DNA from: Candidatus Nealsonbacteria bacterium
Lineage (GTDB): Bacteria; Patescibacteriota; Minisyncoccia; Minisyncoccales; JAUWAW01
DNA length: 64,000 nt
Direction: 5' to 3'
Assembly: GCA_030601865.1 (NCBI GenBank)
Contig: JAUWAW010000001.1
Span: forward strand, 46,433 to 110,432
Shown: in pieces, positions 1 through 64,000 of the stretch
How the letters are laid out: every line of letters starts with the position of its first letter
Position numbering within the stretch: the stretch's first letter is position 1
The notes under the pieces: generated by a model
The model's input: only the letters and a program-made list of their open reading frames with translations
What the model was told of the DNA's origin: nothing
Databases searched by the model: none
Program-made: the position numbers and the translations under genes

Positions 1-302
1 GCCTCCAAGATATTAATCCTGTCAATAACCTTATGCCCGACTCTACCTATCCCCCACTCTATATCTGGATGCTGTTTCAAAAATTTGTAAACCTCCTCTC
101 TTTTTTTAGGTGATAATTTTTTACTATCTTTAAGGGTTGTCATCCTGAGCGAAGCCCGCCCAACTTTCTTCGAAAGTTGGGCGGGCGAAGCGAAGGATCC
201 CGTCGTTTTTACTACTACCGCCGCAGCCACCACTGGGCCTGAAAGCGGTCCGCGGCCTGCTTCATCAATTCCCACCATACGTTTATATCTCTTTTTCGCC
301 AT
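1..302 (-). CDS. rnhB: Ribonuclease HII, N-terminal ~100 aa (gene continues beyond window start)
   Basis: Own minus-strand translation from ATG at 302-300: MAKKRYKRMVGIDEAGRGPLSGPVVAAAVVV...LKDSKKLSPKKREEVYKFL...IDRINILEA. GIDEAGRGP and DSKKL are RNase HII motifs. Not in the ORF track because no stop lies inside the window. Carries a 63-bp palindromic element in frame. Confidence 0.85.
   Translation of the reverse strand, partial: MAKKRYKRMVGIDEAGRGPLSGPVVAAAVVVKTTGSFASPAQLSKKVGRASLRMTTLKDSKKLSPKKREEVYKFLKQHPDIEWGIGRVGHKVIDRINILE
139..201. repeat. Family-1 palindromic element (GTCATCCTGAG..GAAGGATCC) with nested 14-bp hairpin, in frame inside rnhB
   Basis: gtcatcctgagcgaagc-cccgcccaactttc/ttc/gaaagttgggcggg-cgaagcgaaggatccc; 63 bp = 21 codons; related copies at 7966, 8476, 49828. 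Confidence 0.85.
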
Positions 303-330
303 TGACTTATTATATCATATTTGCTAAATT
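302..330 (+). promoter_or_regulatory. Sigma70-like promoter facing the ORF-free region 331-935
   Basis: TTGACT (302-307), 17-nt spacer, TGc-TAAATT (322-330). Confidence 0.45.
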
Positions 331-887
331 CAAAGCGATGGAGGGATAGATCTTTGAAAACAAGGTTGTCCCGTTTGATTGTGTTTCAATGTTTTATTCT
401 CTATGAAGGGAGAGAGTGCAATGAAAAGATTAATTGAAGCAGACGAAGTGTCATTGTAGCCTGTGTGGAGTTTACCAACGGCAACAGAAAATATTAGAAT
501 GTACACCAATGGAATGTTTAATCCGAAGGATTAAACACATTGCTGACTGAAATTTTAGGAAAGGATGAGAAATCTTTGCAGAATAAAGGGAAAAGGAGGT
601 TTATTTCTTATTTCGAATATGGTAAAGGTCGACATTATCATCTTTTTTTACGTTCTCTTAAATTTAAGATAAGATGTTACGTTTTAAAGCTTATTGCCAA
701 AATCCTTAATCTTGGCAAACCGTATTGTCGTATATGCTATCATACTGGAATGTATTGGTGTAAATGTAAACCATGGCAAGTTTCGGGCAATGGACCCAAA
801 CTCTGGAGAAGGCATTGTTATATGAAAGGATTTGAAAAGAAATACTAATTTTAGTTTTTTTGAAGAGGAAAAATAGAACCTTTCACC

Positions 888-937
888 AAGCGCTAGGAAT
901 AGAAAAGAGGAAAAATTCTTTGGCGCTTTTTTATTTT
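888..937 (+). terminator. Possible intrinsic terminator closing the ORF-free unit
   Basis: Imperfect hairpin aagcgctaggaat...attctttggcgctt followed by ttttttatttt. Confidence 0.4.
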
Positions 938-964
938 GGCAAAAAAATCTATATATGATACAAT
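936..964 (+). promoter_or_regulatory. dnaE promoter
   Basis: TTGGCA (936-941), 17-nt spacer, TACAAT (959-964); ATG at 976 lies 11 nt after the -10 box, implying a very short leader. Confidence 0.55.
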
Positions 965-3900
965 ACAACAATTGTATGAAATTCACTCATCTTCACGTCC
1001 ATAGCCACTACTCCCTACTTGATGGACTTCCCAAAATAGACCAACTTTTGGATTATGTTAAGGAACTGGGAATGGATTCTGTGGCTTTAACTGACCACGG
1101 TGTTTTGTATGGGGCGGTTGAATTTTACAAAAAAGCAAAAGGAAAAGGCATCAAGCCCATTATTGGCTGCGAGGTCTATGTGGCCTACGAAAGAATGCAG
1201 CAAAAACGGCCTAATATTGATGACAAAAGATACCACTTGGTTCTTTTGGCCAAAAACGAACAGGGTTATAAAAACTTGGTTAAACTTGTTACCAAAGCCC
1301 ATTTAGAAGGTTTTTATTACAAACCAAGAATTGACCATCAGCTTCTTGAAAAACACGCCTCAGGTCTAATTGGCCTATCGGGCTGCCTGCAAGGCAGAAT
1401 TCCAAAGTTGGTCATAGCTGGCAAAACTGAAGAAGCAGAAAAACTGGCTCTTTACTATCAAAAAATCTTTGGCCAAGATAGTTTTTATTTGGAAATTCAA
1501 GACCATCCCAATCTCAAAGAGCAGCAAAAAGTAAACAATGCCTTAATTGATTTTTCCAAAAAACTTAATATCCCTTTAGTGGCTACCAACGACTGCCATT
1601 ATTTGAAATCAGAAGATGCCGAAGCCCAGGATATTTTAATGTTAATCAACACCGGCTCCAAGCAGGACGACCCGGAACGGCTCACAATGAAGGCGGACGA
1701 TTTTTCAATGCGCACGCCCCAGCAGATGAGTGAATTCTGCGCAAAACAAGGCGCGGCTGAAGCAGTAGAAAATACAGAAAAGATTAGCCAGATGTGCAAT
1801 TTTGAGTTTAAACTAGGTGAAACAAAATTGCCCTTTTTTGAAACACCCAATGACAAAACCCCAGATGAATATCTAAAAGAACTCTGCTATAAGGGGCTCG
1901 GAGAAAAGAAAAAACAAATTGAAAAGAAAAAACAAGCAATTGAGCGATTGGAATATGAACTGTCGGTAATAAAAGAAACTGGCTTTGCCCCCTACTTTTT
2001 GATTGTCCAGGATTTTGTTAACTGGGCAAAAGGGGAAAGAATTGTAGTTGGTCCCGGCAGAGGGAGTGATGCAAGCTCTCTGGTTTGCTACCTCTTGAAT
2101 ATTACCGAAGTTGACCCTTTGAAGCACGGTTTACTGTTCGAGCGCTTCCTTAATAAAGATCGTATCTCAATGCCCGATTTTGATCTTGATTTTACTGACA
2201 GAAGAAGGGACGAAGTCATTGACTATGTGGCTCAAAAATACGGCCGAGACAGGGTAGCTCAAATCATTACTTTTGGCACCATGGCCGCCAGAGCTGTCAT
2301 CCGAGATGTGGGCCGAGCCATGGGCGTAAGTTATGCCTTCTGCGACCAAACTGCTAAGATGATTCCCTTTGGCTCCACATTAGATGAGTGTTTAGAAAAA
2401 GTTTCAGAATTCCGCCAACTTTACGATACTGACGAGCAAGCCAGAAAACTGATTGACTCGGCTAAAAAATTAGAAGGAGTGGCTCGCCACGCCTCAACTC
2501 ATGCCTGCGGAGTAGTCATTTCCAAAGAACCCTTAACAGAACTTGTTCCTCTGCAGCACCCTACTCAAAACGACGAGAATATTGTGACTCAGTATGAGAT
2601 GCACGCCATAGAGGACTTAGGTCTTTTAAAAATAGACCTCTTGGGTTTAAAAAACCTAGCCATTATTGAAGACACTTTAGCCAAGATTTATGTTATTCAT
2701 AAGAAAAATATTGATATTTCTAAAATCCCTTTTGATGACAAAAAAACTTTCAGAATTTTCCAACAAGCCCAGACCACCGGCGTATTCCAATGTGAAAGTT
2801 CGGGCTTTAAAAGATACTTAAAACAATTAAAGCCCACTGTTTTTGACGATATAGTGGTCATGATTTCCCTTTATCGGCCAGGGCCCATAGAACTTATTCC
2901 TGAATATATTGCCAGAAAACATAAAAGAAAGAAAATAGAATATATCCATCCGTCTTTAAAGCCAGTCTTGGAAGCAACCTACGGATTACCGGTCTTTCAG
3001 GAACAGATTATGCAGATTGCCCGCACTTTGGCTGGCTTCTCCCTTTCTGAAGCCGATGTTTTAAGAAAAGCAATCGGTAAAAAAATTAAAGATTTATTAG
3101 AAGCCCAAAGAGAAAAGTTTATCCAGGGATGCATTAAAAAGAATATTTCTCAAGGAATTGCTGAAAAAGTTTTCCAATGGATTGAGCCGCATGCTCGTTA
3201 CTCATTCAATAAGGCCCATGGTACAGCCTACGGCATGATCGCCTATCAAACCGCCTATCTCAAAGCCCATTATCCATTGGAACTGATGGCTTCGGTTTTA
3301 ACCTCAGAAAAAACAGATGTGGAAAGAGTTGCTTTCTTAATTGAAGAATGCAAAGATATGGGCGTTGAAGTGCTGCCTCCCGATATTAATGAAAGTTATC
3401 GCCATTTCTCAGTGGTCCCCGAAGAAAATAAAATAAGATTCGGGCTTTTGGCCATAAAAAATGTTGGCTCTAATGTGGTGGAAGCCATAGTTAAAGAAAG
3501 AAAAGAAAGAGGAATTTTTAAATCTGTGGAAGATTTTATAAGCCGTATTAGTGCCCGAGATTTAAATAAAAGATCTTTGGAGAGTTTAATTAAAGCCGGT
3601 GCTTTTGATAAGTTAGCAGAAAGAAAACAACTTTTATTCAATTTGGAAAAACTTTTAGAATGGGGCAGGGAAACCCAGAAAACCAAGACCAATGGCCAAA
3701 AAGGACTTTTTGATAATACCACCTACACCGCTACCTTAGTCCTTGAAGAGACTGCACCTGCTTCCAAAAAAGAAAAATTAGAATGGGAAAAAGAATTATT
3801 AGGACTTTTTGTTACCAGCCATCCCCTGGAAGAGTTCAAGCATATCTTTGCCCAAAAAGCCATTTCCTTGCAAAAAATCAGCGATGGATTTATAAATAAA

Positions 3901-4149
3901 AGAGTAAGGGTGGGCGGCATTATTTCTGGCATTAAAAGGATTATCACTAAAAATGGCAAGCCAATGCTTTTTGTCAACTTGGAAGACCAGACCACTAAAG
4001 TTGAAGTCATTGCTTTTCCGGGGGTTCTGGAGAAAAACCCGAGTGTTTTCCAGGAAAATAAAATTGTTTTTGTTTCGGGCAGAGTAGACAGCCGAGACGG
4101 CGTGCCCAAAATAATTGCGGACGAAGTAGAAGAAATCGTGGAGAAATAA
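955..4149 (+). CDS. dnaE: DNA polymerase III alpha subunit
   Basis: 1064-aa ORF; PHP motif HLHVHSHYSLLDG at the N-terminus, pol III alpha core, C-terminal OB region. The real start is probably the ATG at 976 (MKFTHLHVHS). Confidence 0.95.
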   Translation: MIQYNNCMKFTHLHVHSHYSLLDGLPKIDQLLDYVKELGMDSVALTDHGVLYGAVEFYKKAKGKGIKPIIGCEVYVAYERMQQKRPNIDDKRYHLVLLAKNEQGYKNLVKLVTKAHLEGFYYKPRIDHQLLEKHASGLIGLSGCLQGRIPKLVIAGKTEEAEKLALYYQKIFGQDSFYLEIQDHPNLKEQQKVNNALIDFSKKLNIPLVATNDCHYLKSEDAEAQDILMLINTGSKQDDPERLTMKADDFSMRTPQQMSEFCAKQGAAEAVENTEKISQMCNFEFKLGETKLPFFETPNDKTPDEYLKELCYKGLGEKKKQIEKKKQAIERLEYELSVIKETGFAPYFLIVQDFVNWAKGERIVVGPGRGSDASSLVCYLLNITEVDPLKHGLLFERFLNKDRISMPDFDLDFTDRRRDEVIDYVAQKYGRDRVAQIITFGTMAARAVIRDVGRAMGVSYAFCDQTAKMIPFGSTLDECLEKVSEFRQLYDTDEQARKLIDSAKKLEGVARHASTHACGVVISKEPLTELVPLQHPTQNDENIVTQYEMHAIEDLGLLKIDLLGLKNLAIIEDTLAKIYVIHKKNIDISKIPFDDKKTFRIFQQAQTTGVFQCESSGFKRYLKQLKPTVFDDIVVMISLYRPGPIELIPEYIARKHKRKKIEYIHPSLKPVLEATYGLPVFQEQIMQIARTLAGFSLSEADVLRKAIGKKIKDLLEAQREKFIQGCIKKNISQGIAEKVFQWIEPHARYSFNKAHGTAYGMIAYQTAYLKAHYPLELMASVLTSEKTDVERVAFLIEECKDMGVEVLPPDINESYRHFSVVPEENKIRFGLLAIKNVGSNVVEAIVKERKERGIFKSVEDFISRISARDLNKRSLESLIKAGAFDKLAERKQLLFNLEKLLEWGRETQKTKTNGQKGLFDNTTYTATLVLEETAPASKKEKLEWEKELLGLFVTSHPLEEFKHIFAQKAISLQKISDGFINKRVRVGGIISGIKRIITKNGKPMLFVNLEDQTTKVEVIAFPGVLEKNPSVFQENKIVFVSGRVDSRDGVPKIIADEVEEIVEK

Positions 4150-4167
4150 CCCTACGAATTACGAATT
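4150..4167. repeat. TACGAAT-array element (family 5), short copy between dnaE stop and thrS start
   Basis: ccc-tacgaat-tacgaat-t immediately after the dnaE stop codon. Confidence 0.7.
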
Positions 4168-4174
4168 TACAAAT

Positions 4175-5914
4175 ATGTCAAACAAAAAAATAGAAAAAAT
4201 TCGGCATTCGCTGGCGCATATTATGGCTGCAACGGTTAAGGAGCTTTATCCAAGAGTCAAATTCGGTATTGGCCCGGCCATTGAAAATGGTTTTTATTAT
4301 GATTTTGATTTAACCTCTCCTCTGTTCCCTGAAAATCTGCCAAAAATTGAAAAGAAAATACGGGAATTGATTAGAAAAGATTTAAAGTTTGAGAAAGAAA
4401 GTATTTCAAGAACAGAAGCCAAAAAAATATTTAAAAACCAACCATATAAATTCGAATTAATTAAAGAACTAAAAGGGCTACAAGTTTCATGTTTCAAGTT
4501 TCATGATTTCGTTGACTTGTGCAAGGGGCCTCATATTAAATCAACCAAAGAAATAAATCCCAAGGCGTTCAAATTAACTAAAATCGCCGGGGCTTACTGG
4601 CGGGGTGATGAGAAAAACCCCATGCTCACCCGCATTTATGGCGTGGCCTTTGAAACAGAAAAAGAATTAAAAGATTATTTAAAACAAGTTGAAGAAGCAG
4701 AACAAAGAGACCATCGTGTTTTGGGTGAAAAATTGGACTTATTTCATATTGATAAAGCCATCGGCCCAGGCCTTATCCTTTGGCATCCCAAAGGCGCACT
4801 CCTCAAAAAAATCATTGAGGATTATGTGCTTTCAGAATACCTAAAAGCCGGCTATCAACTGGTTAACACTCCCCATATTGCTAAAATTTCCATTTGGGAT
4901 ACCTCGGGCCACACCAAATTCTACAAAGACAGTATGTTCCCAGTCATGCAACTCAAGGAAATGGGCAAGGTAATCCCTTATCAGCTCAAACCAATGAATT
5001 GCCCTTTTCATATCTTGATTTATCAAAAAGAAATTAGAAGTTATCGCCAATTACCTATCCGATACACTGAATTAGGCACGGTTTATAGATACGAGAAATC
5101 AGGCACCTTGCACGGGCTGACGCGAGTGCGTGGTTTTACTCAAGATGATGCTCATATTTTCTGCACTCCTGAACAACTTGGTAAAGAGTTAGTGTCTGTT
5201 TTAAAACTAACTTTAAAAATATTTAAAACTTTTGGTTTTAAAGAATTTGAGATATGTCTTTCCACCCGGCCAAAAAAATATGTTGGCACTTTAAAAAGTT
5301 GGCAGAAAGCCACCAATGCTTTAAAATATGCCTTGGAAAAAGTAAAACTTGCCTATCAAATTGACCCTGGCGAGGGCGTTTTCTATGGACCCAAGATTGA
5401 CATTAAAATCAAAGATTCTTTGGGAAGGGCTTGGCAGTGTACCACCATCCAAGTTGATTTCAATTTACCTGAGGGATTTAATTTAAGCTATATTGATAAA
5501 AAAGGCAAAAAGAAACAGCCCATTATGATTCACCGAGCGCTTCTGGGTTCTTTGGAAAGATTTATTGGCGTTTTGATTGAGCATTATGCAGGCGCTTTCC
5601 CTTTGTGGCTGGCTCCAGAACAGACTTGGATTATTCCCGTAGGTACCCGTCACAAAAAATACGCCCGTGAAACATGCAAACAACTCTACGAGAACAGTTC
5701 TCGTAGTATTGTAAAAGACGCCAATGAAACCGTTTCCAAAAAAATAAGGGAAGGGGAAATCCAAAAAATTCCCTATCTCTTGGTTGTCGGCGACAAAGAA
5801 ATAAAAAGAAAATCAGTTAGGGTCCGCCAGCGAGGCAAGGGCGATATTGGAAAAATGAAACTGAATAAATTTATAGAAAAATGCCAGAATTGTCTTTGCA
5901 AACGCAAAAATTAA
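4175..5914 (+). CDS. thrS: Threonine--tRNA ligase (no N-terminal TGS domain)
   Basis: 579 aa; HSLAHIMA editing-domain motif, class II core (YRYEKSGTLHGLTRVRGFTQDDAHIF), C-terminal anticodon-binding domain. Confidence 0.93.
   Translation: MSNKKIEKIRHSLAHIMAATVKELYPRVKFGIGPAIENGFYYDFDLTSPLFPENLPKIEKKIRELIRKDLKFEKESISRTEAKKIFKNQPYKFELIKELKGLQVSCFKFHDFVDLCKGPHIKSTKEINPKAFKLTKIAGAYWRGDEKNPMLTRIYGVAFETEKELKDYLKQVEEAEQRDHRVLGEKLDLFHIDKAIGPGLILWHPKGALLKKIIEDYVLSEYLKAGYQLVNTPHIAKISIWDTSGHTKFYKDSMFPVMQLKEMGKVIPYQLKPMNCPFHILIYQKEIRSYRQLPIRYTELGTVYRYEKSGTLHGLTRVRGFTQDDAHIFCTPEQLGKELVSVLKLTLKIFKTFGFKEFEICLSTRPKKYVGTLKSWQKATNALKYALEKVKLAYQIDPGEGVFYGPKIDIKIKDSLGRAWQCTTIQVDFNLPEGFNLSYIDKKGKKKQPIMIHRALLGSLERFIGVLIEHYAGAFPLWLAPEQTWIIPVGTRHKKYARETCKQLYENSSRSIVKDANETVSKKIREGEIQKIPYLLVVGDKEIKRKSVRVRQRGKGDIGKMKLNKFIEKCQNCLCKRKN
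5687..5705. repeat. Family-4 palindrome TACGAGAACAGTTCTCGTA inside thrS
   Basis: Perfect 9+1+9 palindrome. The 25-nt string ctacgagaacagttctcgtagtatt is identical to the one in mnmA at 40876-40900. Confidence 0.85.
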
Positions 5915-7455
5915 TCTCCCGCTATCAAGAGTGGTATCAATCTAAACAACCTCAAGAAGGTGTGCCGACCATCCATGTTGATGAAGTGGCCTCTAAGGTG
6001 GCTGCTTTTTATGAGAGAATCAGAGAGGTAGTGGATTGGAAAGAAGAACATCTGATGAGAAGAGCGGCCATAAGCAGGATGGTCAAAAGAAGGTTGCTTT
6101 TGGGCGAAAACCACCAGGATATGGCTGAATCCTTAATAATGGAATTAATCAGAGGAGGACACTTTCCTAACGATAAAATTGAAGAAAACAAGATTGAAGA
6201 GGTGCAAAAAATAATTGATAAGTATAGATTTATTCTTAAAAAGAGTCCTAAACCGCCCAAGGAAAAATTAAAAATCCAACTTTACAACTGGATTTTGGGA
6301 ATTGCTGCTTGTGAGGTTGAAGAAGCCTTGTCACCTCCCCTGAGAGAAAGAGCCCTGATGAATTATATGACTAAATTGATGCAGGAAAGAATTAGAATCA
6401 GCCAAGGAATTCTTGTCATCGGAGGGATGACAGAAGAAGAAAAAAATATCCAAACATATATCGCAGTGCAGCGGGCTTTATTTAAATTAGACGCGCCCCT
6501 TATCAGTTATAATCTTTTTAAAAAAAGATACCCTAACTACTATAGTGAGAACATTTACTCTGTTTGGGAAAGTGTAGAAAATGACTTAAACCATCCTCTG
6601 GCTGACAAGTTCTATAGAATCTGCGAAAAATATGACACGGCTTATCTACTTTTAGGTGATGTTCTATCTAAAGACCCCATGGGAGTCCAAGAAAAAATCT
6701 CACAACCGGCGGTTTTAGAAAGCGCTATCAAAAATGCCTATAATCAACGACTCAGCACACTCAAATCTCGGCTCTCTCGAGCAGCTGTTTATGCCACTTT
6801 ATCTATATTTCTGACCAATATTGTCTCCCTTTTAGCAGTGGAGATTCCATTTACTTGTTATGTTACCGGCCATTTTAATTTTTGGGCCATTGGCGTAGAT
6901 ATCCTAGGCCCCACTTTTTTAATGGCCTTTTTAGTAGTAACCATTAGGCCTCCTAAAAAAGAAAATTTGACTCATGTAATAATGGAAACGATGAAAATTG
7001 CCTATCAAAAAGAGAGAAAAGACATTTATGAGATTAAAATTAGAAAAAAACGAGGAATTATTCTCAATTTTATTATCAGTCTTTTTTACTTTTTCAGTTT
7101 CTGTCTATCGGTTGGTTTAGTAATTTGGGGGCTTTATAAAGTGCATTTTCCCATACTTTCTTATCCTATTTTTGTTATCTTTATTTCCTTAATTGCCTTT
7201 GCTGGAGCTAAAATCAGAGAAAGAGCCAAAGAATTACATATTATAGAAAAGAAAGAAAGTATGCTCAATATCGTGCTTGATTTATTTTCTGTACCCATTG
7301 TCCATTTGGGAAAATGGTTGTCAATCCGCTGGAAAAAGTATAATGTTATCTCGGTTTTTTTCAGCGCCTTAATAGATATGCCCTTTTTGCTTTTTGTAGA
7401 ATTCTTAGAACAATGGAGATACTTTCTCAAAGAAAAGAAAGAAGAAATCCACTAA
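5881..7455 (+). CDS. Hypothetical protein, helical N-terminal half plus multi-pass membrane C-terminal half
   Basis: 524-aa ORF overlapping the thrS end by 34 nt; several hydrophobic helices after residue ~300; no family recognised. Confidence 0.6.
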   Translation: MPELSLQTQKLISRYQEWYQSKQPQEGVPTIHVDEVASKVAAFYERIREVVDWKEEHLMRRAAISRMVKRRLLLGENHQDMAESLIMELIRGGHFPNDKIEENKIEEVQKIIDKYRFILKKSPKPPKEKLKIQLYNWILGIAACEVEEALSPPLRERALMNYMTKLMQERIRISQGILVIGGMTEEEKNIQTYIAVQRALFKLDAPLISYNLFKKRYPNYYSENIYSVWESVENDLNHPLADKFYRICEKYDTAYLLLGDVLSKDPMGVQEKISQPAVLESAIKNAYNQRLSTLKSRLSRAAVYATLSIFLTNIVSLLAVEIPFTCYVTGHFNFWAIGVDILGPTFLMAFLVVTIRPPKKENLTHVIMETMKIAYQKERKDIYEIKIRKKRGIILNFIISLFYFFSFCLSVGLVIWGLYKVHFPILSYPIFVIFISLIAFAGAKIRERAKELHIIEKKESMLNIVLDLFSVPIVHLGKWLSIRWKKYNVISVFFSALIDMPFLLFVEFLEQWRYFLKEKKEEIH

Positions 7456-7460
7456 CCTAA

Positions 7461-9419
7461 ATGAAATATCATATTGTTACTTACGGCTGTCAAATGAATA
7501 AAAGCGACAGTGAGAGGATTGCTACACTATTAGAGAATAAAGGATATCAGCCCGCGAAAGATATTTCTCGGGCTGATTTGGTAGTAATTAATATGTGTTC
7601 TGTTCGCCAAAAACCGGTAGACAAAGCCAAAAACCAGATTGCTCGTCTCCGCAATAAAAAAATTATTTTAATAGGTTGTATTTTAGATGCTGACAAAAAA
7701 GAATTTGCAAAAATGGGAGTTAAAATCTGGAGAGGTCTGACCTCTGCAAAACTTGCAGAGGTCAGACCTCTAACTGGTTTTGTGCCCATTATGAGAGGGT
7801 GTAATAATTTTTGTTCATACTGTGTTGTGCCTTACACTCGAGGGCCGGAAAAATATCGCAGTCAAAAAGAAATTATTGGCGAAGTTAAACATCTTCTTAA
7901 AAAAGGAATTAAAGAAATTACTTTGCTGGGTCAAAATGTCGATAGTTATAAATATAAACCACCACGGGATCCTTCGGCTTCGCCTCAGGATGATAACTCC
8001 GTTGTCAATTTTGTAAAATTACTTCAGAAAATTACTGTCTTGCCCGGCGATTTTAAGATTAAATTTATTACCAATCATCCCAAAGATTTTTCTGATGAAC
8101 TAATCGATGAGATTGCTCGGAATGACAAAATAATCAAATATGTTCACTTGCCAGTGCAGTCAGGTGATAATAAAATCTTAAAAAAGATGAACCGCAATTA
8201 TACTGGTGAGCAGTATTTGGCTTTGATTAAAAAAATTAAAAAGAAAATACCTAATGTTGACCTAACAACTGATATTATTGTTGGCTTTCCCGGTGAAACC
8301 GAAAAACAATTCCAAAAGACAGTTAACTTGTTTAAAAAGATTAAATTTGCTACCGCCTACATTGCCAAATACAGCCCCCGCCCCGGCACCGTTGCCTATA
8401 AACTAAAAGACAACGTCCCCCTCGCAGAAAAAAAGCGCCGAGAACAAACCCTGAGAAAATTAATACCTCCTACCCGTCATTCTGAGGCGAAGCCGAAGAA
8501 TCTCAACCAACGAGATCCTTCGGCTCGCTATCACTCGCCTCAGGATGACAATAACAAACTTATTGTTATTTTGGGGCCGACGGCTGTAGGGAAAACAGAG
8601 TTTTCAATAAAGCTGGCCAAAAAATTTAACGGCCAGGTGATTTCGGCTGACTCCCGTCAGGTCTATAAAGGAATGAACATCGGAACAGGTAAAATAAGCA
8701 AAAAAGAAAGGCAAGGTATCCCCCACTATCTTTTAGATATTGCCTCCCCCAGAAGAAGGTTTTCGGTTGCCCAATATCAAAAAAAGGCGATTGAAGTCAT
8801 AAACAAAATTTTAAAAAAGAAAAAAATCCCGTTTTTAGTAGGCGGAAGTCCTTTTTATATTTACTCTATTGTTGAGGGTTGGGTTTTTCCCAAAATGAAA
8901 GCCGACTTAAAACTGAGAAAAGAATTGGAAAAAAAATCAATTGAAGAACTTTTCAACATATTAAAAAAACTCTCTCCGCAGAGAGCCAAAACAATTGAAA
9001 AGAAAAACAAAAGACGGCTTATCAGGGCAATTGAGATTGCCAAGGCTTTAGGCAAAGTTTTGCCTCTGAAAAAAAATCCCCAATTTGATTGTTTGTTAAT
9101 AGGGATTAAACTAACAAAAGAAAAATTACAAAAAAAAGTTTCCCAAAGAGTTGATAAAATGATTGAATTAGGTCTTGAAAAAGAAGTAAAAAAATTATCT
9201 GAAAAATACGGCTTCAATTCTGTGTTGGGAGAAAGTATTGGCTACCAAGAATGGGAAAAAAGCGGCAGCCGGGCTGCCGCTGAAATAGCAGAGGAAATAA
9301 AATTTAATACTTATCATCTTGCCAAGCGGCAAATGACCTGGTTCAAAAAAGATAAAAGAATCCTTTGGGTTGAGAATTATAAACAAGCGGAAAATTTGAT
9401 CAAAAATTTCTTGGTATAA
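7461..9419 (+). CDS. miaB-miaA: Fusion protein: MiaB-like methylthiotransferase (UPF0004 + radical SAM, no TRAM domain) fused to tRNA dimethylallyltransferase MiaA
   Basis: N-terminus MKYHIVTYGCQMNKSDSE and CNNFCSYCVVPYTRG (MiaB). From about residue 375, LIVILGPTAVGKTEFSIKLAKKFNGQVISADSRQVYKGMNIGTGK (MiaA P-loop). One uninterrupted 652-aa ORF. Confidence 0.85.
   Translation: MKYHIVTYGCQMNKSDSERIATLLENKGYQPAKDISRADLVVINMCSVRQKPVDKAKNQIARLRNKKIILIGCILDADKKEFAKMGVKIWRGLTSAKLAEVRPLTGFVPIMRGCNNFCSYCVVPYTRGPEKYRSQKEIIGEVKHLLKKGIKEITLLGQNVDSYKYKPPRDPSASPQDDNSVVNFVKLLQKITVLPGDFKIKFITNHPKDFSDELIDEIARNDKIIKYVHLPVQSGDNKILKKMNRNYTGEQYLALIKKIKKKIPNVDLTTDIIVGFPGETEKQFQKTVNLFKKIKFATAYIAKYSPRPGTVAYKLKDNVPLAEKKRREQTLRKLIPPTRHSEAKPKNLNQRDPSARYHSPQDDNNKLIVILGPTAVGKTEFSIKLAKKFNGQVISADSRQVYKGMNIGTGKISKKERQGIPHYLLDIASPRRRFSVAQYQKKAIEVINKILKKKKIPFLVGGSPFYIYSIVEGWVFPKMKADLKLRKELEKKSIEELFNILKKLSPQRAKTIEKKNKRRLIRAIEIAKALGKVLPLKKNPQFDCLLIGIKLTKEKLQKKVSQRVDKMIELGLEKEVKKLSEKYGFNSVLGESIGYQEWEKSGSRAAAEIAEEIKFNTYHLAKRQMTWFKKDKRILWVENYKQAENLIKNFLV
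7732..7770. repeat. Perfect 18-bp-arm palindrome in frame inside the miaB part
   Basis: gaggtctgacctctgcaa-aac-ttgcagaggtcagacctc; encodes RGLTSAKLAEVRPL. The antisense frame reads the near-identical RGLTSASFAEVRPL. Confidence 0.9.
7966..7994. repeat. Family-1 element copy in frame inside the miaB radical-SAM part
   Basis: gggatccttcggcttcgcctcaggatgat; encodes RDPSASPQDD. Confidence 0.85.
8476..8549. repeat. Inverted pair of family-1 elements forming the MiaB-MiaA linker
   Basis: gtcattctgaggcgaagccgaagaatctc ... gagatccttcggctcgctatcactcgcctcaggatgac; encodes RHSEAKPKNLNQRDPSARYHSPQDD. Confidence 0.85.
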
Positions 9420-9429
9420 CTTTATGTAA

Positions 9430-9451
9430 ATAACTCACGATCGTGAGTTAT
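9430..9451. terminator. 22-bp perfect palindrome between convergent miaB-miaA and gatB (bidirectional terminator candidate)
   Basis: ataactcacga|tcgtgagttat with CGATCG core. Confidence 0.5.
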
Positions 9452-9456
9452 AAACA

Positions 9457-10914
9457 TTAAAGAAGTTGCTTTAATATTTGATTAACCAGTCCCGGGCTGG
9501 CTTTTCCTTTTGTTTGAGCCATAACTTTGCCCACCAGGAATTGTAAGGCGTTTTCTTTTCCCTTTTTATAATCCTCAACTGGTTTTGGGTTTTTATTAAT
9601 AACTTCTTTTATTATTTTTTCAATTTTTTTCTCATCAGTCATTTGTTGCCAGCCCTTTTCTTCAATAATATGGGAAGGGTCTCCTCCAGTGCCAAACATC
9701 TCTTTGAGAACGGTCTTAGCGATTTTGCTTGAAATCTCACCTTTGTAAATCAAAATAATAAACTCAGCAAAATTCTCGGGAGTGATGAGAAAATCCTCGC
9801 CGACAATAGAGGCCCCCTTCAAAAGACCTTGTAGGTCAGTAACAATATAGTTGACAGCCAATTGGGTGAACTTTTTAGTTTGCTTAATCTTTTCAATCTT
9901 TGCCCAGTTGTCCAGTTCAGACATAACTTTCTCAAGATATTCGCCCAAATTTTTATTAAAAACAAAAATTTCAATTTCCTCATCTTTGAGCGCGTATTCT
10001 CTTTTGAAACGTTCTCTACGGGACTGAGGCAATTCAGGAATTTCTGCTTTAATTTCATTGATAAAATCTTCTTCAAGATGAAGCGGAGGAAGGTTAGGTT
10101 CTGGAGCATGCAGGTCTTCCGTGGAAAACATACCACCTCCTTTTTTTCTCTGAGAAAAAGTCATTCCTTTTTCATCGTCCCATCCTCTTGTTTCGGGAAG
10201 CACTTTTTTACCCTTTTTCAAGAGTTCTCTTTGTCTTTCAATCTCAAATTCTGTTGCTTTTTCTGCTGCCCGGAAAGAATTTAAATTTTTAATCTCTACC
10301 TTTGTTCCTAATTTTTTACTGCCTTTCAGCGCCATTGAGATATTTACCTCCACCCTCATCTGACCTTTTTCCATATTAGCTTCAGAGACATTTAAGTATC
10401 TTAAGAGTATTTGCAATTCTTGGGCGAATTTCCTTGCTTCTCTTGCTGAACTAATATCGGGCTCTGTCACTAATTCTATAAGGGGTATCCCAGCTCGATT
10501 AAAATTAACTAAAGAATAATCTTCTTTATGGATTAACGTCCCCACATCTTCTTCTAAATGGAGTTCATGGATTCGTATTTTCTTAGCATCAATTTTTAAA
10601 AAACCATTCTTGCCCAAAGGAGAAATATCTTTACTTATTTGGTATCCTTTAGGTAAATCTGGATAGAAATAAAGCTTGCGAAAGAATTCGGACTTTCTAA
10701 CAATCTCACAATTCAGAGCTAGAGCAGTTTTAACTATCTTTTTCACCGTTTCTTTATTGAGAACCGGAAGCACTCCTGGGTGACCCATACAAATCGGACA
10801 AATATTGACATTGGCATGACTTTCGTTAACGTTATTCAGGCAAGAACAAAACATTTTGCTCTTGGTATTAAGTTCTATATGTATTTCTAAGCCAATTGTT
10901 GGTTGATAGTTCAT
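9457..10914 (-). CDS. gatB: Asp/Glu-tRNA(Asn/Gln) amidotransferase subunit B
   Basis: 485 aa; MNYQPTIGLEIHIELNTKSKMFCSC start and a C-terminal GatB/YqeY domain. Confidence 0.93.
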   Translation of the reverse strand: MNYQPTIGLEIHIELNTKSKMFCSCLNNVNESHANVNICPICMGHPGVLPVLNKETVKKIVKTALALNCEIVRKSEFFRKLYFYPDLPKGYQISKDISPLGKNGFLKIDAKKIRIHELHLEEDVGTLIHKEDYSLVNFNRAGIPLIELVTEPDISSAREARKFAQELQILLRYLNVSEANMEKGQMRVEVNISMALKGSKKLGTKVEIKNLNSFRAAEKATEFEIERQRELLKKGKKVLPETRGWDDEKGMTFSQRKKGGGMFSTEDLHAPEPNLPPLHLEEDFINEIKAEIPELPQSRRERFKREYALKDEEIEIFVFNKNLGEYLEKVMSELDNWAKIEKIKQTKKFTQLAVNYIVTDLQGLLKGASIVGEDFLITPENFAEFIILIYKGEISSKIAKTVLKEMFGTGGDPSHIIEEKGWQQMTDEKKIEKIIKEVINKNPKPVEDYKKGKENALQFLVGKVMAQTKGKASPGLVNQILKQLL

Positions 10915-11561
10915 GTTTCCTTTATTATTTCAACACCGGAGCTAGTCCCGATAATATCAGCGCCGGCTTTGACCATGGCTTTGAGGTCTTTTAAGCTTTT
11001 AATTTTTCCTGCTGCTTTGATTAAAAGCCCTGGCACTGCTTTTTTCATAATGGCTAAGTGTCTGGCTTTTTCTTTTAGTTCTCTGTGTTCTAAAGGGTCT
11101 TTAAAGGTGGCTGTTTTAACGCAAATAGCGCCTGCTTTTTTAACAATTTGTGAGGCCTTTTTTATTTCTTCTTCAGTTAAATAGCCCGAACCAATAATCA
11201 CTTTAGTGGACAGAATTTTACAAAGCCCTTTTAGATCTTTCAAAACTTTGTCGTATCTTTCGTACTTCAAGTCAACAATATTCATCACCACATCTAATTC
11301 ATCAGCCCCGTCATTCTTTGCTTTTTGGCACATTTTTACTCTCTTTTGATGCGCGCTTTGACCCATTGGCGGGTCAATTAAAACAACAATTTTAATATCG
11401 GTATCTTTCAACTCCTTCTTCACCAACCCCACCCTTTCTGGATTAATACAAACACTCCGAAAACCGTATTTTTTAGCTTCCTGGCAAGTTTTTTTTATTG
11501 CTTTAGCCGTCGCCAACCGTTTTATATTCGTATGGTCAATAAGTTTTGCTATGTTTCTCAT
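10911..11561 (-). CDS. deoC: Deoxyribose-phosphate aldolase
   Basis: 216 aa; IDHTNIK, VCINP and GADELDVVMNI motifs, Schiff-base lysine context ICVKTATF; 4-nt overlaps with both neighbours. Confidence 0.85.
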   Translation of the reverse strand: MRNIAKLIDHTNIKRLATAKAIKKTCQEAKKYGFRSVCINPERVGLVKKELKDTDIKIVVLIDPPMGQSAHQKRVKMCQKAKNDGADELDVVMNIVDLKYERYDKVLKDLKGLCKILSTKVIIGSGYLTEEEIKKASQIVKKAGAICVKTATFKDPLEHRELKEKARHLAIMKKAVPGLLIKAAGKIKSLKDLKAMVKAGADIIGTSSGVEIIKET

Positions 11562-12340
11562 GTTAAATTAAACTTGCTTTTCGCCTCTTCATACATATCT
11601 TTATAGATATGCATACTCACAGAAAAATGAGTATATGTTCCCACTGCCACGTCGAGCTCGTCTGCCATATGTTTTTGCAAAGCAGTAAAGGCGTAAGCGT
11701 TCTCAGGCCAGGCATTGTATAAATCATTGGTCTTCATCACCACAAACATATGCAGTTTTCCGTCCACCAATTGAGGATAGGCCAAAAGCAGACAGGGAGA
11801 AGATGTATCCTCTCTTTTGGGACCAAACTTCATTAAATCTCTAAAAGGAATCCAGGTGTGCATCACCACTGTTCGACGAGTTGGATCTTTTTTTAAGATT
11901 TGAATTGCTTTATCTACCTGGTCAATACGTTGAACCACGCACTTGCCATCAGGAGAAATCTTCTTTACTGCTGTCGCCAATTCCTCATCAGAATCTGTAA
12001 CACTCGGCAACCAAGCCCTTACTTTACAGTCTGGATAACAACGAAGCCGAGAATAATAAGTGTAATCAAAACTGTTTTCTTGCTCTTTTCCTGAACCGTG
12101 TATTAATTTCTTGGCATACTCATCAGCTTGTTCCCGGTTGGCATTAGCCTTTGAAGAAAGCCTGGGCTCGGAAAAAGGTTCTGAAACCTTTATCATTAAA
12201 GGTAGGTCTTTTGTTTCTATTTTGTATTCCGGGGCCTGGACGTACCTATCATGACCTTGCTTCATTACTAAGACACAGGCCTTTTCCCAGGCCTCGCCTA
12301 ACGTTTTTGCTTCAATTATTGTTGTATTGTACATAAGCAC
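11558..12340 (-). CDS. Thymidylate synthase ThyA-like, archaeal-type divergent form
   Basis: 260 aa. TRRTVVMHTW matches the RR motif; SPCLLLAY holds the catalytic Cys; KTNDLYNAWPENAYAF matches RSxD...PFN with Asn retained; MHIYKDMY matches HxY. Confidence 0.75.
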   Translation of the reverse strand: MLMYNTTIIEAKTLGEAWEKACVLVMKQGHDRYVQAPEYKIETKDLPLMIKVSEPFSEPRLSSKANANREQADEYAKKLIHGSGKEQENSFDYTYYSRLRCYPDCKVRAWLPSVTDSDEELATAVKKISPDGKCVVQRIDQVDKAIQILKKDPTRRTVVMHTWIPFRDLMKFGPKREDTSSPCLLLAYPQLVDGKLHMFVVMKTNDLYNAWPENAYAFTALQKHMADELDVAVGTYTHFSVSMHIYKDMYEEAKSKFNLT

Positions 12341-12365
12341 TTTGCTAAGCTTTTAATTTTTTACT

Positions 12366-13250
12366 TTAGTCGTGCCAGCCGTATTCGTCGGCTGACTCGT
12401 ATTCGTCGGCTGACTCTTGGTTTTCTTTCTCGACCTTTTTGATGAACAGCTTCTGGTCCTGTTCATAATCTAAGCCATTCTTGAGAGCTATTTCAGCCTT
12501 CTGAAGCTCCCGGCCCAAATACATAGCATGTTCCTTGGTCTGTTGGAAATCACCGATTAAGTCAAGATTGACTATTGTTTTACAAATACGTTCTGCTGAA
12601 TCTCCTGTTATTTTACATTTTAATTTATTGTCTTGGAAATGTTCAACGATTATCTTATTCCTTTCTTTATTAATTAAAACAACAAAGAATCCTTTTGGGT
12701 CAGGTATCCAGTCAGGGCAGGAATGAGCTTCTATTTCTGCTACTTTCTCAATTTTCAAAACCTTTGGAGAAAACTCGCTGGGTTTGGTTTGCAAAAGCTT
12801 ATCAATCACTTCTTCAATTTTCTTACCGTCCCTCTCACCTACCATATTGACAGGTGAAATCTGTTTTCTGAATTGTTCAATCAGTTCTTTATCAATACCT
12901 TTTAGATAGGACATATTGCCTTTGGCTCCGATAATCATTTTATCATTGTCTATACCGCTTTTTACAAGACATTCTATTGCTTGAGAGACAAAATGACCTT
13001 TGGAAATTTTCCCGCAAAGAATCAAATACCTGATATTGGGATTGGAAACTATGTTTTGGATTATTTTTTCTATGCCGATGTTCTCTGTAACACATTTACC
13101 CCAGATTGCTACTTTCTGAGGACTGATTTTTATTTCATCAATACTAGCATTAGTGCAAACAGCCACTGGCGAAATTTTATTGCCCACCTCGTATCTTCCC
13201 TGAACTGGCGGCCAATTTTGCAGCTTGCTTTCCATATTGATAAGTCGCAC
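12366..13250 (-). CDS. MtrA-like (tetrahydromethanopterin S-methyltransferase subunit A-like, corrinoid-type) domain fused to a DUF4346-like C-terminal domain
   Basis: NWPPVQGRYEVGN..SPVAVCT...TENIGIEKIIQNIVSNPNIRYLILCGKISKGHFVSQA...IIGAKG aligns closely with archaeal MtrA as I recall it, including the GH histidine. C-terminal DPKGFFVV...HAMYLGRELQKAE resembles DUF4346. Likely start is the ATG at 13235 (MESKLQNW). Confidence 0.8.
   Translation of the reverse strand: MRLINMESKLQNWPPVQGRYEVGNKISPVAVCTNASIDEIKISPQKVAIWGKCVTENIGIEKIIQNIVSNPNIRYLILCGKISKGHFVSQAIECLVKSGIDNDKMIIGAKGNMSYLKGIDKELIEQFRKQISPVNMVGERDGKKIEEVIDKLLQTKPSEFSPKVLKIEKVAEIEAHSCPDWIPDPKGFFVVLINKERNKIIVEHFQDNKLKCKITGDSAERICKTIVNLDLIGDFQQTKEHAMYLGRELQKAEIALKNGLDYEQDQKLFIKKVEKENQESADEYESADEYGWHD
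12381..12416. repeat. Perfect 18-bp tandem duplication at the 3' end of the MtrA-like gene
   Basis: gtattcgtcggctgactc x2, encoding ESADEY-ESADEY. Confidence 0.9.
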
Positions 13251-13287
13251 TAACAGTGCGACGGGTCTGTCGCACTGTTAGTGCGAC
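13244..13287. repeat. Double hairpin / 19-bp-arm palindrome at the dcd stop / MtrA-like start junction
   Basis: gtcgcactaacagtgcgac-gggtct-gtcgcactgttagtgcgac; each arm is itself an 8-bp hairpin; supplies the last ~13 codons of dcd. Confidence 0.85.
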
Positions 13288-13864
13288 AATTAGGCCTAAA
13301 TTCTTGGTTTATTTTGCTGGCTTGAGGAGATTCCTGTTTATCGTATTTCTGAGCTTTTTTTTCTGAATAGGAAACCTCGCAAGGACCAGAAAGCGTCTCA
13401 AAAGTCAAGGCGCAAACCCGCATCCCGGCATATAAAATAATGGGCATAATTCCCAAATTCCCCAATTCCATCACTGCTTTTCCCTGCCAACCAGGGTCAA
13501 AGCGAGCGGCGGTTGAATGAACTATCATTCCCAACCTACCCAAAGAACTTCTACCATCCAGTCTTGCCATTATATCATTGGGTAAAATTATTTCTTCTTT
13601 TGTTATAGCAATCACAAATTCTTTTGATTGCAAGATAAAAGGAGCTCCATCTTCTATTTTTACTTCCTCCATTAATTTTTCGAAATTGATATCTCTTTTA
13701 AGGTCTAAATAGGGATATTGAGAGGGCTTAAAAGTTTTAAAAATATTGCCTAAATGTAAATCTAAGGAACAAGGTCCTAATTGCTTTTCAAAATCGGGCT
13801 CAGGCTTGATTGTGATTTTTCCTTCCCTAATATATTTTTTTATGTCTTTGTCTGAGAGAATCAT
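13250..13864 (-). CDS. dcd: dCTP deaminase
   Basis: 204 aa; MILSDKDIKKYI, GPCSLDLHLGN, RLDGRSSLGRLG and FDPGWQG motifs of the dUTPase-fold Dcd family. The C-terminal tail RPNCRTNSATDPSHC is encoded by the palindrome. Confidence 0.9.
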   Translation of the reverse strand: MILSDKDIKKYIREGKITIKPEPDFEKQLGPCSLDLHLGNIFKTFKPSQYPYLDLKRDINFEKLMEEVKIEDGAPFILQSKEFVIAITKEEIILPNDIMARLDGRSSLGRLGMIVHSTAARFDPGWQGKAVMELGNLGIMPIILYAGMRVCALTFETLSGPCEVSYSEKKAQKYDKQESPQASKINQEFRPNCRTNSATDPSHC

Positions 13865-13920
13865 TGATGTTTAAGACAGAAAAATTAGTCGTTGTTTTAT
13901 CATAGCACATTTTTGGAAAT

Positions 13921-13959
13921 AAAAAAAATGGAAGGGGCCTTGTTAGACAAGACACCTTC
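13921..13959 (-). terminator. Intrinsic terminator after the MazG-like gene
   Basis: Minus strand gaaggtgtcttg-tctaa-caaggccccttc followed by a T8 run. Confidence 0.5.
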
Positions 13960-14012
13960 TTGTGAATTGTGGATATTCTCAGATCATTCCTCCTTTTCAC
14001 TACCTCCTCTCA

Positions 14013-14690
14013 TTAGATAACCGGGCATTGGCATTTCTCTTTGAGACAGGTCCGGCATTTTCCAGGATAGGTTTGCCAAGTGACTTCGGAAAGAGATATC
14101 TGCAGTTTATTGCAAGCAGCAACAAGCCAGGCAAAAGCATCAGCCAATTCGGCCTCCAATTCTGCTCTCGGGCCTAATCTAAAGGCTCGGCTTATTTCCC
14201 CTATCTCTTCAAAAAGATGAAACCATATTTGGACTTGGAATTTTATTTTATTCACTCGTCCATAAATCCTTTCAAACATCTGCTGCCAACCGTCAAGGAT
14301 AAAGGGCTTTTGTTTCATTCTGTTCCTGTATTTCTCCAATAGTTCTCTATCGTCTTTGTATTTCAGTTCTTGAGAAATACAAGTACAGTTCTTTTCCTGT
14401 AAACAGTAAGGGCAGACACTCGGATATTTGTGCCAGACGGCATTCTCCAAATCAATCCCTGTTGGCTCGCAAGTATTGCAAAAGGCCAATAGCCAACCGA
14501 AAACATCCGGGATATTCTTTACCACACTTTCTCTGTCTTCCTTGCGCAGATGTTCAGCCAGTTCAGCCATCTCCTCAATAACATGAAGCAAGATATCAGA
14601 GGGACTGTAAATTTCGTCATTCCTTGCTCCATAAATTGAAAAAAATAACCCTTGCCATTGTCTAATACTTTGCGGTTTTTCCATCTCCAC
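14013..14690 (-). CDS. Tandem (internally duplicated) MazG-like nucleoside triphosphate pyrophosphohydrolase with two Cys4 knuckles
   Basis: 225 aa. Both halves share WQxxFxxIYG, EExxE (EEMAELAE / EEIGEISR), xxDxFxWL and W..YP..C..C....C.C (YPSVCPYCLQEKNCTC / YPGKCRTCLKEKCQC). Confidence 0.7.
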   Translation of the reverse strand: MEMEKPQSIRQWQGLFFSIYGARNDEIYSPSDILLHVIEEMAELAEHLRKEDRESVVKNIPDVFGWLLAFCNTCEPTGIDLENAVWHKYPSVCPYCLQEKNCTCISQELKYKDDRELLEKYRNRMKQKPFILDGWQQMFERIYGRVNKIKFQVQIWFHLFEEIGEISRAFRLGPRAELEAELADAFAWLVAACNKLQISLSEVTWQTYPGKCRTCLKEKCQCPVI

Positions 14691-14799
14691 ACTCCTTTCG
14701 TTTAAGTTAAAGAACTATGTTACAATCCTTTCGCACTGCGACCAAAGAGTACAAATTGCTACATTACTTTTAAGATTCCCCAGAACCAGCAAGTTCTTT

Positions 14800-15159
14800 T
14801 TATAAATTGGCCACTTCATTTTTTACCTCTAATTGTCGCCGAACAAGAAACGCAAAAAGCAGAAAATAACGTTCAAGGTCTTTAAGGGAACTCTGATAAT
14901 TCTTTCCCCCAAAAACAGCGTCGCAGAACACTTCCCGCACTCTTGCAATCTCCCGAAGACGACCACGCCAGCGAGAATCCGCAAGAGTCAGATCGAAGAG
15001 TTCAAGAGCTCTGTCAACTGCGCCCCAAAAAATATTTTTGTCTTTTCCTTGCCATTTACGCGCTCGTGTTACTTCACTACCAATATTTGCCAATTGCTCT
15101 GCCAAAGAAAGCTGAAACCATCTATTTTTAGCTAACTCTTTGTGAAAAAGTTTCTTCAT
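14800..15159 (-). CDS. Hypothetical helical protein
   Basis: 119-aa ORF, 4-nt overlap with the upstream DUF5674-like gene; no family recognised. Confidence 0.55.
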   Translation of the reverse strand: MKKLFHKELAKNRWFQLSLAEQLANIGSEVTRARKWQGKDKNIFWGAVDRALELFDLTLADSRWRGRLREIARVREVFCDAVFGGKNYQSSLKDLERYFLLFAFLVRRQLEVKNEVANL

Positions 15160-15521
15160 CTTGATACGAGTTTTTCTACAATTTTTCTAATTTTTTCTTG
15201 AATCACGGGATTATCCACCTCTCGGGAGCGATTCCCAAAAGAGGGCTTCAGATTAATCACAGAATCAATCTCAATCCAGTCATTACCCGTTTTCTCAGGA
15301 TATAGGTTAATACCCCAGGTATGCTCTCTCTTTGAGTTTTCTTGCTCCATAAGAGAGACCTCTTCATCAGAGTGAAGTTCTCCTCCAACTGCCATAATTC
15401 CTTGCTCTACATCTACCACTGCCTTTACTAAATCACCGAACTGCTCTTTGGCAATACGTTTCAATTCTTCTCGTTTTATTGAATCTTTAATAATTATTAT
15501 TGGCATATATAATTTTCCCAA
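15156..15521 (-). CDS. DUF5674-like protein
   Basis: 121 aa; VDVEQGIMAVGGELHSDEE...WGINLYPE pattern recalled for DUF5674 family proteins. Confidence 0.6.
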   Translation of the reverse strand: MGKLYMPIIIIKDSIKREELKRIAKEQFGDLVKAVVDVEQGIMAVGGELHSDEEVSLMEQENSKREHTWGINLYPEKTGNDWIEIDSVINLKPSFGNRSREVDNPVIQEKIRKIVEKLVSR

Positions 15522-15525
15522 TAGC

Positions 15526-15948
15526 CTACTCTACTTCAATACCCATATTCTTGGCAGTGCCTTGTACAATGCGCATGGCCGCTTCAATGTCTTGGGTGTT
15601 GAAGTCAGGCATTTTCTTTTGGGCGATTTCTTTTAACTGGGCTTTGGTGATTTTGGCCACTTTTTTACGATTGGGTTCGCCCGAGCCTTTTTCAATGGCC
15701 GCTGCTTTTTTCAAAAGCTCGGAGGTTAAGGGCTGCTTTAATTTAAAAGTATAGGAGCCGTCTTCATAAACAGTCAGGTCAACCGGAATCTTAAAACCAG
15801 CCATATTTTTTGTTTGGTCATTAAACTTTTGGCAAAATTCAGCAATGTTTATGCCGTGTGGAGCCAAAGCCGGCCCAACCGGAGGAGCAGGGGTCGCTTT
15901 CCCTGCTGGAATCTGTAATTTTACTACTGTCTTGATTGATTTTGACAT
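15526..15948 (-). CDS. rplK: 50S ribosomal protein L11
   Basis: [35 protein letters not shown]... The ORF-track start at 15987 lies inside the hairpin repeat, so the ATG at 15948 is preferred. No rplA follows. Confidence 0.93.
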
Positions 15949-15954
15949 AATGAA

Positions 15955-16090
15955 ATAACCAATAACCAAGATACAATAACCAAACAAATCTCAATAACCA
16001 ATAATCAATAACCAATTATATAATGTTTGGTTATTGGTGTTTGAAGATTGGTTATTGTTTGGTTATTGTTTCTTGTATCTTGGTGATTGA
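15955..16090. repeat. ~130-bp long-hairpin repeat (AATAACCAA arm / TTGGTTATT arm), copy 1
   Basis: About 90 percent identical by eye to 56757-56883 and in the same orientation; lies between the nusG stop and the rplK start. Confidence 0.85.
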
Positions 16091-16093
16091 ACA

Positions 16094-16639
16094 TTATATC
16101 TTCTTAATTTGCAGCGAATCCAACTCAACCGGGGTGTCTCGGCCAAACATATTGACTAATACTTTCACTTTGCCTTTCTCGGCGTCAATTTCTGAGACCT
16201 TGCCATCAAAGTCTTTAAAGGGACCGTCAGTAATCTTGACCGGGTCGCCAATTTCAAATTCAATTTTATACTGCGGTTCTTCCACACCCATTCTTTTTTT
16301 CAAAATGTCAATTTCTTCTTTTGACACGGGGACCGGGGTTGTACCAGCCCCCACGAATCCAGTTACATTGGGCGTATTTCTGACCACATACCAGGAATCA
16401 TCAGTGACAATCATTTCCACTAAGACATAACCAGGGTAAATCTTTTCCTCCACTACCTTTCTTTTACCATCTTTAATCTTAATCTTTTTTTCTTTGGGCA
16501 CTAAAACATTAAAAATTTTATCGTCCATATCCAAGGATTCAATCCTTTGTTTTAGATTTTTGGCCACTGCATCCTCATATCCAGAATAAGTGTGAATAAC
16601 ATACCAGTTTTTCTCTTGCGGTAGTCTTTGTTTAGGCAT
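16094..16639 (-). CDS. nusG: Transcription termination/antitermination factor NusG
   Basis: 181 aa; NGN start WYVIHTYSGYE and C-terminal KOW domain (GDPVKITDGPFKDFDGKV). Confidence 0.93.
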   Translation of the reverse strand: MPKQRLPQEKNWYVIHTYSGYEDAVAKNLKQRIESLDMDDKIFNVLVPKEKKIKIKDGKRKVVEEKIYPGYVLVEMIVTDDSWYVVRNTPNVTGFVGAGTTPVPVSKEEIDILKKRMGVEEPQYKIEFEIGDPVKITDGPFKDFDGKVSEIDAEKGKVKVLVNMFGRDTPVELDSLQIKKI

Positions 16640-16652
16640 ATTTGAGCTCTAA

Positions 16653-16710
16653 TTCAAGATTATATATTTATACATTAGCGAATCAAGGTTCTAGCGGAGC
16701 GTTAGCGAGG
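16653..16710 (-). promoter_or_regulatory. Repeated promoter-like cassette, copy upstream of nusG
   Basis: Minus strand AGAACC..AGAACC-TTGATT(16686-16681)-N16-TATAAT(16664-16659)-CTTGAATT, 13 nt before the nusG ATG. Confidence 0.6.
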
Positions 16711-16717
16711 CAGGTTC

Positions 16718-16918
16718 TTATAATACAAACTTGTTCAGTAAAGTGCTAAATAAAAAGTCCACGCTCCCCAAAAAAATGGCCACAGCAATTGAGGCGCCAA
16801 TAACAATCAAAGTGTATCTCAAAGTCTCCTGACGAGTAGGCCAGTTAACTTTTTTAATCTCTAGTCGCACTTCTTTCAAAAAAGTGACAATTTTTTTAGG
16901 AAAGGCGCTAATAGCCAT
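16718..16918 (-). CDS. secE: Preprotein translocase subunit SecE
   Basis: 66 aa; EVRLEIKKVNWPTRQET followed by a single TM helix; canonical position upstream of nusG. Confidence 0.88.
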   Translation of the reverse strand: MAISAFPKKIVTFLKEVRLEIKKVNWPTRQETLRYTLIVIGASIAVAIFLGSVDFLFSTLLNKFVL

Positions 16919-16923
16919 GTTCT

Positions 16924-16992
16924 TAATTCAAGATTATATATTTATATATTAGCGAATCAAGGTTCTGACGAGCGTTAGCGAGGCAGGTTCTT
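16924..16992 (-). promoter_or_regulatory. Repeated promoter-like cassette, copy upstream of secE
   Basis: TTGATT(16960-16955)-N16-TATAAT(16938-16933)-CTTGAATT; near-identical to 16653-16710 and related to 62704-62829. Confidence 0.6.
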
Positions 16993-17052
16993 AAAAACGG
17001 CCTTGCCGGCCATTTTTTATGGTAGCAAGCTAAAAGCAGGATGTCAACCCAG

Positions 17053-17499
17053 CTATCCAGCTATCTCCACTGACTCAATATAATATTGGTTGAGGATTTT
17101 GGTTAAGATGATGGCCTCAATTGTATAACCTATTTCGTCTTTCTCGTATATCTTGACTATGAAGCGGAATTTATCGTCCGTTAACTTTTCACTCTTTAAA
17201 ATCTCGTAACTTGTAAAATCATTAATTAAAGTAAATTGCTCTTTAAGTTTCTGCTCCATTGCTTGTTCAGTAAGATAAAGATTGGCCTGGGCTTCGTTTT
17301 TCTCAACCCGCGCTAAAATAAATCTATCCAGAATATCTTGAGCCGAGCCCTGTTCCATCTCTTGCTGCTGTTTTTCTAATTTTTCTTCAATCAGAGGAAT
17401 TCTTTTCTTTTCCAGCCGATGATACTGCCAAGCCAAAACCACCTCACCCAAAACAACAATCAAAAGAGCAATAACAAATGCTTTGATAACGTCTTTCAT
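17053..17499 (-). CDS. Hypothetical N-terminally membrane-anchored protein
   Basis: 148-aa ORF with one N-terminal TM helix, directly downstream of gyrB. Confidence 0.55.
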   Translation of the reverse strand: MKDVIKAFVIALLIVVLGEVVLAWQYHRLEKKRIPLIEEKLEKQQQEMEQGSAQDILDRFILARVEKNEAQANLYLTEQAMEQKLKEQFTLINDFTSYEILKSEKLTDDKFRFIVKIYEKDEIGYTIEAIILTKILNQYYIESVEIAG

Positions 17500-17500
17500 A

Positions 17501-19480
17501 TTAAATATCTAAATTTTTGACCTTTTTAGCATGGGTTTGAATAAATTTTTTGCGCGGTAAAACCTCCTCGCCCATCAAAATGTCAAAAATTTGGTCGGCT
17601 TCTTTAACGTTCTCAATGGTCACTTGCAGTAAAATTCGGTTTTCTGGATCCATAGTCGTGGACCATAATTCTTCTGGATTCATTTCTCCCAAACCTTTAT
17701 AACGTTGAATTGAGGGAGTTATCTTTTTTCCCAAAGAACTTAAAATCTCAGTTTTATCTCCTTCAGTATAGGCATATTCAATTTGCTTGCCTGACTGAAT
17801 TTTGTAGAGCGGCGGCTGGGCAATGTAGAGATAACCTTCTTCAATAAGCGGTCTAAAGTATCTGTAAAAAAGAGTTAAAAGTAAAGTCCGAATATGATTT
17901 CCGTCAGAATCCGCGTCGCACATTAGGATTATGCGATGGTATCTCAATTTATCAAGATTAAAATCTTCGGCAATGGCGGTACCCAAGGCAATAATTAAGG
18001 CCTTAATTTCTTTGGAGGTTAAAATTCTATCTAAGCGGGTACGTTCAACATTCAAAATTTTGCCTCGCAAAGGTAAAATAGCTTGAAAATGTCTATCGCG
18101 AGCTTGGCGTCCCGACCCGCCGGCTGATTCTCCTTCCACCAAATAAAGCTCAGATTCTTCTGGTTTGCGAGAAATACAATCAGCTAATTTGCCGGGCAGG
18201 GCCAAGCCCTCCAATATTCCTTTTCTTAAAACTGTCTGACGAGCCGCCTTAGCTGCCTCTCTGGCTTTGGCTGATAAAATACAGTTTTCAATAATGGCTC
18301 TGGCATCTTGAGGATTATGTTCTAAGAAGTCGCTCAGGGTTTCAGAAATCACGCTCTCGACGGCCGGCTTAGCCTCCGGATTGCCCAGTTTTCGTTTGGT
18401 CTGACCCTCAAATTGCGGGTCTTTTATTTTAACTGAGATGACAGTAGTCAGGCCTTCTCGAATATCCTCACCTGATAAATTTGACTCTTTTTCTTTAAGT
18501 AAACCATTCTTACGAGCATAATCATTGAGGGTTCTGGTTAAAGCGGCCCGAAAGCCGGTTAGATGGCTGCCCCCATCTGAAGTACAAATATTATTGGCAA
18601 AGCTTTCTTCAAAGCACTCGTATTCCTTGGTATACTGAAAAGCACTCTCAACAATCATGCCATTTCTTTCACCCTGGCCATAGAAAATATTGGTATGACG
18701 AGGGATATTGCCCCGGATTAAATATTTAATGTAAGAAACAAGGCCCCCCTCAAAATAAAAAGTGGAGGATTTGGGAAGAAGGGCCGAGTGCGTGACCCCC
18801 TCTCTTTGGTCTGAAAAAATTATCTTCACTCCTTTCATCAGATAGGCCTGCTGACGAAGATGATTCAAGATTTTTCTCAGATTGAGTTTTATTTCTTTGA
18901 AAATTTCTGGATCTGGTTCAAAAATAATGCTCGTGCCCGACTTTTTACAGCGGCCTAATTTTTTAAGCTTGGTCTTTGCCTTACCTCGAGAGTATTCTTG
19001 AACATATCTAAACCCCTTTCGACAAACCTCCGCCTTTAAATAATTAGACAAAGCACAAACTGCTGAGACTCCCACTCCGTGTAGGCCTCCAGTGGACGCA
19101 TAAACCTTGCCGCCGAATTTAGCTCCTGCATGCAAGGTGGTCATTACTGTTTCCAGGCCCGATTTTTTAGTTTGAGGATGTTTTTCCACAGGAATACCCC
19201 GACCATTATCTTCAACCTTAACCCGGTTTTTGGGCAAGAGTGTGACCTTAATCTCATTACAATAGCCCATCAGCGCCTCGTCGATCGAATTCCCGATAAC
19301 CTCTACGAGTAAATGATGCAGACCTTCGGGTCCGGTTGAACCAATATACATTCCCGGTCTTTTGCGAACCGGCTCCACTCCTTTCAAAACATAAATTTCC
19401 TCAACGCCGTAGTCATCGCGACGTTTCTTCTTCGCTCGGCTACTTGTCTTTTTAGTTTTGGATGTTTTTTTGGGTGGCAT
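17501..19480 (-). CDS. gyrB: DNA gyrase subunit B
   Basis: 659 aa; GLHHLLVEVIGNSIDEA, GGLHGVG, EGESAGGSG and PLRGKILNVE motifs. Confidence 0.95.
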   Translation of the reverse strand: MPPKKTSKTKKTSSRAKKKRRDDYGVEEIYVLKGVEPVRKRPGMYIGSTGPEGLHHLLVEVIGNSIDEALMGYCNEIKVTLLPKNRVKVEDNGRGIPVEKHPQTKKSGLETVMTTLHAGAKFGGKVYASTGGLHGVGVSAVCALSNYLKAEVCRKGFRYVQEYSRGKAKTKLKKLGRCKKSGTSIIFEPDPEIFKEIKLNLRKILNHLRQQAYLMKGVKIIFSDQREGVTHSALLPKSSTFYFEGGLVSYIKYLIRGNIPRHTNIFYGQGERNGMIVESAFQYTKEYECFEESFANNICTSDGGSHLTGFRAALTRTLNDYARKNGLLKEKESNLSGEDIREGLTTVISVKIKDPQFEGQTKRKLGNPEAKPAVESVISETLSDFLEHNPQDARAIIENCILSAKAREAAKAARQTVLRKGILEGLALPGKLADCISRKPEESELYLVEGESAGGSGRQARDRHFQAILPLRGKILNVERTRLDRILTSKEIKALIIALGTAIAEDFNLDKLRYHRIILMCDADSDGNHIRTLLLTLFYRYFRPLIEEGYLYIAQPPLYKIQSGKQIEYAYTEGDKTEILSSLGKKITPSIQRYKGLGEMNPEELWSTTMDPENRILLQVTIENVKEADQIFDILMGEEVLPRKKFIQTHAKKVKNLDI

Positions 19481-19489
19481 AGTTAAAAA

Positions 19490-21181
19490 TTATTTTCTCA
19501 CTTCCCACGATGGCTCCTTTTCCAAGGCTTTAACTATCTTGGCCATCAGTTTATCAATCTCCTCGGCAGTCAAAGTGTGGTCTTCTGCCTGGAAAATAAT
19601 ATGAAAGGCCAAATTTTTCTTTCCAGCTGGAATCTCTTCTCCTCCATACATATCAAAAAGGTCAACGTCTCGAATTAAAGGGCCGCCAGCCGCATTAATT
19701 TTATTTAAAACCTCTTCCACTAAAACTCCTTGGACAATTATAACCGCTAAATCTCGAACAGCAGCAGGGAATTTAGAAATTGGCTGATATTCATGTTCTT
19801 CTGAAGCCAACTTAATCAGTTTTTCAAAATCAAAATCAAAAGCAACTACCTCTTCAGAAGAAATCTTGCCCAGAAAACCAATCTCTTGATTATCTACCTT
19901 TATCTCAGCGCATTCTCCTTTCTGCCATATGTCAATCTTGCTCTGTTCCGGGGTCGGCTGATAACTATCATACCAGATATTACTTAGGCCAAGTTTTTTT
20001 AACATCAAATCAACCACTCCTTTAACTTGGTAAAAGATATCTATTGTCTTATTCTCGGCTGTCATCAATCCGGCAAGCATTTTTTTCTCCTGTCCGCCAA
20101 GAAATATCTTGCCCAATTCAAAGATTTTGATTTTTTTAAAATTATTTAAATTGTCTTTTACATTTTTGAGCAAATTAGGAATTAAGCTGGGCCGTAAATA
20201 TTTTTGTTTTCTGCTAATTGGGTTGGCTACTTCAATCTCTCCGCCTTGTTCAACAAAAGAATAGTTGTAAACTTCAGAAAAACCAAGTTCTTTCAGAATA
20301 TCTTTTATTCTGTCCTCCCAGAAGATATCAATGTTTCTTTGAGGCGGGATTAAAGAAGCTCTTGGAAAGACCGACTTAATCTTTCCGTAGCCATAAATCC
20401 TGCCAATCTCTTCAATTAAATCCTCCGGTAAAGAAACATCCAATCTCCTGGTTGGCACCTCTACCTGAAACATGAAACCCAAACTTCTTAAAATCTTGGA
20501 TATTTCTCTTTTGGGGATTTTAATTCCTAATAATCTTTCAACATAATCTAAATTTAATTGAATCTTTTTCACTAAAACTTTTTTAGGATAGAAATCTACC
20601 ATTCCCCTAAGCACTTTCCCTCCAGCTATCTCCTGAATCAAAGCGCAAACCCTTTCTTGAGCCAAGTCAATTAAATTTGGGTCTATACCATTTTCAAAAC
20701 GCCAGGAAGCATCTGTTTTTAATTTTAATTTTTGACAAGCGCGCCTTGTTAGCAAACGGTTAAAATTAGCTGCCTCAATAACTATATTTTTGGTTTTTTT
20801 ATCAACACCTGTTGTGTCCCCTCCTTTAATTCCGGCAATAGCAATCGGTTTGTTTGAATCAGCAATAACCAAAATATCTTTGTCTAATTTGTAGGTCTTA
20901 TCATCTAAGGTTTTAATTTTTTCTCCTTTTTTGGCTCTCCTGACAATGATTTTTTTACCCACTTTGTCCAAATCAAAAGCGTGAATGGGCTGGCCCATCT
21001 CCAGCATCACATAGTTGGCCGCATCAACAATATTGTTAATCGGCTGAAGGCCACAGGCCTTTAATCTCTGCTGAATCCATTTTGGCGAAGATTTTACTTT
21101 GACTCCAGTAATTACTTTGGCAGTATATCGCGGACAATCTTCTTGATTTTCAATTTGTAATTTAATAAAATCTTTTTTCAT
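19490..21181 (-). CDS. pheT: Phenylalanine--tRNA ligase beta subunit, large C-terminal segment (B3/4, B5, catalytic-like and anticodon-binding domains)
   Basis: 563 aa; CPRYTAKVITGVKVKSSPKWIQQRL...GQPIHAFD. Starts with the ATG of an ATGA overlap with the 79-aa N-terminal segment. Confidence 0.88.
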   Translation of the reverse strand: MKKDFIKLQIENQEDCPRYTAKVITGVKVKSSPKWIQQRLKACGLQPINNIVDAANYVMLEMGQPIHAFDLDKVGKKIIVRRAKKGEKIKTLDDKTYKLDKDILVIADSNKPIAIAGIKGGDTTGVDKKTKNIVIEAANFNRLLTRRACQKLKLKTDASWRFENGIDPNLIDLAQERVCALIQEIAGGKVLRGMVDFYPKKVLVKKIQLNLDYVERLLGIKIPKREISKILRSLGFMFQVEVPTRRLDVSLPEDLIEEIGRIYGYGKIKSVFPRASLIPPQRNIDIFWEDRIKDILKELGFSEVYNYSFVEQGGEIEVANPISRKQKYLRPSLIPNLLKNVKDNLNNFKKIKIFELGKIFLGGQEKKMLAGLMTAENKTIDIFYQVKGVVDLMLKKLGLSNIWYDSYQPTPEQSKIDIWQKGECAEIKVDNQEIGFLGKISSEEVVAFDFDFEKLIKLASEEHEYQPISKFPAAVRDLAVIIVQGVLVEEVLNKINAAGGPLIRDVDLFDMYGGEEIPAGKKNLAFHIIFQAEDHTLTAEEIDKLMAKIVKALEKEPSWEVRK

Positions 21182-21417
21182 TTTGCATTTTGTATTTTTA
21201 ATTTAGTTATAGCAGCTATCTCTCTGGCAATGCCCAGATGACAAAAACAATCATGCGCTCTATTGGGCAGAACATCAATATCCAAAATCCAATCTTTGCC
21301 TTTTTTCTCAACGCTCTCCACCTCAAAACTATGCATGGTCAAAAGCTGAGCCAAGTCCTTTGGTTTAGGCAGTTTCTTATTAAAAAAAGATTGTAGCCAA
21401 TTGTAAGAGAAAATCAT
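21178..21417 (-). CDS. pheT: Phenylalanine--tRNA ligase beta subunit, separate N-terminal segment (B1-like)
   Basis: 79 aa; MIFSYNWLQSFF...DIDVLPNRAHDCFCHLGIAREIAA matches the PheT N-terminus; no OB tRNA-binding domain. Confidence 0.8.
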   Translation of the reverse strand: MIFSYNWLQSFFNKKLPKPKDLAQLLTMHSFEVESVEKKGKDWILDIDVLPNRAHDCFCHLGIAREIAAITKLKIQNAK

Positions 21418-21419
21418 AA

Positions 21420-21457
21420 CCCTACGAATTACGAATTATTACGAATATACGAATAAT
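21420..21457. repeat. TACGAAT-array element (family 5), 4 heptamers, directly upstream of the pheT N segment
   Basis: ccc-tacgaat-tacgaat-tat-tacgaat-a-tacgaat-aat. Confidence 0.8.
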
Positions 21458-21460
21458 TAA

Positions 21461-22303
21461 TTATTTAATTGCTAAATTTTTGTGTCTTTCCAATCCTTCT
21501 GCATAAAGCTTCTGGATTTGGGCAGCGCTCAGGGCTTGGGAATAGATGCGGACGTCGTCGATGAGGCCGTGAAACTTATCACTATCTGTAAGGCTATAAG
21601 CCCCTATTAAACACTTCTTATCTGGCGTCGCTGTTGGCAAAGAAGACTGACCACCCAAGGCTATCTGTTTACCGTCTACATATATCTTTAAATTCGTTCC
21701 ATCAGCGACGCCAACCACATAATGCCAAGTGTTTAACTCCAAAAAACCACTACCAGAATCAAGGGCACCAAAAGTCCCTTTCAATCTAATACTACCATTC
21801 AACTCAATGCTTAGGATATAGTTGTGAACACTGAAAACCGGAGACTGCCCTTTGCTCAAAATAGTTCTCCAATTATTACGTGAAATTTGCTTTATCCACG
21901 CTCCTACTGTTAATCCGTCAGTAATATCTAAAGTTGAATCAGTCCCGCAATCCACATAATTATCTATTCCGTCAAAACTCAAAGCCATGCCACCAGTGCC
22001 TCCGCCAGGAACTTCTACTCCTTGAGCCTGAACAGCTCCATAAATAGTGCCATCATTACCATAGCCAGACCTGTCAGGAGTTTTATTGCCTTCTATTGTC
22101 TCAAAGCTCCAAATACCAACTGCTTCTGCTCCTAAAGCATTCTGAATTGACTGACTGAATTGTAAGGATTTAACAAGTTCGGCTGCTCTTCTTTTTCCCG
22201 GTAAGTCCAAGGCGACCAAAACAATACTGGCCAATAACCCGATAATCGCAATGGCTACTAATAGTTCAATAACAGTAAAAGAATTTTGTGTCTGGAATTT
22301 CAT
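21461..22303 (-). CDS. Type IV pilin-like (prepilin N-terminal helix) protein with LamG / concanavalin-A-like lectin domain
   Basis: 280 aa; FTVIELLVAIAIIGLLASIVL hydrophobic helix; C-terminal LamG hallmarks (LSFDG..NYVDCG, WHYVVGV, IDDVRIYSQALSAAQI). Confidence 0.8.
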   Translation of the reverse strand: MKFQTQNSFTVIELLVAIAIIGLLASIVLVALDLPGKRRAAELVKSLQFSQSIQNALGAEAVGIWSFETIEGNKTPDRSGYGNDGTIYGAVQAQGVEVPGGGTGGMALSFDGIDNYVDCGTDSTLDITDGLTVGAWIKQISRNNWRTILSKGQSPVFSVHNYILSIELNGSIRLKGTFGALDSGSGFLELNTWHYVVGVADGTNLKIYVDGKQIALGGQSSLPTATPDKKCLIGAYSLTDSDKFHGLIDDVRIYSQALSAAQIQKLYAEGLERHKNLAIK

Positions 22304-22305
22304 TT

Positions 22306-23319
22306 TTAAAATTGTTGCAGAAATCTTAAATCGCCGTTGTAAAACAAACGGATGTCGTTAATTTTGTATTTCATCATAGCTAATCTATCCATGCCTATAC
22401 CAAAGGCAAACCCTTGCCAGTTCTTAGGATTTAGGCCAACAGCTTTAAATACAGCTGGATGAACCATGCCCGCTCCCATTATTTCTACCCAGCCAGTACG
22501 TGAGCAAGTGGAGCAACCCTTTCCTCCGCAGACCAAGCAACTGATATCTATCTCAAAACTGGGTTCAGTAAAAGGAAAAAAGCTTGGTCTGAGACGAATT
22601 TGAACCGGCTTGCCAAAGAATCTTTTGAAAAACTCTTCAATAATGGCTTTAAAATTACTAGCTGAAACATTTTTATCCACCATTAACCCTTCAACTTGAT
22701 AAAAGTTAATCTCATGAGAAGCATCAGTTGCTTCATGCCGGAAAATTCTTCCCGGAACAATAATCCTCAGGGGTGGCTGATTCTTTTCCATATATCTAAT
22801 CTGCACCGGCGAAGTATGAGTACGGAGTAAACGTCCGTTCTTTAAATAAAACGTATCCCACATATCTCTGGCAGGGTGTTCTTTGGGGATATTCAAGGCA
22901 TCAAAATTATACCATTCTGTTTCAATTTCCGGACCCTCAACCACTGAAAAACCCATCTGTTGGAAAATCTCCTCTGTTTTTCTTTTTACCTGGGTTAACG
23001 GATGGAGATGGCCGACAATCGGTTTTTTACCGGGCGCTGTCACATCAATCCATTCTTTCTCTTCCATTTCTTTGACCGCTTTTTGCTTAAGTTGCCGAGC
23101 TTTCTTATCAAACAAGATGGTTAAAGAATTCTTAACCTCATTTGCCTTTTTACCCAAGAGCTGTCTTTTTTTGGCTGGTAAATTTTTTAAAGAACGCAAA
23201 ACCTGGGTAACTTCTCCCTTTTTACCTAAATATTTTTTGTAAAGAGTATTGAGGGCTTTCAAATCTTGAGCCCTTTTTATTTCTCCTGAGGCGGTTTTTT
23301 TGAGACGAAAAATGTCCAT
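22306..23319 (-). CDS. pheS: Phenylalanine--tRNA ligase alpha subunit
   Basis: 337 aa; HPLTQV, FRHEATDASHEINFYQVEGL and GAGMVHP class II motifs. Confidence 0.95.
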   Translation of the reverse strand: MDIFRLKKTASGEIKRAQDLKALNTLYKKYLGKKGEVTQVLRSLKNLPAKKRQLLGKKANEVKNSLTILFDKKARQLKQKAVKEMEEKEWIDVTAPGKKPIVGHLHPLTQVKRKTEEIFQQMGFSVVEGPEIETEWYNFDALNIPKEHPARDMWDTFYLKNGRLLRTHTSPVQIRYMEKNQPPLRIIVPGRIFRHEATDASHEINFYQVEGLMVDKNVSASNFKAIIEEFFKRFFGKPVQIRLRPSFFPFTEPSFEIDISCLVCGGKGCSTCSRTGWVEIMGAGMVHPAVFKAVGLNPKNWQGFAFGIGMDRLAMMKYKINDIRLFYNGDLRFLQQF

Positions 23320-23415
23320 ACATCTGTTCTCATTTTACCCTATTCCTAATGCAAAATCAACCAAAAAGTGTGGATAAAAAAATAGAGCGAATGGCTCAAT
23401 ATATACAAGAAACAT

Positions 23416-23453
23416 GTCAAGCGCTTGACCTTGTTTTAGGTTTTTGTTATCAT
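23416..23453 (+). promoter_or_regulatory. Promoter with overlapping 14-bp palindrome (operator candidate)
   Basis: Palindrome GTCAAGCGCTTGAC (23416-23429) overlaps TTGACC (23425-23430); N17; TATCAT (23448-23453); ATG at 23460 gives a leaderless-type spacing. Confidence 0.5.
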
Positions 23454-23459
23454 TAATAA

Positions 23460-23834
23460 ATGTCGTTGCGGAAGTTAGTTTTGCAATTAGGAGTTGGGGT
23501 TTTAGGGCTTTATTTAGCGGTCAGGTTTGTCCCTGAAATTGAGCTTACGAAAGGAATAAAAACTCTAATCTTGGCTGGCCTTGTTTTGGGCTTTCTTAAC
23601 TATTTTATCAAACCTGTCCTCAAAACAATCAGCCTGCCTCTAAGAATTTTAACTCTTGGTCTTTTTAGTTTTGTCATTAATATGGGCTTGATCTGGGCAG
23701 TAGACATTATTTTCCCTGACTTAATAATTAAGGGACTTTTGCCTCTTTTCTGGACCGCGCTCATTATCTGGGGACTGGGACTTCTTTTACCTCTTCTCAT
23801 TCCCAAAAAGAAGACAGTCCCTGTTAACGAATAA
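23460..23834 (+). CDS. Four-TM membrane protein, phage holin family IV / DUF360-like
   Basis: 124 aa; FLNYFIKPVLKTISLPLRILTLGLFSFVINMGLIW pattern. Confidence 0.6.
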   Translation: MSLRKLVLQLGVGVLGLYLAVRFVPEIELTKGIKTLILAGLVLGFLNYFIKPVLKTISLPLRILTLGLFSFVINMGLIWAVDIIFPDLIIKGLLPLFWTALIIWGLGLLLPLLIPKKKTVPVNE

Positions 23835-24049
23835 TGAAACAATATCTTCCTTTGGCACAAATTATCACTGCTATCTTACTTATCGTCTCTATTCTCCTCC
23901 AGCAGCGGGGTACTGCTCTGGGTAGTGCCTTTGGAGGTGGAGGAGGATTTTATGCTACCCGTCGTGGCATCCAAAAAAAACTTCTCTTCGCCAGCGTAGT
24001 TTTGGGCAGCCTTTTTATTCTTCTGGCTTTGTTAAACTTATTAATCTAA
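23834..24049 (+). CDS. secG: Preprotein translocase subunit SecG
   Basis: 71 aa; two TM helices with an LLQQRGTALGSAFGGGGGF loop. Confidence 0.8.
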   Translation: MKQYLPLAQIITAILLIVSILLQQRGTALGSAFGGGGGFYATRRGIQKKLLFASVVLGSLFILLALLNLLI

Positions 24050-24050
24050 A

Positions 24051-26042
24051 ATGACCTCAAAAATTAAGGATTCCTTAAAGTTATTTTCCCTTGAACGAGG
24101 TAAACAGTTTTTTAAAATCCTGAGTAAAAAAGAGAGAGTAATTTTTTTGGCTCTCGTGGTTTTATTCTTCGGTTCATCTATTTTTCTTTGTTTCAATTTT
24201 TATTTTAAACATAGCGAATTTCGCCCCACGTTTGGAGGAACTTACACCGAAGGTGTAATTGGCCAACCCCGCTGGATTAACCCCATCTACTCGCCCACCA
24301 ATGATGTTGACCGCGACCTGGTAGAACTTATTTTTTCGGGCTTGGTAAAATATAATGGGCAGGGCGAAATTATTCCTGACTTAGCCCGTGAATACAAAAT
24401 TAAAGAAGAAGGAAGGGTGTTTGAGTTTTATTTAAAAGAGAATTTGGTCTGGCAGGATGGCCAACCCTTAACCACCGACGATATAATTTTTACTGTCAAA
24501 ACGGTCCAGAATTCAGATTATAAAAGTCCTCTGCGAGCCAGCTGGTTGGGCGTTCAAACAGAAAAAATTTCCGACCTTGAAATTCGCTTTACATTAAAAG
24601 ACCCTTATCCTCCTTTCCTTGAAACGCTCAGCTTGAAAATCTTGCCCCAACATATCTGGGAGGATGTACCCCCGCAAAGATTTCCTTTGGCTCTCTACAA
24701 TCTTCAGCCTGTTGGCTCAGGCTCCTATAAATTAACAGAAATCAAGCAAGATAAATTGGGCTATATAAAATCTTTAGCTCTTCAAACCAATCAAAAATAT
24801 TTCGGCCAAAAACCATTTATTCCAAAAATCAATTTTTTATTTTTTGACAATGAAGAAAACCTAATTAAAGCTGCTAATCAAGAAGAAATTAATGGCTTCA
24901 GTGTATTTCTTAAAGATCCTTTCTTATTTGAAAACCGTTTCGTCCCTCATAATATAGTTTTGCCCAGGTATTTTGCTATCTTTTTCAATTCCAAACAATC
25001 AAAAATTTTAGCAGACGAAAAAATAAGGCAGGCCTTAAACTACGGCACAGACAAAAAAGCTATCTTAGACAATGTTTTTAGCTCTTTGGGAAAAATCGTC
25101 CACTCCCCTATCCTGCCTGATGTTTACGGCTATTCAAAACCTGAAAAAATTTACGTATTTGACTCCAGAAAAGCCAAAGAACTTTTGGAAAAAGCCGGCT
25201 TTCGGGACCAAGATGGGGATGGCAAAAGAGAAAAAATTCTTACAAAACAAAAAGCATCTGCTTTCAAAAACCAGCTTAAATCCGGAAGTCAGAGTGCTGA
25301 AGTGACGGAATTACAAAGATGTTTGGCTCAAGACCCCCAAGTTTATCCAGAAGGTGAAGTTATTGGCTATTTTGGACCAGCCACTAAAAGAGCGGTTATT
25401 AGATTTCAGGAAAAATACGCTCAGGAGATCTTAGAGCCCTCGGGACTGAAAAAAGGTACGGGAATTGTCGGCCCAAGCACAAGAAGCAAATTAAATGAAA
25501 TTTGCGGAAAAACTTCAGAGGAAATCTTGCCCCTTAAATTCTCTTTAGTCACAGTAGACCAACCGCCTTTAGTCCAAACAGCCCAACTTTTAAAAGAACA
25601 ATGGGGGGCTTTAGGAGTTGAAATTGAAATTAGAACGGTTGGGCTCTCGCAGCTTGAAAAAGATTTTATCAAAAAAAGAAATTACGAAAGTTTGTTGTTT
25701 GGCGAGGTCTTAGGTAGTATGCCCGACCCTTTTCCCTTCTGGCATTCATCTCAAAAAAACGACCCGGGTTTAAATTTAGCTCTCTATGAAAATAAAAAGG
25801 TGGATAAATTACTTGAAGAGGCGCGCCAATCCCTAAATCCAGAGGTAAGGGCGCAAAAATATGAGCAGTTTCAGGAAATCTTGATTGAAGACGCTCCCTG
25901 TGTCTTTTTATACAGCCCTGATTATCTTTATTTGGTTTCCAAAACAATCAAGGGAATAGATATGGAGATGATTGTTGACCCTTCAAAAAGGTTCAGTACC
26001 ATAGAAAATTGGTATATTAAAACAAAAAGAAAATGGAAATAA
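24051..26042 (+). CDS. ABC-transporter family-5 (peptide/nickel type) substrate-binding protein with inserted peptidoglycan-binding domain
   Basis: 663 aa; N-terminal TM anchor and SBP_5 pattern (DLVELIFSGLVKYN..IIPDLA..WQDGQPLTTDD). Inserted PG_binding_1-like segment VTELQRCLAQ...GYFGPATKRAVIRFQ. No permease or ATPase genes adjacent. Confidence 0.75.
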   Translation: MTSKIKDSLKLFSLERGKQFFKILSKKERVIFLALVVLFFGSSIFLCFNFYFKHSEFRPTFGGTYTEGVIGQPRWINPIYSPTNDVDRDLVELIFSGLVKYNGQGEIIPDLAREYKIKEEGRVFEFYLKENLVWQDGQPLTTDDIIFTVKTVQNSDYKSPLRASWLGVQTEKISDLEIRFTLKDPYPPFLETLSLKILPQHIWEDVPPQRFPLALYNLQPVGSGSYKLTEIKQDKLGYIKSLALQTNQKYFGQKPFIPKINFLFFDNEENLIKAANQEEINGFSVFLKDPFLFENRFVPHNIVLPRYFAIFFNSKQSKILADEKIRQALNYGTDKKAILDNVFSSLGKIVHSPILPDVYGYSKPEKIYVFDSRKAKELLEKAGFRDQDGDGKREKILTKQKASAFKNQLKSGSQSAEVTELQRCLAQDPQVYPEGEVIGYFGPATKRAVIRFQEKYAQEILEPSGLKKGTGIVGPSTRSKLNEICGKTSEEILPLKFSLVTVDQPPLVQTAQLLKEQWGALGVEIEIRTVGLSQLEKDFIKKRNYESLLFGEVLGSMPDPFPFWHSSQKNDPGLNLALYENKKVDKLLEEARQSLNPEVRAQKYEQFQEILIEDAPCVFLYSPDYLYLVSKTIKGIDMEMIVDPSKRFSTIENWYIKTKRKWK

Positions 26043-26078
26043 ACTTTCCAAAACAATTTAATTATCCACAGTCCCCCC

Positions 26079-26106
26079 TTGACAAAGATTTTGCTTCTGC
26101 TATACT
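26079..26106 (+). promoter_or_regulatory. Near-consensus promoter of the NYN gene
   Basis: TTGACA (26079-26084), N16, TGc-TATACT (26098-26106). Confidence 0.6.
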
Positions 26107-26112
26107 TAAAAT

Positions 26113-26158
26113 AGTTAACCCCCCCTGCGACATCTTTTTGATCTCGCAGGGTTTAACT
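26113..26158 (+). promoter_or_regulatory. Structured 5' leader hairpin upstream of the NYN gene
   Basis: agttaaccccccctgcga-catctttttgatc-tcgcagggtttaact; shares the cctgcga/tcgcagg core with family 2. Confidence 0.5.
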
Positions 26159-26168
26159 TTTATGCTTT

Positions 26169-26711
26169 ATGTCTAAAGTAAAGGTTTTTATTCAAGTTGA
26201 CGGGAGTAATTTTTATCACCGCCTTAAAGAATTAGAGTTAAGAAATCTTTTGGACTTTGATTATCAAAAATTTACACAATTTATTATAAACGAAGAGAAA
26301 GAAGAAATATCTCTGGCAAATTATTATATCGGCTCGATTCGAACAGAAGCAGATAACCCCAAAAGTCAAGAATTATGGAGAAATCAGAGAATTTTATTGG
26401 GCCGACTTCAAAAACAAGGTTTTAAAATCGGCTTTGGCCATATGTTAAAGACAGACACATATCACGAAAAAGGCGTTGATGTTTTAATTGCTGTTGATAT
26501 GTTAATTGCTGCTTATGAAAACTTGTATGATAAGATAATTTTAGTAAGTTCTGATACTGACTTGTTGCCCGCCATTCTCAAGACCAAGGAGTTAGGCAAA
26601 ACTGTTGAATACATTGGCTTCTCTCACAAAGCCAGTCATGCAATGATTGCCAATTGTTCTTCAAGTTATTTACTAAGAAAAGGTGATGTAGAGAAATTTC
26701 TAAAATTATGA
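26169..26711 (+). CDS. NYN-domain (LabA-like) putative ribonuclease
   Basis: 180 aa; VFIQVDGSNFYH, EKGVDVLIAVDM and ILVSSDTDLLP acidic motifs. Confidence 0.8.
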   Translation: MSKVKVFIQVDGSNFYHRLKELELRNLLDFDYQKFTQFIINEEKEEISLANYYIGSIRTEADNPKSQELWRNQRILLGRLQKQGFKIGFGHMLKTDTYHEKGVDVLIAVDMLIAAYENLYDKIILVSSDTDLLPAILKTKELGKTVEYIGFSHKASHAMIANCSSSYLLRKGDVEKFLKL

Positions 26712-26770
26712 CCAAAAACAAAAAAATATTTTATGGGGTTTTATGAAACAATTTGTGAGAATATTATACT

Positions 26771-27403
26771 ATGGAACTCAAAAAACCTGACATCCGTTAT
26801 CTTAATAATATGAAAGAGGTACTTTGTGACCAGGAGTGGGCAAAAGATGCTCCTAATCTTGAGCTTTATTATATGTATCGCTACACAAAACGCGACGGCG
26901 CTTTGAGATATGACATTACTGAAATCCCATTTCAAATGTTAGGCAAAGAATATGTTAAAACAAAAGGCCACAGTCACGCAGGCGCCGAAACCTACGAGGT
27001 TTTACAAGGCAAAGCTATCTTCCTTCTCCAAAAATGTAACGAGAAAAAACCTGACGAGAAGACTTCTCGTCAGGTTGAGGATGTTTATGCGGTTGAGGTA
27101 AAAAGTGGTGATAAGGTATTTATTCCTGCTCATTACGGACATGTAACCATTAATCCCGGACCCGAAGACCTCAAAATGGCAAATTGGGTTTCCGACGCAT
27201 TCAAGTCAGATTATTCCCTTTATCTTGAAAAACAAGGCGCTTGCTATTACTGTATTAAAGGAAATCGGCCCCCATCACTCTGCAAGAGTGAGGGGGTAAA
27301 CTGGATTAAAAACGAAAATTATGGTAAAGTGCCAGAACTAAGATTTGAAAAGCCAAACAAAAATATTCCTGAAGATTTAAAGAAAGCTTTGATGGGAGAA
27401 TAA
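26771..27403 (+). CDS. pgi: Cupin-type (archaeal-type) glucose-6-phosphate isomerase
   Basis: 210 aa; TKGHSHAGAETYEVLQGKAIFLLQ and SGDKVFIPAHYGHVTINPG match Pyrococcus-type PGI as recalled. Confidence 0.8.
   Translation: MELKKPDIRYLNNMKEVLCDQEWAKDAPNLELYYMYRYTKRDGALRYDITEIPFQMLGKEYVKTKGHSHAGAETYEVLQGKAIFLLQKCNEKKPDEKTSRQVEDVYAVEVKSGDKVFIPAHYGHVTINPGPEDLKMANWVSDAFKSDYSLYLEKQGACYYCIKGNRPPSLCKSEGVNWIKNENYGKVPELRFEKPNKNIPEDLKKALMGE
27048..27076. repeat. 14-bp-arm palindrome in frame inside cupin PGI
   Basis: aacctgacgagaag-a-cttctcgtcaggtt; encodes KPDEKTSRQV in a loop about 12 aa longer than in Pyrococcus PGI. Confidence 0.85.
27269..27296. repeat. Family-8 palindrome (CCCCC..CAC..CTGCAA..GTG..GGGGG) in frame inside cupin PGI
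   Basis: cccccatcactc-tgcaa-gagtgaggggg; encodes RPPSLCKSEG; related to the yraN copy at 54282. Confidence 0.8.
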
Positions 27404-27409
27404 AATCTT

Positions 27410-27493
27410 GCCGCGGTGGTGAAACTGGTAAACACGTTAGCTTCAGGAGCTAATGCTTGCAAAAGCTTGAGAGTTCGAATCTCTCCCGCGGCA
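27410..27493 (+). tRNA. tRNA-Leu (anticodon CAG), class II with long variable arm; CCA not encoded
   Basis: Hand fold: acceptor GCCGCGG/CCGCGGC, D stem GTG/CAC, anticodon stem TTAGC/GCTAA with loop TTCAGGA, variable arm TGCTTGCAAAAGCTT, T arm GAGAG-TTCGAAT-CTCTC, discriminator A. Confidence 0.92.
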
Positions 27494-27501
27494 CAAATTA
27501 G

Positions 27502-27545
27502 GCGGGTGGGAGAAATCCCGTGGGGGTGCAAATCCTCCTGCCCGT
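27502..27545 (+). other. tRNA-like mini-structure between tRNA-Leu and the rnj start
   Basis: Outer stem GCGGG/CCCGT, hairpin GGGA-GAAA-TCCC, T-arm-like hairpin GGGGG-TGCAAAT-CCTCC; no anticodon arm. Confidence 0.35.
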
Positions 27546-27551
27546 ACAACT

Positions 27552-29231
27552 ATGCAAAAAGCAAAACAACCCTATTTGCGGATTATTCCGCTGGGCGGCT
27601 TAGGGGAAGTGGGTCGCAATATGATGCTCTTAGAATACAAAAGAGCGATTTTGATTATTGATGTGGGTCTTCGTATGCCGGAAGAAGATATGCCCGGCAT
27701 TGACTATATTATTCCCAACATAAACTATCTCAAGGGAAGAAGCAAAGATGTGTTAGGTGTTGTTTTCACTCATGGACATTATGACCATATTGGCGCTGTC
27801 CCCTATTTGATAGAAAAGATTGGCAATCCTCCAATCTTTGCTTCACGACTGACCAAGGGAATTATTCTAAGAAGGCAAGAGGAATTTCCTCTCCAGCCCA
27901 AATTAGAAATTGAGGAAGTAAAAGACGGCTCTAAAATTCAGTTAGGTCCTTTTAAGATTGAGTTTTTCAAACAAAACCATAATATCCCGGATAATTTAGG
28001 TCTTTTTATTGAAACGCCAGTGGGAAATATTCTGCACACTTCTGATTTTAAGTTTGACCCGCATCCCATTTATGACAGGCCAACTGATTTTAGAAAACTC
28101 AATGACTTAGCCAGACGAAGAATTCTGCTCTTAATGTCTGATTCAACCGGAGCAGAAAACGAAGGTCATTCTTTTTCTGAAAAAACCATTATGGAGAACT
28201 TGGAAGAAATCTTTAAGCAGGCAAAGGGCAGAATAATTGCCGCTACTTTTGCTTCCCTGATTAACAGAATTCAGCAGATTATTACTTTGTCTGAAAAATA
28301 TAAAAGAAAAGTGGTGCTTGAGGGCTATAGTATGAAAAACTATGTAGAACTCGCCAAGACGCTTGGTTATCTCAAAATGGAAAAAAACACTCTTATTAAG
28401 GCAAAAGAAGCAAGAAATTTTCCTGATTCAAGAATCACTATTTTATGCACCGGAGCCCAGGGCGAAGGTTCGGCCGCCCTGATGAAAATCGCCAACAAAG
28501 AGCATAAATATATTCGGCTAAGAAGGGACGACTCGGTTATTCTTTCTTCTTCGGTAATCCCTGGCAATGAAAGAACAGTACAAATTGTCAAGGATGAAAT
28601 TTTGCGGCAAAAAGCCAAGGTCTTTCACTACAAGATGATGGATATTCATGCCGGGGGCCACGGCCAGCAGGAAGAATTATTAGAAATGCTCAAGATTATG
28701 CGGCCGAAATGTTTTCTGCCCATCCATGGCCAAATTTCAATGTTAGTGGCTCATAATGAACTTGCCAAAGCCGCGGGTCTAAGCGAAAAAAATGTGCTTC
28801 TAATAGAAAACGGTCAGATAATTCGGCTTTTCGCTAACGGGATTTCTGTTGAAAAAAAACGAGCGGCTCATTACTATGTCATGGTTGATGGCTTGGGCAT
28901 AGGAGATATTGGCGAGGTTGTTTTGCGCGATCGCCAGATGTTAGCCAAAGATGGTATGTTTGTCATTGTGGCGGTGGTTGATAGGCAAACAGGCAAAGTC
29001 AAAAGTTCTCCCGACATTATCTCCAGGGGCTTTGTTTATTTACGGGAGTCAAAACAACTTTTGGCTGAAACTCGCAAAAAAGTTATTGCCATTGTTAATA
29101 AAGCAGCTGGCAAAGGGGGAGCAGTCAACTGGGCTTATATTAAAGATGAAATCCGCAACAAAATCGGCCAGTTTCTGTATAAGAAAACACAACGTCGACC
29201 CATAATTTTACCCGTTGTTATAGAAGTGTAA
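27552..29231 (+). CDS. rnj: Ribonuclease J
   Basis: 559 aa; metallo-beta-lactamase HGHYDHIG motif, beta-CASP region, C-terminal domain. Confidence 0.9.
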   Translation: MQKAKQPYLRIIPLGGLGEVGRNMMLLEYKRAILIIDVGLRMPEEDMPGIDYIIPNINYLKGRSKDVLGVVFTHGHYDHIGAVPYLIEKIGNPPIFASRLTKGIILRRQEEFPLQPKLEIEEVKDGSKIQLGPFKIEFFKQNHNIPDNLGLFIETPVGNILHTSDFKFDPHPIYDRPTDFRKLNDLARRRILLLMSDSTGAENEGHSFSEKTIMENLEEIFKQAKGRIIAATFASLINRIQQIITLSEKYKRKVVLEGYSMKNYVELAKTLGYLKMEKNTLIKAKEARNFPDSRITILCTGAQGEGSAALMKIANKEHKYIRLRRDDSVILSSSVIPGNERTVQIVKDEILRQKAKVFHYKMMDIHAGGHGQQEELLEMLKIMRPKCFLPIHGQISMLVAHNELAKAAGLSEKNVLLIENGQIIRLFANGISVEKKRAAHYYVMVDGLGIGDIGEVVLRDRQMLAKDGMFVIVAVVDRQTGKVKSSPDIISRGFVYLRESKQLLAETRKKVIAIVNKAAGKGGAVNWAYIKDEIRNKIGQFLYKKTQRRPIILPVVIEV

Positions 29232-29254
29232 AAAAGTTAAGATATATAAAATAT

Positions 29255-30232
29255 ATGCGTGTTTTTTCGGGCATTCGGCCCACCGGCGATATTCATATAG
29301 GCAATTATTTGGGAGCCATAAAAAATTGGGTCAATTTGCAAGATAAAGCAGATTGTATTTTTTGTATTGTTGATTTACATGCTTTGACTACCCCTTACAA
29401 AGCAAAAAAGCTGCAAAAAAACATTTTTGACTTAGCTGTCACTTATTTGGCAGCTGGTCTTAACCCCAAAAGATGTATCTTTTTTGTCCAGTCACAAGTC
29501 AAAGCACACGTTGAATTAGCTTGGCTTCTGTCAACCATTACTCCGCTCGGCGAACTGCAACGAATGACCCAATTCAAAGAAAAATCAACCAAACACCCAG
29601 AAAGCATCAATGCCGGACTTTTAAATTACCCGGTTTTGATGGCCGCTGACATTTTGCTTTACCAAACCGATATTGTGCCAGTAGGCCAAGACCAAAAACA
29701 ACATGTAGAATTAGCCCGAACCATTGCCCGAAAGTTCAACCAACGATTTGGCAAGGTTTTCAAAGAGCCAAAGGTCCAGCTGCAAAAAATCGGAGCTAAA
29801 ATAATGTCTCTGCAAAATCCAAATAAAAAAATGTCCAAAACCGACTCCCCTGCTTCTTATATCGGCCTGTTTGAAAATCCCAGAGAAATCAAACAAAAAA
29901 TAATGGCAGCAATGACTGACTCGGGCAAAGAAATAATATATAATCCCAGCAGAAAACCAGGTATTTCTAATCTCTTAAGTATTTATTCTCTTTTCAGCGG
30001 CAAAACAATTAAACAAATAGAAAAAGAGTTTAAAGGTAAGGGTTATGCTCAATTCAAAAAATCTTTGGCTCAAGTTCTAATAAAATCTCTTGCGCTATTT
30101 CGTGAAAAAAGAAAAGAACTTTTGAAAAACAGAACAAAAGTTCAAAAAATCCTTGAAAACGGCGCCAAAAAAGCCCAGACAATCGCTAATAGCACAATGG
30201 AACAAGCCAAGAAAAGAATGGGCCTTAATTAA
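29255..30232 (+). CDS. trpS: Tryptophan--tRNA ligase
   Basis: 325 aa; SGIRPTGDIHIGNYLGA (HIGH) and KMSKT motifs. Confidence 0.95.
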   Translation: MRVFSGIRPTGDIHIGNYLGAIKNWVNLQDKADCIFCIVDLHALTTPYKAKKLQKNIFDLAVTYLAAGLNPKRCIFFVQSQVKAHVELAWLLSTITPLGELQRMTQFKEKSTKHPESINAGLLNYPVLMAADILLYQTDIVPVGQDQKQHVELARTIARKFNQRFGKVFKEPKVQLQKIGAKIMSLQNPNKKMSKTDSPASYIGLFENPREIKQKIMAAMTDSGKEIIYNPSRKPGISNLLSIYSLFSGKTIKQIEKEFKGKGYAQFKKSLAQVLIKSLALFREKRKELLKNRTKVQKILENGAKKAQTIANSTMEQAKKRMGLN

Positions 30233-30246
30233 TCCATAACTTGGTG

Positions 30247-30297
30247 AATGGTCTAAAACCCGAGGTTGTTTGGTCTAACCTCGGGTTTTAGACCATT
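30247..30297 (+). terminator. 21-bp perfect inverted repeat after trpS (terminator or element)
   Basis: aatggtctaaaacccgaggtt-gtttggtct-aacctcgggttttagaccatt; no T-run follows. Confidence 0.5.
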
Positions 30298-30350
30298 GCT
30301 TTGCTTGCCTTGTTTTTTCATCACTGAATAATCTCTAAGTATGTGCGGCA

Positions 30351-30842
30351 ATGAAAGGAGAAGGTATAATGGCTGATTGGACTGATTTTATCAAAGAACA
30401 AGAAAAAGCAATACAAGAATTCGTTGGCGAAGAGAAAGTCATCGTGGCTCTCTCTGGGTGTATGGACAGCTCACTAACTACTATGTTAGTCCATCATGCT
30501 CTAAAGAAAGACCAAGTTTCGATGATCACCATCGACGACGGACTCAGAAGGAAAGGCGAACCTCAATGGGTAGTCAACACCTTTGCCAGCTTAGGCATTA
30601 AAGTAGGAACTCTAATAGTGAATCCTAAGTGGCTATTTTCTTCCTTGGGTCAAGCCAGGAATCCAGAAGTGAAAAGAGCAAGGTTTCGCTCTTTCTTTTA
30701 CAAAACCCTTGCTAGTCACGCTGAAAAAACAGGAGCTAAGGTTCTCTTTCAGGGAACCAATAGGGCCGATGTCCAGGAGACGGTTGGTGGTGTTAAACTC
30801 CAACATAAAAAAGTAAATCATTCCCAATCCTCCTTAGGGTAA
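30351..30842 (+). CDS. GMP synthase ATP-pyrophosphatase-domain-like protein, truncated (possible gene remnant)
   Basis: PP-loop VALSGCMDSS, DDGLRRKGE and NPEVKRARFRSFF..FQGTNRADVQET resemble the GuaA C-terminal half. No GATase domain or dimerisation domain. Likely start is the ATG at 30370 after AAAGGAG. Confidence 0.55.
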   Translation: MKGEGIMADWTDFIKEQEKAIQEFVGEEKVIVALSGCMDSSLTTMLVHHALKKDQVSMITIDDGLRRKGEPQWVVNTFASLGIKVGTLIVNPKWLFSSLGQARNPEVKRARFRSFFYKTLASHAEKTGAKVLFQGTNRADVQETVGGVKLQHKKVNHSQSSLG

Positions 30843-30903
30843 TATGATAAATTTCTCCATTGACAAATTCGTATCTTCGTTGAGGCATAAAGTTAGTTAA
30901 CAG

Positions 30904-30950
30904 CGTTCCGATCCCTGTAAAATTTACGGGGATCGGAACGTTGTTTTTTT
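30904..30950 (+). terminator. Intrinsic terminator
   Basis: 13-bp stem cgttccgatccct/ggggatcggaacg followed by ttgttttttt. Confidence 0.75.
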
Positions 30951-30992
30951 GATTAGCCACTGGTCCAGTTTTCACCGATTTCGGGGACGCTA

Positions 30993-31784
30993 CTATTTAC
31001 TATTTAATAATTTCAGAAATTCATTGTGGATTTTGCCGTTTGTTATAATAAGATGGCTTACGTTCTGGCCATGAAATTTCCCATCCAAGCCAGTAATTGT
31101 AGCGCCGGCTTCTTTGGCAATGACTATGCCTGCCGCTACATCCAGCACTTCCTCTTTCCCGCTTAGGTCAAAATATGCCTCATAGCCGCCCTGCGCAATA
31201 AAGCAACAAGCAAAACCTCCTAAGCCCAGAGCGCGAAAACGATAAGCATGCTTAGAAATTAATTCTAATCTTTTTGAAAACAGTTTATGTTCTTCTACTC
31301 TTAACTTATCACTGGAAGCCATATCCAAATAAATTATTGCTTCTTTGAGATTATCAATATCTGAAACTCTAATTCTTTTGTTGTTACAGAAAGCCCCTTT
31401 GTCTTTCTCTGCCCAATATAAATCGCCTATTGTGAGCAGGTAAATAACGCCAATAATCGGTTCATCTCCCTTCCATAAAGCGATTGAGACATTAAAAAGT
31501 TTGATTCCCTTGGCATAATATTTAGTGCCGCATAAAGCATCAAGTATCCAAAGATAGTCGCTATCGCCTTTAATCCTTCCGTATTCCTCACCGTCAATTT
31601 GGTGGCTAGGATACTTCTGTTTAATTTTTTCTATAATTATTTTTTCGGCCTCTAAATCCATATTAGTCAGAATATCTCGTTTGTCGGCTTTAGTTTTTTC
31701 TACCCTGACTCTATCAAATCCATTCATTAAAATCTCTCCTGCCTCTTTAGCGAGTTCTATAGCAAATTTTAATTCTTCACTCAT
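30993..31784 (-). CDS. Inositol monophosphatase / FBPase family protein (SuhB-like), divergent metal motif
   Basis: 263 aa; DLEAEKIIIEKI..GEE, WILDALCGTKYY (in place of WxxDPIDGT), GGYEAYFD. Confidence 0.7.
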   Translation of the reverse strand: MSEELKFAIELAKEAGEILMNGFDRVRVEKTKADKRDILTNMDLEAEKIIIEKIKQKYPSHQIDGEEYGRIKGDSDYLWILDALCGTKYYAKGIKLFNVSIALWKGDEPIIGVIYLLTIGDLYWAEKDKGAFCNNKRIRVSDIDNLKEAIIYLDMASSDKLRVEEHKLFSKRLELISKHAYRFRALGLGGFACCFIAQGGYEAYFDLSGKEEVLDVAAGIVIAKEAGATITGLDGKFHGQNVSHLIITNGKIHNEFLKLLNSK

Positions 31785-33204
31785 AAATTTGGCTCACGCC
31801 TGTGTCGTTTACATATTGACATTCTTCGGCTTTTAATAAATTAATTAGTTCTTTTAATTTCGCTTCAAGTAGTCCCCTATCATTTGCCTCAACGCAAAGC
31901 CGAATCAGCGGGTCATTTGCCGATGGCCGAATATTGAAATTCCAGTCAGGATAGCGCACAGTTAAAGTATCAAAATCAGAAATCTCTCCATCAGAATACT
32001 TTTCTCTAACTTTGTCTAAAACCTTATTCATTACCTCCAGCGCCTCGGGAGTCAAATCATCAGTGATAGCAAAACCGGGCAAAGAAAAATTATATTCGCC
32101 GCTCACTGGATATTGAATACGCGCCTCTCTTGTTAATTGACCTAAACTTTTGCCAGATTCTGAAATTATTTGAAAAATCTGACAAAGGGCTATTAAACTA
32201 TTTTCCACCATATAATTGTCGAAATTATAATATATATGACCGGAACATTCAGCGCCAAATAAAGCGTTTTCTTTTCTCATCCGGTTCTTAAAAAAGGCGT
32301 GGCCTACTAACTCTATTTTAGGAATTCCTCCGCTTTCAATAATCTTCTTTTTGATATAACGAGTGGCTCGTATGTCATACAGAATTACTCGTCCTGGCTC
32401 CTTTCTGCACATCATTTCAGTAATTAAAGTATTGAGATAAACTCCGAAAATAAAATCGCCATTTTCGTCAATAAAAAATATTCTATCGGCATCGCCGTCA
32501 AAAGCCACGCCTAAGTCCGCCTTAACTTCTTGCACTTTCTTTACTAATTGTTCTCTATTCTCTTTCAAAAAAGGATTAGGGGGATGGCCAGGGTAATGAC
32601 CATCTAACTGCCAATTAAGTTTGATAAATTCTATTTGCGGCAGGTATTTTTCTAAATGGTCTATTTCTAAACTGCCAACCGCATTTGAAGCGTCCACTAC
32701 AACCTTCAAAAGTTTTATCTTGTTAACATCAACAAACGATAGAACCCTGGCAATAAAATCCTGCCAGATATTTTTTTGAGTTAATTTCCCTTTTTTTTCA
32801 GCTCCTACCTCTTGATAATTTAGATAATTTTCTTTTAATTTCTCCATGCCAAAGCCCTGGCCAAAAGGAGTTGCCCCGGGCCCAATAATCTTTATGCCGC
32901 TTAAATGGCCGGCGGAATGAGAAGCAGTAATCTCCAGACCAATATCAAATTTATAATGACCAGCGGCAAAATAGACCACATCAGTTCCTGCCAGCCCAAT
33001 ATCAGTAACGTCAGACCCCTGGTCAAGCACTCCTTTAATTAATGCTTTGTGGATTTTGGGCGTAACCAAACTTACATCGCGTCCAACCACTACATTTTTA
33101 GCATTAAAAGTACGCACCAAAATCCTGGCAATAGTATAGACAATATTGTCATTAATATCTTTGGGATACTCCCCTCGGATATCATAAGCGCGAAAAATCT
33201 CCAT
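31777..33204 (-). CDS. Phosphomannomutase / phosphoglucomutase family protein
   Basis: 475 aa; TASHSAGHLSGIKI (phosphoserine loop), GVAFDGDADRIFFIDENG, GAECSGHIYY. Confidence 0.85.
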   Translation of the reverse strand: MEIFRAYDIRGEYPKDINDNIVYTIARILVRTFNAKNVVVGRDVSLVTPKIHKALIKGVLDQGSDVTDIGLAGTDVVYFAAGHYKFDIGLEITASHSAGHLSGIKIIGPGATPFGQGFGMEKLKENYLNYQEVGAEKKGKLTQKNIWQDFIARVLSFVDVNKIKLLKVVVDASNAVGSLEIDHLEKYLPQIEFIKLNWQLDGHYPGHPPNPFLKENREQLVKKVQEVKADLGVAFDGDADRIFFIDENGDFIFGVYLNTLITEMMCRKEPGRVILYDIRATRYIKKKIIESGGIPKIELVGHAFFKNRMRKENALFGAECSGHIYYNFDNYMVENSLIALCQIFQIISESGKSLGQLTREARIQYPVSGEYNFSLPGFAITDDLTPEALEVMNKVLDKVREKYSDGEISDFDTLTVRYPDWNFNIRPSANDPLIRLCVEANDRGLLEAKLKELINLLKAEECQYVNDTGVSQIYE

Positions 33205-33254
33205 AATTCAAAATGGGGTTGATTTTAAGACCATTTTCATTATATACTTAAAAT

Positions 33255-34229
33255 ATGTCGTTTTCAATAGGCATTATTGGTCTGCCCAATGCGGGCAAGT
33301 CCACCCTATTTAAGGCCTTAACCAAAAAAGAGGTTGAAATCGCTCCCTATGCTTTTACCACTCGAGACCCCAATATTGGTATTGTTTCTGTTCCCGATAT
33401 AAGGTTAAAAAAAATTGCTGAAAAGATAAAGCCCCAAAAAATAACCCCCACTTTTATTAAATTTGTAGATATCGCTGGGTTGGTAAAAGGTGCCCATAAG
33501 GGAGAGGGTCTAGGCAACCAATTTTTGGCACATATTAGAAACTGCGATGCTGTGGTGGAGGTGGTGCGAGCTTTTGAAAACGCTGAAATAGAACATGTTG
33601 AGGGCTCTGTTGAGCCAAAAAGAGACATTGACATAATTAAAACAGAACTCTTGATGAAAGATTTGGAAATTTTGGAAAAATGCGGTCTTTTTCCAAAAAT
33701 TAAAGAGCAAGTATCTCAAGACAAACTAATTTCAGAAATGAATCTGTCGGAAGAAGAAAAACTTGCCATCAAAGAGTATCAATTTTTAACTGAAAAGCCC
33801 AGAGTTTTTGTTTTTAATGTATCGGGAGGCCATCCCGATAGGAGCGACGAAACGCTTTCTCTGGATCTCAAGTTAGAAGAAGAACTTTCTGAACTCTCAG
33901 AAGCAGAAGCAGAAGAATTAGGCATGGACTCCCAACTTGATAAATTAATCACCGCCTGCTACAATATCCTTGACCTGATTACTTTTTTTACTGTCACCGG
34001 GGGGAAAGAGACCAGGGCCTGGACTCTAAAAAAAGATTCAAAAGTGTTTGAAGCAGCTGGCTACGTCCATTCTGATTTTGCGGAAAAATTTATCAAAGCC
34101 GAAGTCATTCCCTGGCAACAATTAGTAGAAGCTCAATCCTGGACAGGGGCCCGTGAAAAAGGCTGGCTCAGAACAGAAGGAAAAGAGTATATAGTCAAGG
34201 ACGGAGATGTAATTGAATTCAAAATATAA
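33255..34229 (+). CDS. ychF: Ribosome-binding ATPase YchF (short form)
   Basis: 324 aa; GIIGLPNAGKSTLFKALT P-loop and C-terminal TGS-like domain (EGKEYIVKDGDVIEFK). Confidence 0.9.
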   Translation: MSFSIGIIGLPNAGKSTLFKALTKKEVEIAPYAFTTRDPNIGIVSVPDIRLKKIAEKIKPQKITPTFIKFVDIAGLVKGAHKGEGLGNQFLAHIRNCDAVVEVVRAFENAEIEHVEGSVEPKRDIDIIKTELLMKDLEILEKCGLFPKIKEQVSQDKLISEMNLSEEEKLAIKEYQFLTEKPRVFVFNVSGGHPDRSDETLSLDLKLEEELSELSEAEAEELGMDSQLDKLITACYNILDLITFFTVTGGKETRAWTLKKDSKVFEAAGYVHSDFAEKFIKAEVIPWQQLVEAQSWTGAREKGWLRTEGKEYIVKDGDVIEFKI

Positions 34230-34316
34230 CCCTACGAATTACGAATTCATACGAATATACCAATAATTATCCCTTATTAAAAATTCGTATATTCGTAAGT
34301 ATTCGTAATTCGTAGG
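34230..34316. repeat. Inverted pair of TACGAAT arrays (family 5) forming a ~27-bp-stem hairpin in the rpsF leader
   Basis: ccctacgaattacgaattcatacgaatata ... tatattcgtaagtattcgtaattcgtagg; the right end supplies the GGAG 5 nt before the rpsF ATG. Confidence 0.85.
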
Positions 34317-34321
34317 AGAAT

Positions 34322-35273
<952 letters not shown>

Positions 35274-35274
<1 letters not shown>

Positions 35275-35471
35275 TGGAATGTTACTTTTGCCAACGTAAT
35301 ATTAAGGAAATCGATTTTAAGGAGACAATGTTGCTCCGAAATTTTATCTCGGGCTTGGGGAAAATCAGGCCGAGAAAAAAAACCGGCCTCTGCGCTAAAC
35401 ATCAGAGGCAATTGGCAAAGGCCATAAAGAGGGCCAGGCATTTGGGATTGCTTTCATATATCTCTAAATGA
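35274..35471 (+). CDS. rpsR: 30S ribosomal protein S18
   Basis: 65 aa; CYFC...[35 protein letters not shown]. Confidence 0.92.
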
Positions 35472-36464
35472 ACCTTTATCTCTAAATAAACCTTCTTTTA
35501 TCTTCTTGGCTATTTTCGGATTCTCTTTCAAAAATGTCCTGGCGCCTTCCATGCCTTGGCCCAGTTTTGTATTCTCATATTGGAACCAAGACCCGGCTTT
35601 TTTTATGATTCCCTGTTTTAAGCCGGTATTTAAAATATCGCCTAAATAAGAAATGCCTTCGTTGTAATAAATGTCAAATTCAGTGGTCTTAAAGGGAGCG
35701 GCCACTTTATTTTTAACAATCTTAGCTTTGATACGACTGCCAATAATTTCATCTTTATATTTTATCTGGGCAATTCTCCTCAAATTAATCCTAACCGAAG
35801 AATAAAATTTCAAAGCCATCCCTCCAGGGGTTGTCTCAGGATTGCCGAAACGGATTCCGATTTTCATTCTAGTTTGATTCAAAAAGACAACTATGGTTTT
35901 GGTTTTAGACACAATTCCGGCCAGCTTTCTCAACGCTTGGCTCATTAACCTAGCTTGAAGTCCTATATGCTGGTCTCCCATCTCTCCAGCAATCTCTGCT
36001 TTGGGAGTTAAAGCAGCTACTGAATCAATAACAATGACATCAACCGTGCCTGACCTGACCAAGGACTCAACAATCTGCAAGGCCTGTTCTCCAGAGTCGG
36101 GTTGAGAAATAAGCAAATCGTCAGTATTTACTCCAAGACGTTTGGCATAATCAGGGTCTAAAGCATGTTCTGCATCAATAAAGGCGGCCACCCCTCCCTT
36201 TTTCTGAGCTTCAGCAGAGATATGTAACGCCAAGGTACTCTTTCCGGTGGACTCAGGCCCAAATATCTCAATAACCCGACCTCTGGGAATGCCTCCCACA
36301 CCCAAAGCCAAATCAAGAGAAATAGAGCCGGTCGGAATAGCATCTACATCTACTGCTCTGATCTCTTTTAGCTTGACAATCGCCCCTTCTCCAAACCGTT
36401 GTTTTATCTCATCTAAAGTTTCTTGAAGGTTGCCTTTTTCATCTTCTTTTTTTTGTTTTGCCAT
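35454..36464 (-). CDS. recA: Recombinase A
   Basis: 336 aa; [19 protein letters not shown] Walker [11 protein letters not shown]1/L2 loops. Confidence 0.96.
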
Positions 36465-36470
36465 AATGTC

Positions 36471-38984
36471 TCATAATAGCACTTTAAAGGTCTCGGGGTC
36501 AAGCTCTACTCTATCTCCTTTTTTTAGCTCGCCTGATAAGATGGCTTTAGCTAAAACGTTTTCTACTTTATCTTGGATAACCCTTCTCATTTCTCTTGCT
36601 CCAAAAGTAGGAGAATAGCCAAGCTTCACTATTTTCTCTTTGAGGGCATCGGTAATAATAAAGTCAATGTCTTTTCCTTTGAGGTTTTTCTTTAAGTCCT
36701 GAAACATCAGCTGGGCAATATCTAAAAGGTTATCTTTAGTTAAGGGCCTAAAAACAACCACCGCATCAAACCGATTAATAAATTCCGGTCGGAAGATTTC
36801 CTTCTCAAAAAGTTCATCTAAAAGTTTCTGTTTAACTTGAGACCACTCGGTTTTCTCTCGGAGAGCTTTTAAGATAATTTTATAACCAGCATTAGAAGTA
36901 GCAATAATGATTGAGTTCTGAAAACTTACTTTTCTGCCCTGGCCATCGGTTAAATACCCTTCGTCTAAAACCTGTAAAAACAAATTTAAGATGTTGGGAT
37001 GGGCTTTTTCAATTTCATCCAACAGTATTAGGGAAAAGGGATTTTCCCTAACCGGGGTAGTCAAAAGCCCTTCTTGGCCCAATTCTCCAATCAAACGAGG
37101 TATATCTTTTATGGCTTGGAACTCTGACATATCCAGTCGAATCATCCGTTTCTCTGACCTAAAATAAATTTCAGCTAAAACCTTAGAGGTTTCAGTTTTG
37201 CCCACACCAGTGGGGCCTAAGAATAAAAAGCTACCCATGGGACCCTTTCTAATGGTAATCTTAGCCCTGGCTCTTCTCAACGCCTCAGAAATTTCTCTAA
37301 CCGCTTCATCCTGATTAATGATTCTTTTGTGAATTAATTCTTCTAAATTAAGCAAAAGTTTTTTCTCTTTACCCGCTAATTCTCCTACCGGCACCTCTAC
37401 TTTTTCAGCAATAACTTTGGCCACATGACTGGGCAAAACAACAGGGTCTTTGGTTGAGGTGGCCACAAATGCTGCCACCTCATCTAAAAGGTCTATTGCT
37501 TTTTTAGGAAAAGGAAGGTTGGGCAAGTACTGGGCAGCTAAAGAAATTATCTCGCGGAGGGCAGGCTGTGAAATTAATACTTTATGGGTTTTTTCAAGGC
37601 GGAGACATAAACTTTCTAAAAGTTGGAGGGTTTCTTCTTGAGGAATCTCGGAGACCTCTACTTTTTCAAAAAGATTCAAAATAGAAGGATTCTGCTCAAT
37701 TTTTTGGTGCAGACCAGTATAAGTAGTAATGGCCATGATTTGGAATTGAGGAAGATGTAAATAAGAACCTAAAATCCCAGAAATATCAACCACGCCTGGC
37801 CGAGCTTCCCCACCAACATAATTGTGGAATTCATCAATGACCAAAATAATGTTGCCGGCAGAAACCGTTTCCTGGAAAATCTTCTCTAAATTCTCTTCTA
37901 CTTGCTCTGGGTCTGGCAAACGGGCTAAAAAAGAAGGCATATCTAATTCTACTATCCTTTTATAATTTATCGGCTCTGAACTCTCACCCAAAAAACTCTT
38001 TAAAGCGAGGGCCTGAACAATACTTCTTCTGCCGGTGCCTGCTTCCCCCACCAATAAAACATTATTGATTTTTGTGCGAGACAAAATTGTCTCCACCATC
38101 TTTATTTCTTCTTGATGGCCAACAACCTCGGGCAATCTCTTTTTGACAACATCGGTTAAATCCAGGGAATATTTATCTAAGGTTAAGGTATAACCGGCGG
38201 CCCATTCTTTAGCCAAGGTTCCCATTCTGGCTAAATTTTTGGCAGACCAGAATTTTTTTCTTTCTTTTACCTTCCACTCCAGGTTCTCCAACCACCAAGC
38301 CAAATTTTCAATATCTTCTACCTTAAGATTATTTTCAATTAAAATCTTTTGGAAAATAGAATTGTGTTGAGCCAGAGCAACTATTAAATCGGTTATCTCC
38401 ACTCTCACTCCTCCTCTTTCTTGAGCTCTTTTTAAGGCCCCCAGAATTGTCTTCTGGAAACACTCCGAGAAAGTTGCTCTGTCGGGGATGTTAGCCCCGA
38501 CATTTTTTAAGTGTCCTTCTAATGTTTTTTTAATTTTTTCTAAACTTAAAAGGGCCCTTTGAAAGACAAAATTTAATTTTTGGTTATCTATTAAAAGAAA
38601 ATAGAAAAGAAAGTTGGAATTAGTTTCACACTTTTTTCTTCTGGCCCATTTTATTGATTTTTGAACCGCCTTGGCTGTTTCAAAATTTAAAAACTCTGCC
38701 AAATTCTCTTTGTTTTTAATGGCCGGCTTCTTCAGCTTAAACTTGAAAAACGCCTCAATAAGCACGATTAAACCAGCCAAACAAAAGACAAAAATAGATA
38801 CACCCAAAAAACTGCTAAAAGCGAAATTAAAAAAATTGCCCAGGATACACAAGGAAAGAAATATGACAAAAAATACACTCAAAATCTTGCGCAGTTTTCT
38901 AAGGGTGCCCAAACAGAGAATTCTTTGCCATCTTAACGCCTTATAAATACCTGTTTGTTTTAGATTAAAATTAAACCCAGGCAT
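36471..38984 (-). CDS. Membrane-anchored two-ring Clp/Hsp100-family AAA+ ATPase (no M-domain or ClpP-docking loop seen; D1 Walker A Lys replaced by Arg)
   Basis: 837 aa; N-terminal TM helices; D1 GEAGTGRRS plus ILVIDEFH; D2 GPTGVGKTE plus LILLDEIEKAH; no IGF/IGL tripeptide seen. Confidence 0.8.
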   Translation of the reverse strand: MPGFNFNLKQTGIYKALRWQRILCLGTLRKLRKILSVFFVIFLSLCILGNFFNFAFSSFLGVSIFVFCLAGLIVLIEAFFKFKLKKPAIKNKENLAEFLNFETAKAVQKSIKWARRKKCETNSNFLFYFLLIDNQKLNFVFQRALLSLEKIKKTLEGHLKNVGANIPDRATFSECFQKTILGALKRAQERGGVRVEITDLIVALAQHNSIFQKILIENNLKVEDIENLAWWLENLEWKVKERKKFWSAKNLARMGTLAKEWAAGYTLTLDKYSLDLTDVVKKRLPEVVGHQEEIKMVETILSRTKINNVLLVGEAGTGRRSIVQALALKSFLGESSEPINYKRIVELDMPSFLARLPDPEQVEENLEKIFQETVSAGNIILVIDEFHNYVGGEARPGVVDISGILGSYLHLPQFQIMAITTYTGLHQKIEQNPSILNLFEKVEVSEIPQEETLQLLESLCLRLEKTHKVLISQPALREIISLAAQYLPNLPFPKKAIDLLDEVAAFVATSTKDPVVLPSHVAKVIAEKVEVPVGELAGKEKKLLLNLEELIHKRIINQDEAVREISEALRRARAKITIRKGPMGSFLFLGPTGVGKTETSKVLAEIYFRSEKRMIRLDMSEFQAIKDIPRLIGELGQEGLLTTPVRENPFSLILLDEIEKAHPNILNLFLQVLDEGYLTDGQGRKVSFQNSIIIATSNAGYKIILKALREKTEWSQVKQKLLDELFEKEIFRPEFINRFDAVVVFRPLTKDNLLDIAQLMFQDLKKNLKGKDIDFIITDALKEKIVKLGYSPTFGAREMRRVIQDKVENVLAKAILSGELKKGDRVELDPETFKVLL

Positions 38985-39328
38985 AAGCCAACTATTAATA
39001 AAGCTGGCAAGGCAAGCCAGCCAATTAAAATTACTATTCCTGCCAAAAAGAATAAAACTTCTATTAAAAGACCAATGACGATTAAAAAGCTTCTCATCAC
39101 CGCGCCGATAAGACGGGTAATCATATTAAAAGTGAAGGTCTCGAAATATCTCTTCAAATCTAATCCTCGGCCATAAGAGGAGCGGTATCTTCGCCAAGGA
39201 GAAAAAAGAGTTCTCAAAAGCAAGCCCATAGAAAAATATTTCAAATTAAAAGCAAGGAAATTCTTCCAAGCTTTTAAAATTGCCCTGGGCACATCAAAAA
39301 AATGCCATTCTAAATATTTAATCAACAT
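38960..39328 (-). CDS. Small integral membrane protein
   Basis: 122 aa; 2-3 TM helices; overlaps both thiI and the Clp-like gene. Confidence 0.55.
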   Translation of the reverse strand: MLIKYLEWHFFDVPRAILKAWKNFLAFNLKYFSMGLLLRTLFSPWRRYRSSYGRGLDLKRYFETFTFNMITRLIGAVMRSFLIVIGLLIEVLFFLAGIVILIGWLALPALLIVGLCLGLILI

Positions 39329-40485
39329 AATTGCTTAGTTATTTTATTGTAGCACATTTGAATTAATTTCTTAATATCTATATTTTTCTCTGCTCTTTCT
39401 ACTTCTTTTAGATTGGCTTTGGTTGTTGGATGCTTTGGTAAGAATCTAACGCAGCAGTCCTGGTCCGGCAAAATGGAAATTTCAAAAGTATTGATTTGTC
39501 TTGCCATTTTAATTATCTCTTGTTTGTCCTGACCAAGCAAAGGCCTTAAAATTGGCAGGTCTGTTACTTGCTCAATAACTTTTATATTCTCTAAAGTTTG
39601 CGAAGCCACTTGGCCAATACTCTCTCCGGTAACAACGGCCAGACATTTTTCTTTTTTGGCGACTTCTTGAGCAATTCTGAACATCATCCGACGATACAAA
39701 ATCACTCTTAATTTGGCCGGGGTTTTAAGTAGAATTTCCTTCTGGATACCGGCAAAAGGCGCTAAATAAAGTTTTGAACCCTGCTGAAATTTGTCTAAAA
39801 CCTTGACTATTTTCTGGACTTTTTCAATTGATGCCTTGTTTGTGTAAGGATAGGCGTGAAAGTGCAGGAAAATTATGGCCACTCCCCTTTTGAGCATTAA
39901 AAAAGCAGCCACTGGAGAGTCAATGCCACCTGATAAAAGAGTCACTGCTTTTCCGCTGACGTTGACGGGCAAGCCACCCTGCCCCTTTATTCTTTCTGTA
40001 TATAAAAAGGCAAACTTCTCTACTATTTCAATAAATAAAGTAATATCCGGGTTCTCCAAATCAACTTTTTTCTTTAATTTCTTTAAAATTTCTGCCCCCA
40101 CTTGTTCATTAATCTCTGTTGAGGTTAATAGAAACTCTTTTTTTGACCGTTGCGTGGCAATTTTAAAAGTTTTAAATTTTTGAGTTTTCAAAACTTCAAG
40201 CGCTTTCTTTTTTATTTCGCCAATTTTTTGTGGGCAGTCTACGGCAAAAGCAAAATAAGCAATGCCAAAGACATTTTTTAATACCCCGGCAATTTTTTTT
40301 CCCTCTCCACTGCCCTTCTCACTTATTTTAACCAAAAGCCGTCCTGAAATCCTTTTAACAAATTCAAAAAACTCTGGCCTTAGCGCCTTTTTAATGTTCT
40401 CCACCAACTTTTCCTCAAAAAACCGCCGATTTTTCCCTTTCAACCCAATCTCTGCGTAGTGACAAATAATATACTCCATTAGCAT
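39322..40485 (-). CDS. thiI: tRNA 4-thiouridine synthase ThiI (THUMP + PP-loop, no rhodanese domain)
   Basis: 387 aa; LLSGGIDSPVAAFLM PP-loop and N-terminal ferredoxin-like/THUMP part. Confidence 0.88.
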   Translation of the reverse strand: MLMEYIICHYAEIGLKGKNRRFFEEKLVENIKKALRPEFFEFVKRISGRLLVKISEKGSGEGKKIAGVLKNVFGIAYFAFAVDCPQKIGEIKKKALEVLKTQKFKTFKIATQRSKKEFLLTSTEINEQVGAEILKKLKKKVDLENPDITLFIEIVEKFAFLYTERIKGQGGLPVNVSGKAVTLLSGGIDSPVAAFLMLKRGVAIIFLHFHAYPYTNKASIEKVQKIVKVLDKFQQGSKLYLAPFAGIQKEILLKTPAKLRVILYRRMMFRIAQEVAKKEKCLAVVTGESIGQVASQTLENIKVIEQVTDLPILRPLLGQDKQEIIKMARQINTFEISILPDQDCCVRFLPKHPTTKANLKEVERAEKNIDIKKLIQMCYNKITKQLC

Positions 40486-40488
40486 ATT

Positions 40489-41640
40489 TTAACATATAAT
40501 TATTCCGCCGCCTAAAAGTTTTTCTCCTTTATAGAAAACCACTGATTGACCCGGGGTGACGGCGCGTTGGGGCTTGGCAAAAATTACTTTACAGCGCCTG
40601 CCCGCTATTTTTTTTATTGCTTCAACTTCAATTACTGGCGAACGATACCTTATTTTCGCTTTTATCCCAACTATTGGAGTTGAACTCCAATAGTTTGAAA
40701 TCCAGTTAACATCTTTGACAATCAATTCTTTTTTTTCCAAATGTTTTTCGTTCTTGGTGACAATTAAAGCATTATTTTTGACATCCTTGTCTAAAACATA
40801 GTATGGACCTCCGGCAAGCCCTATCCCCTTTCGCTGACCAATAGTATAAAACCACAACCCCTGATGCTCGCCAATACTACGAGAACAGTTCTCGTAGTAT
40901 TCTAAGATGGGGCCAGGATTTGTTTTAAGATGTTTTCTCAAAAATTCCTCTGTTGTTTTTTTAATAAAGCAAACTTCTTGAGATTCTCTGGCTTCAAGTA
41001 CCGGCAAGTCAAACTCCTTGGCCATCTGTCTTACTTGTCTTTTGGTGTAATCCCCAATGGGAAACAAAATGTGTTTTAATTGTTTCTGGCCCAACTGCCA
41101 TAAAAAATATGATTGATCTTTTTCTTTATCTTTTGCTCTTACCAATGTGTAATTTTGTATTTTTGTGTCAGAATTCTGCGACCTGCCCGTAATGCTTCGC
41201 ATAGCGATACAGGCGGGTCGCAGGATTTTGACACAGTTTAGATCTTTATTTGTATTTTCACATTTACGCGCATAGTGGCCAGTGGCAATAAAATCTGCGT
41301 CCAAGCCCAAGGCTTTTTTCAATAAAAGTCCAAATTTTATTTCTTTGTTGCAGACCACACAAGGGTTGGGGGTTCTGCCTCTTTTATATTCTTTCAAAAA
41401 ATAATTAATGATTTTTCTCTTAAACTCTTTTCTTAAATCCAAAACCAAAAATGGAATGCCTAATTTTTTAGCAATTTTTCTGACTCTTCTCTCACTTTCT
41501 CTGAAATGAGACGACTCATAAAGTTTCATAAAAACTCCTGTTACATTAAAATTAGCCCTTTTAAGAAGGGCTGCTGCTACCGAACTATCCACGCCACCGG
41601 ACATCGCCACTATTACCTTATTTTTTCTTTTTGCTTTCAT
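40489..41640 (-). CDS. mnmA: tRNA-specific 2-thiouridylase MnmA
   Basis: 383 aa; VAMSGGVDSSVAA, NPCVVCN, ATGHYAR, KDQSYFLW, CFI; carries two palindromic elements in frame. Confidence 0.92.
   Translation of the reverse strand: MKAKRKNKVIVAMSGGVDSSVAAALLKRANFNVTGVFMKLYESSHFRESERRVRKIAKKLGIPFLVLDLRKEFKRKIINYFLKEYKRGRTPNPCVVCNKEIKFGLLLKKALGLDADFIATGHYARKCENTNKDLNCVKILRPACIAMRSITGRSQNSDTKIQNYTLVRAKDKEKDQSYFLWQLGQKQLKHILFPIGDYTKRQVRQMAKEFDLPVLEARESQEVCFIKKTTEEFLRKHLKTNPGPILEYYENCSRSIGEHQGLWFYTIGQRKGIGLAGGPYYVLDKDVKNNALIVTKNEKHLEKKELIVKDVNWISNYWSSTPIVGIKAKIRYRSPVIEVEAIKKIAGRRCKVIFAKPQRAVTPGQSVVFYKGEKLLGGGIIIC
40874..40900. repeat. Family-4 palindrome inside mnmA
   Basis: atactacgagaac-a-gttctcgtagtat; encodes YYENCSRSI (thrS copy encodes YENSSRSI). 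Confidence 0.85.
41164..41235. repeat. Family-2 element (TGTGTCAAAATCCTGCGA/TCGCAGGATTTTGACACA), expanded copy in frame inside mnmA
   Basis: tgtgtcagaattctgcgac-[34-nt insert]-gtcgcaggattttgacaca; 72 bp = 24 codons (CVKILRPACIAMRSITGRSQNSDT). Confidence 0.85.
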
Positions 41641-42007
41641 GGTCCTTGATGGCTGATTTAAGGGCTGTTTCGGCTAATCGGATACAATGAAGTTTTGGTT
41701 TGGGAACTTCGCCCACTTGTTCAGCAATATCGTCAAAAGTAATCTTCTTTGCCTGTTTCAACGTCTTGCCTTCTGCCAAAGCGCAAATCATATCTGAAAT
41801 GGCTATGGCGTGTCCGCATCCGAGCGTTTCAAATTTTGCCTCTTTAATACGTTCTTTTCCATCCTTTTTTTCTACTTTGATATAAATTTTCATCACGTCG
41901 CCACACCTCAAATTTTGGGTATCCCCTACTCCATTTGCATCTTTAATCTTGCCCAAGTGTCTGGGGTGTAAAAAATGCTCCATTATTTTTTTTGAGTAAT
42001 AAACCAT
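41618..42007 (-). CDS. iscU: Fe-S cluster scaffold protein IscU/NifU-like
   Basis: 129 aa; three conserved Cys contexts RCGDVM, LGCGHAIA, KLHCIRLA. Confidence 0.9.
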   Translation of the reverse strand: MVYYSKKIMEHFLHPRHLGKIKDANGVGDTQNLRCGDVMKIYIKVEKKDGKERIKEAKFETLGCGHAIAISDMICALAEGKTLKQAKKITFDDIAEQVGEVPKPKLHCIRLAETALKSAIKDHESKKKK

Positions 42008-42011
42008 AAAA

Positions 42012-43142
42012 TTAATATCTTCCCGAAATCTTTCTCAGCCGTTTTATAACCTCGGGTAAGATTTTTAAAACATAGTCAATTTCCTGTTTTGTCGTATACC
42101 TCCCCAAGGTTAATCTCAAAGAACCATGGGCTTGTTCTGGAGTAAGCCCCAAAGCTAAAAGCACATGAGAGGGCTCTAAGCTTCTTGTAGAACAAGCCGA
42201 GCCAGTGGAGGCGGCAATTCCCTCCTGGTCCAAAGCAATCACCATACTTTCTCCTTCTGCGCCTTCAAAAGTAACATTAACATTGTTGGCAAGGCGATAT
42301 TCTCTTGAGCCATTTAATTTTGAGTTGGGAATTTTTTCTAAGATGCTGTCAATGAGTTTGTCGCGCAGTTCTTGGGTTTTGGGGATGTTGGGGATGTTAG
42401 GGATTTGGCTAATGGCAGTGCCCAAACCAACAATTCCAGCTACGTTCTCGGTGCCAGAGCGCATTCCGTGTTCTTGATTTCCACCATAGATTAAAGGTCT
42501 AATTGAAGTGCCCTTTTTAATATACAAAGCGCCGATTCCTTTGGGTCCGTAAATCTTGTGGGCAGACAAAGTCAAAAGGTCAACACCTAATTTTTGCACA
42601 TCACAATCTAAATAATTTACTGCCTGCACTGCATCAGTATGAAATAGAATTTTTGAGTTTTTTAATAACTTACCAATTTCAGCAATTGGCTGGATACTGC
42701 CGATTTCATTGTTGGCATACATTACAGAAACTAAAACTGTGTTTTCTTTAATGGCTTTCTCAACATCAGAAACTTTAACTATCCCTTCTTTACCTACCGG
42801 CAAATAAGTAACTTCTACTCCTTCCTTTTCTAATGCTTCACAAGGTTCAAAAACTGCGTGATGCTCAATTTTGGTTGTAATGATATGTGAAGGACTTATT
42901 CCAAAAATGGCTAAGTTGTTTGCCTCGGTGGCTGAGCCGGTAAAAACAATTTCTGAAGGAGAACAACTCAAAAAACCGGCCACTCTTTCTCTGGCTTTAT
43001 CAACTGCCATTTGAGCTTTTTGACCGAAATTATGAATTGAAGAAGGATTGCCGCATTCCTCTTTCAAATACGGCAACATCTCCTTCAAAACCTTAGGGTC
43101 AACCGGTGTGGTCGCCGCGTAATCAAGATAAATTGGCTTCAT
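42012..43142 (-). CDS. iscS: Cysteine desulfurase (IscS/NifS family)
   Basis: 376 aa; PLP lysine SAHKIYGPKG and active-site loop STGSACS. Confidence 0.92.
   Translation of the reverse strand: MKPIYLDYAATTPVDPKVLKEMLPYLKEECGNPSSIHNFGQKAQMAVDKARERVAGFLSCSPSEIVFTGSATEANNLAIFGISPSHIITTKIEHHAVFEPCEALEKEGVEVTYLPVGKEGIVKVSDVEKAIKENTVLVSVMYANNEIGSIQPIAEIGKLLKNSKILFHTDAVQAVNYLDCDVQKLGVDLLTLSAHKIYGPKGIGALYIKKGTSIRPLIYGGNQEHGMRSGTENVAGIVGLGTAISQIPNIPNIPKTQELRDKLIDSILEKIPNSKLNGSREYRLANNVNVTFEGAEGESMVIALDQEGIAASTGSACSTRSLEPSHVLLALGLTPEQAHGSLRLTLGRYTTKQEIDYVLKILPEVIKRLRKISGRY
42381..42407. repeat. 9-bp tandem repeat x3 inside iscS
   Basis: ggggatgtt-ggggatgtt-agggatttg; encodes IPN-IPN-IPK. Confidence 0.8.
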
Positions 43143-43234
43143 ATTATTTCTCTAATTTAACACATTTTCTTGTATTATATTACTTTAACAAAAAAGTTTG
43201 TTTTGGTCAATTTAGGCTTTTTGTTATACTAAAT

Positions 43235-45313
43235 ATGATGACTAAGAAAGCATTAATTTTTTCTTTCTTTGTTTTAGGGCTAACCTCGCTTCTCAGTCAA
43301 GTTATGATTCTGCGGGAATTAACCGTGAGTTTTTACGGTAATGAATTTTTTATTGGTTTGGTTTTAGCTTCCTGGTTGGCCTGGGTGGCGGTGGGCAGCG
43401 GGCTGGGAGGAAAACTCTTAAACAAAATTAAGGAAACCTCGGGTCTTTTAATCAGCCTTTACTTCTTAGTTGGACTTTTCTTTTTTTTGGAAATATTTTT
43501 AATTAGGTTTTTAAAGGGATGGATCGGGATGCCCGGAGAAATTCCCAATTTAATCATAGCCGGTCTAACTGCTTTATTAACTCCTGCCCCGCTCTGTTTA
43601 CTTTTGGGTTTGTGGTGGACCTGTGCCACCAGAATGTTTTCCCAGGGAAAAGCTCAACTTGTTAATCGCGCCTATTTCATAGAAACCCTGGGCTTTATTT
43701 TAGGTGGCATTTTGTTTAGCCTTTTTTTGGTCAATCTCCAGTTTCCCTGGATGGCTAACTTTCAATTCAAAGGACAAAACTTATTAGAATCAGTCAATTC
43801 TCCTTACGGCAATATTGCTGTAACTAAAATTGGGGAACAATATAATTTTTATGAAAGTGGATTGCTTTTGGGCTCTGAAGAAGAAATTCAATTTTCAGAA
43901 GATTTAATCCACCTTTCCCTTTTACAACATCCTTCTCCTCAAAAAGTTCTTTTAATTGGCAATGGTTTTAATGGGGCTGTAAATGAGATATTGAAACACC
44001 AGCCAGAAAAAATTTATTATTTAGAACTTGACCCAAAATTAATTGAACTTTCCCAAAAATATATCTCTCAAGAATTTAAAGAAGTATTGACTCATCCAGC
44101 TGTAAAAATTATCAATACTGATGGCCGTTATTTTCTTCAAGGAACTAAAGAAAAATTTGATGCCATTTTGCTTAATTTACCAGACCCCTCAACCGCTTTA
44201 ATTAATCGCTTTTACACACAAGAGTTTTTTGAAAAAGCAAAAGAGAAATTAGCCCCAAACGGGATTTTTGCTACCTATCTTACCTTCTCCCCCAGCACTC
44301 CGGGTAAAAATTTAGAAAACCTTAATGCTTCCATATTTAGAACCTTAAAAAAAGTTTTCAATCAAGTAATTGTTTTGCCGGAAGAAACCAATTTCTTTTT
44401 GGCTTCCCAGAACGAAAATTTGACTTACAATTTTGAAATCTTGATTCAAAGATTTGAACAAAGGAATATTGAAACTAAATTTCTTACTAAAGAATATATA
44501 ACTTATCGTCTGTCTAATGATAGGATTGAAAAGACACTGGCTTTGTTTGAAAAAAATGAAAAAGCTAAAGAAAATAAAGATTTCAAACCCATTGCTTATT
44601 TTTACCAGACCCTATTTTGGTTAGACCGTTTTTACCCTCAATTTTCTAATTTTTTTAAACAGTTGGTTTCTGCTTTTTGGTTAGTATTTGCTGGCGCTTT
44701 AATATTTTTAACCCTGCTTTTGCTTAAAAGAAGAAAAGGTTGGAGAAAAAACTTTTCTCTATTATCTGTAGCTATAGCTGGATTTTCTTTAATGGCCTTG
44801 GAAATAATAATTATTTTCAGTTATCAAATAACCATTGGTTATCTTTATTACCGAATCGCTTTGTTGATTGCTGCCTTAATGGCAGGCATGGCCCTTGGTG
44901 TTTGGTATGGAAATAAGAAAGGGCGACCACACAAGGTCGCCCCTACATTCCATTTATTATTAATAATGTTCTGTGTAATCTTATTTTTAGCATTTCCTTT
45001 TCTTTCAAAAATTCCTTCTGGTCTGACAGCAGAAATTATCTTTTTAATTTGTGCAGGTGTGGCTGGATTTTTAGGAGCGGCTATTTTTTCCTTTGCCAAC
45101 CAACTATATCTTTCTTCTCAATCGGACCCTCATAAAAAAACCGGCACCATCTACGCAGTAGATTTAGCCGGTTCTTGTTTTGGAGCCCTATTGCCCGGTT
45201 TAATTCTTATCCCGGTTTTCGGCGTTTTCCAAACCTTAATTGTTATTGCCTTGGCCAACCTCTGGATAGTATTAATTTTCTTGGGGTTTAATACGGGCGA
45301 TTTTTCTTTTTAG
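43235..45313 (+). CDS. Polytopic membrane protein with central spermidine-synthase-like (class I methyltransferase fold) domain
   Basis: ORF track starts at 43106, inside the iscS antisense; ATG-ATG at 43235 (MMTKKALIFSFF) preferred. VLLIGNGFNGAVNEILKH..YLELDP..DAILLNLPDP; TM helices on both sides. Confidence 0.75.
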   Translation: MMTKKALIFSFFVLGLTSLLSQVMILRELTVSFYGNEFFIGLVLASWLAWVAVGSGLGGKLLNKIKETSGLLISLYFLVGLFFFLEIFLIRFLKGWIGMPGEIPNLIIAGLTALLTPAPLCLLLGLWWTCATRMFSQGKAQLVNRAYFIETLGFILGGILFSLFLVNLQFPWMANFQFKGQNLLESVNSPYGNIAVTKIGEQYNFYESGLLLGSEEEIQFSEDLIHLSLLQHPSPQKVLLIGNGFNGAVNEILKHQPEKIYYLELDPKLIELSQKYISQEFKEVLTHPAVKIINTDGRYFLQGTKEKFDAILLNLPDPSTALINRFYTQEFFEKAKEKLAPNGIFATYLTFSPSTPGKNLENLNASIFRTLKKVFNQVIVLPEETNFFLASQNENLTYNFEILIQRFEQRNIETKFLTKEYITYRLSNDRIEKTLALFEKNEKAKENKDFKPIAYFYQTLFWLDRFYPQFSNFFKQLVSAFWLVFAGALIFLTLLLLKRRKGWRKNFSLLSVAIAGFSLMALEIIIIFSYQITIGYLYYRIALLIAALMAGMALGVWYGNKKGRPHKVAPTFHLLLIMFCVILFLAFPFLSKIPSGLTAEIIFLICAGVAGFLGAAIFSFANQLYLSSQSDPHKKTGTIYAVDLAGSCFGALLPGLILIPVFGVFQTLIVIALANLWIVLIFLGFNTGDFSF
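44921..44942. repeat. 8-bp-stem GC-rich hairpin in frame in a loop of the membrane protein
   Basis: gggcgacc-acacaa-ggtcgccc; encodes GRPHKVA. Confidence 0.7.
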
Positions 45314-46321
45314 TTTTTTGTTGGCTCGATACTCCCCTATCTTTCTCTTTCTTGCCTCGGTCCATCTATCCAAGCCAAGCAGTTTTGACTTGAAAATCCA
45401 AATGGCTGAGAAAGCTATGGCCAAAGGCAGCAAAACAGAATCTAAAATTGTGTTACCTATGCCGGTACTAACTTCAGTAGGAAGTCCGGCTGCTTGAGCA
45501 ACAGGCACACCAACGAACCTTCCCTGCACCATAACTTTACAACTATTGCTGCGAGAGAGGTAATTTGTATAAACTAAGGCAACGGTGATTAAATTATTTG
45601 TGCCATAACCTAAATTCTCTATTGAGGCAACTTTTGCTTCAAAAGTGATTGTTTTCGTCTGCTCAGATAATAAATTGCCTACATTAATGGCTCGAGAACT
45701 AATATTGCGAGTATTAGAAACACCGTCTATCCTCAAATTGTCTTGATAGCTTATATTTGGTGGTAAATTTGCTTTGACCTTTATATTTTGAGCTTTAATA
45801 TTACTGGTTGATTCAAGCCTTATCTTAAAAAGTAATTGGTCAAAAGGCTCGGCTTTCAAAGAGTCATACCAAACTGTATCTCCTCTGGAGAGATTCTTGA
45901 CAGATGTTTTAACACTAAAAGAGGGGCATTTGGTGGTAAATGTCTTGTCTTCCCCATAACCATTCTTTTTAGTGTTATTTTGAGCTACAGCCCGAAAATG
46001 ATATTGGGTGCAGGGAGATAAACCAGAAAGATTCACTGAGAAAGCGCCGATATGCCTTCTTTCTTCCACTGGTGTTGTGCGGCCGTAAGAGGTGTTTTTG
46101 CCATATTGAAACCAAAGTTTTAAGTCCACGCACCCGCCATCGTCAGTCACATCACCTCTCAAAAGAACCGAAGATAAAGTAATATTAGTGGCTGAGCGCG
46201 TGACTACCGTAGCGCGCACCACCATAGCAAAAACACAGATTGGGACAAGTAATCCCAAAATGAGTAAAAAGACAAATTGAGTTTTCGAGTTTCTTTGTTT
46301 TTTAACCAGATATTTATTCAT
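45272..46321 (-). CDS. Cell-surface protein with Fn3-like and repeat domains and C-terminal sorting-signal-like region
   Basis: 349 aa; N-terminal TM/signal; C-terminal GLPTEVSTG followed by a hydrophobic helix and a long basic tail; next to a sortase. Confidence 0.6.
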   Translation of the reverse strand: MNKYLVKKQRNSKTQFVFLLILGLLVPICVFAMVVRATVVTRSATNITLSSVLLRGDVTDDGGCVDLKLWFQYGKNTSYGRTTPVEERRHIGAFSVNLSGLSPCTQYHFRAVAQNNTKKNGYGEDKTFTTKCPSFSVKTSVKNLSRGDTVWYDSLKAEPFDQLLFKIRLESTSNIKAQNIKVKANLPPNISYQDNLRIDGVSNTRNISSRAINVGNLLSEQTKTITFEAKVASIENLGYGTNNLITVALVYTNYLSRSNSCKVMVQGRFVGVPVAQAAGLPTEVSTGIGNTILDSVLLPLAIAFSAIWIFKSKLLGLDRWTEARKRKIGEYRANKKLKRKIARIKPQEN

Positions 46322-46350
46322 TGTTTTTAGGTTTTTAAGTTTTTAGGTTT

Positions 46351-46950
46351 TTAGTCTAACACTGCCTCCACGGCAATTCTGTAAAGGTCTTTACCCGGAG
46401 GCCAGCAACTTAATAAGATTAACACGGACTTAGAGTTTGTCAACCCGGAAGGAAGCTCCTCTCCTCGGTCAAGGAAAAACTTGTTGGTCACCCGGTAAAC
46501 ATATTGACGGTTATTAAAACAAACATAAATTTCATCTCCTTCAGCTAACTTATTCAAATCAGTAAAAATTCTATCATAATTGATATCAGGCCAGCCCTCA
46601 GGTGCGCTGTGGCCTAAAATTATTGCTCTACCCTGCTCTCCGGGCAAAGCGGAATCCGGGTAATGCAGAACTCCTTCTTTTAGATATTTTTGAAAATCTT
46701 TGTTGTCAGTGCTTTCGGTAAAAACAATGGGGGCTTCCTCCTCAATTTTAGGGATTGAAATAGTATTTTCTAAAACAGTGCTCTCATTTTCAAAGCTATC
46801 AGGTTCTTGTGTTTGCAGCTTGCCATAAATAACTTTGTAATTAAAAAACAAGGAAATCTCCTGCCAATTTATAATCAAAAAAACCACCAGAAATATAAAA
46901 ACAAAGGGTTTCCAGAACTTTTTAATTGCCTCTGTAAAATTCATTAGCAT
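46351..46950 (-). CDS. Sortase family transpeptidase
   Basis: 199 aa; N-terminal TM, AIILGHS (His), LILLSCWPPG (Cys), YRIAVEA (Arg). Confidence 0.75.
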   Translation of the reverse strand: MLMNFTEAIKKFWKPFVFIFLVVFLIINWQEISLFFNYKVIYGKLQTQEPDSFENESTVLENTISIPKIEEEAPIVFTESTDNKDFQKYLKEGVLHYPDSALPGEQGRAIILGHSAPEGWPDINYDRIFTDLNKLAEGDEIYVCFNNRQYVYRVTNKFFLDRGEELPSGLTNSKSVLILLSCWPPGKDLYRIAVEAVLD

Positions 46951-46965
46951 AATTCAAGATGATAT

Positions 46966-46994
46966 ATAATAACAAAATTCACCCGTTTTGTCAA
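46966..46994 (-). promoter_or_regulatory. Sortase promoter
   Basis: Minus strand TTGACA (46994-46989), N17, TATTAT (46971-46966), then atatcaTCTTGAATT-ATG. Confidence 0.6.
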
Positions 46995-46997
46995 ACC

Positions 46998-47028
46998 AAA
47001 ACTATCGAGAACTGTTCTCGATAGTTTT
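46998..47028 (-). terminator. Family-4 variant palindrome acting as the lepA terminator
   Basis: aaaactatcgagaa-ctg-ttctcgatagtttt; 14-bp stem; on the minus strand it is followed by ttttggttt. Confidence 0.6.
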
Positions 47029-48833
47029 TAACTTCTAAGGAGTTTCAGGTATATTTCCTCGGGAATAGGGGTGCGGCCGTGTTTTTGGAGAATTTTTTTG
47101 CCTTTGCGTTGTTTGACTAAGAGTTTCTTTTTGCGGGTAAAGTCGCCGCCGTACAGGGGCGCGGTCACATCCTTGCGCAGGGCGCGGATATCCTCACGCG
47201 CGATTATTTTGCCGCCAATTTGGGCTTGAAGCGATTGGGTAAAGTTTTTTGGAGGCAGGACATCCTTTAATCTTTTGAGAAACTGACGCGCCTGCTTGCG
47301 CGCCGCGTCTTTATAAACAATGCGCGAGAAACAGGGCTTCAGTTCGCGCGAAACCAAAAACTCAAGTTTAATAAGGTCGCTTTTTTTATACTCGTCAAAT
47401 TCGTAACTAAAGGAAGCGAACCCCTTGCTAATGCTTTTCAGTTTGTCTAAAAAATCCTCAATAATCTCAGCAAGCGGCGCATAAAACTCTAAAAGCAAGG
47501 TATCTTTATCTAAAACTTGCGAGGAAATAAACTTGCCTCGTTTCTGCTCAACTAATTCATGGATTTTGCTGTTGTGTCTGGTCGGGCTGACAATGTTTAA
47601 TTTAACCCAGGACTCCGCTATATAGTCAATCTCGCCCTGGTCCGGCAGTTCTGCGGCCGAATGGACTAAAATCGGCTCTTTTTGCTTTTTTGTCTTTACC
47701 TTGAAAACAACCGAAGGAGAAGTAAGAACCACTTGGGTGCCATACTCCCGCTTTAACCTTTCCATGGTGATTTCCAGATGAAGCATACCTAAAAAGCCGA
47801 TGCGCAGTCCCCTGCCTAAATAAGGATTGCTCATAGGTTTGGCTGTGAGAGAAGTGTCGTTGAGCCGCAGTTTGTCAAAATTGGCTTTCAGGGTTTCAAA
47901 GTTTTGGCCTTGCCCTTGCCCCTGCCCCGGAAAAACATTGGCAAAAACCAATGGCTTGGGCTCTTTATAGCCAGGCAGGCGAGGACAGTCCTCGCCTGAT
48001 TTGGTTGTTATTGTCTCGCCGATTCTGACGTCTGAAACGTTTTTTATGCCCGTGGCGATGTAGCCGATTTGGCCGGCTATTAGTTTTGGCACAGGACTAC
48101 GTTGCGGTATGAAAATGCCGACTTCTCTTGTTTCGGCGCGGACTTTTTGATTGACAAAATAAATTTGGTCGCCTTTTTTGATTTCGTTGCCAAACAGCCG
48201 CACATAGGCAATTACTCCCTGAAAATTGTCGTAAATTGAATCAAAAACCAGGGCTTTTAATACTCCTCCGCCCTCTGTTTTTGGCTGCGGCGCCTGCTTT
48301 ATCAACGCTTCAAGAACTTTCTCTATATTCTCGCCTGTTTTGGCGGAAATAGTTAAAATTTCCCCTGAATCAATACCTAAAAGATTGGCTAATTCCTGCT
48401 TAACTTTTTCTAATTGCTCCTCGCTCGGACAAACATCTATTTTATTGATAACCGGTATTATTTTCAAACTCTGCGCCTGCGCCAGGCGCAGATTAGCCAG
48501 GGTCTGTGCCTGAATGCCTGAAACCACGTCAACCAATAAAATAACACATTCAACAGCGGCCAAAGACCGTTCTACTTCATAGGAAAAATCCATATGGCCA
48601 GGCGTGTCAATCAAGTTTAATTGGTACTTGCGGCCGGCCAGACCATACTCCATTGCACAGGGCTGCATCTTGATAGTGATGCCGCGCTCTCTTTCCAAAT
48701 CCATCTGGTCCAAAACCTGTTCGCGCATCTGCTCTTTCTTCAAGGTGTTGGTAATTTCCAAAAACCGGTCAGCCAGAGTTGATTTGCCGTGGTTTATATG
48801 CGCGATTATAGAGAAATTTCGTATATTTCCCAT
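47028..48833 (-). CDS. lepA: Elongation factor 4
   Basis: 601 aa; IRNFSIIAHINHGKSTLADR G1 motif, DTPGH, NKID, LepA C-terminal domain; visibly more GC-rich than its neighbours. Confidence 0.95.
   Translation of the reverse strand: MGNIRNFSIIAHINHGKSTLADRFLEITNTLKKEQMREQVLDQMDLERERGITIKMQPCAMEYGLAGRKYQLNLIDTPGHMDFSYEVERSLAAVECVILLVDVVSGIQAQTLANLRLAQAQSLKIIPVINKIDVCPSEEQLEKVKQELANLLGIDSGEILTISAKTGENIEKVLEALIKQAPQPKTEGGGVLKALVFDSIYDNFQGVIAYVRLFGNEIKKGDQIYFVNQKVRAETREVGIFIPQRSPVPKLIAGQIGYIATGIKNVSDVRIGETITTKSGEDCPRLPGYKEPKPLVFANVFPGQGQGQGQNFETLKANFDKLRLNDTSLTAKPMSNPYLGRGLRIGFLGMLHLEITMERLKREYGTQVVLTSPSVVFKVKTKKQKEPILVHSAAELPDQGEIDYIAESWVKLNIVSPTRHNSKIHELVEQKRGKFISSQVLDKDTLLLEFYAPLAEIIEDFLDKLKSISKGFASFSYEFDEYKKSDLIKLEFLVSRELKPCFSRIVYKDAARKQARQFLKRLKDVLPPKNFTQSLQAQIGGKIIAREDIRALRKDVTAPLYGGDFTRKKKLLVKQRKGKKILQKHGRTPIPEEIYLKLLRS
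47906..47930. repeat. Hexanucleotide-type repeat encoding (GQ)4 inside lepA
   Basis: ggccttgcccttgcccctgccccgg; encodes PGQGQGQGQ. Confidence 0.8.
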
Positions 48834-50434
48834 TAATATTCTTCTTCAAAGATTTGGGCGGTGAAAGTGTAGAGGTCAATATCTTCTTCTTTCCAGCAGT
48901 CCCAGGGCAGACCGACTTTTTGAAAGCAAAGTTCTCCCATAAATTTTTCTAAATCCCAATTATTGTCAGTAGCTACTTGGGGCAGAAAAACACCATTTCT
49001 CAAGCCCTTTCTAATTTGCACGCCGTGTTTGCCAATCTCAATTCCCTGCCAATTATCAATTTTCTCTAAGGGACTCAAAACCGAAATTTCATAGTCAAGC
49101 TCACCAAGTTCATCCTCTCCCACAGGATAAAATCTTTTATCCTGGGTGGCAGCCGCAATGGCCATTTGAGAAACAACTTGATACAGAGGTATGTCAGTGG
49201 GTGAAAAACGGCCAATGCAGCCCCGTAGCTGGCTCTGCTTCTTTAAAGTAACAAAAGCACCCAAGTTTTGATTTAATATGGATTCTTCAACTTGAAATTC
49301 TGGAATTTTACCTTCTTTGACAAAAGTTTCAACTGAATTCTTAGCGATTTCCAAAAGTTTTTCTTGCTCTGTTTTCTTTAATAAATGACTCTGTCTTGGT
49401 CCAAAAAAGCCAATGGCTGCATAGCCAACCACTTGCGATTTATCACCTATGGGCACGTCTCCGGAATTGGCATATTTTAATAATTTAATTTCTTCAGCAG
49501 CCAATTCTTTGGCTACTAACATGATTGTTTTGATAGCATCTTCTGCGCAAACAAAAGTTACTGCTCCAGGAATATTCTCTTTTTCCAAGTCCTGAATTGT
49601 TTTTTCTAACTCCCCTACCCTACCGGTTAAAATGGCTTCAATGGTTTTGCTATCTGCCTGTTGAGCATCACCATAGCTAGGATAATGCGACAAATCAGAA
49701 CTGGCAATCAGTAAAATATTCTTACCTCTGATATTTTTAACAATGGCTTGAGCTAAAATTTTGTAATCTTCTTCTGGGCTGTTGCCCAAAATAATGGGTA
49801 CAATCCGTGGTACGTGCACGGACAAAGGAGATCCTTCGGCCTTCGGCCTCAGGATGACTTGCAAAAAAGGTAATTCCACCTCAAGGGAATGCTCTCTTTG
49901 ATGAACACTCTCTCTGAAAAAAATTCTTTCGTTTTCTGCAATAATTTTTTCAGCTAATTGAGAATCTATTTCTACTTCTCCTAAGGGAGTTTTATAAAAA
50001 CCTCGTGGGAAAATAGAAATACCTTCAAATCTCTCATAATGGCTGTTGCCAATAAGAATCACCGTAGCAAATTGGTTCAAATCGTGACGATCGTCATAAC
50101 TTGAACCACCCATCAGTTGCTTAAAGCCGTAGGCGGCCACGGGGCCAGAAAATGGATAGCCAGCATGGGGCAGAACTAAAGCAAAAATCTCGCCTTCGGT
50201 TTCTGGCGGACTTGCCTTTTCCAAAAATTGGTCAATCATTTTCTCTAACTCCTCAGGGTCTCCAGGATAAAATTGTCCAGCCACTGCCGGCTGCCGAATT
50301 ATTTTTTCTTCTTTTTCAAAAACGTCTGAAACCATAGCTTTTTGAGAAATATCTTCCCCTCCCTTAAATATTAAAAGTATACTAATCGCACCAACAACAA
50401 AAATTAATAAAGCTATTATTAGAACTTTCTTCAT
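48833..50434 (-). CDS. AmmeMemoRadiSam system fusion: protein B (Memo-like) + protein A (AMMECR1), with N-terminal membrane anchor
   Basis: 533 aa. TM helix at residues ~3-23. Memo motifs PAVAGQFYPG, LPHAGYPFSGPVAA, SSDLSHYP. AMMECR1 motifs GAFVTLKK..LRGCIGRF, DKRFYPV, ISVLSP, GVFLPQVA. Confidence 0.85.
   Translation of the reverse strand: MKKVLIIALLIFVVGAISILLIFKGGEDISQKAMVSDVFEKEEKIIRQPAVAGQFYPGDPEELEKMIDQFLEKASPPETEGEIFALVLPHAGYPFSGPVAAYGFKQLMGGSSYDDRHDLNQFATVILIGNSHYERFEGISIFPRGFYKTPLGEVEIDSQLAEKIIAENERIFFRESVHQREHSLEVELPFLQVILRPKAEGSPLSVHVPRIVPIILGNSPEEDYKILAQAIVKNIRGKNILLIASSDLSHYPSYGDAQQADSKTIEAILTGRVGELEKTIQDLEKENIPGAVTFVCAEDAIKTIMLVAKELAAEEIKLLKYANSGDVPIGDKSQVVGYAAIGFFGPRQSHLLKKTEQEKLLEIAKNSVETFVKEGKIPEFQVEESILNQNLGAFVTLKKQSQLRGCIGRFSPTDIPLYQVVSQMAIAAATQDKRFYPVGEDELGELDYEISVLSPLEKIDNWQGIEIGKHGVQIRKGLRNGVFLPQVATDNNWDLEKFMGELCFQKVGLPWDCWKEEDIDLYTFTAQIFEEEY
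49828..49858. repeat. Family-1 element copy in frame inside the Memo domain
   Basis: gagatccttcggccttcggcctcaggatgac; encodes (minus strand) VILRPKAEGSP. Confidence 0.85.
50074..50107. repeat. Family-3 element (TTCAAATCGTnnCGATCGTCATAA..TGAA) in frame inside the Memo domain
   Basis: ggttcaaatcgtgacgatcgtcataacttgaacc; encodes SSYDDRHDLNQ. Confidence 0.8.
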
Positions 50435-50482
50435 CTTGGTTTTGTATTATACCTTCTTAAAGGGGATTAGCCAATACCTCTT

Positions 50483-51595
50483 TTATTCCCAAACACCAGG
50501 GATTTTTTCGCCATCGGAGCATTGGCCGTTTTGGAGGTTGTTTTGGGTGACAAAAAAGCCTTGCCTGACAATGGCCGGCTCTCCTGATTCAGGGCAAAAG
50601 GTGGTGCTGCCTTCGGGGTCGTAAATGTTGCCGGTGTAAACATATTTCAGGCCATACTCCTGAGCCATTTGCCGGGCTTTCTGCAAGGTCTCAATAGGAG
50701 TGGGAGGCAGATTAAGTAACTTGTAATCAGGATGAAAACGGGTAAAATGCAAAGGGATATCTGTGCCCAGATTTTCTTTAATCCATAAAATTAAATTTCT
50801 GAAATCTTCTTCCCGGTCGTTTTCTGTGGGAATAACCAAATTGACAATTTCCAGCCAGACACCTTGTTCCTTGATAATCTTCATTGCTTCCAAAACAGGC
50901 CCCACATGGCCAGCTGTCATTTCCTGATAAAATTTGTCATCAAAGCCCTTAAAGTCAATTTTGTAAGCATCAATGTAGGGCAAAAGGTCTCTTAAGGGTT
51001 CGGGGTTAATGTAGCCAGCGCTAATAACCACATTTTTCAAACCGTTTTCATGCGCCAATAGAGCAATGTCTAACATATATTCGTAAAAAGCAGTTGGTTC
51101 AGTATAAGTAAAAGCAATTGATTGGGCGCCTGATTTTAAGGCCTTTTCCACCACTTGTTGGGGCGTCATTTTTATTGATGACACCTCCCAAGGGAAAACC
51201 TGGGCAATCTGCCAGTTTTGGCAAAATTTACACTGCAAATTGCAGCCGGTAGTGGCAATAGAATAAGTTTTAGTGCCGGGCAGAAAATGATAAAGCGGTT
51301 TTTTCTCAATGGGGTCAAGGTGTGAGGCAACAATTTGCCCGTAAACTATGGAGTAAAGTTCTCCCTCTATATTCTTTTTGGCTCGGCAAATCCCAATTTG
51401 ACCCTCAGATAAAATACATCTATTGGGACAAAGATTACATCTCACCATTTTACTGCCCAATTTCTCATAGTACTTGGCTAAATGTAAATCTTGGGGAGTA
51501 ACCCCTCCCCCGCGCTCTCTACCCCAAATAAGAAACACAGCCAAACCAACAATGATGATTAAAAATATAATGGCGCCTATCTTTGCTTTAAGCAT
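50483..51595 (-). CDS. AmmeMemoRadiSam system radical SAM enzyme, with N-terminal TM helix
   Basis: 370 aa; TGCNLQCKFCQNW radical-SAM cluster and N-terminal CNLCPNRC...ICRAK cluster; PFL-activase-like. Confidence 0.85.
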   Translation of the reverse strand: MLKAKIGAIIFLIIIVGLAVFLIWGRERGGGVTPQDLHLAKYYEKLGSKMVRCNLCPNRCILSEGQIGICRAKKNIEGELYSIVYGQIVASHLDPIEKKPLYHFLPGTKTYSIATTGCNLQCKFCQNWQIAQVFPWEVSSIKMTPQQVVEKALKSGAQSIAFTYTEPTAFYEYMLDIALLAHENGLKNVVISAGYINPEPLRDLLPYIDAYKIDFKGFDDKFYQEMTAGHVGPVLEAMKIIKEQGVWLEIVNLVIPTENDREEDFRNLILWIKENLGTDIPLHFTRFHPDYKLLNLPPTPIETLQKARQMAQEYGLKYVYTGNIYDPEGSTTFCPESGEPAIVRQGFFVTQNNLQNGQCSDGEKIPGVWE

Positions 51596-51609
51596 AAAAC
51601 CCTTTTATT

Positions 51610-51645
51610 TGTGTCAAAATCCTGCGATCGCAGGATTTTGACACA
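51610..51645. repeat. Family-2 element, perfect 36-bp palindrome, intergenic
   Basis: tgtgtcaaaatcctgcga|tcgcaggattttgacaca; contains GCGATCGC; identical to 56120-56155. Confidence 0.95.
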
Positions 51646-51651
51646 GTTTTA

Positions 51652-51966
51652 CTACAAAAAATAGAGATAAAATAAGAATATCAGAATAACTAAACTCAAG
51701 ATAATAACATAAATATTTGTCCATTTTTCGTCCTTGAGCCATCTTCTCAGGGTGAATTTAAGATAAATAAAAACATGCAAAATAAAGAATATAATGAAAG
51801 GAATGGGCAGCCATTTATCGTGCAGTTTCTCTGCTAAAACCGGGTCCATAATGCCTTTGGTCATACCATAACCAGAAATAAAATACAACATCATCAGTAA
51901 AGCCAAAACATAGCCAGAAAACCTGGCTGTTTTAATGAGAATTCTATTGATTTGAGTCTTGTCCAT
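51652..51966 (-). CDS. Small 3-TM membrane protein
   Basis: 104-aa ORF co-oriented with the radical SAM gene; His residues within TM segments; no family recognised. Confidence 0.5.
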   Translation of the reverse strand: MDKTQINRILIKTARFSGYVLALLMMLYFISGYGMTKGIMDPVLAEKLHDKWLPIPFIIFFILHVFIYLKFTLRRWLKDEKWTNIYVIILSLVILIFLFYLYFL

Positions 51967-51983
51967 AAATTTAATGCAAATGT

Positions 51984-52610
51984 TTAACTTACGATGTTAA
52001 ACATATTATAAATAGCGTAGGCGAAAAATAGAGTTCCGACAATCAAAGCGGCAATTCGGCCTACCAACTGGAATTCTTTCATTTTATTCAAATAGCCCAA
52101 AAAAACAAGGGGCAGGAAATACAGGGTTGTGCCCAAAAAAAACATTAAAAAATAAACTATACCTTTCAAGGCGCTGTGGAGCGTAAAGACATAGGTTAAA
52201 GACATTAAAAAGGGCGGGCAGATATTGACTCCCATTAAAAAACCCATCAAAAGCGGTATTTTAGCATTGTATTTTTTGATTTTGTGACAAAAACTAAACC
52301 TCTTCCATTTCATCAAGCCCAAAGCATGCAGAATTAAAATAAGAGAAAGCAACATTAAAGCGACCATTAAAATAAGATTGAGGACTTGGTTATTAATCCT
52401 CTGCCCCAAATAGCCAAAGACAGCTCCAAAAGTTACGTAGCCGAGCAATCTGCCAAAAATGAATTTAAGAATAACGAAAAGGTTCTCCCTCCTTCCCCGC
52501 GCCTCGGCAATCATCATTGGAGCAACAAAGGGGATACAGAAAGTTAGACAATATATGCCTGCTGACAGCCCTAAAAGAAATGGTGAAATAAAAATCTCTG
52601 ACATAAGCAA
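51984..52610 (-). CDS. Multi-pass membrane protein, DsbD_2 / TauE-like (tentative)
   Basis: 208 aa; about 6 TM helices; Cys pair in TM1 (GIYCLTFCIPF). Confidence 0.5.
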   Translation of the reverse strand: MLMSEIFISPFLLGLSAGIYCLTFCIPFVAPMMIAEARGRRENLFVILKFIFGRLLGYVTFGAVFGYLGQRINNQVLNLILMVALMLLSLILILHALGLMKWKRFSFCHKIKKYNAKIPLLMGFLMGVNICPPFLMSLTYVFTLHSALKGIVYFLMFFLGTTLYFLPLVFLGYLNKMKEFQLVGRIAALIVGTLFFAYAIYNMFNIVS

Positions 52611-52666
52611 TATCTACTTTCATTTTAAGCAATTTTTTGCTAAAATCAAAGGGAGAGGGCCCGTAG

Positions 52667-52732
52667 CCCCTCACCCAGATTGCTCTGCGCTTTGCGCAAA
52701 TTTGTTGAAAACAGGGCAATCTGGGTGAGGGG
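52667..52732. repeat. 17-bp perfect-stem hairpin whose 3' arm overlaps the first 3 nt of tRNA-Ala
   Basis: cccctcacccagattgc-[32 nt containing tgcgc/gcgca]-gcaatctgggtgagggg. Confidence 0.8.
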
Positions 52733-52803
52733 CCTATAGTATAATGGCATTACACCGCATTCGCATTGCGGAAATGTGAGTTCGATTCTCGCTGGGTCCA
52801 CCA
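52730..52803 (+). tRNA. tRNA-Ala (anticodon CGC), CCA encoded
   Basis: Hand fold: acceptor GGGCCTA/TGGGTCC with a G3:U70 pair, anticodon stem CCGCA/TGCGG with loop TTCGCAT, T arm GTGAG-TTCGATT-CTCGC, discriminator A, CCA. Confidence 0.88.
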
Positions 52804-52856
52804 TAGCCGATTTTCGGGCGGCTGAATTATAGAAAAATTTAAGGATTGAAATTTAT

Positions 52857-53357
52857 ATGAGAGAATACAAATCAAACTTCGCAAAATATTCTTCTTTTTG
52901 GTATTCTTTAATTGTTTGTTCGGTAATAATCCTAATTATTGCCTCAAGGTTTGATTCGTGGTCTGTTATTTCTTCATGTTTAGTAATGGGGCCGTTGATA
53001 TTTTTCTGTGTTTGGGTTGTGCTTATTGTTAAGTTTACTTTTTTTAGGATCACTAACGAGGGTAGATTAGAATGCTTTTTGCCCGGAACTTCTTTTAGAA
53101 AGAAAAGTATAGATATTAAGAGTATTACTTCCATAAGGCGAGAACATGTGAGTAAGGGTTTACGCCTTTTACGTAGATTTTCTGTTCCTGTCTTACGTTT
53201 AAGTTGGCTTAATAGATACAATCAAGAAGAGTTTATAGATGTTTCTTACGCTATTTTTAACAGAAAAACACTGACTCAATTTTTAAGGGACCTAAGGCAG
53301 TTAAACCCGAGCATAGAATTAGATTCATATTATAAAAAAATAACAAAAGATTACTAA
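52857..53357 (+). CDS. Two-TM membrane protein with bacterial PH-like C-terminal domain (tentative)
   Basis: 166 aa; two clear hydrophobic helices then a basic soluble domain; preferred over the overlapping antisense ORF 52853-53221. Confidence 0.5.
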   Translation: MREYKSNFAKYSSFWYSLIVCSVIILIIASRFDSWSVISSCLVMGPLIFFCVWVVLIVKFTFFRITNEGRLECFLPGTSFRKKSIDIKSITSIRREHVSKGLRLLRRFSVPVLRLSWLNRYNQEEFIDVSYAIFNRKTLTQFLRDLRQLNPSIELDSYYKKITKDY

Positions 53358-53480
53358 ATTAACAGAGAGACAATTTTTACAAAACCAAAATAATCCCTGC
53401 TGTTTCACGCGGTAAAAGTTGTTTTAGTAGAATTTATAAACCTGAAAGATATTTATATAAAAGCGGCTCGGAGGCTTTTA

Positions 53481-53990
53481 TTGTGTGAGAGAACCGCAAA
53501 GATTATTTTGGGTAGTAAAAGAGACATGATTTCTGGTGACTCATTTCAAGATTTTAGGGAATTCACTTATCATCTTGAGAACTTTTGGTTACGTGCTTTT
53601 GCATATAGGGAAAAGATATGTCAACTCATAAACTTAATGCTGGATTTAAGATTTTCCGAAAAAGAACCTCTGTTTTTTACACTATTGAAAGATTCAAGAG
53701 TAAGAGAAAGTGGGCTGAAAGTGGAGTTAGAAAAATTCAACAAAAACAAGATTTTCCGAGAGGTATTAATGAAACGAAAATTGATTACGCACAGGATATA
53801 TTATGATTCCTTAATTTCCGGCTATGATAGGCAGTTTAAGCCTTTTCAGAAAAAGAATATTGGCTCAATACAAAAAACATGGTTGTCAAATATGAGAGAA
53901 GAGGTGAGTTTTGCCAAAAAGTTTACAGAGAAGGTAATGGATTTTAATGACATTATAATGCGGAAGTTGATAGATTATAAAAAAAGATGA
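53481..53990 (+). CDS. Hypothetical helical protein with a possible HEPN-type Rx4H motif
   Basis: 169-aa ORF (TTG start; ATG at 53526 more likely); motif RKLITH within LMKRKLITHRIYY; AT-rich. Confidence 0.45.
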   Translation: MCERTAKIILGSKRDMISGDSFQDFREFTYHLENFWLRAFAYREKICQLINLMLDLRFSEKEPLFFTLLKDSRVRESGLKVELEKFNKNKIFREVLMKRKLITHRIYYDSLISGYDRQFKPFQKKNIGSIQKTWLSNMREEVSFAKKFTEKVMDFNDIIMRKLIDYKKR

Positions 53991-54152
53991 TTTTCTGAAA
54001 CCATGGCAAGATTTGAATAGCTAAAAAGGGGTGGGGAAGCGAGGAAAACTAAAAATTGCGTTGGCAATTTTTGCCAAAGGCAGAAAAATTTGGTTTTTCC
54101 GTGCCCGGATTTTGTTTGTAGAAAGTTCTAACTTTCTCTAAAAAACACCACT

Positions 54153-54566
54153 ATGCTAAGTCGCAAACAACTGGGGAAATTTGGTGAAGATATTGCTGTT
54201 AAATATCTCAAAAAGCGCGGCTATAAGATTTTGGCAAGGAATTGGCAAAACAAATGGGGAGAGATTGATATTGTGGCCTCGCCCCCCACCACTTTTCTGC
54301 AAAAAGTGGTGGGGGGTAAAAAGAAAAAAATAATTGTTTTCTGCGAAGTTAAAACAATAGAAAAAAAGCCGGGGTTTAGCCCGGAAGATGAAATTGATTG
54401 GAAAAAAGAAAGGCAGCTTTCAAAAATGGCTCAAATTTATTTATCCAGTAATAAAATTCCTCTGGAAAGCCCTTGGCGGATTGATGTTTTAGCCATAGAA
54501 ATTGACCCTTTCTCTGAAAATCCTTCCATCCGCCACTTTGAAAACGTTATCGAGGATAGTTATTAA
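54153..54566 (+). CDS. yraN: YraN-family (UPF0102) endonuclease-like protein
   Basis: 137 aa; GEDIAVKYLKKRGYKILARNW..GEIDIVA ... VFCEVKT; interrupted in frame by a 35-bp palindrome. Confidence 0.85.
   Translation: MLSRKQLGKFGEDIAVKYLKKRGYKILARNWQNKWGEIDIVASPPTTFLQKVVGGKKKKIIVFCEVKTIEKKPGFSPEDEIDWKKERQLSKMAQIYLSSNKIPLESPWRIDVLAIEIDPFSENPSIRHFENVIEDSY
54282..54316. repeat. Family-8 palindrome, 15-bp perfect stem, in frame inside yraN
   Basis: ccccccaccactttt-ctgca-aaaagtggtgggggg; encodes PPTTFLQKVVGG between GEIDIVA and the VFCEVKT strand. Confidence 0.9.
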
Positions 54567-54639
54567 TTTTTTTAAATATATTTTTTATTTCTTCTTTCGC
54601 TTTCAAATCCGTTTCCATTATCGACGTTAAATTGGCAAT

Positions 54640-54668
54640 TGCCGAAGTTCAACTTCGGCAGTTTTTTC
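54640..54668 (+). terminator. Intrinsic terminator after yraN
   Basis: tgccgaagtt-c-aacttcggca followed by gttttttc. Confidence 0.75.
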
Positions 54669-54715
54669 AATTTAAAACAATATTATCACACTACAAAATA
54701 AAAAGCTTGTCAAGA

Positions 54716-54744
54716 TTGTCAAAGTTTTTGAAATGGATTACTAT
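54716..54744 (+). promoter_or_regulatory. dnaB promoter
   Basis: TTGTCA (54716-54721), N17, TACTAT (54739-54744); ATG at 54753 lies 8 nt after the -10 box. Confidence 0.55.
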
Positions 54745-54749
54745 TAAAA

Positions 54750-56117
54750 TTGATGAACGGAAATTCCTCAAATGAATTGCCAGACAAGATGCCCCCGCAG
54801 AGCGTGGAGGCGGAGCAATGCCTTTTGGGCTGTTTAATGCTGGACAAAAACGCTGTTATCAAGGTGGCTGATTTTTTAGAGCCACGGGATTTTTATAAAA
54901 GAACGCATCAGCAAATCTATCAAGCTGCTATTGACCTCTTTGAAAAAAGAGAGCCGATTGATGTCTTAAGTTTATCCACTCGCTTAAAAGAAAAAGGAGG
55001 ATTAGATGAAATTGGCGGTAATACTTATTTAACCCAGTTGGTTAATTCTGTGCCTACGGCCAGCAATATTTTAAATTATGCTAAAATTGTGCAGCGCAAA
55101 AGAATTTTGCGTGACCTCATTTCTGCTTCTCAGGAAATAGGCGGGATGGGCTATAAAGAAGCGGATGACGTGGATGAGCTTCTTGACCAGGCGGAAAGAA
55201 GAATTTTCAGTATTGCTCAAAAAAGCTTAAGTCAAAGATTTGTGCTAGTCAAAGATACTTTAGAAGAAGCTTTTGAGAGATTTGATACGCTTTCCAAAGA
55301 AGGAGCCAAGCTGCGAGGCATTCCCACCGGCTTTTCTGACCTTGATAATATTTTAGCCGGCTTGCAAAAATCAGACCTCATAATTTTGGCCTCACGCCCC
55401 AGTTTGGGTAAATCAAGCATGGCCGTGGACATTGCCCGGTATGTGGCCGTGCATGAAAAAATCCCGGTGGGTATATTTAGTTTGGAAATGTCCAACGACC
55501 AGATTGTGGATAGGTTAATTGCAGCTCAAGCCAATGTTGACCTTTGGAGATTGAGAACGGGTCGGCTTTCAAGTGAGGGAGAAAATAATGATTTTGTCAG
55601 AATTCGCAAAGCACTTGATGTTCTTTCCTTAGCCCCTATTTTTATTGACGATGCAGCCACTTCTAATATTTTGCAAATGAGGGCCATGGCCAGAAGATTG
55701 CAGGCAGACCAGGGCTTAGGTTTAATCATTGTTGATTATTTGCAGCTTATGGAACCGAGAAATCCCAATGTCAACATGGTGCAGCAAGTAACTGAAATCT
55801 CTAAGTCCTTGAAAGGGCTGGCCCGAGAACTCCAGATACCGGTTTTAGCCCTCTCGCAATTATCACGTGCTGTTGAACAAAGAACACCCCAGATTCCAAG
55901 ATTATCCGACCTTCGTGAAAGCGGCTCGCTGGAGCAGGATAGCGACGTGGTTTTGTTTATACATCGTGAGGATCGCTACAAGCCCGACACGCCTAGGAAA
56001 AATATCGCTGATATACTTATTGCCAAACACAGGAATGGACCCATCGGCAAAATAGAATTATATTTTGATGAACAAAGGGTCACTTTCCGCAACCTGGAGA
56101 AAAAACAACAAGAGTAA
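54750..56117 (+). CDS. dnaB: Replicative DNA helicase DnaB
   Basis: 455 aa; PPQSVEAEQCLLGCLM N-terminal domain, Walker A SRPSLGKSS, IIVDYLQLM, SQLSR. No intein. Likely start is the ATG at 54753. Confidence 0.95.
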   Translation: MMNGNSSNELPDKMPPQSVEAEQCLLGCLMLDKNAVIKVADFLEPRDFYKRTHQQIYQAAIDLFEKREPIDVLSLSTRLKEKGGLDEIGGNTYLTQLVNSVPTASNILNYAKIVQRKRILRDLISASQEIGGMGYKEADDVDELLDQAERRIFSIAQKSLSQRFVLVKDTLEEAFERFDTLSKEGAKLRGIPTGFSDLDNILAGLQKSDLIILASRPSLGKSSMAVDIARYVAVHEKIPVGIFSLEMSNDQIVDRLIAAQANVDLWRLRTGRLSSEGENNDFVRIRKALDVLSLAPIFIDDAATSNILQMRAMARRLQADQGLGLIIVDYLQLMEPRNPNVNMVQQVTEISKSLKGLARELQIPVLALSQLSRAVEQRTPQIPRLSDLRESGSLEQDSDVVLFIHREDRYKPDTPRKNIADILIAKHRNGPIGKIELYFDEQRVTFRNLEKKQQE

Positions 56118-56119
56118 AC

Positions 56120-56155
56120 TGTGTCAAAATCCTGCGATCGCAGGATTTTGACACA
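56120..56155. repeat. Family-2 element, perfect 36-bp palindrome between dnaB and recR
   Basis: Identical to 51610-51645. Confidence 0.95.
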
Positions 56156-56160
56156 AAATT

Positions 56161-56754
56161 ATGTATCCAAATTCTATTCAAAAACTTATAGATTTGTTCT
56201 CCAAATTTCCCACGGTGGGTCCTCGGACGGCCTCGCGTTTTGTTTTTTATTTAATGTATCTTCCCAAAGAAAAAATTGAAGAACTCGTTCAAGCCATCTC
56301 TAATTTTAAAAACAAGATTAAACTTTGTCAGCTTTGTTTCAATCCCTTGGAAGGCGAAGGAGGCCTTTGCAAAATTTGTTCTGACCCTACCAGAGACAAA
56401 ACCTTGCTCTGTATTGTTGAAAAAGAAACTGATTTGCAAGCCATAGAAAAAATTAAAAAATATAAGGGTCTTTATTTTATTTTGGGAGGCACGGTTTCTA
56501 ATCTGAAACCAGAAGCCCTAAAAAAACTACGGCTCAAAGAATTAGAAGAACGGGTTAAAAGTCCTGAAATCCAGGAAGTTATCCTGGCAACCAATTCTAC
56601 TACCGAGGGTCAAGCCACGGCTTTATATTTACAAAGATTATTAAAACCCTTCAATAAAAAAATCGTCCAACTCGGACGAGGATTACCTATGGGCGGCGAA
56701 TTAGAGTATGCTGATGAAGAAACACTCTCTTCGGCTCTGGAGAGCAGAAGGTAA
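56161..56754 (+). CDS. recR: Recombination protein RecR
   Basis: 197 aa; HhH start, Cys4 zinc finger CQLCFNP...CKICSD, Toprim domain. Confidence 0.93.
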   Translation: MYPNSIQKLIDLFSKFPTVGPRTASRFVFYLMYLPKEKIEELVQAISNFKNKIKLCQLCFNPLEGEGGLCKICSDPTRDKTLLCIVEKETDLQAIEKIKKYKGLYFILGGTVSNLKPEALKKLRLKELEERVKSPEIQEVILATNSTTEGQATALYLQRLLKPFNKKIVQLGRGLPMGGELEYADEETLSSALESRR

Positions 56755-56756
56755 AA

Positions 56757-56883
56757 CACCAATAACCAAGAAACAATAACCAAACAAATTTCAATAACCA
56801 ATAACCAATTTCCAAACTGTTTGGTTATTGATGTTTGAAGATTGGTTATTGTTTGGTGATTGTATCTTGTATCTTGGTTATTT
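56757..56883. repeat. ~130-bp long-hairpin repeat, copy 2
   Basis: Between convergent recR and rplU; overlaps the last codons of rplU; same orientation as copy 1. Confidence 0.85.
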
Positions 56884-57172
56884 CTACTTCTGTAAAGGGC
56901 TGTCTATGCCCTGTTTTTTTCTTATACCGTGTTTTAGGTTTGTACTTAAAAACAATTACTTTTTTGCCTTTGCCCTGTTTCAAAACTTTGCCCATAACTT
57001 TGGCTCCTTTAACCAAAGGAGTGCCAATCTCCACTTTTTTATTCTTCTCCACTAATAAAACCTGGTCAAAGATTACTTCTTTGCCCTCTTTCTCCTCTAT
57101 TTTCTCTATTTTGATTTTATCCCCGGGAGCAACAAGATATTGTTTGCCTCCGGTTTTAATGACAGCTAACAT
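56846..57172 (-). CDS. rplU: 50S ribosomal protein L21
   Basis: 108 aa; MLAVIKTGGKQYLVAPGD...GHRQPFTEVEI; no rpmA follows. Confidence 0.92.
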   Translation of the reverse strand: MLAVIKTGGKQYLVAPGDKIKIEKIEEKEGKEVIFDQVLLVEKNKKVEIGTPLVKGAKVMGKVLKQGKGKKVIVFKYKPKTRYKKKTGHRQPFTEVEITKIQDTITKQ

Positions 57173-57174
57173 AA

Positions 57175-58212
57175 TTATTCTAAACTGGCAGGTCTTTCTA
57201 TTTGTTTAACTTCCATTTTGGACTGGCCGCCAGTTACCTTGAGCACATCTTTATCAATCTTGCCAAATTCTTTGTAAGCATTATTATAGCTGTTTATCGT
57301 GGTACCAAGATGAGTGCCCAGTTTCTCCATATAATTATTGTAGTTTGCCAAGTGGCGGCCGAGCATCTCTACTCTTTTGCGGATTTCCTTGGCCGACTTC
57401 TCAATTTGAAACGCTCTCAAGCCCTGCAAAATTGTCTGTAAATAAGCGTAAAAAGAAGTGGGAGAAACAATATGAACGTGCTTTTCTCGCACTGCATACT
57501 CAATCAAATCCCGGGTGTTGCTTTTAATCGCTCCAATCTTATTAACCAATAAATCATAATAAACTGCTTCAGCTGGAATAAACATAAAAGCAAATCCCAA
57601 AGTGCCTTCCCGGGGTCTGATATACTTGGCTGTTTCTTCAATGCGGTTTTTCAAATCCTGTCTGAAGGTTTTTTCTAATTGTTCTCGTCGGCCCGGGTCT
57701 TTTTCTTCAATAATTCTATTATAATTTTCTAAGGAAAACTTAGAGTCAATGGGAATAATTTTATCTTCTCTAACAAATATGACCGCATCAACAATTTGAC
57801 CGTCTTTAAATTGATACTGCATTTGATACTGACTGGGGCTGAAAACATTTTTTAATAACTCTTCCAAATAATATTCTCCTAAAATGCCACGCTGCTTAGG
57901 ATTTTTTAAGATATTTTCCAAGGACTGCAGCTGCTCAGCAAAACCAACCACTTGCTTGTTGGTTTCATCAAGCTTGGTCAACTTTTCTGTTACATCGCGG
58001 ATAATTTTAGCGCTCTGACTAAATTGCTCTTGGATGGCTTTACCGGATTCAGACAATCTATTATCCAGAACTTGATTAAGATTATTAAGTTGCTGCTGCA
58101 GCATTAACAATGACTGAGTTTCCTTTTCTGGCCTTCTTTTTAATAGCAAAAAAATAACCATGCCCAATCCTATCAAAAGAACCAAAAAAAATATCAAAAA
58201 AAAGTAATCCAT
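57175..58212 (-). CDS. rmuC: DNA recombination protein RmuC
   Basis: 345 aa; N-terminal TM, coiled coil, RmuC nuclease-like domain (RGILGEYYLEELL, PIDSKF). Confidence 0.85.
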   Translation of the reverse strand: MDYFFLIFFLVLLIGLGMVIFLLLKRRPEKETQSLLMLQQQLNNLNQVLDNRLSESGKAIQEQFSQSAKIIRDVTEKLTKLDETNKQVVGFAEQLQSLENILKNPKQRGILGEYYLEELLKNVFSPSQYQMQYQFKDGQIVDAVIFVREDKIIPIDSKFSLENYNRIIEEKDPGRREQLEKTFRQDLKNRIEETAKYIRPREGTLGFAFMFIPAEAVYYDLLVNKIGAIKSNTRDLIEYAVREKHVHIVSPTSFYAYLQTILQGLRAFQIEKSAKEIRKRVEMLGRHLANYNNYMEKLGTHLGTTINSYNNAYKEFGKIDKDVLKVTGGQSKMEVKQIERPASLE

Positions 58213-58280
58213 TAGATTACTTTAGCATGAGAAATAAAATGAAGCAAGGAGGGGTGTCAACTCAATACTCCAAGCAAAAT

Positions 58281-58311
58281 CTTCAAATCGTTGCGATCGT
58301 CATAATCTGAA
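58281..58311. repeat. Family-3 element, copy downstream of the PaaX/Cas2-like gene
   Basis: cttcaaatcgttgcgatcgtcataatctgaag; 24-nt core identical to 58953-58976 and in the same orientation. Confidence 0.85.
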
Positions 58312-58316
58312 GTATG

Positions 58317-58931
58317 TTATTTTTCCTCCTTTAGTAAGTTAAGTATTTCTTCTGGTCGGTCAACTTTATCAACAGTGAAAATGAAAATATACTTCCTTAG
58401 TCCAGCATCATCTATTTCTTTTATGAAACTGGCAGGAATTGGATATTTACCGACATAGACACTTTTTTGAAGTTGTTGGAACTGCATCAAAAGAAGTTCT
58501 TGACGAATAATCCTTCTCCAATGTTTTCTTTTTTCAGGAATATCAAAAATCACTATTCTTAGTTTTCCGTCCCAAGGTTTTTTTAGAATTAAATATCTGT
58601 TTTCAACATAACTCACAACTTTCTTGCCTTTGTCAGTTAAATGATAAATTTTTTGTTTTGGGTCTTTGCTGATTAAACCATCCTCTATTAAACGATAGAG
58701 GTTTGTCTCTATTGTCTTTTTCTTAAAAGTCAGTTCTTTGTAAGATTTGACACCAAACATCTGCTTCATCAATCCAAAGGCAGGATAAGAGTCGGGCAAT
58801 CCTCTTAAAAAGTCCTTTCCTCCTTCTTTGAGGGAAAACAAAATATAGGAGGCAGCATTCAATCCCTGATTAAATAATCTTTGGGCAAAGTTTCTTTTTT
58901 TAAGTTGAAAAAAATATCTTTTTGTCGGCAT
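58317..58931 (-). CDS. PaaX-like regulator: winged-helix domain + Cas2-like (ferredoxin-fold) domain
   Basis: 204 aa; LYRLIEDGLISKD...YHLTDKGKK (wHTH); WDGKLRIVIFDIPEKRKHWRRIIRQELLLMQFQQLQKSVYV (Cas2/PaaX-C-like). Confidence 0.65.
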   Translation of the reverse strand: MPTKRYFFQLKKRNFAQRLFNQGLNAASYILFSLKEGGKDFLRGLPDSYPAFGLMKQMFGVKSYKELTFKKKTIETNLYRLIEDGLISKDPKQKIYHLTDKGKKVVSYVENRYLILKKPWDGKLRIVIFDIPEKRKHWRRIIRQELLLMQFQQLQKSVYVGKYPIPASFIKEIDDAGLRKYIFIFTVDKVDRPEEILNLLKEEK

Positions 58932-58947
58932 AATAGGTTATTATTAC

Positions 58948-58985
58948 TTCTTCAAATCGTTGCGATCGTCATAAGTTGAAGGAAG
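58948..58985. repeat. Family-3 element, copy upstream of the PaaX/Cas2-like gene
   Basis: cttcttcaaatcgttgcgatcgtcataagttgaagga. Confidence 0.85.
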
Positions 58986-59004
58986 GAAAAATTCATTTTA
59001 ATAA

Positions 59005-59052
59005 AATTTCAACGGCATAAAATCTCAACGGCATAGAATTTCAACGGCAACG
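59005..59052. repeat. Three tandem 16-bp direct repeats with core TCAACGGCA
   Basis: Cores at 59009, 59025 and 59041 (exact 16-bp phase); they span the stop codon of the antiporter gene and lie upstream of the PaaX-like gene. Confidence 0.85.
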
Positions 59053-59984
59053 AAAATGATGTAAAGGAAAAGTAAAACCAAGGCTTCTTTTTTGGTGATT
59101 TTTTGGCCGGTGCGAACGATAATTAAGAAAAATATGGCGGCTATGACCAGGAAAATCCGGGCGATAGCAAAAGGAGAAAAGTCCGTAATCTCAATGGGAC
59201 AAATCAAACAAACCACGCCCAAGACCAAGGTGGCAGGCACAATAATAGAACCCATTAGATTTCCCAGGACCATCCAATTCTGACCTCTCTTAGCAGAAAC
59301 AATGGCAAAATAGATTTCGGGTAAGGCATTAACCAAGCCGATGATTAAAATTCCCATTATGGGAATTGATAAGTTAAAGCTCTCAAAAAAATAAATACTG
59401 CTATTAACCAAACCTTCAGCTGCTAAAAACAGAAGGGCTAAAGCTAAAACCATTTTCCCTAAGTCCTTGACAAAGGTCTTAAACTCTCTGATAATTCCTT
59501 CGTCCGCATCTTCATAAACTTTTTTGAATCTTTCTTTTTTAGAAAAAAGCCAAAAAATATAAAGAGTAAAAGCTGAAAGCAAAACTAAGCCATCTCCCCT
59601 GCCCAATTTTCCATCTAAGATTAAAATTAAGGGCAAGATGGCCACCCCGGCGGTAAAAAGAGTGCTGGTCTGAACCATGCGACTGGGGGCAGGGAGAGTG
59701 GCTCCGGCAACCAAAACTGCCAAAGCCACAGCTAAAGTCAAATCAACCACATTCCCTCCCATTATGTCGCCCAAAGAAAGCTGAGGAATCTTATGCAAGG
59801 CAGCATTTATGCCAACAAAAAGATTGGGCAGAGAACCAACCACCGCCATAACAAAGAAAGCCAGCACAAACTCCCGCCAACCCAAATATTTAGCCATTCT
59901 TATTAAAGCGCTGACCAACCACGAGCCCGCACAAAAAAGCATCAGACACGAACCTATGAAAATAAAGATATAAAGCCAAATCAT
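59025..59984 (-). CDS. Ca2+/Na+ (CaCA family) antiporter
   Basis: 319 aa; about 10 TM helices; alpha-repeat motifs GSLPNLFVG and VNALPEIYFA. Confidence 0.8.
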   Translation of the reverse strand: MIWLYIFIFIGSCLMLFCAGSWLVSALIRMAKYLGWREFVLAFFVMAVVGSLPNLFVGINAALHKIPQLSLGDIMGGNVVDLTLAVALAVLVAGATLPAPSRMVQTSTLFTAGVAILPLILILDGKLGRGDGLVLLSAFTLYIFWLFSKKERFKKVYEDADEGIIREFKTFVKDLGKMVLALALLFLAAEGLVNSSIYFFESFNLSIPIMGILIIGLVNALPEIYFAIVSAKRGQNWMVLGNLMGSIIVPATLVLGVVCLICPIEITDFSPFAIARIFLVIAAIFFLIIVRTGQKITKKEALVLLFLYIIFVAVEILCR

Positions 59985-62602
59985 ACTGTTTTTTTAGTGA
60001 TGAAAAACCATTTAGTGATTTCAATCAGTAATATATTGAACAATCCCAAGCCGAGAACCAATTGCCAATCAAAAAAGTTCAGGGGCACAGTTTTTAAGAG
60101 TGTTTGTAAAACCGGCAGATAGAGGGCGGCAATGAGGGCAATTACTCCAAAAGTCCAGGCAAAGATTAAAAATTTATTAGAAAAAGGATTTATATGCCAA
60201 AGATTTCTTCTTAAACTTTTGCAAGAGAAAATATAAAACATTGAGTCAATGGTTAAACCAGCAAAGATTATGGATCTAATATGGGGAATTTCATAACCAG
60301 AATACTTTATTAACCAAAAAAATAATCCCAAAAGCAAAATATCAGTTATCAGTCCAATAATAAAAATCAAGGTCTTCATTTCTTTGGTTAAAAGAGGGGT
60401 ATTGTGACCCTGGGGTTTTTGCTTCATTATGTCTTTTTCCTTTGGTTCAAATGCCAAACAAAGACTAAGTGGACCATCTTCAATCAGATTGACCCACAAA
60501 ATTTGGACAGCTAAAATCGGTAAGGGCCAACCTAAAACAAGACTCACCCCAATCAAAATTACCTCGGTAAAACTATCCGAAAGTAAATAGGTAATAACCT
60601 TGCGGATGTTGTCAATAATCACTCTCCCCTCCTCAACTGCCGCCACAATAATATTAAAATTATCAGTCAGCAGAACCAAATCAGAAACCTCTTTGGCCAC
60701 ATCTGTGCCTGAGCCCAGGGCCACGCCAATGTCGGCTTTCTTTAAAGCCGGAGCATCATTGATGCCGTCTCCGGTCATAGCCACCACCTCTCCTCTCGCC
60801 TGCCAGGCCTCAATAATCCTCATTTTGTGCTGAGGTTCAGCTCGAGCGTAAATCTCAATATGTTTTACTTTCTTTTGGAACTCCTCGTCTGACATTGCAT
60901 CCAGGTCCTTGCCCTCAATAATGTTTTCTTTTTTTGTTCTCAAGCCAATTTCTTTAGCCACGGCTTTAGCCGTAAGCAGATGGTCGCCAGTAACTAAAAT
61001 AGGTCTCATGCCTGCTTTTCGGCAAAGATTGATTGCTTCTTTGGCTTCTTTTCGCAAAGGGTCTCTCAATCCAATAAAACCAACAAAGGTTAAATTGTTA
61101 ACTGCCAATTTTTTTGTTTTTTTGTAAGCCACGGCTATCACCCTTAATCCTTGGCTGGTTAAATCCTCCAATTTTTTAAATAATTCTGTCTCCTTTTTTT
61201 TAGTTAATTTGGAAAGGGAAAGAATTTTTTCTGGAGCTCCACAAATATAAAGAATATTGCCTTGCTTTCCTTGGTACAAGGTAGCGATAAATTTATTCTG
61301 AGGATTAAAAGGAATTTCATCAATTTTGGGAAATTCTTCTTCCAAATCTGGTTTTCTTATTCCTATCTCTGCCCCGGCCAAAATCAAGGCTCTGTCAGTT
61401 GGTCTACCCCTAACCTTCCATAAGGGATAGGGTTTTTGAGGATTCTCAATAAAGGCTTCGTTACAAAGAACGGCAATGGTTACGGCTAAAACTTGGTCTG
61501 GGTCTTTTTTAGTTTTAAAAACTTCCGGCCATTTCTTTTTTTCCTCCTCCGCAATCTCTTTTCTTAGAGTTGAGGTTTTAGCCACAACCATTTTGCCTTC
61601 TGTTAAGGTTAAGGTTTTGTCGGTGCAAATTGTTGAAGTGCTGCCCAGGGTTTCCGCGGCCACCAATTTTCTGACCAGACCCTTCTTCTTTAAAATCCTT
61701 TCCATGCCCAAGGCTAAAATAACGGTCATGGCCACGGGCAGGCCTTCGGGGATGGCCGCTACTGCCACGGCCACCGCGGTTTCAAACATTTCCAAGAATT
61801 TCCTTTCCCTTAAGAGCCCTCCTAAAAAAATTAAAATACAAACCAAGGCAATGACCACCCCAATTATTTTACTGAGCCGAGCTAATCTCTTTTGAAGAGG
61901 AGTTTTTTCTTCTTTGGTCTCTTTAACTAAAATGGCGACTTTACCTATTTCGGTACCACACCCAATAGCCGTCACCACTGCCTTGGCTTTCCCATCTTGC
62001 ACCAAACATCCCATATAGACCATATTATCCCGGTCAGCTACGGGAGTGTTCTTTGGTAAAATTTTGAGCGTTTTTTGTGCTGCCAGCCACTCTCCGGTCA
62101 AAGGGGCCTCGTTTATTTTTAAATCACGACTCTCAAGCAATCTTGCATCAGCCGGAACCTTGTTTCCGGCAGAGAGCATGATAATATCGCCTTTAACCAG
62201 CGCCTTGGAACCAATTTCTTTCTGATGGCCATCTCTAATGACTTGGGCTTCAATCTTAACTACTTTCTTCAGTTTTCTTAAAGCACCAGTGGCTTTATTT
62301 TCCTGCCAAAAACCAACCACAGTGTTTAAAACCACAGCCCCAAAAATAACAATGGCATCGGTAAATTTTTGAAAAAGTAAAACTATTATTCCTGCCACCA
62401 CCAAAATATAAATCAAAGGACTCTTGAACTGGGTCAAAAATATTCTTAGTTTTGACAAGGGTTTTTCTTCAGGAAGAACATTGGAACCTGACTTTTTTCT
62501 TCTCTCCCTTACTTCGTCCTCAGTTAAACCCTGCTCAATGTCTGAGTTTAATAACTTTAATACTTTTTGCCTTGAAAGACTGTGCCAACTATTGTTAGCC
62601 AT
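59981..62602 (-). CDS. P-type (type II, Ca2+-transporting-like) cation ATPase
   Basis: 873 aa; N-terminal cation-ATPase domain, TGE-type actuator region, phosphorylation site ICTDKTLTLT (canonical DKTGT has Gly), TGDHLLTA, MTGDGINDAPALKKADIG. Confidence 0.9.
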   Translation of the reverse strand: MANNSWHSLSRQKVLKLLNSDIEQGLTEDEVRERRKKSGSNVLPEEKPLSKLRIFLTQFKSPLIYILVVAGIIVLLFQKFTDAIVIFGAVVLNTVVGFWQENKATGALRKLKKVVKIEAQVIRDGHQKEIGSKALVKGDIIMLSAGNKVPADARLLESRDLKINEAPLTGEWLAAQKTLKILPKNTPVADRDNMVYMGCLVQDGKAKAVVTAIGCGTEIGKVAILVKETKEEKTPLQKRLARLSKIIGVVIALVCILIFLGGLLRERKFLEMFETAVAVAVAAIPEGLPVAMTVILALGMERILKKKGLVRKLVAAETLGSTSTICTDKTLTLTEGKMVVAKTSTLRKEIAEEEKKKWPEVFKTKKDPDQVLAVTIAVLCNEAFIENPQKPYPLWKVRGRPTDRALILAGAEIGIRKPDLEEEFPKIDEIPFNPQNKFIATLYQGKQGNILYICGAPEKILSLSKLTKKKETELFKKLEDLTSQGLRVIAVAYKKTKKLAVNNLTFVGFIGLRDPLRKEAKEAINLCRKAGMRPILVTGDHLLTAKAVAKEIGLRTKKENIIEGKDLDAMSDEEFQKKVKHIEIYARAEPQHKMRIIEAWQARGEVVAMTGDGINDAPALKKADIGVALGSGTDVAKEVSDLVLLTDNFNIIVAAVEEGRVIIDNIRKVITYLLSDSFTEVILIGVSLVLGWPLPILAVQILWVNLIEDGPLSLCLAFEPKEKDIMKQKPQGHNTPLLTKEMKTLIFIIGLITDILLLGLFFWLIKYSGYEIPHIRSIIFAGLTIDSMFYIFSCKSLRRNLWHINPFSNKFLIFAWTFGVIALIAALYLPVLQTLLKTVPLNFFDWQLVLGLGLFNILLIEITKWFFITKKTV

Positions 62603-62611
62603 ATTACTTTT

Positions 62612-62639
62612 ATTTTAACATTTTAACAAAAATTAACAA
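62612..62639 (-). promoter_or_regulatory. ATPase proximal promoter
   Basis: Minus strand TTGTTA (62639-62634), N16, TAAAAT (62617-62612), 9 nt, ATG (62602). Confidence 0.5.
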
Positions 62640-62664
62640 AAAAATTGGCTATCTCCAAGCCAAT
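62638..62664 (-). terminator. Intrinsic terminator between the promoter-like cassettes and the ATPase gene
   Basis: Minus strand attggct-tggagat-agccaat followed by ttttttt. Confidence 0.55.
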
Positions 62665-62703
62665 CAAAAAAAACAAACTGTAACAAAATCAAATTTCTTT
62701 TAT

Positions 62704-62829
62704 TTCAAGAATATATGTTTATACATTAGCGAATCAAGGTTCTTGAGCGAAGCGAGAGGTTCTTAATTCAAGAATATGTGATTATTCCTTAGCGAATCAA
62801 GGTTCTCGAGCGAAGCGAGAGGTTCTTAA
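62704..62829 (-). promoter_or_regulatory. Two tandem 63-bp copies of the promoter-like cassette
   Basis: 62704-62766 and 62767-62829. Each reads on the minus strand AGAACC-N14-AGAACC-TTGATT-N16-TATATT/CATATT-CTTGAA. Copy B supplies the last 9 codons of the murF-like ORF. Confidence 0.6.
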
Positions 62830-63873
62830 TTCTTCCACTATCTTGGACATCTCCATTTCTTGGGAGCCGTCGATGAGGATGAGGTCGCCTTGCCTAAGTT
62901 CTTTTTGCAGGGCCAGGCCGGCCTCTTCCGGCTGCATAAACTGGAAAACTTTTCCTTGGCTCATCCCCTGTATGATAGCTCCTTGAGTAATAAACTTGGC
63001 GCGCGCGCCTACTGTAAAAAGCAAATCGCAAGACCCGGCTACTTTCTCACCAATGGCCTCATGTGACTGAGTGGTATATTTGCCAATGCCCAAAACATCG
63101 CCCAAAACAGCAATTTTTCTGCCAGAAGCAGGGATTTTTCCTAAAATTCCCAGAGCCTCAACCATAGAAAAAGGGTTGGCATTGGCACTATCATCTAAAA
63201 TTTGGGAATTTTTTATCCCCTTAATTAGTCGCATCTTGCCGGGAAGGGATTGATAAAACCTGAGGGTCTGAGAGAGTTTCACTAAATTAATATCTAAGAC
63301 CATTCCCACAGCAGTAGCTGCCAGCACGCTATACATCTGTTTTTTGCCAAAAAGATTCTCCAGCCAAATCGGAACAATATTTCCTTTATAATTGAGTTTA
63401 AAATTTGTTCCCTTTTCACTTATATGAATATCACTTGCTTGAAAATCTGTTGCTTCAGAAAGGCCAAAAGTTAAAGCAGGGGTTTTGCTCTCATCCTTTA
63501 TCTCCCTGACCGTCTCATCATCAGCATTCAAAACCAAATGTGCTCGCCTCGCCGAAAACGGCGAGGCGAGGCGGGCCTGCTTTGGCAAAACTTTAGCCAA
63601 CTCTATTACCCTGACCACATCTTTTTTCTCCCCAGCAAACAAAACCTCATCAGCAGGTATCTCGCCTACGGCAGTAATCACTAAAATAGTTTTTCTTGCT
63701 TTTTTCACAAAAAAAAGGTCAGGAATGCCTTCTAAAATTAAAAATTTTGTTTTGCCAAAGTGCTTTTTTAGAACTTGAAAAATCGCCTCAGCCGCACAAG
63801 CCCGACCCTTGCCAGTGACAACGATTAGTATGGGACGTTTAATAAGAAATAAAAGTTTGGTGAGAAAACTCAT
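62797..63873 (-). CDS. Mur ligase family protein, MurF-like, short form with degenerate P-loop
   Basis: 358 aa; C-terminal MurF pattern VLGDVLGIGKY...HEAIG...GDLILIDGSQEMEM; N-terminal nucleotide loop reads VVTGKGRACAAE rather than TGSNGKTT. Confidence 0.65.
   Translation of the reverse strand: MSFLTKLLFLIKRPILIVVTGKGRACAAEAIFQVLKKHFGKTKFLILEGIPDLFFVKKARKTILVITAVGEIPADEVLFAGEKKDVVRVIELAKVLPKQARLASPFSARRAHLVLNADDETVREIKDESKTPALTFGLSEATDFQASDIHISEKGTNFKLNYKGNIVPIWLENLFGKKQMYSVLAATAVGMVLDINLVKLSQTLRFYQSLPGKMRLIKGIKNSQILDDSANANPFSMVEALGILGKIPASGRKIAVLGDVLGIGKYTTQSHEAIGEKVAGSCDLLFTVGARAKFITQGAIIQGMSQGKVFQFMQPEEAGLALQKELRQGDLILIDGSQEMEMSKIVEELRTSRFAREP
63543..63570. repeat. 12-bp perfect-stem GC-rich hairpin in frame inside the murF-like gene
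   Basis: ctcgcctcgccg-aaaa-cggcgaggcgag; encodes LASPFSARRA just before the LVLNADD motif. Confidence 0.85.
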
Positions 63874-63882
63874 ATGTATATT

Positions 63883-64000
63883 TTATTCATAATCCGGTGG
63901 AATTTGCCAATAATCAATGATATATTTGGCTAATTGTTGAAAAATAGGCACAGCCGAGTATTCAGCTGTTCTTGTTTTTGGATTGTTTAGTTTTATTAAG
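63883..64000 (-). CDS. C-terminal 38 codons of an upstream gene (possibly a penicillin-binding/transpeptidase protein given the mur context)
   Basis: Own translation ...KLNNPKTRTAEYSAVPIFQQLAKYIIDYWQIPPDYE-stop; identity not established. Confidence 0.3.
   Translation of the reverse strand, partial: LIKLNNPKTRTAEYSAVPIFQQLAKYIIDYWQIPPDYE

Follow-up and report, generated by a model that had tools for sequence, protein, structure and literature searches.

Short palindromic repeats in gene spacers and in frame within mnmA of a Patescibacteria genome

The mnmA gene, encoding tRNA 2-thiouridine synthase (40489..41640, minus strand), is an intact member of an iscS-nifU-mnmA-thiI operon and contains, in frame, both arms of a palindrome that also occurs in two gene spacers. 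This arrangement raises the question of what kind of sequence can stand both between genes and inside the reading frame of a conserved enzyme, and how it came to be there. We addressed this question in a 64-kb window, which is the whole stretch of DNA analyzed here. The window consists of Patescibacteria (Parcubacteria-like, CPR) DNA with 35-42% G+C, and the host is a tiny-genome, groundwater-type Patescibacteria/CPR bacterium whose MnmA is 62-66% identical to its nearest homologue, the range reflecting BLASTP versus MAFFT alignment. A Pfam scan of the approximately 50 window ORFs returned housekeeping genes and no transposase, RAYT, or Y1 domain, and a search of the whole window against Rfam 15 at gathering score returned two tRNAs only, with no match for the elements described below.

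The 36-bp palindrome in two spacers and in mnmA

The perfect palindrome TGTGTCAAAATCCTGCGATCGCAGGATTTTGACACA, which consists of two 18-nt perfect inverted arms (TGTGTCAAAATCCTGCGA followed by TCGCAGGATTTTGACACA), was found at 51610-51645 and 56120-56155 without a single mismatch, as the original prediction had stated, and shuffled sequences gave 0 matches. A search of the window with the half-site returned both spacer loci and the two arms in mnmA. The first spacer copy (51608..51649 with its conserved flanks, minus strand) sits in the Memo/AMMECR1/radical-SAM gene cluster, 6 nt past the stop codon of a small ORF (51652-51966) and 14 nt ahead of the ATG of the radical-SAM gene (50483-51595). 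The second (56116..56157 with flanks, plus strand) fills the spacer between dnaB and recR, starting 2 nt past the dnaB stop and ending 5 nt ahead of the recR ATG, and the dnaB stop codon TAA falls within the conserved TAAAC flank. Both locations had been correctly predicted. The identity of the spacer copies reaches beyond the palindrome, with 51608-51649 being the reverse complement of 56116-56157 over 42 nt, and the perfect arm in mnmA is followed by the same flank (22-23 nt identity). When each copy is read in the sense direction of its local genes, it takes the form 5'-(T)AAAC-palindrome-AA-3', which gives the element a slight asymmetry. Its flanks, AA(A)C ... AA(A/T), are rich in A/T, and no clear target-site duplication was seen; a 2-nt AA duplication fits all three copies as well as an in-frame gain of 75 nt, but is indistinguishable from base composition. 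Both spacer copies are predicted to form stable RNA hairpins (-27 to -29 kcal/mol, z about -7). The original prediction held that the two loci might be a local duplication if the 36-mer were unique to them; in the window, we counted three copies of this family (family 1) in unrelated contexts, up to 15 kb apart, and therefore the arrangement there did not come about by segmental duplication.

Searches for the exact 18-nt half-site in GTDB representative genomes, JGI metagenome contigs, and IMG/VR gave chance single-arm matches only and no palindrome; these collections do not contain the source genome, and the copy counts given here refer to the 64-kb window. The mnmA insert was identical in an independent Logan assembly of run SRR14872663, on a contig (L001) that overlaps the window, and a further Logan contig (L021, 2.4 kb beyond the window) contained no copy of the element.

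Three palindromes are carried by mnmA, at 41164-41235, 40873-40901, and 40667-40697. The first is the family-1 element (41164..41235, minus strand), which lies in frame at residues 136-159 (CVKILRPACIAMRSITGRSQNSDT) and comprises exactly 72 nt, or 24 codons, in agreement with the predicted length; it becomes 75 nt if an adjacent C and the 2-nt AA duplication are counted. Two details of the prediction required correction, as the arms carry two mismatches in total rather than three (2 in 41164-41181 and 0 in 41218-41235) and are separated by 36 nt rather than 34 (41182-41217). Both mismatches are transitions that lie in the 3' arm (GAT to AAT and TTT to TCT) and replace D-F with N-S, a change that we conjecture to be compatible with surface-loop adaptation. 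The 36-nt center (41182..41217, minus strand) is GC-richer and prolongs the hairpin stem, with a GCGAAGC apex on the sense strand, and no second copy of it was found in the window. As the whole 72 nt form one predicted hairpin (-42.9 kcal/mol, z = -8.8), the description of this copy as expanded by an insert held for the in-frame presence of both arms, but the copy is better read as a longer hairpin or as a nested second hairpin of 36 nt that extends the stem; the center represents the apex of one full-length element or, alternatively, a second mini-hairpin set into its middle. Translation of the insert would yield a product that spans CVKILRPACIAMRSITGR, and an empty site would read GATCTAAA directly followed by AATACAA. 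Both the family-1 36-mer and the mnmA 72-mer leave two of three frames open on each strand, so an in-frame survivor in mnmA is not unlikely.

The loop between the GHY and DQSYF motifs of MnmA comprises 51 residues here (27 + 24). Among the 120 closest homologues, its length has modes at 16, 20, and 25-26 residues, and 88 of them have 16-27 residues, which bears out the prediction that the segment is shorter in typical MnmA. In an alignment with 33 close homologues the segment was missing from most; an equally long homologous segment in orthologues, which would have spoken against an added repeat, was thus not the rule. The match to the solved MnmA structure 9hln splits in two, with 36 residues of our protein facing 6 residues that form a turn, and in the AF2 model the insert lies in a loop that connects strands 125-129 and 163-167 and stays below pLDDT 50 (the overall mean pLDDT is only 62). 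On these four lines of evidence (loop length, homologue alignment, solved structure, and model), the 72-nt segment is an insertion, and alignment and modeling together place it at a beta-hairpin turn, a surface-loop location compatible with the fold. The PP-loop motif, the catalytic cysteines, and the other invariant alignment columns are intact in this MnmA. The palindrome at 40667-40697 is unique in sequence, and its segment has the same length as in orthologues, which indicates that it is no simple insertion.

Further palindromes in the window and in MnmA loops of other CPR genomes

A second family of three copies (family 2) has arms related to those of family 1, with the common core T..TCA...CGATCG...TTTGA. 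One copy (50073..50108, minus strand) is a 36-nt imperfect palindrome centered on CGATCG that lies in frame in the Memo domain of a Memo-AMMECR1 fusion gene and encodes the peptide GGSSYDDRHDLNQ, exactly at whose position human MEMO1 has a 10-residue gap. The two intergenic copies, both on the minus strand, lie between rmuC (57175-58212) and a PaaX/Cas2-like gene (58317-58931), at 58280..58312, and between the latter gene and a Na/Ca-exchanger gene (59025-59984), at 58949..58981. The layout of the two families is alike, with two spacer copies and one in-frame coding copy each. The predicted family, intergenic as well as in frame in mnmA, was recovered with three members, to which the related family adds three more.

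A third family, with the pattern ACTACGAGAAC.GTTCTCGTAGT (the ACGAGAAC family), is represented by the second palindrome of mnmA (40873..40901, minus strand; AATACTACGAGAACTGTTCTCGTAGTATT), which is in frame and encodes EYYENCSRSI, by 5686-5714 in thrS (LYENSSRSIVK), and by a spacer at 46998-47028. The mnmA and thrS copies are 96.5% identical over 29 nt, and the spacer copy is similar. A count of long hairpins (stem of 14 bp or longer, no more than 1 mismatch, loop no longer than 8 nt) gave 14 in the window versus 0.2 in shuffles (approximately 70-fold), and 9 of the 14 lie inside coding sequences. Many palindromes of the window are unique in sequence. For a palindrome in the linker of MiaB, alignment with PDB structures did not establish an insertion. 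A hairpin in a 5' leader (26113..26158, plus strand), which follows a promoter-like TTGACA-17-TATACT site and precedes an NYN-domain gene, had been predicted to share the core CCTGCGA/TCGCAGG with family 1; this core is indeed present (26124-26150), but nothing else matches. All 7 occurrences of the heptamer in the window lie inside the four hairpins, and the kinship of the leader hairpin with family 1 is uncertain.

Expansions of the same MnmA loop were observed in about 20% of close CPR homologues (among the 120 closest), each of which has an expansion of its own. We compared the DNA of seven CPR mnmA loci with expanded loops (L022-L028). At L024, the extra loop segment has a second copy on the same contig, in a spacer (87% over 95 nt); at L026, a second copy (98% over 58 nt) runs the opposite way and is in frame within the linker segment of a thioredoxin fusion protein; and at L028, a second copy in a spacer (96% over 76 nt) makes up an entire hairpin element bounded by terminal inverted repeats (-43.7 kcal/mol). 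For L022, L023, L025, and L027, the DNA around the mnmA loci gave no further copy of the insert, and L023, L025, and L027 contain significant hairpins. The outer arms are common to L024, L027, and L028 and their interiors differ, an anatomy that resembles the arms-plus-center layout of the mnmA copy in the window. Judged from these comparisons, the additional DNA of this MnmA loop is a local repeat in three other CPR lineages as well. In addition, the mnmA alleles L029 and L030, which come from related populations and are 99.6% identical, constitute a filled-site/empty-site pair: a 30-nt indel, a GC-rich hairpin located in a different loop, is all that separates them. As a separate observation, the ends of the L029 30-mer (CCCGCCT..TCGCTA..GCGGGCAAG) resemble the 36-nt center of the mnmA copy, which we record as a lead and not as proof.

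Comparison with known repeats

The palindromic elements of Rickettsia (RPEs; Ogata et al. 2000), as summarized in PMC10969869 and PMC3184786, occur both in spacers and in frame in genes. The elements described here are similar in that palindromic repeats stand in spacers and in frame in unrelated housekeeping genes, adding a peptide and leaving the protein intact, in that several families occur per genome, and in that the host has a reduced genome. The same repeat in spacers and in frame where orthologues lack it was found for family 1 (mnmA), family 2 (Memo), and the third family (mnmA and thrS). By the same accounts, however, RPEs are about 100-150 bp long with a conserved peptide, whereas the elements here are 27-72 nt, some being perfect zero-spacer palindromes; the phylum is Patescibacteria, and sequence similarity or homology is unlikely, given the differences in length and composition.

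REPs (GTAG- or CGTC-tagged; Di Nocera et al. 2013) are 20-40 bp in length, are mobilized by RAYT tyrosine transposases, and, when intragenic, occur in loops and linkers (PMC3733652). Our elements share a palindrome of this size (36 bp), a conserved unpaired tag at one end, a position mostly downstream of ORFs between co-directional or convergent genes and occasionally within genes, and probable transcription as RNA hairpins; their copy number, three for family 1 and three for family 2, is a count within 64 kb only. The tag, however, reads (T)AAAC (sense strand); neither GTAG nor CGTC borders the stem, and a GTAG that belongs to a stop-codon context lies 6 nt off at one copy only (51652-51655). 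The stem is 16-18 bp without a designed loop, compared with 5-13 bp in REPs, and no RAYT, head-to-head dimers, or clusters were found in the 64 kb.

MITEs such as Correia, Nezha, Chunjie, and ERIC (PMC10969869) are likewise non-autonomous, have terminal inverted repeats, form long stem-loops, occupy AT-rich intergenic stretches within operons, and on occasion form in-frame fusions with ORFs. Terminal inverted repeats are present here as the 18-nt perfect arms, the mnmA copy consisting of the arms and 36 nt of internal sequence. The element termini, 5'-TG...CA-3', resemble what we take to be the ends of DDE transposons. In contrast to typical MITEs, our elements are far shorter and are practically two terminal repeats without internal sequence; there is no unambiguous target-site duplication, and no parent or autonomous IS with matching ends was found in the window or by exact 18-mer searches of public collections. 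Because the tag is not GTAG or CGTC, and target-site duplication and parent IS are not established, we filed the elements as REP/MITE-like and RPE-like in behavior, not as members of those families.

Origin and significance of the palindromes

We consider it likely that the 36-bp palindrome belongs with the other palindromes to a group of short, non-autonomous repeats, REP/MITE-like and RPE-like, that survive in spacers and in permissive protein loops. This explanation is supported by the identical copies in unrelated contexts, for which chance gives 0, and by the 42-nt identity that takes in the asymmetric flanks. The equally distributed family 2, the third family, the excess of long hairpins, the long MnmA loop, the open frames of the 36-mer and 72-mer, the repeats in the MnmA loop of other CPR genomes, the L029/L030 pair, and the published in-frame RPEs and intragenic REPs speak for it as well. 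Against it stand the lack of a transposase, RAYT, or Y1 gene among the approximately 50 scanned window ORFs, the absence of a clear target-site duplication and of an exact half-site palindrome in GTDB representatives, JGI metagenome contigs, and IMG/VR, the small number of family-1 copies, the location of all six family-1 and family-2 copies within an 18-kb span (roughly p = 0.01), which leaves dispersal on the genome scale unproven, and the single orientation relative to transcription that all copies of each family share; the shared orientation could point to a selected RNA-level role instead of neutrality. We propose that copies would be made or moved, presumably by transposition rather than by another copying process, by an enzyme encoded outside this window, and that elements would persist where harm is small, that is, in spacers of a few nucleotides between co-directional genes and in surface loops and linkers, with coding-region copies being kept if their length and frame leave the ORF open. 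The mnmA copy would be such an insertion at the tip of a beta-hairpin, presumably translated as a disordered loop of 24-25 residues that leaves the catalytic motifs intact. Hairpins in the mRNA of the spacer copies, beside start codons, may incidentally affect mRNA stability or translational coupling of otherwise probably neutral elements, and template switching may perfect or extend copies after insertion.

The main rival to this reading is a selected cis-acting role, in which the palindromes would serve as RNase III/exonuclease-barrier or translational-coupling RNA hairpins, or as a DNA site for a dimeric protein (operator, partition, or nucleoid). We judged it unlikely, even with both family-1 spacer copies lying inside operons, 2-6 nt past a stop codon and 5-14 nt ahead of the next ATG, with the stability of their hairpins and the uniform orientation within each family pointing the same way, and with REPs known to act as RNA elements (PMC3733652). 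One copy of each family lies in a coding region, where a signal of this kind would serve no evident purpose, and half-sites 36 bp apart, as in mnmA, would break any fixed dimer geometry. Moreover, no U-tract follows the hairpins, the flanking genes are unrelated in function (radical SAM, recR, mnmA, and Memo), and no conservation was found outside this genome in GTDB representatives, JGI metagenome contigs, or IMG/VR. The palindromes might instead have arisen in place, by template switching at quasi-palindromes during hairpin-templated repair or replication, with no mobile insertion. Perfect symmetry such as that of the 36-mer is the expected product of this process, which may also explain the palindromes that are unique in sequence, such as the mnmA segment at 40667-40697. 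We nevertheless regard it as improbable for the repeats, because it cannot account for a sequence of 36-42 nt that recurs identically at three unrelated loci, for the match of mnmA to thrS over 29 nt, or for the codons that were gained on balance, 24 in mnmA and about 10 in Memo, and because the L029 and L030 alleles differ exactly by an element, albeit another one.

HIP1 is an octamer that is hyper-abundant genome-wide in cyanobacteria, and the central octamer of both family-1 spacer copies, GCGATCGC, is identical to it, as the original prediction had noted. The proposed connection to HIP1 did not hold. We rejected it because the octamer is rare here (3 in 64 kb, 2 inside elements and one outside), arises as a by-product at the junction of the two arms (GCGA/TCGC), and is missing from the mnmA copy; the identity is coincidental. 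A related possibility is that the working part of the palindromes is their GCGATCGC/CGATCG core, which would be targeted by restriction-modification or in a Dam-like manner, as in cyanobacteria. Of the 8 CGATCG sites in the window, six or seven mark the centers of long palindromes. GATC is 4-fold depleted (41 observed versus 163 expected), yet the hairpin elements, which make up 1.5% of the window, contain 10 of the 41 sites. We still find this reading very improbable, since the octamer falls far short of HIP1-like abundance, the mnmA copy lacks the core entirely, and any zero-spacer palindrome has some 4-6-nt palindrome at its center; furthermore, six of the CGATCG-centered elements belong to two related families and therefore represent few independent events. 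An assembly or chimera artefact deserves mention for a metagenome-assembled genome, as some library artefacts can create perfect palindromes. It is scarcely credible here, because the independent Logan assembly contains the mnmA copy, the host genes in three different contexts are all intact and collinear, and analogous elements occur in unrelated ENA and JGI assemblies.

Taken together, the original observation is confirmed as real with minor corrections of its numbers, and it is well accounted for by palindromic repeat DNA residing within protein-coding genes. Palindromic repeats in genes are already known from Rickettsia, and what is new in this respect is the phylum and the unusually small size; full-text literature searches found no description of a precedent in Patescibacteria. 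Also new are the recurrent colonization of one MnmA loop and the breadth of palindromes in this CPR genome. A wider proposal, which we offer as speculation of low probability, is that CPR genomes host an undescribed class of ultra-short hairpin elements, many of them CGATCG-centered, that would be copied by a dedicated hairpin- or GATC-recognizing enzyme, nest preferentially at the apices of existing hairpins, and repeatedly colonize the same permissive loops of essential enzymes (in the MnmA beta-hairpin, independently in at least three lineages). If this were true, repeat DNA would be the source of a measurable share of what are called "CPR-specific insertions" in conserved proteins, and the strong depletion of GATC outside the elements would reflect an interplay with restriction-modification.

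Insertions specific to CPR proteins are usually taken as adaptations, and several here were traced to repeat DNA. A repeat origin is a simple and testable source of such insertions, and it calls for caution in annotation, structure prediction, and phylogeny. Our results suggest that the MnmA loop is a natural insertion-tolerant site and that even streamlined genomes of about 1 Mb tolerate selfish palindromes in essential tRNA-modification genes.

CGATCG-centred and ACGAGAA...TTCTCGT palindromes

Two further palindromic families were observed in the window. A second family of imperfect palindromes, with CGATCG at the centre, is related to the reported 36-bp perfect palindrome (family 1) and was represented by copies at 50073-50108, 58280-58312, and 58949-58981. 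The Memo-AMMECR1 gene carries one of these copies in frame, at a site corresponding to a 10-residue gap in the comparison with human MEMO1. Two copies adjoin an rmuC homologue (57175-58212); RmuC has been associated with the restriction of inversion events at short inverted repeats, and the proximity of this gene to the family-2 copies is probably a coincidence. CGATCG is also the centre of a 40-nt palindrome with zero spacer at 9421-9460, in the intergenic region where miaB-miaA and gatB converge; the arms of this palindrome are without relation to families 1 and 2. The third family shares the core ACGAGAA...TTCTCGT and was found in mnmA (40873-40901), thrS (5686-5714), and gpi (27048-27076), as well as in the spacer after lepA (46998-47028). 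The mnmA and thrS copies showed 96.5% identity over 29 nt, and both are in frame, reading EYYENCSRSI in mnmA and LYENSSRSIVK in thrS.

Tetranucleotide depletion and longer repeats

GATC was approximately 4-fold rarer in the window than expected from a Markov model (41 vs. 163), and CTAG (18 vs. 94) and TCGA (47 vs. 106) were likewise depleted; 10 of the 41 GATC sites are held by the hairpin elements. GATCCTTCGG was found three times, at 7968, 8514, and 49830.

Several longer repeats were also present. An approximately 130-nt AATAACCAA-rich element occurs once between rplK and nusG (15952-16088) and once downstream of recR (56757-56884); the two copies show 88% mutual identity, and each by itself forms a long imperfect inverted repeat. 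Four copies of a direct repeat of approximately 70 nt, with 83-95% identity, are arranged as two pairs separated by 46 kb (16650-16720 and 16924-16993; 62700-62769 and 62763-62832). A TACGAAT-rich repeat was observed in three spacers (4146-4167, 21416-21461, and 34224-34323), the last copy being an inverted repeat with 46-nt arms between ychF and rpsF. The left edge of the window carries a GC-rich hairpin, ATCCTGAGCGAAGCCCGCCC...GGGCGGGCGAAGCGAAGGAT, with GCGAAGC mini-hairpin motifs (142-198).

Palindromes within genes and parallels in other CPR mnmA loci

Stems of at least 14 bp were in large excess in the window (14 observed vs. 0.2 expected). Further long near-perfect palindromes lie within coding sequences at 7546-7577, 7731-7771, 8491-8525, 13244-13287, 33667-33701, 40667-40697, 47976-47998, and 54282-54316; their hosts include the linker of the miaB-miaA fusion, the C-terminal end of dcd (stop codon included), mnmA, lepA, and a YraN-like gene, among others. 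The mnmA palindrome at 40667-40697 left protein length unchanged compared with orthologues. MiaB (UPF0004 and radical SAM) and MiaA (IPP transferase) are fused in a single ORF (7461-9419).

Parallels were observed on mnmA-carrying contigs of other CPR genomes. Two mnmA alleles (L029, 221-1384; L030, 10001-11134) showed 99.6% identity outside a 30-nt hairpin indel encoding PAFAKASAGK, and a 34-nt repeat (L030, 8280-8313) is common to the 5' end of this mnmA ORF and to the 3' end of the Rrf2 gene that precedes it upstream. On a third contig, L026, one 58-nt element (copies at 10402-10459 and 11583-11640) is located in two adjacent genes and is translated in both orientations, in the MnmA loop (between GHY and DQSYF) and in the linker of a thioredoxin-FeThRed_B fusion.

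Follow-up and report, generated by a model that had tools for sequence, protein, structure and literature searches.

The window, i.e., the whole stretch of DNA analyzed, comprises 64,000 nt of Candidatus Nealsonbacteria bacterium (assembly GCA_030601865.1, contig JAUWAW010000001.1, positions 46,433-110,432). A first-pass annotation had described four co-oriented ORFs in it, and all four are present on the minus strand. The features discussed here are as follows, in window coordinates:

51984-52604, minus strand: DsbD_2 (PF13386) protein with six transmembrane (TM) helices, 206 aa (Pfam, 82.2 bits; invariant columns)
51652-51966, minus strand: three-TM protein, 104 aa (hydrophobic segments, alignment, AF2 model)
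50483-51595, minus strand: AmmeMemoRadiSam radical SAM enzyme (rSAM), 370 aa (TIGR04337, 376.9 bits; motifs)
51524-51580, minus strand: hydrophobic segment at the N-terminus of rSAM, residues 6-24 (hydropathy)
48833-50434, minus strand: Memo-AMMECR1 fusion, 533 aa (Pfam and NCBIfam profiles)
50369-50425, minus strand: hydrophobic segment at the N-terminus of the fusion, residues 4-22 (hydropathy)
43235-45313, plus strand: polytopic Spermine_synth-like protein (Pfam PF01564, 90.3 bits)
51610-51645, no strand assigned: perfect palindrome of 36 nt (identical copy at 56120-56155)
52622-52649, minus strand: putative promoter-like TTGATT-N16-TAAAAT upstream of the DsbD_2 gene (9/12 match)
50446-50474, minus strand: putative promoter-like TTGGCT-N17-TATAAT separating the rSAM and fusion genes (10/12 match)

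The AmmeMemoRadiSam system is defined by three NCBIfam families, TIGR04335 (AMMECR1-like A), TIGR04336 (Memo-like B) and TIGR04337 (rSAM), and has been predicted to function in base or isoprenoid modification (Balaji and Aravind, 2007, PMC2034487, and reportedly also Burroughs et al., 2019). The profiles bear out that the triad consists here of rSAM and a Memo-AMMECR1 fusion, as all three families are co-located and score above their curated cut-offs. The rSAM cut-off is 220 bits, while the fusion reaches 242.6 bits for TIGR04336 (cut-off 26) and 166.4 for TIGR04335 (cut-off 99), with Pfam Memo at residues 48-341 (200 bits) and AMMECR1 at residues 361-529 (178 bits). The catalytic motifs are intact, including PHAGY, EHSLE, SDLSHY and RGCIG/DKRF in the fusion, and in rSAM the CX3CX2C motif (CNLQCKFC). 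The N-terminal part of rSAM also contains a CX2CX3C...C motif. However, the C-terminal CxxC...CxxC zinc ribbon of classical members is lost in rSAM, where it is reduced to CPES...CSDG. Classical members also lack an N-terminal extension, and nothing in them indicates a non-cytoplasmic location, whereas both enzymes here carry hydrophobic leaders and are firmly linked to DsbD_2, the three-TM protein and the Spermine_synth-like protein. These helices had been noticed at first pass and are confirmed by hydropathy (Kyte-Doolittle mean 3.09 in rSAM and 3.36 in the fusion), and they are conserved in 53/53 related loci. The rSAM segment is bordered by MLKAK and WGRER and resembles a signal anchor, and its motif K-[KR]-[IFV]-x-A-x-[LI]-F-[LM] is kept across phyla.

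By profile, the closest characterized relatives of rSAM are the glycyl-radical-enzyme activases of the PflA and NrdG family (PFLA 56 bits, NrdG2 51 bits, far under the family cut-offs of 231 and 131), which suggests that rSAM is a protein- or partner-directed radical generator. However, these activases are cytoplasmic, and no glycyl radical enzyme is found near rSAM here.

Some features of the block are private to this genome. The stop codon of the fusion does overlap the lepA start (TAATG) as previously described, but this coupling is seen only here. The sequence proposed as a promoter upstream of the DsbD_2 gene exists, yet it is not distinguishable from chance, as the region holds 22 promoter-like sites against 18.4 ± 4.2 in shuffles and thus shows no enrichment. 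The two palindromic elements reported inside the fusion gene are both present; they match the positions of two in-frame insertions (10 and 11 aa) that 15 homologs lack, and are genome-specific. The 36-nt palindrome lies in the 56 nt that separate the rSAM gene from the 104-aa gene; in relatives these two genes abut or overlap. It is likewise genome-specific and outside the conserved module.

A block split by a genome-specific palindrome and promoter-like sites might be read as two membrane genes that lie upstream of the triad by accident in this genome. The synteny data make this reading extremely improbable. Among 50 GTDB species-representative loci with a DsbD_2 homolog at ≥135 bits, the rSAM gene is next to DsbD_2 in 46, and in three of the four others the contig ends within 1.15 kb. 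These loci span at least four phyla, including Patescibacteria, Omnitrophota, Verrucomicrobiota and Planctomycetota, and the DsbD_2-rSAM link is also fixed as gene fusions. The membrane genes are therefore syntenic with rSAM far beyond this genome, and the first-pass annotation, which a lack of synteny with the triad in other genomes would have refuted, withstands this check. An unsupervised neighbor census of 53 non-redundant loci recovered only five recurrent families, i.e., rSAM (51), DsbD_2 (49), Spermine_synth-like (42), Memo-AMMECR1 (23, counted within 7 kb) and the small three-TM protein (23), with any other family in at most four loci. The tightest partners of rSAM are thus DsbD_2 and the Spermine_synth-like protein, which had been overlooked and forms the fifth conserved component of the module.

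The DsbD_2 ORF extends over 51984-52610 (PF13386 cut-off 24.9 bits), and the ATG at 52604 is its likely start, giving a protein identical to database protein P0001. The Cys pair noted in TM1 is indeed there (C19 and C23, CxxxCxP) and invariant in 31/31 homologs, as is a third Cys in TM4 (N127-x-C129-P-P). Positively charged residues (K+R) average 10.45 in loops 1, 3 and 5 of the family versus 2.06 elsewhere, and the predicted topology is N-out/C-out. Six TM helices, this predicted topology and essential-looking Cys residues adjacent to Pro in TM1 and TM4 are shared with CcdA/DsbD, to which PF13386 is a Pfam clan relative. However, CcdA/DsbD proteins have two such Cys residues while DsbD_2 has three (CxxxC plus one), and the 53-locus census revealed no conserved thioredoxin-like outer acceptor; the conserved partner is instead an Fe-S radical enzyme. 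Searches by sequence and by fold found no PDB relative.

The DsbD_2 protein could alternatively be a transporter of the LysE/TauE superfamily that moves a small molecule required or produced by the outer enzymes, for example a metal such as iron, SAM, a sulfur species or the product, with the three Cys residues as ligands rather than a redox relay and with the enzymes still facing outward. Homologs are indeed named 'sulfite exporter TauE/SafE family' in source databases, and the missing thioredoxin-like acceptor would agree with transport. Thiol/disulfide carriers also match an rSAM cluster poorly, as they operate at a potential much higher than its reduction usually requires, and an Fe-S enzyme exported by a Sec-type leader would have to draw on an outside supply of clusters or metal. 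We still consider transport unlikely, since the Cys positions mirror CcdA/DsbD and some homologs also match PF02683 (DsbD). Additionally, in more distant lineages the same subfamily adjoins NapH-like Fer4_5 proteins or forms fusions with them, and in Microgenomates and WWE3 it adjoins DUF4405-like His-bearing three-TM proteins, so its partners are interchangeable membrane electron-transfer modules of the type surveyed by Meheust et al. (2021, PMC8238504). These, together with FMN_bind, are bona fide electron-transfer partners. Redox supply by a Cys-containing membrane protein, as hinted at first pass, is therefore also our best reading, and DsbD_2 probably provides the reducing power.

The 104-aa protein contains three hydrophobic segments as reported, and neither Pfam nor NCBIfam profiles match it. 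Its family lies between DsbD_2 and rSAM in 23 non-redundant loci, and the alignment shows invariant SGYGxTK, P42, L48-H49 and H64. The AF2 model has three TM helices and a short helix (pLDDT 79), and the predicted topology is N-in/C-out, so that the conserved motifs would lie on the outer side.

The Spermine_synth-like protein is approximately 735 aa when, by our reading, its start is placed at M44 of the listed ORF, and scores 663 bits against its L001 neighbor counterpart. It consists of five TM helices, a central PF01564 domain and seven TM helices. In having this domain within a polytopic protein and in retaining nucleotide-binding motifs, it resembles the membrane-fused polyamine aminopropyltransferases (PRK03612; NF037959, 'fused MFS/spermidine synthase'), but it scores below all equivalog cut-offs (118 vs. 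472 and 34 vs. 40 bits). Unlike in these enzymes, the domain lies between 5-7 and 7 TM helices across the family, and N-L-P-(N/D)-P (N-L-P-D-P in the window) stands in place of the catalytic DSTDP motif. K+R counts (20.1 vs. 6.5) predict that the central domain faces outward, again a difference from the known enzymes. The protein may handle SAM or a SAM derivative.

The orientation of the module is the main new point of our analysis. Among Memo-AMMECR1 relatives of the same cluster type, L019, L023 and L026 have lipobox-like xxSC/TGC motifs directly before the Memo domain, and L007 and L060 have Sec-type sites. Among rSAM relatives, L057 (TRRELL) and L060 (DRRRFL) carry Tat-like signals and L079 a Sec signal. 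Hence several relatives use cleavable Sec/lipoprotein or Tat signals in place of the helix, and 'membrane-tethered' may be one variant of 'exported'. Of the 150 best rSAM representatives at 50% clustering, about 30 have canonical Tat motifs, nine begin with a hydrophobic, Sec or lipoprotein leader, and seven are fused to membrane redox modules, while 82 have no N-terminal extension; approximately one-third thus look exported or membrane-bound. In the P0153 clade, whose members belong to TIGR04337 (369-377 bits), Tat motifs occur in 91/120 relatives. These Tat-type relatives have a different neighborhood, with DUF362 present and with DsbD_2 and Memo-AMMECR1 both absent within 8 kb, and applying them to the clade of the window would be an extrapolation. 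The fusions include DsbD_2 joined straight to rSAM with no extra TM (P0128, P0139), TM-FMN_bind-rSAM (P0140, P0143), signal peptide-Memo-AMMECR1-rSAM (P0136), and FMN_bind bearing an [ST]GAT flavinylation motif, followed by six TMs with K/R-rich CX3CP loops and rSAM (P0130, P0134, P0138). In P0126, P0131 and P0136 the three domains act on the same membrane side.

The membrane association claimed earlier is upheld by the helices on both enzymes, but the relatives point to outward-facing enzymes and not to a tether at the cytoplasmic face. In such a tether, N-out/C-in helices would hold rSAM and Memo-AMMECR1 at the inner face, where their target would be a lipid or isoprenoid of the membrane. 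This side offers SAM, reduced flavodoxin and Fe-S assembly, the cytoplasm is the site of all rSAM chemistry known so far, and a twin-arginine motif is missing from the leader. The tether would also fit the aliphatic isoprenoid modification to which Memo systems have reportedly been linked in a proposal by Burroughs and colleagues from 2019. The anchor flanks are ambiguous, with K+R of 2.1 before and 2.8 after the helix, and the P0126 helix (MLKIE-TM-SMKKNEK) has more K after than before and by K+R is rather C-in. However, net charge favors N-in, and the positive-inside rule argues against translocation of a short N-tail bearing K/R. Considering also that relatives have cleavable Sec or lipoprotein signals on Memo-AMMECR1 and Tat or Sec signals on rSAM, and that rSAM can be fused directly to FMN_bind domains or to the outward-facing end of DsbD_2, we regard an inner-face location as improbable.

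Another explanation is that the N-terminal segments act as signal peptides and are cleaved off, leaving the enzymes soluble or lipid-anchored outside and only loosely associated with DsbD_2. Relatives do use cleavable signals, and a candidate -3/-1 site within the helix is repeatedly occupied by small residues (GLA/V in the window; ALA/G, GLA/G, CSA/G and GTA/A in relatives). By our reading, however, only about half of the relatives satisfy the -3/-1 rule, and the hydrophobic stretch of 19-20 residues is long for a signal peptide. As a free enzyme would be lost from a single-membrane Patescibacterium, and the DsbD_2 fusions favor membrane proximity, we find secretion without a tether distinctly less plausible than either the inner-face tether or transport by DsbD_2.

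Our preferred reading, to which we assign a probability of roughly one half, is that the catalytic domains of this five-gene AmmeMemoRadiSam variant work on the extracytoplasmic side of the cell membrane. The topologies were derived from hydropathy and charge counts. The signal-anchor-like helices would insert rSAM and Memo-AMMECR1 N-in/C-out, the central domain of the 12-TM Spermine_synth-like protein would face outward as well, and DsbD_2, with three intramembrane Cys residues and both termini outside, would move reducing equivalents from the cytoplasm through the membrane to a physically adjoining rSAM. The 104-aa protein might be an accessory subunit of this membrane unit. Reduced rSAM would then cleave SAM and, with Memo-AMMECR1, modify a substrate presumed to lie on the envelope side.

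We found no literature report of a radical SAM enzyme located outside the cytoplasm and know of none that works there, nor do we know of SAM being available there. Because the clade of the window has a KK-type hydrophobic leader instead of a Tat signal, Fe-S clusters would need to be loaded after Sec-type insertion, for which we know of no precedent. An outside enzyme fed by a membrane module is nevertheless the logic common to flavinylation-associated systems, and the rSAM relatives fused to FMN_bind, to Fer4_5 CX3CP membrane domains and to DsbD_2 resemble these, although genes of the FMN_bind, ApbE and NapH-like types are absent from the module in the window. The catalog of such extracytosolic electron-transfer systems (NapH-like, DsbD, NosR/PceC type) contains no rSAM, Memo or AMMECR1 client and describes the systems as under-represented across the candidate phyla radiation (Meheust et al., 2021, PMC8238504). 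If our reading is correct, the module would be an AmmeMemoRadiSam variant that operates outside the cytoplasm with its own transmembrane redox supply.

Judged by every testable criterion, the gene cluster falls within the AmmeMemoRadiSam system. Four of its genes lie adjacent and co-directional in the window:

51984-52610, minus strand: DsbD_2 protein (206 aa from a probable ATG start at 52604; same sequence as database protein P0001)
51652-51966, minus strand: small protein of 104 aa with three transmembrane segments (3-TM), an ORF
50483-51595, minus strand: radical SAM enzyme (rSAM), 370 aa, TIGR04337
48833-50434, minus strand: Memo-AMMECR1 fusion, 533 aa, TIGR04336 and TIGR04335

The rSAM scored 376.9 bits against TIGR04337 (cut-off 220) in the NCBIfam profile search, and profile searches gave 242.6 bits for the fusion against TIGR04336 (Memo-like B; cut-off 26) and 166.4 bits against TIGR04335 (AMMECR1-like A; cut-off 99). 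The catalytic motifs are also intact: CX3CX2C in the rSAM, present as CNLQCKFC, together with an N-terminal CX2CX3C...C; PHAGY, EHSLE and SDLSHY in Memo; and RGCIG and DKRF in AMMECR1. With three co-encoded families above their cut-offs and their motifs intact, we agree with the first-pass annotation that the triad is present as a Memo-AMMECR1 fusion plus an rSAM. The ORF at 51984-52610 matched PF13386 (DsbD_2) in the Pfam profile search (82.2 bits, cut-off 24.9), while profile searches of the 104-aa protein gave no match in Pfam or NCBIfam. Judging from the names of homologs, the organism belongs to Patescibacteria, close to Portnoybacteria and Parcubacteria. The cluster differs from classical members of the AmmeMemoRadiSam system in its leaders, its partners and the loss of the C-terminal CxxC...CxxC ribbon of the rSAM. 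In the window (50483-50600) and in the rSAM genes of the related loci L001-L056, this CPxC...CxxC ribbon is cut to CPxS...CxxG or, in loci labelled Verrucomicrobiota, wholly lost. Its reduction or loss was seen in the DsbD_2-linked anchored clade alone, and the ribbon is intact in the Tat-type and fused rSAM relatives.

The DsbD_2 and 104-aa genes belong to the AmmeMemoRadiSam system here. First comparisons with related loci showed DsbD_2, a gene of ~101-104 aa and the rSAM still clustered at 59-67% DsbD_2 identity, including where the fusion lay 4 kb away. One genome per GTDB species was then scanned, which yielded 80 loci; ORFs were called in these and searched with the window's proteins. 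An AmmeMemoRadiSam-type rSAM (>300 bits) adjoins DsbD_2 in 46 of the 50 loci with a DsbD_2 of at least 135 bits, and the contig ends within 1.15 kb in three of the four loci that have none. Going by their labels, the carriers include Patescibacteria (with WWE3, Woesebacteria and Microgenomates), Omnitrophota, Verrucomicrobiota, Lentisphaerota and Planctomycetota. The other 30 DsbD_2 loci are more distant, with Methanosarcina, WOR-3 and Fibrobacterota among them; just 4 have the rSAM, and in 15 a NapH-like polyferredoxin membrane protein adjoins DsbD_2 instead. An unsupervised all-against-all clustering of neighbours in 53 non-redundant loci recovered the rSAM family in 51 loci, DsbD_2 in 49 (by construction), a ~730-aa Spermine_synth-like family in 42, Memo-AMMECR1 in 23 (at most 7 kb from the rSAM), and the small 3-TM protein likewise in 23; every other neighbour family occurred in at most 4. 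The DsbD_2-rSAM adjacency and the recurrence of the small protein bear out the expectation that the two membrane genes are syntenic with the rSAM of the triad in other genomes.

IscS/IscU, lepA and sortase were considered as module members, and since they are conserved neighbours in no other locus they were left out. The TAATG in which the fusion stop overlaps the lepA start is in the sequence as previously described, but lepA adjoins the module in no other locus. The genes thiI, mnmA, iscU (NifU_N) and iscS (Aminotran_5), on the minus strand at 39322-43142 and divergent from the Spermine_synth-like gene, form an Fe-S and sulfur-relay set that lies beside the module in no other locus. Likewise, it is in this genome only that lepA and the Spermine_synth-like gene have between them (45272-46950) the sortase and a surface protein (DUF11) whose tail reads LPTEV-hydrophobic-basic.

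The Spermine_synth-like protein is a fifth member of the module, which the first-pass annotation overlooked:

43106-45313, ~3.5 kb from the block: Spermine_synth-like protein, ~730 aa (probable start M44 at 43235)

Its gene is usually convergent and directly past the rSAM or fusion in relatives, while lepA, the sortase and the DUF11 surface protein intervene in the window. The protein is polytopic with a central Spermine_synth domain (PF01564, 90.3 bits in Pfam), and its 99.8 bits against the spermidine/spermine synthase model TIGR00417 fall below the cut-off of 249.55. It has GNGFNG in place of GGGDG and NLPDP in place of the catalytic DSTDP; the family consensus at the latter site is N-L-P-(N/D)-P, and the nucleotide-binding motifs are kept. 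Lysine plus arginine (K+R) counts on the two sides of the membrane are 20.1 and 6.5 (38 sequences), and the central domain, flanked by 5-7 and 7 helices, lies on the K/R-poor side and is thus predicted to face outward.

The gap separating the 104-aa and rSAM genes is largely taken up by a perfect 36-nt palindrome, TGTGTCAAAATCCTGCGATCGCAGGATTTTGACACA (51610-51645), which recurs identically at 56120-56155, 3 nt past the dnaB stop; both copies are located just after a stop codon. As the 104-aa and rSAM genes abut or overlap in relatives, the palindrome is specific to this genome. We considered it as an intrinsic operon terminator and rejected this, since relatives lack it and its coding strand shows no U-tract; we treat it as a genome-specific repeated element. 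Palindromes with arms of at least 13 nt number 22 in the window versus 2-8 in Markov shuffles. The two palindromic elements reported within the fusion were found inside the Memo domain, at 50073-50108 and ~49800-49850. Each coincides with an in-frame insertion (10 aa, GSSYDDRHDL; 11 aa, KAEGSPLSVHV) that all 15 aligned homologs lack, and the two stretches resemble the palindromic elements in coding regions of Rickettsia. A second palindrome family (CTACGAGAACAGTTCTCGTAG and variants) occurs at 5680-5712, 27048-27076, 40873-40901 and 46998-47028, the last in the lepA-sortase gap. The promoter proposed ahead of the block was not supported, as the candidate at 52649-52622 matches the consensus at 9 of 12 positions and promoter-like sites are at shuffle expectation (22 in the region versus 18.4 +/- 4.2 in shuffled sequence). 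A second such site, with a 10/12 match, lies between the rSAM and fusion genes. Rfam identified no riboswitch or other RNA on the block, but the upstream tRNA-Ala(cgc) alone (52730-52803), whose first bases are entered by the right arm of an inverted repeat at 52666-52733 (22-nt arms, 95% complementary, 24 nt apart). The stretch 52857-53990 holds an unassigned hydrophobic ORF of 166 aa and, after it, a Cthe_2314-like HEPN protein (53481-53990), which together may form a small defence or toxin pair.

We estimate a probability of roughly 0.55-0.65 that the catalytic domains of the module face outward. Export signals, the family survey, fusions and charge counts point to this orientation as mutually independent lines, all of them indirect. 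As previously noted, both enzymes carry an N-terminal hydrophobic helix, seen as a run of 19-20 hydrophobic residues; the rSAM starts MLKAK-IGAIIFLIIIVGLAVFLIW-GRER and the fusion MKK-VLIIALLIFVVGAISILLIF-KGGED. The rSAM leader has the consensus K-[KR]-[IFV]-x-A-x-[LI]-F-[LM]...G-x-A-G-[YF]-L-I-Y-x-R-E-K, and this conservation across four phyla exceeds what a plain anchor would need. The window rSAM lacks the twin-arginine motif [ST]RRxFL and starts MLKAKIGAIIF, a KK-type leader. In the same cluster type, Memo-AMMECR1 proteins of diderm relatives carry what read as cleavable-type signals. The fusion leaders of L019 (MKRMCSLAVAALLLAGLSVSC-GYSAED), L023 (...LVSFATSC-SAEDVRPPAVAG) and L026 (...FPLMTGC-YAEN) all satisfy the PROSITE lipoprotein rule, and the fusions of L007 and L060 have Sec-type sites. 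Among rSAMs, twin-arginine leaders are found in L057 (LTRRELLL) and L060 (DRRRFLT), and L079 has a Sec leader (MSYMKYIFTFLSCLLLFSVLYA-EE).

HMMER, run exhaustively over 1.84 billion cluster representatives, found 8086 rSAM family members, and leader classes were assigned for the best 150. No N-terminal extension was present in 82 of these, about 30 have a canonical Tat motif on a 35-60-aa extension, 9 have a hydrophobic, Sec or lipoprotein leader, and 7 are fused to a membrane redox module. The Tat-type rSAMs are true TIGR04337 proteins (369-377 bits), and 91 of 120 relatives around the database protein P0153 have the Tat motif. Tat-signal rSAMs of the same NCBIfam family also occur at L087:9172-10176, L088:7087-7989 and L089:7183-8004, where they adjoin DUF362 (in L087 with its own Tat leader, MERRQFLK) and, in L088 and L089, a Spermine_synth-like membrane protein. 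No Memo, AMMECR1 or DsbD_2 gene lies within 8 kb of these three rSAMs.

The fused relatives differ in architecture. P0128 and P0139 join DsbD_2 straight to the rSAM with no additional helix, and as the C-terminus of DsbD_2 is predicted outside, their rSAM is placed outside. P0130, P0134 and P0138 have the order (DsbD_2-)FMN_bind-NapH-like-helix-rSAM, with six helices between FMN_bind and rSAM; their CX3CP loops are K/R-rich (6-12) and alternate loops have 0-2, which again places the rSAM outside. P0140 and P0143 are helix-FMN_bind-rSAM proteins, P0136 is signal peptide-Memo-AMMECR1-rSAM, and P0126 is helix-rSAM-Memo-AMMECR1. The FMN_bind domains of the fused relatives retain the [ST]GAT flavinylation motif, which is typical of extracytosolic domains (Meheust et al., PMC8238504). 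P0127 and P0132 have a signal peptide and a long N-terminal region ahead of the rSAM domain; in P0127 this region matches Reg_prop and PorZ beta-propeller models and so looks extracellular.

Several observations weaken the case for the outer face. On K+R alone, the flanks of the window's own anchors are ambiguous, with 2.1 in the six residues before and 2.8 in the fifteen after; N-in is favoured only by the net charge, given 2.5 acidic residues on the C-terminal flank. By K+R, P0126 looks C-in. Another weak point is that the Tat-type relatives have a different neighbourhood, with DUF362 and Spermine_synth-like proteins. With a KK-type leader, the rSAM clusters would have to arrive after insertion. 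We know of no availability of SAM outside cells, and a thiol carrier is a thermodynamically poor reductant for an rSAM cluster.

The DsbD_2 protein has six hydrophobic segments. K+R averages 10.45 in loops 1, 3 and 5 versus 2.06 in the termini and loops 2 and 4 (31 sequences), and it is therefore predicted N-out/C-out. Both termini of CcdA/DsbD are outside. C19 and C23 followed by P25 in TM1, and C129-P130-P131 in TM4, are invariant in 31 of 31 sequences. DsbD_2 thus resembles CcdA/DsbD in predicted topology (six TM, termini out) and in having Cys near Pro in TM1 and TM4, but it has one Cys more than is the norm for that family. A thioredoxin-fold outer acceptor, a CcdA/DsbD trait, was not among the recurrent families of the 53-locus census and may lie elsewhere in the genome. 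The 104-aa protein is predicted N-in/C-out (K+R 6.3 versus 2.4), with an invariant SGYGxTK...P...LH at the predicted outer face and H64 mid-membrane. The spacing of its two His is similar by eye to that of DUF4405-like proteins; however, an assignment as DUF4405 (PF14358)/cytochrome-b-like was rejected as unproven, since hhalign to the DUF4405-like family of related loci gave 8.7% probability and there was no Pfam match. In Microgenomates/WWE3-type loci the 104-aa protein is replaced by a different small membrane protein, whose head carries the motif CPxGxxNDPYPGxC..ICD and whose 3-TM tail is DUF4405-like and has two His. The replacement lies between DsbD_2 and the rSAM on the opposite strand in L042, L044, L047, L049, L050, L051, L055 and L056, and upstream in L052 and L072; L045:672-1658 has the Cys-rich head fused to a NapH-like protein.

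We propose that DsbD_2 would take up reducing equivalents on the cytoplasmic side and, through C19, C23 and C129, hand them to the rSAM outside; DsbD_2 and the small protein may be the docking site for the conserved leader of the rSAM. We hold this role of DsbD_2 as specific electron relay to be less probable than the outward orientation. The neighbours or fusions of other lineages include NapH-like Fe-S proteins, FMN_bind domains and DUF4405-like His-bearing proteins, which may take or share the job of DsbD_2; because of these, we read DsbD_2 as belonging to a set of membrane redox modules that can stand in for one another. The reduced rSAM would generate a radical acting on, or with, Memo-AMMECR1, and a catalytic role has been proposed for the conserved AMMECR1 cysteine (Balaji & Aravind, PMC2034487). 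As the SAM-fold domain of the Spermine_synth-like protein is predicted outside and flanked by helices, export or presentation of SAM or a derivative by this protein is an attractive guess, and an envelope molecule is a natural guess for the substrate. A broader proposal, to which we give slightly less than even odds, is that radical SAM chemistry occurs outside the cytoplasm. On this view, AmmeMemoRadiSam rSAMs of a large branch (Tat-, Sec- or lipoprotein-targeted, signal-anchored or fused to membrane modules) would be exported and would have transmembrane modules dedicated to their electron supply (DsbD_2, NapH-like, FMN_bind or DUF4405-like), with the Spermine_synth-like protein presenting or exporting a SAM-type cofactor. 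The window cluster would then be a minimal, thiol-based Patescibacteria version that modifies a cell-surface molecule.

Flavinylation-associated extracytosolic systems have FMN_bind (PF04205) or ApbE, whereas the window module has neither; FMN_bind occurs only in the fused rSAM relatives, and the cluster itself is not a flavinylation system. Glycyl-radical activases are the nearest characterised relatives of the rSAM, at sub-threshold scores (PFLA 56.1 bits, cut-off 231.75; NrdG 51.3, cut-off 131.15), and the 53-locus census contained no glycyl radical enzyme next to the rSAM. A full-text literature search returned no report of exported, periplasmic or membrane-bound radical SAM enzymes, and no link of AmmeMemoRadiSam to modules of the DsbD_2, NapH-like or FMN_bind type. 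The survey of extracytosolic electron transfer (PMC8238504) makes no mention of rSAM, Memo or AMMECR1.

The prokaryotic triad with its rSAM is the main clue to the biochemistry of Memo and AMMECR1. Both are conserved from archaea to humans and linked to human disease. A variant wired to membrane redox proteins gives testable handles, i.e., the side of the enzymes, the electron donor and the extra partner, and the apparent work at the outer face narrows the search for the substrate to the cell envelope. If the orientation is true, radical SAM enzymes could no longer be assumed to be strictly cytoplasmic, and extracytosolic electron-transfer systems would gain a new class of clients in anaerobic, almost entirely uncultured phyla.

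Follow-up and report, generated by a model that had tools for sequence, protein, structure and literature searches.

Rickettsia palindromic elements (RPEs) insert in frame into many genes, and the extra surface peptides that they encode fit the fold of the host protein (PMC10969869). REP elements and BIMEs, mobilised by RAYT (Y1 HUH), are hairpins of 20-40 nt with short conserved non-palindromic flanks and possible nesting (PMC3733652). The GC clusters of yeast mitochondria (e.g., GC42) are mobile and have conserved stems and variable loops, while the mechanism of their transposition is unresolved (PMC4478555). Perfect stems are also made in one step, and later maintained, by template-switch mutations (PMC8794818).

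Here we describe two hairpins, one in yraN and one in a cupin-type glucose-6-phosphate isomerase (PGI) gene, found in a 64-kb window (i.e., the whole stretch of DNA analyzed, 64,000 nucleotides). These elements work like RPEs, GC clusters, and REPs but belong to none of them, as they lack defining features of each, namely the size, the duplicated target site, the terminal tag, or the location outside genes. Similar to RPEs, they are in-frame palindromes in unrelated housekeeping genes and are absent from orthologues, and the RPE host genome is also reduced and A+T-rich. However, RPEs are approximately 100-150 bp and form families of tens of members with a conserved encoded peptide, whereas the elements here are 36-39 nt, with two copies seen in the 64 kb that are read in different frames; the RPE host also belongs to a phylum other than Patescibacteria, and no sequence relation is expected. 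The likeness to mitochondrial GC clusters lies in G+C-rich hairpins of 30-60 nt within an A+T-rich genome, in a presence that varies between close relatives and, for the C5ACACC type described below, in stems that are more conserved than loops. GC clusters are organellar, mostly intergenic and flanked by an AG target-site duplication, while the present elements are in genes, in frame, without duplication and in a bacterial host. With REPs and BIMEs they share size, a range from perfect to imperfect hairpins, short non-palindromic flanks, and nesting. Nevertheless, REPs are extragenic by definition while both flagged copies lie inside ORFs, and their flanks, TCG(G) and TAAA (TTCA and CAAG in the C5ACACC type), carry no GTAG or CGTC tag; a RAYT gene, a feature of REPs, was absent from the 22 window ORFs that were scanned. 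Unlike a MITE, which has terminal inverted repeats and a target-site duplication, the whole element is one hairpin with no flanking direct repeat. Hairpins made by template switching resemble one hairpin at the same YraN site in other genomes and, plausibly, another hairpin of the PGI gene, but the flagged pair has no native arm. Our literature search found no account of palindromic mini-insertions in Patescibacteria, which is a weak sign of novelty.

In-frame hairpins in yraN and PGI

The window belongs to the genome of an uncultured Patescibacteria (CPR) bacterium and has a composition of 38.6% G+C, and the best matches of its proteins are MAGs of Nealsonbacteria, Pacebacteria, Staskawiczbacteria, and other 'Patescibacteria group' members. 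The initial annotation flagged one hairpin in each gene, and the sequences, coordinates, and translations that it gave proved correct when re-read from the window. The features are as follows.

54153..54566, plus strand: yraN, host gene; intact ORF of 137 amino acids (Pfam PF02021, UPF0102, E = 4.8e-23)
54279..54317, plus strand: in-frame 39-nt insertion in yraN, S43-G55; TCG-C6-ACCACTTTT-CTGCA-AAAAGTGGT-G6-T
54282-54316, plus strand: perfect hairpin with a 15-bp stem in yraN; CCCCCCACCACTTTT-CTGCA-AAAAGTGGTGGGGGG, encoding PPTTFLQKVVGG
26771..27403, plus strand: cupin-type PGI, host gene; intact ORF of 210 amino acids (Pfam PF06560, E = 5.8e-30)
27260..27295, plus strand: in-frame 36-nt insertion in PGI, G164-G175, relative to the syntenic orthologue L048; flanks TCGG and TAAA
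27269-27296, plus strand: flagged PGI hairpin; CCCCC(A)TCACTC-TGCAA-GAGTGAGGGGG, imperfect with one bulged A, encoding (R)PPSLCKSEG

YraN (UPF0102) is a predicted PD-(D/E)xK nuclease. We found 645 YraN homologues, and their alignment indicates that the invariant residues E37, D39, E65, and K67 are all kept in the window protein, D39, E65, and K67 being catalytic. P0004-P0006, which at 69-73% identity are the nearest orthologues, read IVA-KKK..-IVF with no intervening residues, which agrees with the earlier claim that the flanking strands are nearly contiguous in typical YraN. Compared to this basal site (IVA-KKKxx-IVF), the window yraN has 13 extra codons, S43-G55, and the insertion is missing from P0004-P0006 and from most other orthologues. 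AlphaFold models of YraN and PGI were built from alignments (pLDDT 86.6 and 85.2, respectively). In the YraN model, residues 44-60 are predicted to form a loop between strands E36-43 and E61-70 (pLDDT 65-80), and the insert would extend the hairpin that links the active-site Asp strand to the Glu-x-Lys strand. The intact catalytic residues and the modelled loop are both in line with an insert that sits in frame between conserved strands, as had been proposed.

PGI homologues numbered 2109, and the PDB matches of the window protein are archaeal cupin PGIs. The genome fragment L048 is syntenic with the window (PheST, SecG, SBP, PGI, RNase J ... RecA, ClpB) and encodes a PGI that is 79% identical. 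Where the L048 protein reads K-AG-W, the window protein reads K-GNRPPSLCKSEGVN-W, a gain of 36 nt, or 12 residues, in both the DNA alignment and the protein indel scan. The initial annotation was therefore right to call the PGI hairpin an extra segment, at least relative to its closest syntenic orthologue; alignment with the PDB structures extends only to residue 154, short of the insert. PGI residues 164-175 are modelled as a loop between E159-163 and E176-180 (pLDDT 62-73). As RNA, the yraN hairpin folds at -30.5 kcal/mol (z = -5.1) and the flagged PGI hairpin at -22 kcal/mol (z = -3.9), and in neither case does any shuffle fold as well.

The two hairpins are related to each other. Apart from the clamps, both have TCG(G) as left flank and TAAA as right flank, and the first six arm bases A-y-CACT and the central 6-mer CTGCAA are also common to the two. 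In a simulation with real-sequence chunks, the chance of all common features together was approximately 1e-7, a value that applies to a pre-defined pair and is based on features chosen post hoc. Within the window, the G4+TAAA flank and the C4+AYCAC motif occur only at these two hairpins, and only here do a C-run and a G-run pair to form a hairpin; for the pattern C5-N-CTGCA-N-G5, shuffles give an expectation of 0.01 occurrences. C- and G-runs as such are common, contrary to the earlier statement that they are otherwise rare: the 64 kb contain 25 runs of C>=5 and 13 of G>=5, at or above the approximately 14 of each that base composition predicts as a rough estimate. Since the yraN and PGI sites are the sole C-run/G-run hairpins in the window, a single pairwise comparison is a fair test. 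When 25-nt halves were searched across all of the window, the partner hairpin scored no better than the best shuffle matches, so similarity alone would have missed the pair. The two genes are unrelated and 27 kb apart, and the element is read in a different frame in each, as expected of a DNA-level event. Our data support either a shared origin or a shared constraint, even when the post-hoc features are heavily discounted; flanks, arm start, and centre agree beyond chance for a pre-defined pair, which favors the common origin that the initial annotation had suggested. The 'family' of this type comprises two members in the 64-kb window.

We found no direct repeat (i.e., target-site duplication) flanking the yraN or the PGI copy. 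Neither copy has a terminal signature of a known element, and no transposase (including RAYT) was present among the 22 of 59 called window ORFs that were scanned. Two copies of the type in 64 kb, the chance-level score of the half-element search, the lack of a target-site duplication or terminal signature, and the lack of a transposase in the scanned ORFs all weigh against the reading that we favor below. Six-frame translations of the element gave 4442 word-sharing candidates in a collection of 5.8 billion proteins, none with E <= 10, the peptides being too short for significance.

Several other identities were considered for the hairpins and rejected. Neither hairpin looks like an intrinsic terminator, as both lie mid-ORF and a T-tail is absent from both strands; the actual yraN terminator is at 54637-54663. 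There is no promoter context. No Rfam covariance model matched either hairpin site, and the scan of the window returned two tRNAs at gathering score and nothing else. The C5ACCA string resembles a tRNA 3' end, but ARAGORN found no tRNA at the hairpins and the arm order is wrong for an acceptor helix. Codon usage is not a decisive argument, CCC making up 31% of Pro codons.

Other palindromes in the window

We found 34 perfect hairpins (stem >= 9, loop <= 14) in the window compared to 3-13 in ten dinucleotide shuffles, and many of the 34 lie inside ORFs and in frame. Those that bear on the flagged pair are the following.

41164..41235, minus strand: in-frame insertion in MnmA; a copy of a 36-nt palindrome (TGTGTCAAAATCCTGCGA/TCGCAGGATTTTGACACA), interrupted precisely in the middle by another palindrome, which is G+C-rich
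51610..51645, no strand: first copy of the 36-nt perfect zero-loop palindrome, intergenic
56120..56155, no strand: identical second intergenic copy of the 36-nt palindrome, directly 3' of the dnaB stop codon
40873..40901, minus strand: in-frame hairpin in MnmA; AATACTACGAGAAC-a-GTTCTCGTAGTATT, three amino acids more than PDB homologues
27048..27076, plus strand: second PGI hairpin ('hairpin 1'), unrelated to the flagged one; AACCTGACGAGAAG-a-CTTCTCGTCAGGTT, in frame, encoding KPDEKTSRQV

MnmA holds three hairpins, the largest being the insertion at 41164-41235. This insertion comprises 24 of the approximately 30 extra residues, which neither PDB MnmA nor the L010 protein has, and its copy of the 36-nt palindrome is identical to the intergenic copies at 34 of 36 positions. 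The MnmA copy is direct evidence that a palindromic repeat dispersed in this genome can land in frame in a housekeeping gene. The smaller MnmA hairpin (40873-40901) belongs to a CGAGAAC-n-GTTCTCG group that is also found in ThrRS (5686-5706, the same 21 nt) and between genes (46998-47028).

In PGI hairpin 1, an 18-nt insertion (27038-27055) provides the distal part of the left arm, the L048 PGI is six residues shorter at this loop, and the hairpin falls in a modelled loop (residues 90-101, AlphaFold). The insert contains AACCTGAC, whose reverse complement GTCAGGTT lies downstream, and AAAAAACCTGAC recurs at the start of the PGI gene. Judged from its sequence, hairpin 1 looks like a template-switch extension.

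The proposal that every in-ORF hairpin is an insertion does not hold: two LepA palindromes (10-11 bp, G+C-rich) leave the length of the protein unchanged. One palindrome in another gene has a paired compensatory change. Several A/T-rich in-ORF hairpins lie on conserved motifs and are also without length change, their complementarity being a product of Phe/Lys codon bias. Comparable palindromes are found in unrelated genes (i.e., PGI, MnmA, and MiaB) that have no common theme.

We hold it to be barely credible that the palindromes are artefacts of assembly or amplification. The source is metagenome-assembled and chimeric reads can make palindromes, but these hairpins are in frame within full-length conserved ORFs, and many independent assemblies, produced by different projects, have palindromes at the same sites. 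Furthermore, the Mur-ligase hairpin of the window recurs in an independent Logan assembly.

The same loops in other Patescibacteria

Of the 120 best YraN hits, 74 lack an insert and retain the basal IVA-KKKxx-IVF, while 46 carry inserts that range from +4 to +13 residues, most of them between +11 and +13. In a neighbour-joining tree, inserts at this turn fall in at least 7 separate clades and comprise at least 5 sequence types, with peptide sequences that are unrelated between types. Insert-less genes are interspersed in the tree, and two of them are nested within an insert-bearing clade. Scans of genomes and metagenomes with the YraN alignment, using a single peptide pattern, yielded 11 and 36 loci, respectively. 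Since all loci were sampled around yraN, the apparent association of hairpins with this gene is partly a sampling effect.

Dyad symmetry is present in most insert-bearing orthologues for which DNA is available and is clear in four (L013, L052, L053, and L118/L120). The inserts read CCCCCACACCAAAA-a-TTTTGGCGTGGGGG in L013, CCCCCACACCAAA-cgaagt-TATGGTGTGGGGG in L052 and, in a different family, ACCCCGTAGGAATATC-ttt-GATATCCTACGGGGT in L053. The initial annotation had named orthologues with an equivalent peptide but non-palindromic DNA as the case that would speak against it; what we found instead is that most of those with DNA keep the symmetry. Others are decaying: the L051 insert is degenerate and ends in GGGGGTAAAAAG as in the window, the L050 insert retains a pairing remnant of 6-7 bp, and L044 has a deletion that removes the hairpin. 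Uncompensated decay in L050 and L051 and the L044 deletion fit passenger DNA. The other two genes behave similarly. At the site of the flagged PGI hairpin (site 2), L121 has imperfect G+C-rich hairpins and L122 has a perfect GCCCCGCC-ag-GGCGGGGC nested within an imperfect G+C-rich hairpin, and L122 carries TCCCGCC-aga-GGCGGGA at PGI site 1. The L012 MnmA has a different hairpin, TGCCCGCCTTCGCC-agcag-GGCGAAGGCGGGCA, in the same loop as the window protein.

The concentration of YraN inserts at +11 to +13 residues, together with the modelled lengthening of the hairpin between active-site strands, speaks for an adaptive protein extension, either as a longer nuclease beta-arm or, in PGI, as a remodelled surface, with palindromy reflecting only the origin of the raw material. 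We regard such an adaptation as highly improbable. The model is of low confidence at the insert and has no regular arm structure there, the peptides of the insert types are unrelated and close relatives lack the insert, and selection at the protein level cannot yield perfect DNA complementarity that includes synonymous positions.

One type of hairpin recurs across distant lineages. The C5ACACC-type element, TTCA-C5ACACCAAA...GGyGTG5-CAAG, is present in yraN of both L013 and L052, where arm and flank bases (TTCACCCCCACACCAAA and GGyGTGGGGGCAAG) are identical at 17/17 and 13/14 positions while the loops differ. The two YraN proteins are 59% identical, and their genes share 63% of DNA positions outside the element and 45% of third codon positions, the latter being close to saturation. 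In L007 the same type of element, with a third loop, lies between genes and inside the loop of a terminator-like hairpin, approximately 35 nt downstream of an insert-less yraN. That this intergenic copy should lie so near yraN is odd if location is random. Arms conserved between such diverged genes point to mobility or constraint. A scan of viral contigs with CCCCCACACC...GGTGTGGGGG gave 63 matches, all of them ordinary phage terminators with A-tract/T-tract flanks, in DNA whose G+C content was 35-71% and in most cases over 50%. The C5-CAC clamp alone is therefore not diagnostic, being common to ordinary phage terminators; scans of viral contigs with the CPR flanks and for the window type found no match.

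Conserved stems with variable loops (L013 and L052 alike) could also mark a functional cis-acting DNA or mRNA structure kept by selection, such as an RNase or processing signal, an mRNA stabiliser, a translational pause, or a site where a structure-specific protein, for example YraN itself, binds or cuts. P0099 and P0101, which carry the locally duplicated hairpin of the SENIGKNQFLA clade described below, are identical at 36/36 stem bases although the genes as a whole are approximately 80% identical, and this stem identity could mean function instead. Hairpins of similar size but differing sequence at the YraN turn in at least 7 clades, the position of the L007 hairpin downstream of an insert-less yraN, and the high stability of the stems are consistent with such a role. 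We nevertheless consider a cis-acting function rather unlikely: the 74 insert-less genes among the 120 best YraN hits include some nested in insert-bearing clades, several copies are decaying without compensation, comparable palindromes occur in PGI, MnmA, and MiaB, and the hairpins have no Rfam match and no terminator or promoter context, while the link to yraN is in part a matter of sampling.

Another YraN clade, named here by its peptide SENIGKNQFLA, bears on how such hairpins arise. Its 33-nt insertion forms an 18-bp stem (AAAAACCAGTTCTTGGCT / AGCCAAGAACTGGTTTTT) of which the left arm lies within the insertion, while the right arm is the native SQELVF strand that is also present in the insert-less P0108. 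From its sequence, this hairpin is clearly an inverted copy of adjacent DNA, with the signature of template switching, and not a mobile element, which counts against the reading favored below. A local origin of the palindromes in general, as mutational by-products of template switching in replication (i.e., fold-back or quasi-palindrome correction), is a documented mechanism (PMC8794818). A polymerase that briefly copies the nascent or opposite strand would create a perfect inverted repeat, or lengthen one, in a single step, and the arms would be kept matched by subsequent events of this kind. Recurrence would follow from weakly self-complementary sites, for example Lys codons (AAAAAG...) facing Ile/Val/Phe codons (...TTTTT) at the YraN turn, and insert-less yraN genes indeed have 5-9 bp of A-run/T-run pairing already at the site. 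The reverse complement inside the PGI hairpin 1 insert, the LepA palindromes that arose without length change, and the paired compensatory change in another gene also fit local copying.

A native arm with a new reverse-complement copy, the mark of template switching, is found in the SENIGKNQFLA clade and partly in PGI hairpin 1. It is not found at the flagged hairpins, since both arms are absent from orthologues and the local search for a template returned only 11-12-mers at chance level; for the yraN insertion, a window-wide search for templates of at least 11 nt found only one chance-level 11-mer. The flagged hairpins are also G+C-rich within an A+T-rich context. Local copying does not predict the resemblance of yraN and PGI hairpins in unrelated genes 27 kb apart, nor does it predict a C5ACACC type that is near-identical in distant lineages and at an intergenic site. 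As the general explanation, template switching seems to us unlikely.

Proposed origin and meaning of the insertions

We favor, with middling confidence, a reading in which the elements are palindromic mini-insertions, selfish or neutral, that survive only where they keep the frame and fall in a permissive loop; template switching would help to create and maintain some of them. The yraN and PGI hairpins would be related copies of a palindromic DNA insertion of approximately 36-39 nt, clamped by G+C in an A+T-rich genome. Such palindromes would arise or land throughout gene-dense Patescibacteria genomes, and purifying selection would retain those copies that have a length divisible by three, are free of stops and sit in a permissive turn. 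The ribosome would then read through, adding 10-13 loop-friendly residues; the halves of the peptide mirror each other (Pro/Gly, Thr/Val, Phe/Lys) since the two arms are reverse complements of each other. Both host enzymes would remain functional, and the insert would have no dedicated role in the protein. We infer that spread occurs as DNA and depends on the hairpin, in the manner of REPs, RPEs, or GC clusters, with mobilisation probably in trans, and that template switching in replication may create some palindromes and extend others. The elements themselves would be neutral or selfish.

In three cases (MnmA, the L007 terminator, and PGI of L122), one palindrome sits at the centre, or within the loop, of a second one. 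These arrangements suggest that hairpin tips may be preferred points of entry or growth. A further and doubtful proposal is that Patescibacteria carry undescribed hairpin elements that are ultra-short (approximately 30-40 nt) and either spread in a structure-directed manner or act as functional stem-loops within coding sequences, possibly tied to YraN. On the side of structure-directed spread, insertions are seen at exposed turns and even in the centres or loops of hairpins (MnmA, the L007 terminator, and L122 PGI). On the side of a tie to YraN, the yraN gene itself carries or adjoins a hairpin in many lineages.

The most noteworthy features are the nesting at palindrome centres and the conservation of stems beyond synonymous sites. 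If the favored reading of selfish or neutral mini-insertions is true, palindromic DNA is still being scattered through streamlined CPR genomes, and some of the 'CPR-specific insertions' in conserved proteins would be DNA-level accidents and not adaptations. This would bear on annotation and on indels that are read as phylogenetic or functional signals. The system would offer a tractable means to compare the birth of hairpins, by transposition or template switching, and their upkeep under reduced repair. Palindromic inserts would also constitute a natural map of loop tolerance in essential enzymes.

yraN in related loci

Among the loci sampled around yraN in other Patescibacteria (CPR), L044 (666-1002) is a close relative of L013 (461-862), a locus whose yraN carries a hairpin insert, minus about 65 nt. 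The missing segment comprises the hairpin and the EVK strand, and its loss shifts the yraN frame; either the palindrome was associated with a deletion here, or the sequence is misassembled. We found a second insertion hot spot 3' of the EVKT strand in the YraN alignment (A1), which holds G+C-rich segments (e.g., LRQAQGKPF, RLAPLAQGRPSY). The homologue P0038 contains a 30-residue insert at this hot spot, and the corresponding segment of L052 includes an imperfect 14-bp hairpin.

In the window, the ORF immediately 5' of yraN (53481..53990) belongs to the HEPN (Cthe_2314-like) family. In three other loci (L002 5513-5539, L007 2922-2946, and L021 2528-2554), a conserved palindrome with an 11-13-bp stem lies within an ORF of roughly 510 aa 5' of yraN, where it is read as PK[VI]GQ[IV]LSYLL; in L021 both arms are changed with pairing kept (AAGGTAGG/CCTACCTT vs AAGATAGG/CCTATCTT). 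A further G+C-rich hairpin family, CCCCGAAGGA...TCCTACGGGG, flanked by, e.g., CAGGCAGG or CAGGCGGG, occurs at L015 887-915, L025 1724-1759, and L036 111-396, with three copies in L036 located within 300 nt 5' of yraN. The YraN insert of L053 is also of this type.

Other hairpins and domain fusions in the window

The window contains a second small hairpin group, CGAGAAC-n-GTTCTCG, of which the ThrRS and MnmA copies share an identical 21 nt, CTACGAGAACAGTTCTCGTAG. The core of PGI hairpin 1 (27048-27076), a separate hairpin in the cupin PGI gene, is similar to this group.

CGAGAAC-n-GTTCTCG hairpins
5686-5706, in ThrRS, read as YENSSRS
40873-40901, in MnmA, the 21 nt read as YENCSRS
46998-47028, intergenic related copy

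Three ORFs encode unusual domain fusions.

Domain fusions
7461..9419, MiaB-like (UPF0004 + radical SAM) + MiaA (IPP transferase)
12366..13250, MtrA-like + pterin-binding DUF4346
48833..50434, Memo-like + AMMECR1

The longest perfect hairpin inside an ORF (7731-7771; 19-bp stem, AGAGGTCTGACCTCTGCAA-aac-TTGCAGAGGTCAGACCTCT), each arm of which is itself a small palindrome, falls in the linker joining the UPF0004 and radical-SAM domains and has CTCTGCAA in common with the PGI hairpin. Directly 5' of tRNA-Ala(CGC) (52730-52803) is a hairpin with a 22-bp stem (52666-52733; GCCCCTCACCCAGATTGCTCTG...CAGGGCAATCTGGGTGAGGGGC), its right arm covering tRNA bases 1-4. Two related long imperfect inverted repeats, both intergenic (15954-16089 and 56753-56883) and one directly 3' of recR, are built of CAATAACCAA-like units with a period of about 7-11 and could be operator or origin-like arrays.

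The CGATCG-centred palindrome

A perfect zero-loop palindrome of 36 nt, TGTGTCAAAATCCTGCGA followed directly by TCGCAGGATTTTGACACA with its centre between CGA and TCG, recurs in the window.

36-nt CGATCG-centred palindromes
41164-41235, copy within MnmA
51610-51645, intergenic copy
56120-56155, intergenic copy

Similar palindromes with this centre lie immediately 3' of yraN in three other CPR loci (L038 2719-2756, L041 466-501, and L042 1032-1085), that of L042 sharing GTGTCAAAAT with the window palindrome. The CGATCG-centred palindrome may be a widespread intergenic element of CPR.
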